DNA from: Hydrurus foetidus
Lineage: Eukaryota
Direction: 5' to 3'
Assembly: GCA_900617105.1 (NCBI GenBank)
Contig: UYFQ01000456.1
Span: 1-34,970 of the forward strand
Length of the DNA: 34,970 nt
Both the position numbers and the translations under genes were made by a program. Positions 1-34,970 of the stretch are shown here, in pieces; position 1 is the first letter of the stretch; every line of letters begins with the position of its first letter. The notes below the pieces were generated by a model, which saw nothing but the letters and a program-made list of their open reading frames with translations, did no database searches and was not told the origin of the DNA.

Positions 1-2007
1 CTATGGATAATCTTGATCCGTATGGGTCTGATCATCGATACACCTGACTTCTTTAGTCGAGATGACTTGACAACATCATAGTTGTTGGTCCACCTCTGGA
101 GTGTTCGAAAAATTCCCGTGCGGCCTCTTGTCCAATAATGCCTGGACGCATTTACGTTGAGAACGTAAAGTACCGTTTGCAAGGCAATAGCAGAGATGGA
201 TCGAGAACCATCGTCCACAGCACATCCACCCACTACAAGCGCTGTAGATTCCGCATTGGGTGTGGCAAACCGTACCGCGGGCATGCGTTGATCGGTGACG
301 TACGATCGTGTACGTACCGTGGTATCGGTGGTCGTACCGGGTGCGCTGCATTGGGATCGAGACCGCCCCCTGCAGCTTGCGCACGGAATGCTGCTGTTTG
401 CCGCTCGTAATCGATTATGCGATCCGTTGCGGTCAGTACCACGATGTCTCGAGGATCCAAGGGGAGTGGGTTAGAACCCGAATTTCCCGTGGAACCTCCT
501 GGATGACTCGTTGGGTTGTGGGTTGTAATCCGTTTCACCGGTGAACGTACGTACGTATGTAGGCCGTTCCGGTGACCCTGGTGGGGAAGCTTGTCGCTTG
601 CGTGACGTGGAACCCTCTTGTGGAGGTGACGCGCGTTTGCGAGGAACGTCCGCTGTGCGGTTATTGTCTCCACATTTTCGGGGATGCGCGTATCGCGACT
701 CTCGAGTAGTCGAGAGTTGTCGGTAACGCGTACGGTTGCCCGTGGAGTCGCACGTTCGTCCTCGTACTGGTTGTCGTTGTACTGACGACCGTCAGTATTA
801 CGGTTGCCCCGGTTGGAGGTATCCTGTTGGCGACGATTGTCTCCTTGAGGATAGTCCCTTGGGGGACTGTCATCGTAACCCTGTGGGGGTTCTCGACGAC
901 TTCTCCTATTGGGGTTGTTGTCGCCCTGACGGAAATTGCATCGCAGTTTGTTATCGAACCATTAGATTACTGGTTATCGTTGTGACGTTGGAAAGTGTCT
1001 CTGCGATTATCCCTGTTAGGGTTGTCGTCTTGTTGGCGATGGTCGTGATCGCGACGCCCGTCATTCTGACGTGGGTTGTCGTCGTTGCGACGATTGTCGC
1101 TGTTGCGTCGATCGTCGTATTGACGTCTGTTGTCGTCGTTGAATGGGGTGTCGTAGCCGCGACGACCATCGTTGTCGTAGTCGTGGCTGTCGTCATTCTG
1201 ACGGTAATTGTCGTTATAACGACGATTATCGCTCTGACGTTGATTGTCATTGCGGCGATCATCGTTATATTGACGTCCTCGTTATCGTAACGAACGTCGT
1301 TACGGTGCTCCGTACCGTATGAAGGGCCCGTATTACGGTTGTCGGTTGTCCCTGGGAGGGTTGAGTCATCGTAGTTACGACGATTGTCGTTGTGACCTTG
1401 ATTGTCATCATTAGAACGTCGATAATCGTTGTTGTTTCGATTATCTTCATTGTATTGACGTTGGTTAGAATCGTTGCGTTGACGGTTATCGTAACGATTA
1501 CCGTCACCACCGTCTTCGCTACCACTCTTGTTGGTTCGGAGGGCGAGAATCGCTCCGTTGCATCTCCGTCGACGGGTTATTCCGACGAGTTGAGTTGTCG
1601 TAACTGTCGAGGCCCCGACGACGGAGGTATCGTTGCGGGGGTGAATCCATACGGCGGCGGGGGTTAGTATCGCCGTCGTCATCATCCCGATCAGGGTTGC
1701 CGTTATGGCGTGTCTGATGACGATTTGCGTCTGACGAACGCAACGTGACATTGTCATGTTGTCGCGTCGACCGAATGTCGTCGTCGTCGTCGTTATGACG
1801 ATTAGGCGGCGCCTGATTGGAACTGTTGGTAGGTCCCAGTATTGTTACTGGGAATACCGGGCGATCAGTTCCGTCAGACGCAGCTACTGCTGTCGGCGCT
1901 GTTGGTGTCGACTGAGTTATCGTAACTGTCGTCGCTGCCGGCTCTGTCGGAGTGATTAATTCGGCGAGCGACGGCGATATCTCCGAAGAGTCATCGGATA
2001 ACGGCAT
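1..2007 (-). pseudogene. Decayed ORF1/gag-like gene of a probable retroelement (T/P-rich N-terminus, long N/D/R-rich repeat tract, then a globular region); runs off the left window edge
   Basis: Starts MPLSDDSSEISPSL (ATG 2007). The same compositional style continues through frameshifts across ORF-track pieces 1519-2067, 951-1757 and 233-673, and past in-frame stops to base 1. No introns seen. No pol domain in the window, so the class is not determined. Confidence 0.5.
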
Positions 2008-2203
2008 CTTTAGATGACTTATGTCTTGACAATTTAAATGGCAGAAGTCGCCAAAAAAAATTTGCAAGGGCTTCGCCTCGTGCCGTTTGGATGAAAATCA
2101 AACAGACGATTAGGCGAAGTAAATAAGTCAAATAAAGTCTGGACGGATGAATGAATCAATCCGTACAGAATGAGCCGGGATTGGGAGACTTGCTCGACCA
2201 ACC

Positions 2204-2557
2204 ACGAGAACGGCGTGGAAGACAAAGCTATCCACGGACGTCAGCCAAGCAAAGCTTGAGGCGAGAGATGGGCAGAAGTTAACTGAGTTAACTCTGCACA
2301 AAAATTTGGGATTGCTGAGATGAAACTCAAGCAACCACAAGACAGTCAAGTATCGGGAGAGAAATCTCAACCCGAGTGACTACGAGAACGGCGTGGAAGA
2401 CAAAGCTATCCACGGACGTCAATCAAGCAAGCTTGAAGCGAGAGATGGGCAGAAGTTAACTGAGTTAACTCTGCACAATCGTATGGGATTGCTGAGATGA
2501 ACTCAAGCAACCACAAAATAGTCAAGTATCGGGAGATAAATCTCAATCCGAGTGACT
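2204..2557. repeat. Two tandem copies (178 and 176 bp) of a hairpin-rich unit
   Basis: ACGAGAACGGCGTGGAAGACAAAGC...CCGAGTGACT at 2204-2381 and 2382-2557. GGAGACTTGCTCG occurs both before (~2184) and after (~2580). Confidence 0.92.
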
Positions 2558-2879
2558 AAGTTTACGGCGACCAGACTTCGGAGACTTGCTCGCGATAGTA
2601 AGAATTGCTCGCAAACGAGAATTTCGAATGAAATTCGAAATTCTCCACGCAGGGTAATCGGGAGAGTTAGGGCAGCAGGGTAGCGTAGAGGATGGTAGCT
2701 TAGAATAGGAGGATAGGGTCTAAAGAAGAGAAACTAAAGGAAGTAGATCTACTGTGACCTTGGAAGGCAAAAGAGAAGGGAGGTCTAAAGGCTAAAAGGA
2801 ACTTGTTAGTTAGGGATGCAACAGAAGGTACGCTAGTAACTTCTGCAAAGCAGCACAAACTAGCTAGTGACTGATAGTC

Positions 2880-4767
2880 GTGGCTGTGAACACGAAGGTA
2901 CTAAGGTGGAAACAGCATCTAATCGGCTAAATGGGGTAGCAGACCCTGAGGGAGCCACAGTCTTATTCCATCTGGAAAATCGAAAGAAGAAATTCTCTTG
3001 AAAACGCGACAGCTGCTGTTCCAGTCTGAACAAGATACGGCGAAGCCCAAATCCAAAAATCCTAGAGGCTATGTCATGAAGGATTTTACAGCCGATTGGT
3101 ATCCTCAAGAATGGGAAGTCTTTCTCCTGTATGGAGTAGCTTCTGAGAAGCCTGATAAGGCTTTCTATATCGAGTAAGTTATGTCATTGATGATTCCTCG
3201 CTACATCCTTTCCTATTTGTGATATCATTTTAATAGGCAATCTTCTGGTCCTGGCAATTCCTCTGCGGCTTCGTCCGTTGCTAAACCGACCAAGTCACAA
3301 AGCCGCAAGTCTCAAAGACAAGTTCAAAGGAAAGAAGAGCTCAAGAAGGTCAACGTGGAGCTCAAGAAACCATCAAGCCATGACTTACTCATCGAGCAAG
3401 AATCGAAATATAATCTCAATAACTTGGCGATCAATAAGGCAATGGTTGAGATGAAGCTTAGACAACAGGTAATTCAAATTGATGGATACATTCAAATACC
3501 CTATAATAACATTTAATCTTTTGTTCGCGCATAGAGGATTGATGAACTCGAGAAGCTTCTGAAGCTGCAATTCCTACCGGAGGATTATCGGGAAGGCTTA
3601 CAAACAGAGTACATGGAGTACTTATTACATGGCTGTCCTGGCATAGAATACTACCAGACTATCAAGAAAGACATTCCCATTTATGAATACTTGGTTGATG
3701 AGGCATCTCCAATTACACCAATCGCTGTGGACGAAGCCATTCCCTTGGATACAAGTATTAGGTCACGTGCTCCATGAGAAGTATAACACCGATGCAGACA
3801 CCGAGGACCCTTTGCATGATCAGCGCATCCACACACCCCCGTCAAAGGCGTCCAGAGTTTTTAGGAACACACAAGTCGCGAAATAATTATCGATACACTG
3901 GGAGAAGTACGGAAATCGACGTGAATTCGCTTTACGATTATAAGTTATATCTTATTTTTAAAAAATTTTAATTTTCAAAAAAGTTATTCGGCTTTTTGTG
4001 GCCGAACGTACACCGTACGGACAAAAATGTACAAAAAAATACGGTACGTTCGGCCACAAAAAGTCGAATAACTTTTTTGAAAATTAAAATTTTTAAAAAT
4101 AAGATATAACTTATAATCGGAATCCGAATTCACGTCGATTTCCGTACTTCTCCCAGTGTATCGATAATTATTTCGCGAGATTCGTGTTCCTGAATTTTTT
4201 AGCAGGGCTGGACGAAAATGGATGCGCTGACCATGCAAAAGGTCCGAGGATGAAGGAGACGAGGAAGTTGATGAAAGGAATCAAGAGGATGAAGACGAGG
4301 AATCTGAAGAAGGAGGACAAGAAGAGGAAGAGGAGCAAAGAGATAATGAGGAAGATTAGATGGAAGAGGAAGACGTTAAAAGTGAGGACGATGAAGTGGT
4401 TCAAGAGAAGCATGTAGTTGAGATGGAAAAAGGATTTGGTACCGTTGAAAAAACAGTAATCAACTCTCAGCCTGTCTTTACTCCATTTGAGGATACTCAA
4501 GACTCAATAGCGACATCATACGAGAAGCATCAAGCACGTCGGCCGTATCAGGTTCCTATAACCAAACAATTTGTATTCAAGAAAATCTCAGGACCAACTA
4601 TATCCACCTCGTCTCGCTCACAGAAATCATCCAGCTCGTCCAGCTCCGCTAGGGTAACAAGAGGTGCCTCAACTAAACGATCAAATACCGATGATATAGT
4701 AGATGATAGCGATGACAATGTTTGCTATTTTACAACACAGAAAAAGTCCAAAAAAGGGAAGAAATAA
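2880..4767 (+). pseudogene. Harbinger partner (ORF1, Myb/SANT-type DNA-binding protein) remnant with two introns, frameshifts/stops and a MITE insertion
   Basis: Reads ...LIPSGKSKEEILLKTRQLLF...WYPQEWEVFLLYG, GT-AG intron (~3174-3236), a K-rich coiled segment, a second intron (~3469-3533), then an acidic tract and a KKSKKGKK end (4767). The IPSGK motif is shared with the partner ORF of the inner element. The two-gene layout is typical of Harbinger. Confidence 0.6.
3864..4190. mobile_element. Foldback MITE (~327 bp, arms ~150 bp), Harbinger/Tourist-like
   Basis: Near-perfect inverted repeat GGAACAC...TCGCGAAATAATTATCGATACACTGGG... / ...CCCAGTGTATCGATAATTATTTCGCGA...GTGTTCC, flanked by TTA and TGA. 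The ORF track gives the same peptide (SRNNYRYTGRSTEIDVNS) on both strands. Confidence 0.9.
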
Positions 4768-4956
4768 GAGGATTTTAGAAAAAGTAATATTTTTTAATTC
4801 ACAATAGTATGTCACATGATATCAATTAATGCTTTAGTAAGGTTTAGGAAGCTATTAGTCGACGTAGGAGTTAAAATTACAAAAAAAAAATCGGTAATCA
4901 AGATTTCGTAATCATTTTACTGATTTTTGATTACAATATTTTTAAATTGTTGAATA

Positions 4957-6387
4957 TTAAACACATTTTTTCTTTAACCACATCACTTCGTCGACTGAAT
5001 ATTTGTAAGCAAAATGATCTATCAATTTTTTATTTAATACACTATAAGAATTCTCATATTCTTCAATTTCTTCACCGTGATATATAGAAAATCTATGTCT
5101 CATAGAATCTACTCCCATCAAAGTATAATCAGTGTCGGGTGTTAAATTTCTGACTCTACTCAAATATTGACGAAAAATAAACATATCTTCTGCAGCATGA
5201 TCTCCATCTCTACCAGCATAATTAATTTCATTCTCCCATCGGGAATCATGACCATCATTTGTAAGTAATATGTTATGAATAATGCAACAGGTGAAGAACA
5301 TATTATCAACAACTTCTCTTGTGTTATAAAATATTGGGACTTTCAAACATCGAAATCTACCTTTCAATGAACCAAAAGTACACTCCACATCTTTCCTCAC
5401 TGATTCAGCCCATTCACTCCATAATGACTCTTTGGGAATTGCAGAGTGCTTCAAAGGACACTGAAGACAACGCCATTTATGATAACCTCCGTCAACAAGT
5501 AGGTAACATCCCTTTTCAGTAAATTCTTCTCCCGTATCTTTACACAATGTATATTTGACGTCTTGATAAAGTTCCTCATCATGAATTGGAGAAACAAATC
5601 CATCAAATCGGACTATTGTCTTGTCGTTTTTAGCCCCAAGAAAACCTTTTGTTGCAGCAATGATTTTTGAGGTGTGACCCACTGTAACTTCGTAGGATAT
5701 TGAAGGATAACCTTTCTTCCCTTTGTGTAAGGAACGATCTCCCGCTGGACACCTCTCCCACCGAAGATGAACACAGTCGGTACTACCAATACATCCAGGG
5801 AAGCCCAGTCTCTCGTAAACGCTTAATGTTCTCTGAATCTCGGCTTCAGTCAAAGGTGCATTGCAGTAAACATCAAAGTACTCCTTCGAGAACAAATAAC
5901 AGAAGGAGTGAAAGAACATCCGATTGCATTCTGCACTGATAAATGATAGTTCATCAATCCCATCAAAGCAGTATCCTCGTCCCAAAACACGTAAAACTCC
6001 AAGTATTTTAAGCTCAAGCGGAGCCCCTCTTCTACCAGAGGCATCAGGTCTTTCTGTGAACCAGTTGTTCTCTCTCGTAAGTGCAACCAATCTTAAGAAC
6101 ACAGGGAATGGAACCCTAAAGCGGCGGCGAAATAGAACTCCACCTTTCTTATCAGTCGGATCTTGTGTTCTCGGATTCATTAGCATCCTTCCCCACGTTG
6201 AATATTCGTACAGAGGACGTGCCTCTGACTTCCTAACACGGAAGATAGTAAGCTTCTCTATGCCATCATTCGAATCATCAACCTCAAAGGGATCAACGAA
6301 TAGCAATTTTCGACGTTTGGTAGATTGATCAGCATGAAACTCAAGTCTAGTCATGAGATCATCAATGGTATTAAGTTGGTTTAACAT
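4957..6387 (-). CDS. PIF/Harbinger-type DDE transposase (plant transposon protein / DDE_Tnp_4-like), 476 aa, open
   Basis: FRRRFRVP motif, HTH region, GFPGCIGSTDCVH (D1), LLVDGGY (D2), RKDVECTFGSLKGRF (E), CCIIHN; all characteristic of Harbinger/HARBI1-like transposases. Confidence 0.93.
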   Translation of the reverse strand: MLNQLNTIDDLMTRLEFHADQSTKRRKLLFVDPFEVDDSNDGIEKLTIFRVRKSEARPLYEYSTWGRMLMNPRTQDPTDKKGGVLFRRRFRVPFPVFLRLVALTRENNWFTERPDASGRRGAPLELKILGVLRVLGRGYCFDGIDELSFISAECNRMFFHSFCYLFSKEYFDVYCNAPLTEAEIQRTLSVYERLGFPGCIGSTDCVHLRWERCPAGDRSLHKGKKGYPSISYEVTVGHTSKIIAATKGFLGAKNDKTIVRFDGFVSPIHDEELYQDVKYTLCKDTGEEFTEKGCYLLVDGGYHKWRCLQCPLKHSAIPKESLWSEWAESVRKDVECTFGSLKGRFRCLKVPIFYNTREVVDNMFFTCCIIHNILLTNDGHDSRWENEINYAGRDGDHAAEDMFIFRQYLSRVRNLTPDTDYTLMGVDSMRHRFSIYHGEEIEEYENSYSVLNKKLIDHFAYKYSVDEVMWLKKKCV

Positions 6388-6726
6388 TTCTACGGTCGAA
6401 ATTAACTTTTAGCGAAGATATTGCTGTGATTAAATTGTGTGGAGGAGTGACAAACCAAGTTTAATTAAAACTTCAAGAAACAAGTCATCCAAAAATATGT
6501 GATCCGTAATCCTTATAAGGCCAATCCTTAACATTATCCAAATTTTTTTACATTTTTATTTTTTTGGATGAATTTTATTTTTTTTTATTTTTTTTTGGAT
6601 AGCGTGCCGTAATACAATTTTATCCGAATACATTTTGGTTCATTTTTTAGGATGACATTTTTGGATAGCGTGCCGTAATATTCATCCATATCAAAATATA
6701 TTTTCATCTAAAAAGATGTTTATTTT

Positions 6727-7045
6727 ATGGAAGACTTCATTTTACATCGTGCATTTCATCGTCAACATCACAATTTAAACATGGAACAATGGATAAAGGA
6801 TAATGTCCCTTCGTTAACTGATCTCCTGAAACGTGGTCGAGCTAGAAGGAAGCTTAATGCCGAAAGTGATGCTGCCAGCGATGTTCAGAAGGCTGGGGAA
6901 GTAGATGATGAAGGAGAAGAAGTCGATGAAGATGGTGAAAAGGAAGCAAAGCAGCCCACAAAATGAAAAACTTACATTAGGGAGAATTACAGAGAAAGCT
7001 GTTGGTGGAATTTTTTACAGAGGGACAACCTATCCGATTCGACTA
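6727..7045 (+). pseudogene. Probable C-terminal remnant of the inner element's transposase
   Basis: Acidic tract, then (after a frame change) ELQRKLLVEFF, resembling VLNKKLIDHF at the end of the 476-aa transposase. It is convergent with the partner gene, as in the outer element. Confidence 0.35.
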
Positions 7046-7139
7046 GTCGTGATGAGAAAATATTCCGCAATCGCTTTACCGTACCATTTCAATTATTTTA
7101 ATTACACAAGACATTTTAATTAGTTTTTTTTTGCCAGGG

Positions 7140-8301
7140 CTTCGCCTTGTTCACGTTTAGGATATTTTCAACGACATCAATCGGCTTTTAAAAAATACTC
7201 ATATGTTGTTACGATAAATAATAGATGAAAATACCAAAACGTAAGTGACAAAAAATTTACTAACGATCGCTGCAGGAGTCTTCGAAAATGTCATGAAGAA
7301 GGATATGCGATTGAAATCATTATCTCTCTCAGCCATAGTGACTTCCCTCTGGTGGAGATTGGTTTCAGTAATCCTTAGAGCACTGATCTCTGTTGTCGAT
7401 TTGGTGGTTCCTTTCAGTTCATTCTCTTTTCTTCTTTGATCATCTCTGCCAAGAGGCTTCTTCCTTCCCTCTGTAACTTCAGGACCATCTTCAATTGCCT
7501 CGTTTACCCAATGAACAGTAGGTTCATCAGAAGGTATAAAAACATATGCCGAGCTGGAGGATGAGCTAGAAGATGAAGTGGCAGATACGACGGCGTTTGA
7601 CGGTGTCACTGAACCAAGGGATGTGTTGAGTGGATCATCAGCTTCCTCCTGTGGATCATCATTTGCCGACTTCCCTCTCACGGAATGGGCTTCCTTGCGA
7701 ACCTCATTTAGGACGTCTCCTTCGTTCTTCCCTGAAGGAATGCCATTCCTTGTAAGCCTATGATTACAGCAGAGAATCAGAAAACGGTAGACAACTTTTG
7801 CTTAACAAATCACTAATCTTTTGTAGATGGGAGTTAGAGTATTGTTGATGTAGGTTTTCATAGAGCTATACTTCTTGCGTATTTTCTCTCCAGTGATTGT
7901 CTCCATTGCTTTGCTGGTACCGACGGTCAAATATAGCAAGGGAATTTTCCTGACACGGCTTCCGAGAACAGGATCTTTGCACCATATATCGTAGAAAAGA
8001 GGAAAGTTGATGACGAACAATTCGTCTTGGGCAGTTTGCGTGCAGTAGCTCTTCGACTGAATAGAGAGACCACATTAACAGATCAATAATCCTTGGATTT
8101 GCTTGATCTCCGCAATCCACGCCTTGAAGAATTTCTGCTGCTGGGCGTCAAGGATTGATAAACCATCACGATTTGACGCCGTGTTTTACCGCGCCGTAGG
8201 CGAACGAGTCGATGAACGAGTTGGCTGCTTGGCAGAAACTTTAGCGCCTCTAGGCTTACCCTTCTTCGGTTGCTTCCCACTCTCAGGTTTCGCTTTCACC
8301 A
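7140..8301 (-). pseudogene. Harbinger partner (Myb/SANT-type ORF1) of the inner element, intron-containing, with in-frame stops
   Basis: MVKAKPESGKQPKK start, ...TGEKIRKKYSSMKTYINNTLTPIYKR, intron (~7759-7815), LTRNGIPSGKNEGDVL...KPLGRDDQRRK. The latter resembles the 'RPxGxK' NAM-associated motif of Harbinger ORF1 proteins. Confidence 0.6.
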
Positions 8302-9135
8302 TTTTTGGTTGATGATATTGTGATCTATGTCTGACGAGGATTCTAAGGGATGTGTCATTTTAGATGGTCAAATCATACTAGGAAAGAGGGACGTTTCCTA
8401 GTATGATTTCGTCATCCGAAAATAAAATGAAATTTCAATTTTCAGGACACGTCATTTTGTATGGTTACGAAATGTCCCCCGGTCAATTCTCATCCAAAAA
8501 AAGAACAAATTATGACTTTTTTGGATACGTTAAGGATTGGCCTGAGGGCTACAGATTTTCAAAACGTATTTTCGATTACAGATATTAGGATTATGATTCC
8601 GTAATCCTTATAAGAGTTTGCACATTACCGATTACGAAAACGATTTTCCGATTAGGTATAAGGTTTGGCCTCATGACAAAAAGGTAGAAAGACGGAAAAA
8701 GACGGACCGATTTTCAGATGAGTGTAAACCGCCCCAAAGACGGGAAGGGCGGTTGTGTCAGTCCCTAGACCCAGCACACTTTTTCGTAGGCCTTTTCAGT
8801 TTAAAAAAACCCTACCCTAAACCTAATTTAACCCTAATGTAGCCCTGAAAGGCTTTGTAAACGGGCTGTCTCGCTGAGCTGGACTAGATAACCTTTCTGA
8901 ACAAAACGTAGGGACACCCATAAACAACTTTCCCGAAAATGATTCTTGTGCGTTTTCGAAAAAGTTTTCGCCACCAACAATTCATCTACCGTACTTCAAA
9001 TTCACTTCTCAAATTTGAATTTTATTGATATAAACACTATCCAGGCAATCTGCAAACGAAAAGTAGCATGTACATTGCTCCTTCAGGCAGCAGCTATCTA
9101 CAATATCAACACGTGAGAGAACTTGATAGTATAGA

Positions 9136-12100
9136 TCACGAGGATTTTTTTGTTTTCTTCCCGCCTTTCTTCTTTTTGATGAGTTTTGCAACAGCTTCTA
9201 GAGCCAAGACTTTATCCGCAGCATCCTTCGCATCGAGGACTTTTAAACTCTTCTCCGCCTTCAGCAGTTTTTCTTTGCAGGCAGCAATCACTGCAGCATT
9301 TGCTCCTGATAATCAACAAGATTAGTGTGTGGGACATACGATCAGAAATTATCGACACCTCTGTTTTTTACATGACGAATGAAAATGAAAATGAAAAATG
9401 CGTGCGTATTTCGGCGCTCAGACACATGTACATACCTAAGATGTCTGCGCCTCCGTAGCTTTTCTTCAATTTTTCCACAGAGGTCTTGAGAAGTACGTAC
9501 GTCTCAGAGTGCAGCCACCGGTGCTCTCCATTATTATCGGGAGGGGGAAGGGGAAACCCTTCAGTTTCCTCAATTTTTCCTACGAAAAGAATGTTTCAGC
9601 ATGAGTTTGAAGATTAAAGAGACCTTTTAAAATATCGATATTTCACTGTGTGATGGACTTCAAGAAGGGAACACGCGAAATGATAAGAGGCGCGAATGAA
9701 GGTCAAGAAGGATGTCCCTTGTGTAATCTACCACTGCAAACGCTGCGGTGTAACATCCACTAGTGAATGCAGTACACTTAAAACTCATACCACTACTGTC
9801 GCACCTGTGTCACACTCTTGCCAATATCCCTCAGGGGGATTGTCCAATGGAAGTCGTACGGTCGGTACGGACAGCATCGCACGGGACATTCCTATTGATG
9901 GCAATAATTTGATTTCATACTGTGAATCTCACACAGATGTTAAATAAATGCATTGAACTAAGATGAAGAGGATTGCAGAAGATGTTACAAAGTCATCTAC
10001 GTAATTTATTTAGCCAGATTTGTTCGTGTAGAATAATGTGCGTACGTACTGATTTGAATTTGGTTTGGATAGATTTGCTCCCAATTTCACTCACTCACCC
10101 AGTTCCGCTTCTAGTCTCTTGAAGAGAACATCTGCTTCATTGACAACCTCTGCAGATGCATCGCTGTCAGCTGACTGGGCAACTGCATCCCTTAGTCTAG
10201 TCATGTCGCGCTCATCCAAATCGGTGGCTTGGGTAACATTGGCAAGTCTACTCGTCAGAGTGGATAATAAGCATTCCACTTGACACCTACATTGAACAGA
10301 AAAATGTATGTAATGATTAGATACGAATAAAACATGAAGAACTGTATTACAGTAGCAGAATATTTCGTGCTCAAAACTCAAACACCTGGGGTCACGTCCA
10401 AATCACCCCACACCATACTAAAAAAGTAAAAAATCTGGGGAACCTTCCCCTTTTTAATTTTTAGTATGGTGTGGGGTCAGTTTTTGACCACGCAACACAC
10501 ACGTTTGAGTTGGATTTTGGGCATCAAAAGCCGACATTATATTCTGCTACAGTAATATCTACAACATTACAATTAGCGAAAATAAGACTTGACACGTAAC
10601 AAAAATCACAAAGCAGTGTTACACTTAATACGCATTTCATATCAAGACTCATTGGTAATAGCACTTATGAAAGGGGTTTTAAAAGTCTATGACATAATTA
10701 ATATCATCACCCCCAGAGTGGGATTATGATCATGGCAAGTGATATAAATTTCAATTAAAAAAGATGGAGTACTCACCGCCTAATGAGATCTCTGCTTATT
10801 TGTAATTGACTTTGATCAATATCCAATAACAAAGATCTACAAATGGTACGTTCCAATTTATGTACGTTCTGTACATACGTAGTTTGGGATCGGATGGGTA
10901 GGCATTGTCGAAGGGCAGCAGTGTCATTGAAGAGGTCTTGAGTCATTTCCAACTTTAAAAGGATTTTTTCCGCTTTTTGAATAATTGCTTCTTCTAGTGC
11001 CCAGTGCAGCGCATCGTTGATAGCATCACTAAGTCTGAAAATCAAAAGGAGAAATATTGGTAATAAAGCGGTTGAGAAATAGTGTGGCAGTAAGCTGTAT
11101 TTTAATTGGTTGACAGTGACAATGGTATACTATTGTTGTATCGAATTACTAGAATGGCAAGTAGCTAATATTTAAATGTCGTATATTTGAAAATTTTCAG
11201 TTATTCATTTCAAATACATTTGAGAAAGGCATTGATACACTGATCTATTCAAACCTTCGTGCGATTTCAGGAATATTCGTGACTGTTCTCTGCGATATAT
11301 CTGCGTCGCATCTAATAGCCTCCTCAAGCGCTGCATTTAATCCATCCACATGTTGCATATACTAACATTGACAAATGCGTGTATAGGACACATGATTAAT
11401 ATAGGCTCGATAATTCGTTTGATTTATAATTCATGATATTCTGTACATTTAAACAACTGAGGATACCCGAAGCATCACAGTTATACAGACGTAGAGTTAA
11501 ACATCCACAGTTAAACTGAGGATCATAAGTGGTGAGTCATGCCGTACCGTGATCATGTTTTGTTCGTGTTTCTGGATGATATCTTGAGCGGTCATAGATG
11601 CACCTTTCTCCATCGCTCCAGCTAAAACTTCTCTGATTTCTTTGTCTATGCAATACAGAATATACAATACGTGAGTAAATAAAATGTGATAGCAATATTT
11701 TCTGTGCAGAATATAGTATTATTCTGTACGACTTCGTTGGTTAGAGTTACATGTGTAAAATATATGATACGGACTTAAAAAAATACGAAAATTAATACAC
11801 AACAGACAACCCCGTCCCCAACACATTGTCAGCGTAACTCTACAAATACGTCATAAGCATTTTTTTACACGGATTCTGACATTCCATTGAGAATCTATGA
11901 TCATTTTGGAATTCATACACAGAAAAATGATTTCCAAAACATGAAAATAGTCTAATCAAACTATGACATAAGCCGATGAGCAAAAACACTTAAGGAGTGC
12001 CCTCAAAGTTTTTATTCAAAATTACCTGTCGCCATGTCGATGGGCAGATTTTTATAAATGTTAACTATGTTTGCGCGTCCTCCATCTTCAACAAGAACCT

Positions 12101-12890
12101 TCAAAATGTGAAGATGGCCATTCACTGCTGCAAGGTGCAGAGAATTATTGCCAAGGTGGTCCCTGTCATTCGCAGAATATCCATCGAGTAACAGAAGCCA
12201 CACAGCTCTTAAGTGTCCCTTTACAACAGCCCATTGAAGAGGTGTATTGAGGAGAAGATTGGTAGACGTCTCCAAGTAGTATTCAATGTCCTCCTCATCT
12301 TCTCCTTCCTGCGGTGAAGAATGCCTTTTCTTGCTCTCCCTATCCGTGTGATCAACTTCGTCATTCGCAGAGCTGTTGTCTGCAGTTTCATAATTCTGAT
12401 TCTCTCCATTTTCATCATTCTGAGCCAACTCTTCAAGATTTTTCTTCCCTTCTATTCCTAATGGACCCTTCTGGGATTTTCTATCCCTCGATTTTGCTTG
12501 CTTAAGCATGCGATGATACGGTGCACTTGCCCCGCATTCGACAAGCCTTTTCAGAAGCTGCATATTTCCATTCTTCGCTGCCCAATGTAGAGCCTGACAA
12601 AAATGCAGAAAATGAAAGCGCTAGTCATGCACACGGATCTCAAATCAACAAGATTGAACGACAGTAATTTACGTCGGCGTAGCCTGCATTATAGGTGATC
12701 ACGTAATACAATGTCTAAAGAACATCTGCAATGTCTACCGTCCAGCCGTTGTTGTTGTCGATGAAAGTAGGCGGAACTTGATCTGCTAGGAATCTCAGAA
12801 CTGTTTCTGTATCGTTTAACTTCGCAGCTTCATATAAATCTGGCTTCAGAAATCGAGGATCCTGATTTGCTGGTTCCTGCTTACGATTGT
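9136..12890 (-). CDS. Multi-exon (about 9) protein with N-terminal ankyrin repeats and a helical C-terminal region; start codon not resolved
   Basis: Ankyrin motifs DLYEAAK, GWT|ALHWAAKNGN, NTPLQWAVVKGH, GNNSLHLAAVNGH. GT-AG exons at approx 12739-12890, 12027-12593, 11549-11650, 11255-11363, 10778-11034, 10099-10280, 9806-9893, 9436-9580 and 9136-9306, ending KKKKGGKKTKKSS*. Confidence 0.8.
10367..10524. mobile_element. Degenerate intronic MITE-like inverted repeat
   Basis: ACCCCACACCATACTAAAAA / TTTTTAGTATGGTGTGGGGT arms plus outer AACTCAAAC / GTTTGAGTT arms. No clear TSD. Confidence 0.6.
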
Positions 12891-13149
12891 CGACAAGAAT
12901 TTGATGAAAACTTTGTGTCGCACATATTCATGATGAAATTCAGGTCGTACAAACTTAGCGATAACTTATTCTTTTGTCAAATTGAAACGCATGCTGCTGT
13001 AGCGCCAATCAAGAAATGCGCAACTTGTATTCTTGTTATAAAGAAAGTGACGACGTGATACGCGTCCAGTGAAATGCTATGTGAACACAATTCTATTTCA
13101 CCTCTCCTTCAGCAGGATCTTCATCCATTTTAAAGTCTCTTTCTTCAAT

Positions 13150-16100
13150 TTAATCTAGCTCCTCCCAGAACCACTGCATGCTGAGAGGAAATGGACTCTA
13201 CCGCATCATGGGGCGAAATCAATGAAGTGGTAAAGATGTAAAGATGTTCTGATGTGATTTCCATCATCTATCATCTATCATCTATCATCGATCAAGATCG
13301 ATCTTGAGAGATGATCGACGAAACGGTCGGAGAGGGTTCAGGCTCCTGGAACTATGGCCAACGATAGATTCCGAAGATTTCATTTGGGAGACTGCAGTAT
13401 ATACTTCGTAACTGAATGTGGCTTGTCATCCATGCCTTATGCTAAAAATTGTTTGTCGTGTGCAAGTGGCTAGCCTTTGTTTACTGCGTGCGCATCACAA
13501 GAGCCTTCTTGAGAAACGGATTCTGCAGATAATCTGAAGTGTCATCTGCTTCATAAAAATAATAACGTCACTTCCTGTGATTTTACACTCGTTTGCTCTT
13601 CAAAGTTCCATGAATGTATGTAAGGTCTGACAAGAAATCCTTAGTAATGTAATTTAGTAGAAATATTTGTAATACAGTGCATGGATCTTGGCTGCATGAA
13701 TACAAAGTAGCGCTGTGTCGCATTGCATAGTATTGAATTGATATGCCGCAACATACGGAATGGTATGCTACCTCATGGATTCTGACTGTTCCTTCAAGAG
13801 CGGTACCGCTGACCTCTGTAGCCGTTTCTCTTCCACTGCTGCGCGTGAGTATGCACCGAAGAGCACTTCCATTTCCTCTCTGTGTGTGCTGACTAGGTCA
13901 GAGTACAATGGGGAACTCCTCAACCCCCCTCCCTCTCTCTCTATCTCCGTGGCATCATCAGTGCCACTCGATCCCGTCCCAGTACCACTACTCTCTGCGC
14001 CTTCAAAGTCGATCAGTTCGAAGGTCAGCTTGACCAAACTAGATCTGCTGGAAGGGAGCTCCACTTCAACCACCTTACATCTCCCGCAGTACAGGAACTG
14101 AGCAGCGCCAGGTCGGGCGAATAGAAGCACTAATTTATCCGGAGTGGCCTCCTAGGAAAGGAAAGGGATAGGAGATAGAAGAGACGGTGAGAAAGTTGCC
14201 TCTCGGATGATATTGATGGCATTCAATTGTAGCGCATTTAGTTACCTCTGGTTTGCTGCTGTCTGCCACTGAATTAGGTGCAAGTAAACCTCTTGCTATC
14301 TCACTCTCACCGTCTGACACATCAAATAGAATAGAATACAATAGAATAGAGTCAGCCAACAGGTTTAAACGGCTGGTCTCAGAACTACTGTACGTTAGTA
14401 TTGGATATGTATCAGTTAACAATGATGCTGGATGTTGAGTATGTACGAGAACAATACAGTATAATATTTAAACACGTAATACTGATATGAAGTAACTAAT
14501 CACCTGCCCATCTCCTCGCATCGACAAACCATGTGAAGTACTGTCCGTCTATCAAGAACTGATTTGCGTACTTCCTCATCGAGGCTGGAGCTCTGATAGA
14601 TGAGGGAGAAAGAGAGTGCACGGAATTAATGGGGATAAGGTACATTATGTTATGCAAGGGTGGAGCAGTGTAGAATAGGAAAGGATGGGGAAACAGCTAG
14701 ATAATCGATAAGATTAGATGACATGATGTAAAATAAGAAGATAAAACAAGATAAATAAGATAAATAACCTTGAATAAATGGAGTTAAGCGGTAGATTAAG
14801 AAGGGGCAAGATCATGTAAGTTCGGAAAACCGACAAGACATATGAGAAAAAGACACAAACGAAAAGTGGAGCGAGGTTTCCGAGTAAAAGAAATACGTCA
14901 GCACTACTGCACACAGAGCAGGTTGATCTGAGGAGTGCTGCAATGCTGGCAGTCTACGAGATACACTTGAGGGGAACAAAGCGATAAGAAATAGAATGTC
15001 TGAGAAGTCCATCTAATGGATGACGAATTAATGAACAAAGGTGGGTAGCGATGATGAGCAGCTGTGAGTGTACCTGTCAGCACCGCCGTCATCAAAGCAG
15101 TTAATGAAGAGAATCATAGCATTGCCTATAGCAGCAACACCTGCAGGTGTATAATAGAAAATAATGGGGGAAAAGTAAATATTGAGGCAAGATGAATGAC
15201 ACTTATCGGAGGAAGTGAACGAAGTTTAGAGGGTTGTAATTTTGATATTTAATTATGAGAATTGCAGAGAAATGGGCGCATAAATTAAAGAAAAATGCTG
15301 GACAGAAATTCTGAAGTATTTTAATTGAACACAACACTAATGATATGTACTGAAACAAAAAGAAGGTGCTCAATCATATAAATAAAGGCAAGCTGAGCTT
15401 AGCCACGTTAATTTAAAATGTTTGAAAGAAGATAGAAGATAGTAATACCTGACCGGTCATTGAGCCCTTTCAGAGCGGCCACCTTTGCTTCTTCTAATAG
15501 GATAGATGGACTGTCGTAAGCAACACTAACAACTCCCTCTACCTCTACCTCTACCTCTCCTTTCTTTTCTCCCTCTACTGTACCTTGACTATCTTCTTCA
15601 CTATCTACTCCACTTCCACTATCTTCAACTACATTTGCCCTAGAAGTCTGATTGGAATCGTCTGAAATTTCAAGTGATGAATTCTGTGGCCCTACAGTCG
15701 CAGCAGCGTTATCTACACTGTTCTCCGCCACAGCATTACCGTCTACAATTGGGACTGACGAATCAACACCGTGTAACTCCGCCACTGAGAGGCAGAATTG
15801 AACGCACATGAATTTGGATTTCCCTGTTGGTCTTCCCAACAGCTGATACAGTCTGTGGTGGTTGACGATTAAAGAAGGTGCAACAGCAGGTTGGCCATTC
15901 TCTGTTCTACGTGTATTCTGCAGAGCGCTTTTTGTTCCGGTTCGAATAGGCGGGGAGAACAGATTGGATGCTGGAGTACAGGGAGTTTACGGTATAATGG
16001 TTAGATCCGTTATAACACACATCATTATTCAAGTTAGAGGGGGTTATGCTGATCTGTATGGAAGGAGTTGCTCGTGTACAATGATGTCAAAACCAGTTAT

Positions 16101-19100
16101 ATTTGGTACAATACTATCTCAGTGATTCAAAAGAGGTATAAGAAAGAGTAGATTACATTCCATTTAAAAAATACTGCTGACGATTTTTTTCTGATGTCAA
16201 GATGTCTAACAGATCTCCTACAGTGCGGTAAAATGTGCACAGATGTGTATAGCGATGTGTACTGTTTGTGCTGTCTATGGCTCACCGCTGAGCAGATCCG
16301 ATCTTGCCTCGAGGTCTCTACCCCTTTTGCCCATCTCCCTCTCCCTCTCCATCTCTGTACCTTCGTCATCACCGCTGAGAGAACGGTCCTGGGATACGAG
16401 GAGGAGATGTTGAAATGATTGCAGAGAGGAGGAGTTTTAGTGGAGTATAGTGAATTACTGTAAGGGAATGCCAGTAGAATAAGATGGGGTAGATTAGGGT
16501 AGAGTGGACCAAGGTACAAAAGTATAGATTAGAGTATAGAGTATAGATGTATAGAATAGGGGACGGTAGGGTAGAACGAACTGGAATGGTAACAGAATAT
16601 CTTAGCGCACAATTTACGCTACATGCCAAGTACAAAGCTTCCATTTTTCTTAAGCGGTGAGGATTCAGTCTACAACGCATGGAATTAAGTATGGCATTGC
16701 AGTCGTATACGATTTTAACAATTTCACTGAACAATGTGGAACATGCTATTCCAGGCATTTCCTTCCCAAATGCGTTACAGAGTAAATTGGGATAGGTAAG
16801 GTTGTAGCGTAAGTACATATATCTTGCACACAATTTCCGTACGTACTTTCTGTAGTGTGGGTGCGGAAGGCTCTTTCTTTCCCCCAAAGGTCCAGGATTG
16901 AATAGAAAGAATAGTCTCTAAAACTAGCCGGTTCTTGCCGTTAGTTACCGGAGTTCTCAGAATAGCTCCGGTTAATTTCTCCTCCTCATCATAGCTTAAC
17001 TCATTGCTTCCTACCTTCACGTGCTCCTCATCATTGCCAGCCTGTCGATCGAATTAATAATATTGAGAAAGGGATTAATTTATTACGTATAAATTAATCA
17101 GTCATTTGGCATGTGCAGAAGAATCCAGATTCGAGAAATCAGAAGAGGTTTGAGTGTTACGTGCCTCGTAACTCCCCTCTGCATCTTCATGTAGAGCGAC
17201 TTCCTGAGACTCTTTTTCCTCTTCCATCTCCTTCTCCCTCTCCATCTCCCTCTCCGTCTCTGTAGGGTCTAGGGGTGTCAGCTGGGCAGCAGTGCTGTCT
17301 GTGGTTATCACTGCACTAGTGCGTGAGTCGACAGGAGGGGCGAAGAAAGGGTGTTTTGTATGCAGTATGGAGAATTTGTAGTTTACACGTAGACGGGGCA
17401 TCTACAGATAGATGAGGGAAAAGGAGAGAAAAGAGGAGATTAGTTAGACTACTTGATATGGACAGAAAAGGGACTTTCTCACAGTGAGGAATCTAGTAAA
17501 GGATATATTAAGAATATGTTACACTTCAAGAAATCCGTATGTTATCATGTTTTAACAACTCTAGGAACAGGAACAGCGTCACTCGACAGATCAAGGAACG
17601 TGTTTAATTGCTGATCCACTTTTAATCTGGACCCACCCCTATACACGACAATTCACACATAGAAACTGTACCGTACAGTTTTCAGTTTTCAGTACGGCAC
17701 ACTTAATTCTCGTTATAGGGGTGGGTCCAGATTGAAAATGAATGTATGATGAACTAGGAGCTTTGCGCGGTATCGCGTATTGTAGAAGCAGCATTGGAAA
17801 GGAACATGCAATGTACAGTACAGCTGCTTACCTTGTCGAAGAGATTTCTCACTGAGGAGAGTGCGGATGCGGGACTGGAGAGCAAGCAGTCGAAGAGCTT
17901 CAACAGCACAGCTGCATCAAGTGCAGCATACGTCACCTGAAGTGTGTGTGTTTGTATTTGTGTGTGTTTAGGGAGGGGGGGTTTAGTGAGGGATGTGATG
18001 TGGTGAGGTGAGATGTGGTGAGATGTGGTTTTGCTTGGGTTGCAGGATGTGATTGTGTGGGGCGGTGCGAAGATCGAAACGCACGTGAATTGAGGCGAAG
18101 TGGCCTCATGTGCACTAGGACACGAAAGGAGATGTGGCAAGGATGTGATGTGATGTGAGGTGAGGTGAATAGAATTATACAGTGTGTTGCATGCAGTGAG
18201 TGTGGACATGTGAAACAAAATTGAGCAGCGTTATCCCTATACACAAGCAGTGATGTGATGTGATGTGATGTGATGTGTTGTGATGTGATAGGAACAACTC
18301 TGTCAATCGCCACTCACAAACCCCTACGAATCATCTTCGATTACACCCTGGTCACAACATCACTGACATCTTCGCAACAATAAATCTACAAACCAACAAG
18401 TGATTCCTAACAAGGGCCGTACCTGATCAGCGGTGAGCGGCCTAACGTGCCAAGGGGAGCACTGCTGGGTTTTGTTCAGTCTGACCCCGAGAGCTACCCC
18501 ACACAGCTTGGTGAGACTGAGATCCACAGAAGGTGCGCGTGGAAGAGTAGATGTAGGATCGACCGCACGGCCCTTAAGGGTAGAGAATGAGAATGAAGTC
18601 AAAAATCGCTTTGAAAATCCTGTAATATAAGCCTATTTTATTGCTCTGCAAATCCTTTTTTTATACTGCTCAATTCAAAGTTCATAGACGGTCAAATATA
18701 TGGATTATAGAAAATCGGTGTGGTTTGATATACATCCGAAGACAAGAAGTTACCTGGGGGAAGGCTGCTTTGCTGAGGGGTGCGAGGTCGATGACGTGTG
18801 TGACTCGTTGAAAGCACAGCATGTGCGGGTACGATGCGGCCAACTTACGTAAATCTTGCTCAACAGAAAACCCTACAGGGATACATCAAGAAATATGAAT
18901 GCCGATGAGGAGGGGTGTGATGAGTGCATTTGGGGAGGTGTGAATGGAGGCATGATTTTATGCGAAAATGAGTCAGGGAAAGAACGGAAGAAACGAGATA
19001 CAAACATAGCAATCAAAATCCGTGGGTGGATGAAATGCAACAAAAAAGAAGACTTTCGGTAGAAAAAGAAAAGCAAAAGCGATGGAGAGAAGTAAGATTA

Positions 19101-19127
19101 AAGGGACAGCTGGAAAGAATAAATAGA

Positions 19128-19162
<35 letters not shown>

Positions 19163-22100
19163 ATAGGGTTGAGTGGCAACAGAATACGAGAGAAGCAACA
19201 GAGGTCTAGACACTGTGCGTACAGAAAATACAGAGTATCTCAAGGAACGTGTTCAATTGCTGATCCACTTTTAATGCCAGACCCAGCCCTATAAACGACA
19301 ATCCACACATTCTCTGTACCGTACAGGCAAAAAAAATAGTACGGTACAGAGAGTGTGTGGATTGTCGTTTATAGGGGTGGGTCTGGCATTGAAAGTGGAT
19401 CAGCAATTAAACATGTTCCTTGATCTTTACTGGTCGGATCTGTCACGTACGCAGCGACTTTACACAAGTTGAATTACAGATGGAGTGAGAAGTAAAGTGT
19501 ATGAATCATTCAAATGACGAGCGCTATGGAAAGTGGGATATTGAAGTGTAATTAAATTTTAAATGTGTTCGTACCCAGTATGGCTATCCTATTATGAGAG
19601 AATAATTCGCCCACAGCAGCACACAGAGCCGCCTCTTCTTCGTTCAGTGTTCCTTGAGATACCGGGAATATTCTGTATTCCTCTTCGTTGGTAGGAGCTG
19701 TCGAGTTGTATTGGGTGTTTTCCGCATTGTTCTCGTCTGCTGACTGTATTTCATATACACTGCTAATGCGAGGGATATCAACAACAGCACCGTTTATATC
19801 ATCACCACTAAGACCTTGACTCCCCTTATCTTCATCAATTATTCTAGTGACGTCACCCGAGAGCGCGAGCATATCAACGATAAACACCTCATCTCTCAAG
19901 GCAAGTTGAAGTGTCGCCACTGGATAATCAGATTTGGGCCCTTGATTCATATTCTCCAACAGTTTTGCTTTTGCTCCGTATACTCGGGGTCGCCATTCGC
20001 AGTCCAAACCCACCGCACACAGGTCTGTACAAGGCAGCAATTAGCAGTGTCAAAACAGCGATAGATATAGCAGGTGCAGAGAGTGATAATACAGCCTTAT
20101 CTTACGGTGGAGCAATGTTGATGATAGATAAATAAATAAACAAACACATGTAAACAAATAAACAAATAAACAAACAAACAAACATACATACATACATAAA
20201 AGAAAGTACATAAACAAACATACATAAAAGAAAGTACATAAACATACATACATAAAAGAAAGTACATAAACATACATACATAAAAGAAAGTACATAAACA
20301 TACATACATAAAAGAAAGTACATAAACATACATACATAAAAGAAAGTACATAAACATACATACATAAAAGAAAGTACATAAACATGCATACATAAAAGAA
20401 AGTACATAAACATACATACATAAAAGAAAGTACATAAACATACATACATAAAAGAAAGTACATAAACATACATACATAAAAGAAAGTACATAAACAAACA
20501 TACATAAAAGAAAGTACATAAAGATCCATACATAAAAGAAAGTACATAAAGATACATAAACATACGTGAGTGAGTGAGTTGTTAAACGAGGAAAGAAAAA
20601 CGAAATATTGAAAGGAAGTCAAGAGTAGGACAGGACATGTTAAAGTGAACAGATAAACAGAGACACTGGTGACGTAAATAGATGTAAATGGCGTCAACTT
20701 ACCTTCCATCGCTGATCCAGAGGAAGAAGCCTGTTTAGAAAGATTCCTAACAGCTTCAGCAAAGCGAAGAATCTTGGGCAGATCATCCACAACAGTTACT
20801 GGCATAGGGGTAGGAAGGGGGACAGAGGTAGAGGTAGGGGATGCATCACTGATTGCGTTGGACAGTGCTCCAGATCCAATGATGTTGATAGTCTCCATTG
20901 TAAGCACAGGCAGTTCATCTCTCTCTGCTACGGTGTTCTCGCTAGTGTCAAGTCCATCCTGCACTGAGCTTTGTCCTTCACCCACACCCTGCACCGCCCC
21001 CATCACCCCCTCTGTTTTCCCTTCTGCACTCCCACTCTGTGGGTCGTAAATACGGTCCATAAAATTATCATCTAGACTTGTGGATTTCGGACCGTCCCTT
21101 CCGATCCCCTTGGGTCTGGAACTGGGTGGTCCAGGGACCCCTGAACCTAGTACTAAATCGTACACGCTTGCAGGAGCGGTTTCGATAAAGTTTTCTTGGA
21201 GCACTCGAATACGACTGACAACGAAATCCATGGTCTTGAATTCTTCCAGATTTTGTCGACCTTTTTCGCCGTTAGCACCTTGAGGTATTAGATATGCTGA
21301 TTAGGAAGGTGGGTTTAGAAAATGGGACGTAATGTTATTGTGTAAATGATGGTGAAACATCATTCTGCGCTTCTAATGCTTCAAAAGGAAAAAACAGAAT
21401 ACATTAACATCAAAGATAAACAGAACACAGTACTTAATAAGATGAAATATCATGCAGTATTCAATGCACGTACAGTACGGTGCAGTACGTTACCTAGGCG
21501 TCCACTGACAAGCACCAGTTGGCCGCACTTTAAATTCTTGCAGAAAGCTGTCGCAACTTCCTCTCCCAACTCTTCTCTCATGGTTTTTCCAATAACTAGT
21601 TGCAACGCATGGGGATCGGCTAACATGTTACTACTATCTTTTTTAGGTGCGACAAATCCAGGCGAAGTGTAATTGAAGATTTTATCGTTTTCTCTGTTTC
21701 TGTTAACTTTACTGGAGTAGATATTTTCGGAGTCTACTAGATCAGGCGCTGTCGGAACGATGTCGCAATTTAAAGGTGCGGAGGCCATCCATGCGTACTT
21801 GTCCAAATCCTATTGATTTTATCCGGTAATTTTTATCAAATATCATAACACTTATTGAATTATGTTATGTTTACGCAGCTCAAAAATATAGTACAAGTTT
21901 GAATAAAGTCTGGCAGTCAAATAGCCTCAGTAGACGATGCAATCGACCAAATAAAAAAAACATCTCTGAACAACAGTTATATGAATTGCACACTAATTCA
22001 CAACCTTACCCCCATTTGTTCAACGATCATTCCTTCCCTCGGGGGAATGATGTTGGCAAACACTAACGCTTTGCCTATTTGTCTCTTCGAAATAATCACT

Positions 22101-25100
22101 CCTGCAGGCACGATCAACGCAAATTTAATTTATCATGCTAAATGACGCTACTTGCAGTGAGAAGAATTGAATTGAATCATATTTGTTGCGGTGATAATGT
22201 AAAGGGTGATCATGTTACAACTGGTCTACGATCATATTCCTCGCAGAAGATGGATATCGAACAAGAGGTTGCACAAAGGACCGCCACAAGATTGGAGTAT
22301 TGTTTGATAATTATTTTGTCTTGCGTAGTTTATGTAATTTACTGCAGAATGCTGCAGAATAACCGATTACTCTGTTCCGGTATAGTTACGGAGTGAGTCA
22401 TTATGTTTTGCGTCATTACATCAAGCTTTCAGCGCAAATACAAGAAATTAAAACAAACACGGTATTACCCACATTGTCCAAATGATCATAATCATGGTGT
22501 TGTATGGATGCGAAGTAAGATGTATGCGGACATTGTGACTCACCTACTATGTGCACCATGCCGGTAACAGCATCAATGCACGGAAGGGGAACGCTCTCTA
22601 GTTGCTTGATGCGCTCTTCGTATCTCTCCGCTTCAGTGAGCGTAGCGGGAGATACCCAATTGAATTCATTAAGCATATCAGCCTTGGAGGGAATAGATAC
22701 TGGGACCATTCCGGGGATTATGTCTGAGACAGAAGGGGTGGAGATAGAGGTAGAGGTGGAGGGGGCAGGGGTGGATTGGGGGTCGGTGGTGCTTGTTTGT
22801 GCGATACTTTGGATTTCAATGTCTCTGACTGGTGGTCTTACTAGATCCCCCCCACTCATCACTACTCCCTCACCCTCCACACCTCCTCCTTCTCCTCCTC
22901 CTCCAGTGATTCCATCCTCTACAGCCGTATTTGATCCACTCTCCTCGGCACATTTATCTCCGCTAATTTGGGACCAGTACTGTCTTCTTCGTGTGTCCTC
23001 TGTTGTTGGGAACATGCTACGCAATCTTCCACTTGCATCTACTTGAGACCCGCCCGCACTATCGTCACCAACTACAGCACTTGAAGTTGATGTTGAAGTT
23101 GGGTTTATTTGTTCCAGTGCAGCAGCTGTCTCTGCTCTGTTTCGATTGTTGTTGTTGCTGCGTGATACAGTAACGATTAGACGATTAGTCATTACATCAC
23201 ATCCTAAGCACAATACGAATAAACATAGGTATTTAAAAGTTATAAAATATATCTTAAATACATATATTTTAGCGATTCATAATAAATATCGAACACGATT
23301 GAAATTGCATAGATAACACCTTCTTCTATCAAGACAATGCGGTTGATAATCTGCTCCGTGACTCGTTCAACAATCGGAACGATAACGGCATATTTTATCC
23401 GTCTCATTCTTACCACATTATTTCTCTGAACATGGGAGTGGTGGGATGTACGCTACGCACACGTACAGTAGTGTCGCCACTGATAGCAGCGTCTGTCAAA
23501 GCTGCAATATCTGAAGTGACGAAGAAAAGAAAAGAATGAAGATATATTGAGGTGTACGTACGTGTATTGATGTTGGGGCAAGGCATAATTTTAATTCATT
23601 TTAATTCTTAATAATGTATACTTAGTCTCCTGTGATTCACTGCTATTCCAAGTGAAATGGGTGACATTTGATACCCAACTAAATTCAAAAATTCTCGAAA
23701 ACAAGCTTTTTGTGTAGAGTTGACTTTTATGAAGTAAATGGGATGGACATGAGCGGGAGAGTGTTCGAGGCGCAGTGCATTATAGCATACACTCTTATGA
23801 ATTATGCTCAACTCTTTTTTGTGTCGAACGTAATCAACCTATAGGAGATACAATCTAAAGAGAGACATGCTGTTATTGAGAATGTAGTTAAGATTTTTTA
23901 GCGCTCTTGACAGGATGCACTGTACCGTATATGTCTCATATCAATGCCACCTTCATCGAACCTAACTACGTTATACCCTATTCTTATGATGTATGTCTTT
24001 TCATACCACAACACAATTTATCAGGTCATTTGACATCACACTGTATAACATCGACTTCTCCTCTCTTCTTTTCTCTTTTCTTCTCTATTTTACCCTGACT
24101 TATCTTACCCTCACCTCCCTACCCTTGACTGATCTTATCGTGATAAACATTATCTGAACTTATCTATCCGCTTATCCCAGCATTATCTTGTATTATCTCA
24201 TGTCAGTGAAATTCATCTCCATTTTCAGGGTCGTGTTTAATTTATTCATTCGACGTTTTTGATCGGGTACCAGCCCCCCACACAACAACACACAGCATTC
24301 TTCATGACTGAAAAAAATTTATTCCCAAGGGGACCGCCCTGCATGAAAAATGCTGTGTTGTTGTGTGGGGGTCTGGCACCCGATTAAAAACGACAAATGA
24401 ATAAATTAAACACGACCCTTGATCTAGAAACAACAAACGCACATTACTCATGACTAATTACACCTACACCTTCTTGATCCTCACCTTGTGAGCTCTCTGC
24501 TGTGCGGAATGGATTGTCACCCATATTGACGTCATCTAGGAATCTAGGGTCTAGGTCCCCATAGGGTTTGCCATCGCTGTGGCTCAGACGGTAATTATCC
24601 CAGGGAAGCTGAAATAAAGAACAGTGATTTTACTTTAGAGATTTACATTGCAATTGCAATTCAAGGATTCGAATAAAAAGAACGATAATGTACAGAGTGA
24701 AAAGCAGATAATTAATAATGTTAGCCTGTATGATCAGTATTACAATCAGCAACAAATATTATCAGAAAATAAGTGTCTCATTAAATCTCACCTCTTTTTG
24801 CGCTTTTTCTGCTTCTTCGATTAACATGATGGTTTCTTCTTTAAGATGACTCACAGCAAGACTTAAAGGTGTCTGTCCTTTATTATTCACAATTTTCACT
24901 TTTGCACCTCTTTTTAAGAATTCTAGTACAATTTCATCTCTGTTTCTTGTGATGGAGAAGAAAAGTGCACTCTTTCCGTAATTGCCTATTATTTCAAATT
25001 ACGGCTTCTGTGAAGAACGGTATGTAGGTATGAAGTTGGAGATCTTTGGAAGTGATTCTACTTACAATATTAATAGACTATAATAGATAACATTTTACTA

Positions 25101-26786
25101 ATGAGAAAAACGAGTTAAATTTGCTTGCCTTACTATTATAATCAATAATCGAGTCTGATGAAATACAAGCTAAGCTTACCTGGACTGTTGCTGTGCATAT
25201 CGATGGGGACGCCTCTGTCAAGCAGGGCGGTAACGTGAGAAAGAGGACCTTTCCATGCTGCCAAGTGCAGTGCTGACTTGCCCGATGGTGTGGTGCTAAT
25301 ATGTGGGGGATACACAGCAGCTAATTTATTGACATCTTAGGCAGATTATGTGTTGTTTCGCGAATGGTGAAGTGTTGTAACAAATTTGATGACGGTTTTC
25401 ACGTGATGAACGTGCTGTGCTGCACGTGTAGGCATAAAAAACAAACATAATCTAATAAATCTTAATGAATAAACAAGTGCAATTTTGTCATTCATGCAGT
25501 TTAAAGATAGGAGAGAGATGAAAGAACTACCTGCTGAGCTGTCCCGCAAATGAAGAAGGACTCGCATCGTACAGTGACAACATTTGGAAAAATGGATTAC
25601 TGTCCTGAAGCATCGAGAAATCCCTCAAAAGTTTTGCTGAAAATACTGGTAGACCTGCATTTGAGACAGCTGTTAGCCACCTTTCTTTTCGAATCGCTTT
25701 CATGGTTCCCACACTCGTACTCGCGCCTACTCCACTTTCCCCTTTAGGTCTCGGAACAGGAGGTTGGAATAGATAGGGTGAGCCATTGCTCTCATCTCTC
25801 CCTGTTGATAATTGTGATGATAATCTCTCTCTTCGGTTTTTTCTAGGAGGGTAGATCTGCTGCTCAGCTTTTTCAATGGCTTCAGAATCATTAACAGGAA
25901 CAGCAGAGGAATCACTCGTATTGATCACTGTTGCAGTACTGCTGATGTCCACAACTGCTGCAGAAGACAGTCTACAAAAATCAGCTACGGAAATAAACAG
26001 TTGCAATCCGACTTCTCCACCCCCTCCATAAATAAAGTTCTGCTCTAGATCTACTGAAGAAGATTCTGAGCTAAGAATACTCTTGTCAGCAATCGTCCTC
26101 ATTGGGTGCGCCAGTCCCACTGGAGGCACGTTACCCAGCTGAAAACCTGATATGCAGTAGAAATACAGTAAATACAATTCATCAGAATGTATCGCAATCA
26201 CATATAAGATCTCATGGTAATGAGAAATAGCGAGATTAAGGAAGTTAATATTCACTGTAGATTGCAGTACTTATTGGACTGCGGAAGAATGCTGATAAAG
26301 TGCTTTCAATCACTACCCAGATAATTGTTTCTACTTCATACCTCCTAGCTGCACTGCCCTCTCACGGCTCGCCAATGAAATATCCTCGATGGAGGCGCCA
26401 CAATGTTGAGCAAGAAGAGCTACATCCACTTGCTTCGCAATGTCTAAGACGATGAGCATCGGACATCCGTTGTATTCCCATATAAGAGATTTCACTTCAA
26501 CGCTATTCGGTACGGGGACCGCATCAAAAGGGACTAAGCTAGCACTGGTTTTCTTCACATCAACGAACGACTTCAGAATGTTCGGTTTACTGCCATACTC
26601 AGTGGACATCTGCAACCTTTGATTTCTGTTCAGATCAAATTTACGGAAGCGACTAAAACTGATGGATTTGACTGACACACATCTTCTCCGGGATAAAGCA
26701 GAGATGCTACTCAAGCTGACGTAAAAGAAGAAAGAAATCTTTATGAACGTAGAAACGACGCACTGCCCGCTTTTACATATCATCAC
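13150..26786 (-). CDS. ~23-exon, ~1,900-aa multidomain protein: presequence, YbaK/INS aminoacyl-tRNA deacylase, ankyrin repeats, OB fold, DEDDy 3'-5' exonuclease (RNase D/Mut-7/EXD3-like), DUF3427/PUA-like domain
   Basis: Manual splicing gives compatible phases at every junction. Approx exons: 26342-26786, 25531-26147, 25181-25295, 24792-24985, 24485-24609, 23413-23510, 22543-23157, 22009-22102, 21494-21809, 20703-21297, 19576-20024, 18754-18872, 18423-18572, 17832-17936, 17165-17401, 16847-17041, 16286-16389, 15449-15971, 15074-15141, 14504-14593, 14245-14313, 13772-14152, 13150-13180. Motifs: VKSL..GFQLGNVPPVG..YGGGG (YbaK); GKSALHLAAWKG, GKSALFFS, GQTPLSLA (ANK); VGVIISKRQIGKALVFANI..LQLVI..GQLVLVSG (OB); GLDCEW, EQDL, QCSPWHVRPLTADQVTYAALDA (ExoI-III). 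The last exon and one GC donor are less certain. Confidence 0.8.
17594..17743. mobile_element. Truncated MITE, same family as 19243-19420 (intronic)
   Basis: TCA|AGGAACGTGTTTAATTGCTGATCCACTTTTAAT..GACCCACCCCTATA. The right arm TATAGGGGTGGGTCCAGATTGAAAATG lacks its terminus. Confidence 0.8.
17990..18290. repeat. Intronic (GATGT)n/(GAGGT)n pentamer microsatellite patches
   Basis: GTGATGTGATGTGATG runs at ~17992-18030, 18142-18168 and 18250-18288. Confidence 0.8.
19118..19164. repeat. (TAAA)n microsatellite
   Basis: Direct inspection. Confidence 0.9.
19243..19420. mobile_element. Complete foldback MITE (178 bp, intronic), Harbinger/Tourist-like
   Basis: AGGAACGTGTTCAATTGCTGATCCACTTT... / ...AAAGTGGATCAGCAATTAAACATGTTCCT, arms ~80 bp, flanked by TCA and TGA. 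Confidence 0.9.
20195..20558. repeat. 28-bp minisatellite, ~13 copies (CATAAAAGAAAGTACATAAACATACATA), intronic
   Basis: Exact 28-bp period from 20195 to 20531+, preceded by a (TAAA/CAAA/CATA)n microsatellite from ~20125. Confidence 0.95.
24227..24419. mobile_element. Foldback MITE (193 bp, intronic), termini related to the 19243 family
   Basis: AGGGTCGTGTTTAATTTATTCATT / AATGAATAAATTAAACACGACCCT, inner arms CCCCCACACAACAACAC / GTGTTGTTGTGTGGGGG, followed by TGA. Confidence 0.88.
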
Positions 26787-27580
26787 AGCAGTATGGAGAT
26801 GCTGCAGATTCGACGACCTCAGAACTTGAGATCACGCTGTTCCACAGTTTAACTTCAGAGCATTGTGCTACTGTGGAGCAGTTTACGAACCCTTGCATGA
26901 GCAACATACGTAGACTAACTCGAAGTGTCTGCGTAAGAATCATTCCGACCTTCATTCCGAGAGAATCCCTTTGGGGATGCTATGAAATGAAAATTTTGTG
27001 TACTACGGTACCATACTGTGTGTACTCCGTACTTGAACTTCGTATGCGATGTGTAGTAGAGGTGTTCTGTCTTAGACTGCGTATCATCTGCATCAGCTAC
27101 TCAAGATTTCAGTGCCGAAAGTTATCAACTAAAAAACTCAGTAGTCTTCATACTGTATAGTATGTTACCATTCTTACAAAAATATACAAAAAAATAAAAG
27201 AAGCAAAAAAAGAAAAATTCTATGTCATGCATACAACTCAATTTGAGCCAAATGCTTTGAACTGATTAAGCTTTCAATCTCATTATTATGCATTGGAATA
27301 ATTTTGAAACGATGATTACAATGGCAATATCTAGACAATAAGGTGAGCTTCAAGAATATTACACCACATTGAAGTAGTTGATTCATGACAAATGGATGAT
27401 ATGTGGGAACTTAGGATTCGTTGAAGTGACTCACATCAATTCATGGAAGAGACGCATTGATCTGCCAGATTAGTTTCGGGCTGAGAAGGTACGGTTAAAG
27501 AAATGAAATATGACGACAAAATAAGGTAGAGAAGAAGGTTATCAAAATCACTCTTTGTCAAGAATCATCGACTAAAAGTT

Positions 27581-29649
27581 CTACGCTGTTTGGGTTAGTC
27601 TTTCATCTTCACCTTCTACATTATCTCTCGTGGTATTACCAACTGTAGAGCCCTTATTTTTCTTGCTGATGAATAGTTTATCAAGCAAAGAAAAGTCATT
27701 GCTGATTTTCATTTGGTCCATAGCATGACTGATTTCATGTTTTCTCGTCAAAGTCATTTTAACTTCGTCCTTATGCTTGCACAAAATCTCATGCCGCTGC
27801 CTCTGTATATTGTCATATCGGTTTTCAGCGTCTTCAATCCGCTTAAGAGTTTGCAGTCTATGAAATTCATTCATACGGGCTACACGCTCAACATTTTCAA
27901 TTTTATCGTGGATCCGCATATCTAAAAATGGAGAGTACAGAATTTAGTACGAATTTAACCCGTATCTGGATCATAAACACTAATTTGCAAGTTTTCGATT
28001 AAGGTCAGTAGAGCATTTTGGAAATAATCGTAGAAGATAAGAAATAGTCATACCTGACGCAAACTTTAGCATTGCTTGATGGGCGTCTCTCTCTGACTGA
28101 ACTCTCTCGTACGTCTTATCTTTCTCCAGCCTTCGGTCTACAATGTCTTTTCGATGGCCGGACCGGGTTTTATAAGCATCTAAGAGTCTGCTGAGCCGTT
28201 GTTTGTTTTTTCTATCTCTGTCATCACCTAGTTTTTTTTGTTTCAATTTCTCTCCACTCATCACTTCCCCTGCACGCATTCCCGCTTCCTTCTGCCTCTC
28301 GAAGAACTTGATCTTTCTATCTTCGTGAAGAATATGGTGTCTCTCAAGAGCTTCTCCGATGCGCTTGGTGGCTTTCTCTTTTTCATTGCGCACCTCTTCT
28401 CTTTTTGTTTCACGTTTCTCTTGGAGCTGATTCTGCACTCTAGATTCTCGCTCCAGCAATTTCAGTCTATGAAAACAGTTTTCATTCGTCAGCAAAGCAA
28501 AGCTGCATAAAAAAATGTCATGCAGTGACTAACAATTGTGTTACCTGTTTATCGCTGCTTGTTCTATTTGCCCCTGTATTAGAATATCTGTTTTTCTACG
28601 AGATTCTTCTATTTTGCTATTTCGCTCCTCATCTCGCTGACGTATCTGATTAATAAATAAATATAGAATTAGCCAAGATGTCAGGTTTACTATCTGATAA
28701 ATTACAAAAACCGAGCACGCAATACCTCTCTGATAGACTTCTTCTCTGCCTCAATAGCAGTGTTCTTCATTTTTTGGTCGAAATCCTGATCTTTCCTCGC
28801 TAGATCTTTTTTCTTCATTGTCTCTTCTTTATCCAATCGATCTAATTCTTGCATTCTCGATATGTTTTTTCTAGTCGCTAGAGCTTTCTGATCAGCGACC
28901 TTCTTTTCATGAGCTTTCCTCTTCAGGACGTCTTCGTCCTCGACTCTCTTAATTTTCATCTGAAGTGTTGCCATGATTTGCTCCCTTTCAACAATCTTCG
29001 AAAGCTCTTTCTCTTGCCGTCTCTTCAAAGCCTCTATGCGACGCTCCTCCTGCAATTTTGAGATTATGTTGGAGTGTCATTGCATGGGGTGCGTTCGACA
29101 TCCAAACACAGAATCTAGTGTGCTGGTCTTCCTTCGGAGACATTTGAAATCAATCATAAAACAAACGCAAACTTCTTTCTAGGTACCATATCGAGTAGCG
29201 TTGATTCTTTTTGAGTGCCCTCCCTGATGTTCACAATATTATTGTTTGGGGTTTGCGGTGGACTCGACAAATTCATCATTTGATTATGCCTTTCGGCGTA
29301 TTGAATGATCGAATTTCGTTCCACTTTGACGATCGCTACTTTTTCTGTTCACACGATCCAACAGAAAATAACGGTGACTAAACATCAGGTGCTTCATGGA
29401 AAAACTGGCGTTTTCGTCGTTGAAATTTCACGGGACCTGCTTACCTTGCCGCTTTTTCTCATAATTCTCGTGTTTGATCTCGATCATAACTTTCGTAAGT
29501 TTCTTTGACGCAAATCTCTCGTACGCTTTCGGGAACAACTCAGATGGATCAAGCCCTGATCTGAGACATGATTCCAAGCTACGTGGACTGTTGATTTCGC
29601 GTGCTGTTTCCCCATCCTCAAAGTTTTCGACAGAGATGAGAACATCCAT
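27581..29649 (-). CDS. Multi-exon coiled-coil protein with a CCDC177-like N-terminal motif (possibly flagellar/cytoskeletal)
   Basis: MDVLISVENFED..INSPRSLESCLRSGLDPSEL resembles the SPRSLEAC..PxEL motif of CCDC177/CCDC185-like proteins. E/K/R-rich exons at approx 29445-29649, 29186-29345, 28726-29050, 28546-28646, 28053-28469 and 27581-27921. Confidence 0.75.
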
Positions 29650-29988
29650 CACGTAAGAAAATGAACTGTTTAATTCCCGCGAGCTAAAATCGCTGTTGAG
29701 CGATTGCAAGGCTCCTTTGATGTTTCAGACATCAAGAAGACATCGTTTTGATGTTTCTGTTATGGCAGATAACTTCTTCTACGGTGCCAATTCCAAAAAA
29801 TTCACAGCACTTGCTGCTCTGGCTCGGCTCTCGACTCTCGACTCTCGACTCTCTCGTCGTGCGCGTGGGCGAAACGGTCGAGAAATGATATTGTTGGAGT
29901 GCCGTATACAGCATACAGTATACTAGGCTATTATTTGTAGTGCGTGCAAATTTCTGCCGTATGGAACTGGTACCGTCCTGGTACCATT

Positions 29989-30606
29989 GATGCCACGCGT
30001 TCCCTCAGCGGGTTCCCAATTTTTGACCATATTATCTAGGCTGAAACATAGAACATATCACATATTATCCTTCCGCTTGCATCTATCACAATTTCTGGGA
30101 GGTACTCCATCTCAGCAAGGACGCTCTTCATTCATCCAATAGCACCTCCTCCTTCCACCCAAACGCATACAAGATGCCAATCAACAACATACACGGAATC
30201 CTGAGATTTACTTGCACTGAGTACTAATGGACTCGTATCTGCAATGCGTGCACGCCTGTCCGACCATAAGAACGATATGATGGAGGACGGCATATTCGTT
30301 TATGGCACACTATCAGCCGTCAAGAAAGCTGAGCTGTTTGAAGATTTCGAGACGAAGCATTCTCGAGAGGTAAGAATAAAGAGACTTCTACTTGGCTGAT
30401 ATGCGTGACTACAGAGCTCTATTGTGAGTCAGACTCAGGAGTGAAGCTAGCTACCTGTTGGCTGCGGAAGCGCAAAGGAAAGACTGGCTGATGGAAGTGG
30501 TCTCGGAAGACGTGTTTACTTACAACGATCAAGTAGTAAAACAACTGGCGATGATATCAGAGAAGACAACCATCAAAGAAGCAAAGCAAAGCATCCAGTG
30601 TGCATG
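29989..30606 (+). pseudogene. Possible coding fragment(s) of unknown identity, cut by the Copia LTR
   Basis: Protein-like stretches LSTNGLVSAMRARLSDHK..FETKHSRE(GTAAG) and RLRSEASYLLAAEAQRKDWLMEVV..KQSIQ end at the proposed LTR boundary. The frames do not join cleanly. Confidence 0.25.
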
Positions 30607-30930
30607 AAATGATGATCGCCGAAATGCGAATATACTTAGCGAATAGTCAAGTTGGCGATTGAGCAATGGGCGGAACCCTCGCTGCTCATGAAATCGGATG
30701 CTTGGTGAAAACCGGATACCTGGTGGAAAGCCCGATGCTTGGTGGTGAAAAACCGGATGCTTGGTGATGGCCCCGAAGGGGGATATCGCTAGAAGAACGA
30801 TGAGCGTATGTACACAACAGTGTATGGCGGTGTTTTGGGTGAGGAAGCGCTACACTACTTGTGACATGTGAATGCTAATCTACAGATGAAACTATGCTAA
30901 CAGATCATGCATGAATATGCTGGACTGACA
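30599..30930 (-). repeat. Probable 3' LTR of the Copia element
   Basis: On the minus strand a purine tract TACGGGGAG is immediately followed by TGTCAG (30930). Candidate ...GCACA end at 30599 (uncertain because there is no second LTR to compare). Contains four imperfect CGGATGCTTGGTG repeats (30696-30767). Confidence 0.55.
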
Positions 30931-31138
30931 CTCCCCGTAGTGAAGATGTAGTTGAACGTGTTATTGAGAGTTATCGAAATGAACGGTATGTGTATATATA
31001 CTCCCCGTACTGACGATGTACTCCCCGTAGGGGAGATTTGGCAAAAAGTGTAAAAAATTAGTTATAATATATGCTTGCAATCATATAAGGTAGTAAAATT
31101 AGTACGTATGTTATTGATATGGATATTAAGTATTTGTG

Positions 31139-33952
31139 TTATTTAATATTATTTCGTAAAGACTTGTCAACGAGCCTGTGCGTTAGGTATTCGAAAAGTG
31201 GTAGTGGAACTCTTTTCGTACCTATGTCTGAGTTGTTTTCGCCCGAAGGGATTTTAACAATGACACAGGTACCATCGGCGACTTTGTCCTTAAAGTAGTT
31301 TTCGCTCAGGTCAATGTGACGAAGGTTCTTGGTCATGTGTGTATGATTTGAAGCGTCAACACAAGCAGAATTGTCTTCTTCAATGACTGTAGGAGCTTGT
31401 GTCCATCCCATGTGGTTTAGTATGCCCCGTAGGGGAATGACATCGGATTTTAGTGCATGGTTAACTGTCTTGATCTCGGATTCTGCAGTTGAAGATGAGA
31501 TGCTTCCTCGGTCGGTACTCTTCCAGCAGATGACATGGTCGGCGATGTAGCCAATGTAGGAGGTCTGGGAGTGACGGTTGTCTTTGTTACCGGCGAGGTC
31601 GGCGTCGCATTGGAACTTCAACTGCAGTAGACTGGTCATCGTAGCGATGTCGGTGGGACAGTCGTGTGTGGTGAATTTGAGTCTATCCATCTTGGCGTAT
31701 TTGACATATCGAAGTAGGTGCTTGAGGAACTTGAAGTGTCTTGCACCTGGACTGTTACTATATCTGGATAGTATGTTGAGAGCGTATATGATTGTAATCA
31801 ATGTGTGGACCATACTGTACAGAAGCTGACCAACTACCCGTCGGTAGGGATACTTATTATACATGTGCCTATCGAGATCGGTAGAGTTGTCCGCCTTGGA
31901 CAGACTCTCACCAGAAGGTGGATATGGTAGATGCTCATCGGCGGCGCCAGCAAGATTGGCCTCCGATACGATGGATGTGATCATGCGTGACTGATCCATG
32001 TAGTAGTTGAAGTTTGCATCGCATGTAATGCGGATGCCGACGAACTCTTTGAAGGTCGCGTCGGTGACTTCATACTTGTGGGAGTTGAATGTAGCGATGA
32101 GGAGATCCCATTCGCTAATGAGTGCAAGTGGTCCGAACCATCTGAAGTCGTCTGAGTGTGCTATCAGTATCAGTGGTTGACCTTGGACCCACTTAAAGAA
32201 GAACTTTAAGTCCCACGGTGTGTTTTCGTATCCACATTCGCGTACACATTTGTCGAATTCCTTTGAGAAATTCTGGCCTGCTGGTGGAAATCCGTAGAGG
32301 TTGCCAATGGCTTGAAAGCATGTGCCAAAAGGTGTGGTGTAACCTTGAGGTGTCTTGATGTGAACGGGAAAGTCGGGGTTAGCGAGTGTGATTAAGTAGG
32401 CGCCTACTAAATCTCCTCCCCGCATGGATAATTTGTAGGTTGCGGCTATGACGAGTGCAATTTTGATCGAAGACGCATTGACATTACCGCAGTATACTGC
32501 GTAGGGGTCGAAGTCGACCCAGGGTATCATGAGATCACCACGACCTACGAGGCGGGCCTTCTTGGTGCCGTCAGTCTTGATACTGAAGAGCCACATCATT
32601 GGTACGAGGTGCTGGCCGGTGAAGGGGACAGACCGGAAGCAGTTGTTGACTTCAAACTTAGTTCGCTCAGTGTTGATGGCTTGTTCCCACTCTGGGTACT
32701 GCATTGCGGTCCAGAAGTCTTTGGGGATGTAGGGATCCTTGATTTGGACTGCTATGTTGTAGTGCAGGACACGGAAGAGGTGAACAGGGAAGCATGTGGA
32801 AGAACTGGTGTATATCATGTCATCGTTGACTGAGTGCTCTGTCTCAGGGACAGGGGTTATATAGTCGGGGTCGATAAGGGGTGCAGGTGAGGGGAGGCCG
32901 GGTAGGTCGACTCGCTCAGGCACCACAATAGGGTCATTATTATTATCAGTATAGTAGAGGGACGGGATGAGGGCGAAGGCCTCGTCGGTAGGGAAGTGTG
33001 CATCTGAGTCATGCTTGAAGTTGTTGTGCATGTCGAAGATGACATCCTTACTGACTCGAACAGTACCGTAGGTGTTCTTGGGTAGTATTTCTAATACTAA
33101 ATATTGTGGTATTAGTATAGATGTAAAACTATAACCAACGAACCGAGCACGGTATGCACGAGGTGACCCAACTTTACTTTTCTGATCTTTGGGTGCGTGC
33201 TTGACATAGCAGGGTGCCCAGAATGGTCGAAGCATCCTGATGTCCACGTGTTGCCCAGAAGTGAAGTGATACGGAGAAGTACCAATACGCTTGTTAAGGT
33301 TAAAGGAATGAGTAACACATGCATAGGACATTGCAAGGTCCCAGAACTTCATTGGCACATGCGGAACAGGGGTTATCATGGCAACGTTTGTCTTGAGAGC
33401 TACAATGCCGACTGCTCGCTCAGCGATGCCGTTGGCATGTTTGTCACGAGGTGCAGTGTGCTCAAGTCGGTATCGGTATCGGGCGCAAAGCGCAGTAAAT
33501 TCTTCAGATCGGTAGTTGGCCTCTGGGTCATGCCGGATAAAGCGATCAACCCCAGGGGTATTGTGGTTCCATTGGGGGGTTAGGTCGAAGAAGGCTGCAA
33601 TACGGGCACAGAGTTCAGGGGTGGACCGGTCTTTTGTATATACAGGATAGTATTGTCCCGACGCGAGGTCGGTGAGGATGTGTGCGCAACGGTAGTTACG
33701 GAATGATGGAGTCGAGTGGGTATAGGCATCCAAGGAGAACTGCTGGCCGACGAGGGTAGCTGTGTCTCTGTAGATGCGACGATAGTCTGTGGATGCTTGA
33801 CGCATAGCGCCATGGGCACATCCAGGACAGACCAGACGGGAGGTGTGTGCATCTTTGGTGGTGAAGCGAGCATTGAGGGAATGATCGCGGTGCCATGCCA
33901 TGCCTGGAAGACCGGGGTGGCCTGTGGCTTGATGCACGTGGTCGTACAGTGA
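31139..33952 (-). CDS. pol: Copia Pol fragment: GAG-pre-integrase/HHCC, integrase core, RVT_2 reverse transcriptase, RNase H; open but 5'-interrupted
   Basis: HQATGH..CPGC; FSLDAY, IRHDPEANY, ANGIAERAV (DDE); KARLVGRG, GDLVGAYL, LYGFPPAG, HSDD (RT); DADLAG, SSSTAESE, EDNSAC, RHID, NNSDIGTK (RNase H). Confidence 0.92.
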   Translation of the reverse strand, partial: SLYDHVHQATGHPGLPGMAWHRDHSLNARFTTKDAHTSRLVCPGCAHGAMRQASTDYRRIYRDTATLVGQQFSLDAYTHSTPSFRNYRCAHILTDLASGQYYPVYTKDRSTPELCARIAAFFDLTPQWNHNTPGVDRFIRHDPEANYRSEEFTALCARYRYRLEHTAPRDKHANGIAERAVGIVALKTNVAMITPVPHVPMKFWDLAMSYACVTHSFNLNKRIGTSPYHFTSGQHVDIRMLRPFWAPCYVKHAPKDQKSKVGSPRAYRARFVGYSFTSILIPQYLVLEILPKNTYGTVRVSKDVIFDMHNNFKHDSDAHFPTDEAFALIPSLYYTDNNNDPIVVPERVDLPGLPSPAPLIDPDYITPVPETEHSVNDDMIYTSSSTCFPVHLFRVLHYNIAVQIKDPYIPKDFWTAMQYPEWEQAINTERTKFEVNNCFRSVPFTGQHLVPMMWLFSIKTDGTKKARLVGRGDLMIPWVDFDPYAVYCGNVNASSIKIALVIAATYKLSMRGGDLVGAYLITLANPDFPVHIKTPQGYTTPFGTCFQAIGNLYGFPPAGQNFSKEFDKCVRECGYENTPWDLKFFFKWVQGQPLILIAHSDDFRWFGPLALISEWDLLIATFNSHKYEVTDATFKEFVGIRITCDANFNYYMDQSRMITSIVSEANLAGAADEHLPYPPSGESLSKADNSTDLDRHMYNKYPYRRVVGQLLYSMVHTLITIIYALNILSRYSNSPGARHFKFLKHLLRYVKYAKMDRLKFTTHDCPTDIATMTSLLQLKFQCDADLAGNKDNRHSQTSYIGYIADHVICWKSTDRGSISSSTAESEIKTVNHALKSDVIPLRGILNHMGWTQAPTVIEEDNSACVDASNHTHMTKNLRHIDLSENYFKDKVADGTCVIVKIPSGENNSDIGTKRVPLPLFEYLTHRLVDKSLRNNIK

Positions 33953-34970
33953 GGCTGTTCCTAACGTGACCCGAGCACGGAAAATCCGGAGCACCGAAGC
34001 AAACTTGATCCGGTTACAAAATGCGCCGGCAGGCCTCGTCACCAATTTTTGATGATGAAAAGTGTCGACCGGAGCACTGAAGTACTGGAGCACAGCACAT
34101 AACAATCACATCACAGCATCACCACAGCACATACTCTGAACTCTGATATAAATTATTCCAACGAGAAACTGCTGCAATGGATTTTCCTGCCATCAACGAA
34201 GATTATGTCACTGATTGGATAGCCTCCGAGGACGGAATGATCTTCTGTTCAAAACTTCTGAAACGCCCTGAACAAACAGCACCGAAAACCAAACGAGCAA
34301 AAAGAGTGCGACGAGAGGAGTTCATTGGCATCGATTACACCAAAACCTCTTGGGGTCTCATCATTCGAAATCCATTAGTCCGATTCCCCGATAATAGATA
34401 CGGGAGGCAATTTCGCAGACGATTTCGTGTTCCATTTCAGCTATACGAAATCCTCGTTCAAATCTGCGTGGACAAGAATGTGTTTGGCATCAAGCAACCT
34501 AGTCGAACAAAAATACCGATTGAAATAAAGCTACTGTGCTGTTTGAGAATTTTAGGTCGAGATGACTGTTGTGATGCAATCGAAGAAATGTCAGATGTAC
34601 CAGAGAAAACAGTGTGGTGGTTCTTCAAGATCTTTCTGATCAACTTCCCAGCAGCTCTCTCTAAAGATGTGATTCGAGTCCCAAGGGAAGGAGTAGAACT
34701 GCAGAGCGTAATGAAGGTGTACCAAAAAATGGGATTCCCTGGCGCTGTAGGAAGTGTGGATGCGACTCACATCCGTTGGCACCAGTGTCCAGTTGAATTT
34801 GTTCATGCAGCCACCGGGAAAGAGAAATACCCCTCAGTCGCATTTCAGGTGACATACAGTGGAGTTTTATGCATGAAGTCACATGTGTTCCGACTTAATC
34901 TACAAATTCCAACAACTTACAGTGCGTCGTGGATCACTCTAAAAAAATCCTGCATGTCACCCGTGGATTC
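33953..34970 (+). mobile_element. Third PIF/Harbinger element (left end), inserted in Copia pol
   Basis: TGA|GGCTGTTCCTAAC terminus resembles the GGCCAATCCTTAAC TIR. Subterminal CCGGAGCACYGAAG repeats (~33986, ~34069). Copia similarity stops at this point. Confidence 0.8.
34177..34970 (+). CDS. Harbinger DDE transposase, N-terminal part with one intron (34849-34922); runs off the window; absent from the ORF track
   Basis: MDFPAINED..WG..FRRRFRVPF..IEIKLLCCLRILGR..MGFPGAVGSVDATHIRW..GKEKYPSVAFQ|CVVDHSKKILHVTRGF is colinear with the 4957-6387 transposase. Confidence 0.9.
   Translation, partial: MDFPAINEDYVTDWIASEDGMIFCSKLLKRPEQTAPKTKRAKRVRREEFIGIDYTKTSWGLIIRNPLVRFPDNRYGRQFRRRFRVPFQLYEILVQICVDKNVFGIKQPSRTKIPIEIKLLCCLRILGRDDCCDAIEEMSDVPEKTVWWFFKIFLINFPAALSKDVIRVPREGVELQSVMKVYQKMGFPGAVGSVDATHIRWHQCPVEFVHAATGKEKYPSVAFQVTYSGVLCMKSHVFRLNLQIPTTYSASWITLKKSCMSPVD

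What the first reader, a model, noticed from the sequence alone, without database searches (positions are those of the whole stretch)
13150..26786. Five-domain fusion (YbaK deacylase + ANK + OB + RNase D/Mut-7-type exonuclease + DUF3427-like): candidate single-chain tRNA surveillance machine
Seen: about 23 exons join with consistent phases into one ~1,900-aa ORF, although the ORF track shows only scattered fragments, and all DEDDy catalytic residues are intact. Established: YbaK/ProXp (INS superfamily) domains hydrolyse mischarged aminoacyl-tRNA; OB folds of this pattern bind anticodons in Asp/Asn/Lys-tRNA synthetases; DEDDy enzymes include RNase D, which trims tRNA 3' ends and needs a free 3'-OH. 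Inference: the domains form a coherent pathway (bind tRNA, read modification state, deacylate, then trim or degrade the 3' end). I do not know of a characterised protein with this architecture, but cannot rule one out.
Basis: partly seen in the sequence, partly recalled or inferred. Interest (0 to 1): 0.88.

Follow-up and report, generated by a model that had tools for sequence, protein, structure and literature searches.

The report
Algal plastid tRNA-end nuclease, five domains
One 23-exon gene, likely from a golden-brown alga, encodes a single protein joining a tRNA-proofreading-type domain, ankyrin repeats, an OB fold, an intact 3'-5' exonuclease and an SRA-type base-reader fold; it belongs to a widespread, unstudied algal family that is predicted to enter the plastid and likely trims tRNA ends there.

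Summary
The gene is real. 23 minus-strand exons (21 GT-AG introns, one strong GC-AG) give a 1,917-aa frame; only the last exon is uncertain. A Dinobryon protein is colinear over all five domains. Uninterrupted reading frames in relatives link YbaK through the exonuclease, and the exonuclease to the C-terminal domain. The YbaK lysine, GXXXP loop and DEDDy residues are intact and nearly invariant in 63 relatives.

- The nuclease is Mut-7/Nibbler-type, not RNase D.
- The OB fold is confirmed, but anticodon-type versus SSB-type is unresolved.
- The last domain is an SRA fold whose solved relatives all read modified DNA.

The family spans chrysophytes, diatoms and Tetraselmis. Named diatom proteins lack the OB. 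A second, ankyrin-less clade keeps the OB but has Asn in place of the YbaK lysine.

Best reading (about 45%): a plastid exoribonuclease for tRNA 3' ends, whose YbaK domain grips and likely deacylates the acceptor end. No transcript or activity was tested, and my paper searches found no description.

The parts
13470..26783 (-). Whole gene, 23 exons: 26783-26342, 26146-25531, 25295-25180, 24985-24792, 24608-24485, 23510-23414, 23157-22544, 22101-22010, 21809-21494, 21296-20703, 20024-19575, 18872-18754, 18572-18423, 17936-17832, 17401-17165, 17041-16847, 16388-16286, 15970-15449, 15140-15074, 14592-14504, 14313-14246, 14151-13772, 13533-13470 (last exon uncertain)
   Evidence: phases, splice ends; colinear with Dinobryon P0012 and single-frame P0014; junction support
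26610..26783 (-). Predicted bipartite plastid presequence, aa 1-58: hydrophobic stretch, ISA|L site at aa 27-30, then a basic, acid-free stretch
   Evidence: crude test positive in 32 of 74 family N-termini against 30 of 1,354 internal-Met controls; rule from PMC12136025 passages; SignalP/ASAFind not run
25959..26504 (-). YbaK/INS-superfamily domain, aa 94-210 (exons 1-2), with Lys98 (26492-26490) and GXXXP aa 152-156 (26135-26121)
   Evidence: Pfam tRNA_edit halves on exons 1 and 2, E 0.01 and 0.007; family profile hits PDB YbaK 1dbu at 4.6e-8
24537..25643 (-). Ankyrin module with a family-specific C-terminal YGDLDPRF extension, aa 316-480 (exons 2-5); the best-conserved part of the family
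   Evidence: Pfam Ank; 49% mean pairwise identity, 37 of 170 columns at >=90% in 63 proteins; best PDB stretches stop before the extension
21190..22565 (-). OB fold, aa 728-906 (exons 7-10), with conserved R741, F749, Q835 and D894
   Evidence: AlphaFold model of the orthologous domain from L001, pLDDT 81; Foldseek and VIA hits are OB folds; Atlas PF01336 at 0.90; conservation
17880..20796 (-). DEDDy 3'-5' exonuclease of Mut-7/Nibbler/EXD3 type, aa 1038-1327 (exons 10-14)
   Evidence: Pfam DNA_pol_A_exo1 on exon 13, E 0.0017; PDB Nibbler 7jw2 at 3.5e-26; D 63/63, E 63/63, D 62/62, Y 57/60, D 58/60
14017..15839 (-). SRA-fold (DUF3427-like) domain, about aa 1566-1815 (exons 18-22), with a low-complexity insert of about 110 aa
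   Evidence: AlphaFold model of the orthologous region from L015, pLDDT 79; AspBHI Z 9.8, rmsd 3.0, 133 aligned; Foldseek; Atlas DUF3427 at 0.90
17042..17164 (-). Intron 15, GC-AG; without it the frame stops at 17102, after the exonuclease and before the SRA domain

Best explanation
The gene encodes one five-domain protein with intact YbaK and DEDDy residues that is predicted to be imported into the plastid and likely works there as a 3'-5' exoribonuclease for tRNA 3' ends. Shown: the single frame, the five folds, the catalytic residues and their conservation. Inferred: the presequence sends it to the plastid; the YbaK domain grips the aminoacyl-CCA end and probably hydrolyses the amino acid, freeing the 3'-OH; the Mut-7-type domain then trims or degrades from that end; the OB helps hold the tRNA body or anticodon loop. 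The conserved ankyrin-GDLD module likely binds a fixed ligand or partner and may gate the nuclease. The SRA domain is an accessory nucleic-acid tether that some lineages lack. Direct hand-over from deacylase to nuclease is the least certain step.
For: One chain: P0014 aligns to model aa 1-1362 in one BLAST segment from a single uninterrupted frame (E 8e-160); P0188 links ankyrin-OB-exonuclease-SRA in one frame; Dinobryon P0012 has all five. YbaK Lys 61/61, GXXXP Gly 61/62 and Pro 57/61 in 63 non-redundant ankyrin-type proteins; these are the features all characterised INS members use (PMC11286415 passages). The nuclease is closest to Nibbler, which is specific for single-stranded RNA (PMC11347159 passage). 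tRNA-type domains recur on the same core: YbaK in most members, and CysS_C at the N-terminus of P0038 (E 2.3e-7), P0043, P0172 and L005 (E about 1e-3). The OB keeps R 40/44, F 41/44, Q 41/45 and D/E 43/45, the pattern of class IIb anticodon readers (Phe127 and Glu188 of yeast AspRS in PMC9976931 passages; Arg and Gln recalled). Best Foldseek TM-scores are AspRS, 0.45-0.48 against <=0.39 for SSB; 30 of 50 VIA rows are Lys/Asp/AsnRS entries, many redundant. Presequence enrichment 32/74 against 30/1,354.
Against: No transcript, localisation or activity data. The SRA fold matches only DNA-reading proteins (15 of 15 chains at Z>=5), and DUF3427 is described as a modified-DNA recognition domain (PMC6765204 passages). 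The OB subtype is tied: Foldseek's top 13 E-values are SSB/PriB, VIA Z values lie within 1 of each other, and the profile test gave SSB E 0.0012 against LysRS 0.0072. An ankyrin-less clade keeps YbaK with Asn at the lysine position in 17 of 18 readable sequences, so deacylation is dispensable there. The OB is absent from the named diatom ankyrin-type proteins and the SRA from Tetraselmis. WRN (DNA) and EXD2 exonucleases are the next PDB hits after Nibbler. The window's own presequence has Leu at +1 and a modest hydrophobic core (12% of internal windows score as high).
Confidence: 0.45

Rival explanations
1. It is a plastid RNA 3'-maturation nuclease for tRNA precursors and other structured RNAs. 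The YbaK domain only senses a CCA or acceptor end, for example to stop trimming at the mature end, and does not deacylate.
For: The YbaK domain persists without its lysine in a whole clade of YbaK-OB-exonuclease-SRA proteins. YbaK is the least conserved of the three core domains, 33% against 40% for the exonuclease and 49% for ankyrin. Nibbler-type enzymes are trimmers of single-stranded RNA ends.
Against: In the ankyrin-type proteins, which include this one, the lysine is invariant (61/61) together with GXXXP.
Confidence: 0.25
2. It acts on plastid DNA: an SSB-like OB, an SRA base reader and a WRN-like 3'-5' exonuclease form a nucleoid repair or resection enzyme, and YbaK is a passenger.
For: All SRA matches are DNA readers. 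The OB ties with SSB/PriB/PolC. WRN exonuclease is the second family hit, E 1e-16. The SRA domain's nearest stand-alone relatives are small eukaryotic proteins with basic, nuclear-looking N-termini.
Against: Nibbler scores ten orders of magnitude better than WRN. YbaK is kept in both paralogous clades while OB and SRA are each lost in some. CysS_C appears on the same core.
Confidence: 0.14
3. The domains share one import signal but work independently: a trans-editing deacylase for plastid translation and an unrelated RNA-decay nuclease on one chain.
For: Long low-complexity linkers separate the domains. Relatives lack YbaK altogether (Ostreococcus-type ankyrin-exonuclease-RING P0018; CysS_C type).
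Against: The YbaK-exonuclease order is kept from Tetraselmis to chrysophytes and both diatom-type clades, which suggests a reason to stay joined.
Confidence: 0.11
4. In this organism the main product ends after the exonuclease (stop at 17102) or the locus is two genes, so the five-domain chain is partly an artefact of the model.
For: Intron 15 needs a GC donor; introns 16 and 17 have no bridging relative; no RNA data.
Against: The GC donor is strong. Exons 16 and 18 carry family motifs in order. Exonuclease and SRA are continuous in P0012, P0188 and 56 of 97 proteins newly found with the full YbaK-ankyrin-exonuclease-SRA order.
Confidence: 0.05

Closest known systems
Nibbler / MUT-7 / EXD3 DEDDy exoribonucleases (PDB 7jw2, 7jw6)
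   Same: Best PDB match of the nuclease profile (E 3.5e-26), with all DEDDy residues.
   Different: No MUT7-C domain was found by Pfam; instead it has YbaK, ankyrin, OB and SRA domains and a predicted plastid presequence. Passages read from the MUT-7 paper mention neither tRNA nor ankyrin.
INS-superfamily trans-editing proteins (YbaK 1dbu/2dxa, APE2540 1wdv, ProXp-x 2cx5, MCP3)
   Same: Fold-level sequence match (E 4.6e-8 to 3e-7) with the conserved Lys and GXXXP.
   Different: A 2024 review describes them as single-domain proteins apart from ProRS fusions and a plant C-terminal extension (PMC11295145 passages). Here the domain is fused to a nuclease and fits no subfamily clearly (P0012 scores 16 bits against a 153-bit YbaK cut-off).
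SRA/DUF3427 domains of modification-dependent restriction enzymes (AspBHI, LpnPI, SauUSI, MspJI) and SUVH5/UHRF1
   Same: Same fold: Z 8.3-9.8, rmsd about 3 A.
   Different: Joined to an exonuclease in a predicted plastid protein; pocket and ligand untested; 10-16% identity.
Anticodon-binding OB of class IIb synthetases (AspRS, AsnRS, LysRS)
   Same: OB fold, highest TM-scores and identities among hits, and an R-F-Q-D/E pattern.
   Different: Large insert between strands 2 and 3; tied with SSB/PriB in Z and profile tests.
E. coli RNase D
   Same: DEDDy fold; a tRNA 3'-end nuclease (recalled).
   Different: Weak match (E 2.7e-6); no HRDC domain in the Pfam scans.

Membership tests
INS/YbaK superfamily | YbaK fold by sequence | tested here: met
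   tRNA_edit in 14 of 24 aligned relatives, best 1.6e-14; PDB 1dbu 4.6e-8; both halves on window exons 1-2
INS/YbaK superfamily | Conserved lysine and GXXXP loop | tested here: met
   Window K98 and G152-P156; K 61/61, G 61/62, P 57/61; criterion
INS/YbaK superfamily | Aminoacyl-tRNA hydrolysis | not testable with these tools
   needs an assay
YbaK in the strict sense (Cys-tRNA deacylase, TIGR00011) | Score over the family cut-off; free-standing bacterial protein | tested here: not met
   P0012 16.3 bits against 153.25; 12 of 24 members match, best E 9.6e-10; multidomain eukaryotic protein
Mut-7/Nibbler/EXD3 | DEDDy domain closest to Nibbler, catalytic residues intact | tested here: met
Mut-7/Nibbler/EXD3 | MUT7-C domain (in most MUT-7 homologues, absent in Nibbler) | tested here: not met
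   no Mut7-C hit in Pfam scans of 24, 16 and 16 relatives
Mut-7/Nibbler/EXD3 | Specificity for single-stranded RNA | not testable with these tools
   needs an assay
RNase D | rnd family score and HRDC domains | tested here: not met
   P0012 28 bits against 299; no HRDC
Class IIb anticodon-binding OB | OB fold | tested here: met
   (model of an orthologue, not of the window's own domain)
Class IIb anticodon-binding OB | Closer to synthetase OBs than to SSB-type OBs | tested here: inconclusive
   Atlas PF01336 0.90; Z ties; hhalign SSB E 0.0012, LysRS E 0.0072; no PF01336 hit at E<=0.1 in 24 relatives
SRA/DUF3427 base readers | SRA fold | tested here: met
   Pfam DUF3427 on profile hits P0388 (9.7e-10) and P0377 (0.004)
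SRA/DUF3427 base readers | Intact pocket for a flipped modified base | not testable with these tools
   no coordinates are returned
Ochrophyte plastid-targeted proteins | Signal peptide followed by F/W/Y/L at +1 and a transit-like stretch | tested here: met
   crude script only: window ISA|L; 32 of 74 against 30 of 1,354

The most novel reading that the evidence does not exclude
Algal plastids carry a single-chain 'uncharge and destroy' machine: YbaK strips the amino acid from faulty aminoacyl-tRNAs picked out by the OB and SRA domains, and hands the freed end to a Nibbler-type nuclease, gated by a ligand-binding ankyrin module. The window holds the complete five-domain form, which diatoms split into an ankyrin copy with an active deacylase and an OB copy with a dead one. 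This would be the first coupled deacylation-decay pathway in an organelle and the first SRA domain reading RNA.
Probability: 0.2. Interest if true: 0.9.

Novelty: new variant of a known kind. Interest (0 to 1): 0.7.

Why it matters
How plastids of diatoms and golden algae mature, check and turn over tRNA is largely unstudied (my knowledge), and characterised INS editing domains are free-standing or joined to ProRS. A conserved nuclease carrying an editing domain names a concrete candidate enzyme, with intronless diatom orthologues that can be knocked out and assayed. The two diatom-type paralogues, one with and one without the YbaK lysine, give a natural test of catalysis versus binding. An SRA fold in a plastid protein raises the question of what it reads there.

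Tried and rejected
No whole genome is held for the window, and no RNA reads could be examined, so splicing rests on sequence signals and relatives.

Pfam found no OB or DUF3427 match on any of 22 window exons or in 24 relatives. PDB sequence searches found nothing for the SRA region and only chance hits for the OB. Both domains needed structure prediction.

RNase D identity was rejected. A prokaryotic or viral orthologue was not found: 7 of 16 pattern matches in genome contigs were generic ankyrins covering only the first 56 of 92 positions, and 0 of 106 in viral contigs. These pattern scans are insensitive.

Read-through into the downstream ankyrin gene was rejected: the acceptor nearest to it leads to a stop at 13150.

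The first LysRS/SSB profile comparison picked only 1 of 4 LysRS and 2 of 5 SSB sequences and favoured LysRS. Repeated with 4 and 5 it slightly favoured SSB, so it decides nothing.

The full likelihood tree did not finish. FastTree trees leave deep branches open, so no order of domain gains or losses is claimed. The supplement of the ochrophyte plastid-proteome paper PMC5462543 could not be read and may list this family.
Full report
1. The observation. Three-frame reading of the minus strand gave 23 exons from 26783 to 13470 that join into 1,917 aa without a stop. All acceptors are AG. One donor is GC; it scores among the best on a matrix from the other 21 and is the only positive in-phase site of 13 in exon 15. 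No genome or RNA reads were available.

2. One chain. A search with exon 4 returned 21 proteins among 130 candidates. P0012, from Dinobryon divergens, is colinear with the model across all five domains. It may itself be a predicted gene model, and it is the only other full five-domain protein I found. P0014 is one uninterrupted frame aligning to model aa 1-1362 (E 8e-160). P0005 crosses introns 2-6 in one frame. 18 of 22 junctions are bridged by some relative under a lax criterion, six of them weakly. P0188 joins ankyrin, OB, exonuclease and SRA in one frame, and loci L003 and L007 carry all five domains in order across several frames. The window protein groups with P0014 (SH 98-99) near Dinobryon-like sequences with weak support, so a chrysophyte source is likely, not shown.

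3. The domains. YbaK: Pfam tRNA_edit is split over exons 1 and 2, and the family profile hits YbaK, APE2540 and 2cx5 in the PDB. Lys and GXXXP, the features named in PMC11286415 (passages), are nearly invariant in 63 non-redundant relatives. Ankyrin: two to three repeats plus a YGDLDPRF extension with no PDB match; at 49% identity it is better conserved than the nuclease (40%) or YbaK (33%). OB: an orthologue's domain folds as an OB barrel, pLDDT 81. Atlas, TM-scores and an R-F-Q-D/E pattern lean towards synthetase anticodon domains, but E-values, Z-scores and a profile test tie it with SSB/PriB. Exonuclease: closest to Nibbler (3.5e-26), then WRN (1e-16), EXD2 (1e-14), and RNase D far behind (2.7e-6). 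C-terminus: an orthologue's region folds as an SRA domain; all 15 of 48,161 chains at Z>=5 are SRA domains of DNA-reading proteins. PMC6765204 (passages) links DUF3427 to modified-DNA recognition and lists PUA and EVE, not SRA, as the RNA binders of the superfamily.

4. Location. The window protein begins with a hydrophobic stretch, an ISA|L site and a basic acid-free stretch. A crude bipartite-signal test was positive in 32 of 74 non-redundant N-termini and 30 of 1,354 internal-Met controls. Many negatives are short and probably start at an internal Met. The +1 rule (F, Y, W or L) is from PMC12136025 (passages). Organellar synthetases in diatoms are often dual-targeted (PMC4494062 passages), so mitochondria are not excluded.

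5. The family. A profile of the ankyrin signature gave 422 hits at E<=1e-20 among 7,996 scored candidates; I saw the best 120. Of 97 new proteins analysed (one generic ankyrin protein dropped), 56 are YbaK-ankyrin-exonuclease-SRA without OB, including named diatoms (Seminavis, Cylindrotheca, Ditylum). Four are YbaK-ankyrin-OB-exonuclease, including Tetraselmis striata. Other members carry CysS_C or RING instead of YbaK; one of that CysS_C-side clade is named MAST-4. A search with the SRA profile gave 362 hits, of which 150 were listed. Among them are 24 ankyrin-less OB-exonuclease proteins, 21 with a YbaK hit. 17 of the 18 with a readable motif have Asn for the lysine; 13 of the 14 put in the tree form one clade (SH 100), and the one with Lys lies outside it. 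These are unnamed; earlier scan notes call such proteins diatom. The Lys and ankyrin loss is one event and shows no co-evolution. No prokaryotic or viral orthologue turned up.

6. Mechanism. YbaK-exonuclease is the constant pair across both large clades, and a second synthetase-derived domain (CysS_C) occurs on the same ankyrin-exonuclease core. This points to tRNA 3' ends. I put 0.45 on a plastid tRNA-end exoribonuclease whose YbaK domain grips and probably deacylates the acceptor end, 0.25 on a maturation trimmer with a non-catalytic YbaK, 0.14 on a DNA-acting enzyme, 0.11 on independent activities and 0.05 on a shorter or split gene. The ankyrin module's conservation suggests a fixed ligand; RNase L, whose ankyrin repeats bind an activator, is a recalled analogy only.

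7. Literature. Full-text searches found 0 papers for YbaK+ankyrin+exonuclease, 0 for ProXp+trans-editing+fused+exonuclease and 0 for YbaK+Phaeodactylum. None of the 25 listed of 192 held YbaK, and the listings showed no such fusion. The review PMC11295145 (passages) calls INS members single-domain apart from ProRS-related cases. PMC12021450 (abstract) reports an OB fold with deacylase activity in a different protein family. PMC11347159 was read as two passages. Term look-ups in PMC3973320 and PMC10424219 returned nothing. The library lacks most subscription papers, and the supplement of PMC5462543 was unreadable. Database names are automatic ('Exonuclease mut-7', 'Ankyrin repeat').

8. Verdict. 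A real, conserved and apparently undescribed architecture built from known domains, probably the most complete member of an algal plastid nuclease family. The function is inferred. Interest 0.7.

Noticed in passing
P0358-P0431 (one search hits): An ankyrin-less YbaK-OB-exonuclease-SRA clade with Asn in place of the YbaK lysine in 17 of 18 readable sequences: a likely catalytically dead editing domain kept on an intact nuclease.
   Followed up: partly
P0366, P0388, P0394, P0403, P0405, P0406, P0429: Stand-alone eukaryote-like proteins of about 300 aa with this SRA/DUF3427 domain behind a shared charged N-terminal motif and basic stretches; possible undescribed nuclear base readers.
   Followed up: partly
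P0195-P0197, P0199, P0200: Members with a tandem duplication of YbaK-ankyrin, or of the ankyrin module, before the exonuclease (one named Seminavis robusta).
   Followed up: no
P0038, P0043, P0172, L005:3806-8053: CysS_C (CysRS anticodon-binding-like) N-terminus on an ankyrin-ankyrin-exonuclease form of the family.
   Followed up: partly
window 19240-19423, 24227-24419, 17591-17743, 3805-4245: Short hairpin elements (MITE-like) with near-perfect inverted arms; three lie in introns 11, 5 and 14 of the gene, and those at 17591 and 19240 share 36 nt ends.
   Followed up: partly
window 4957-6408 (-) and 34147-34968 (+): Two PIF/Harbinger-type transposases (Pfam Plant_tran; DDE_Tnp_4 on the first); an unassigned ORF region at 7199-8147 sits between 54-nt inverted repeats at 6518 and 8490.
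   Followed up: partly
window 31139-34105 (-): Copia-type retrotransposon pol frame, 988 aa (RVT_2, SH3_retrovirus).
   Followed up: partly
window 20120-20570: A 28-nt tandem repeat of about 16 copies in intron 10.
   Followed up: no
window about 9000-13130 (-): A separate multi-exon ankyrin-repeat gene starts directly downstream, on the same strand.
   Followed up: partly
window 1-2100 (-): Long frames rich in Arg/Asp/Asn repeats at 53% GC, unlike the rest of the window; not identified.
   Followed up: no
window 27581-29724 (-): Upstream multi-exon gene for a charged, coiled-coil-like protein; one exon scanned had no Pfam match.
   Followed up: partly
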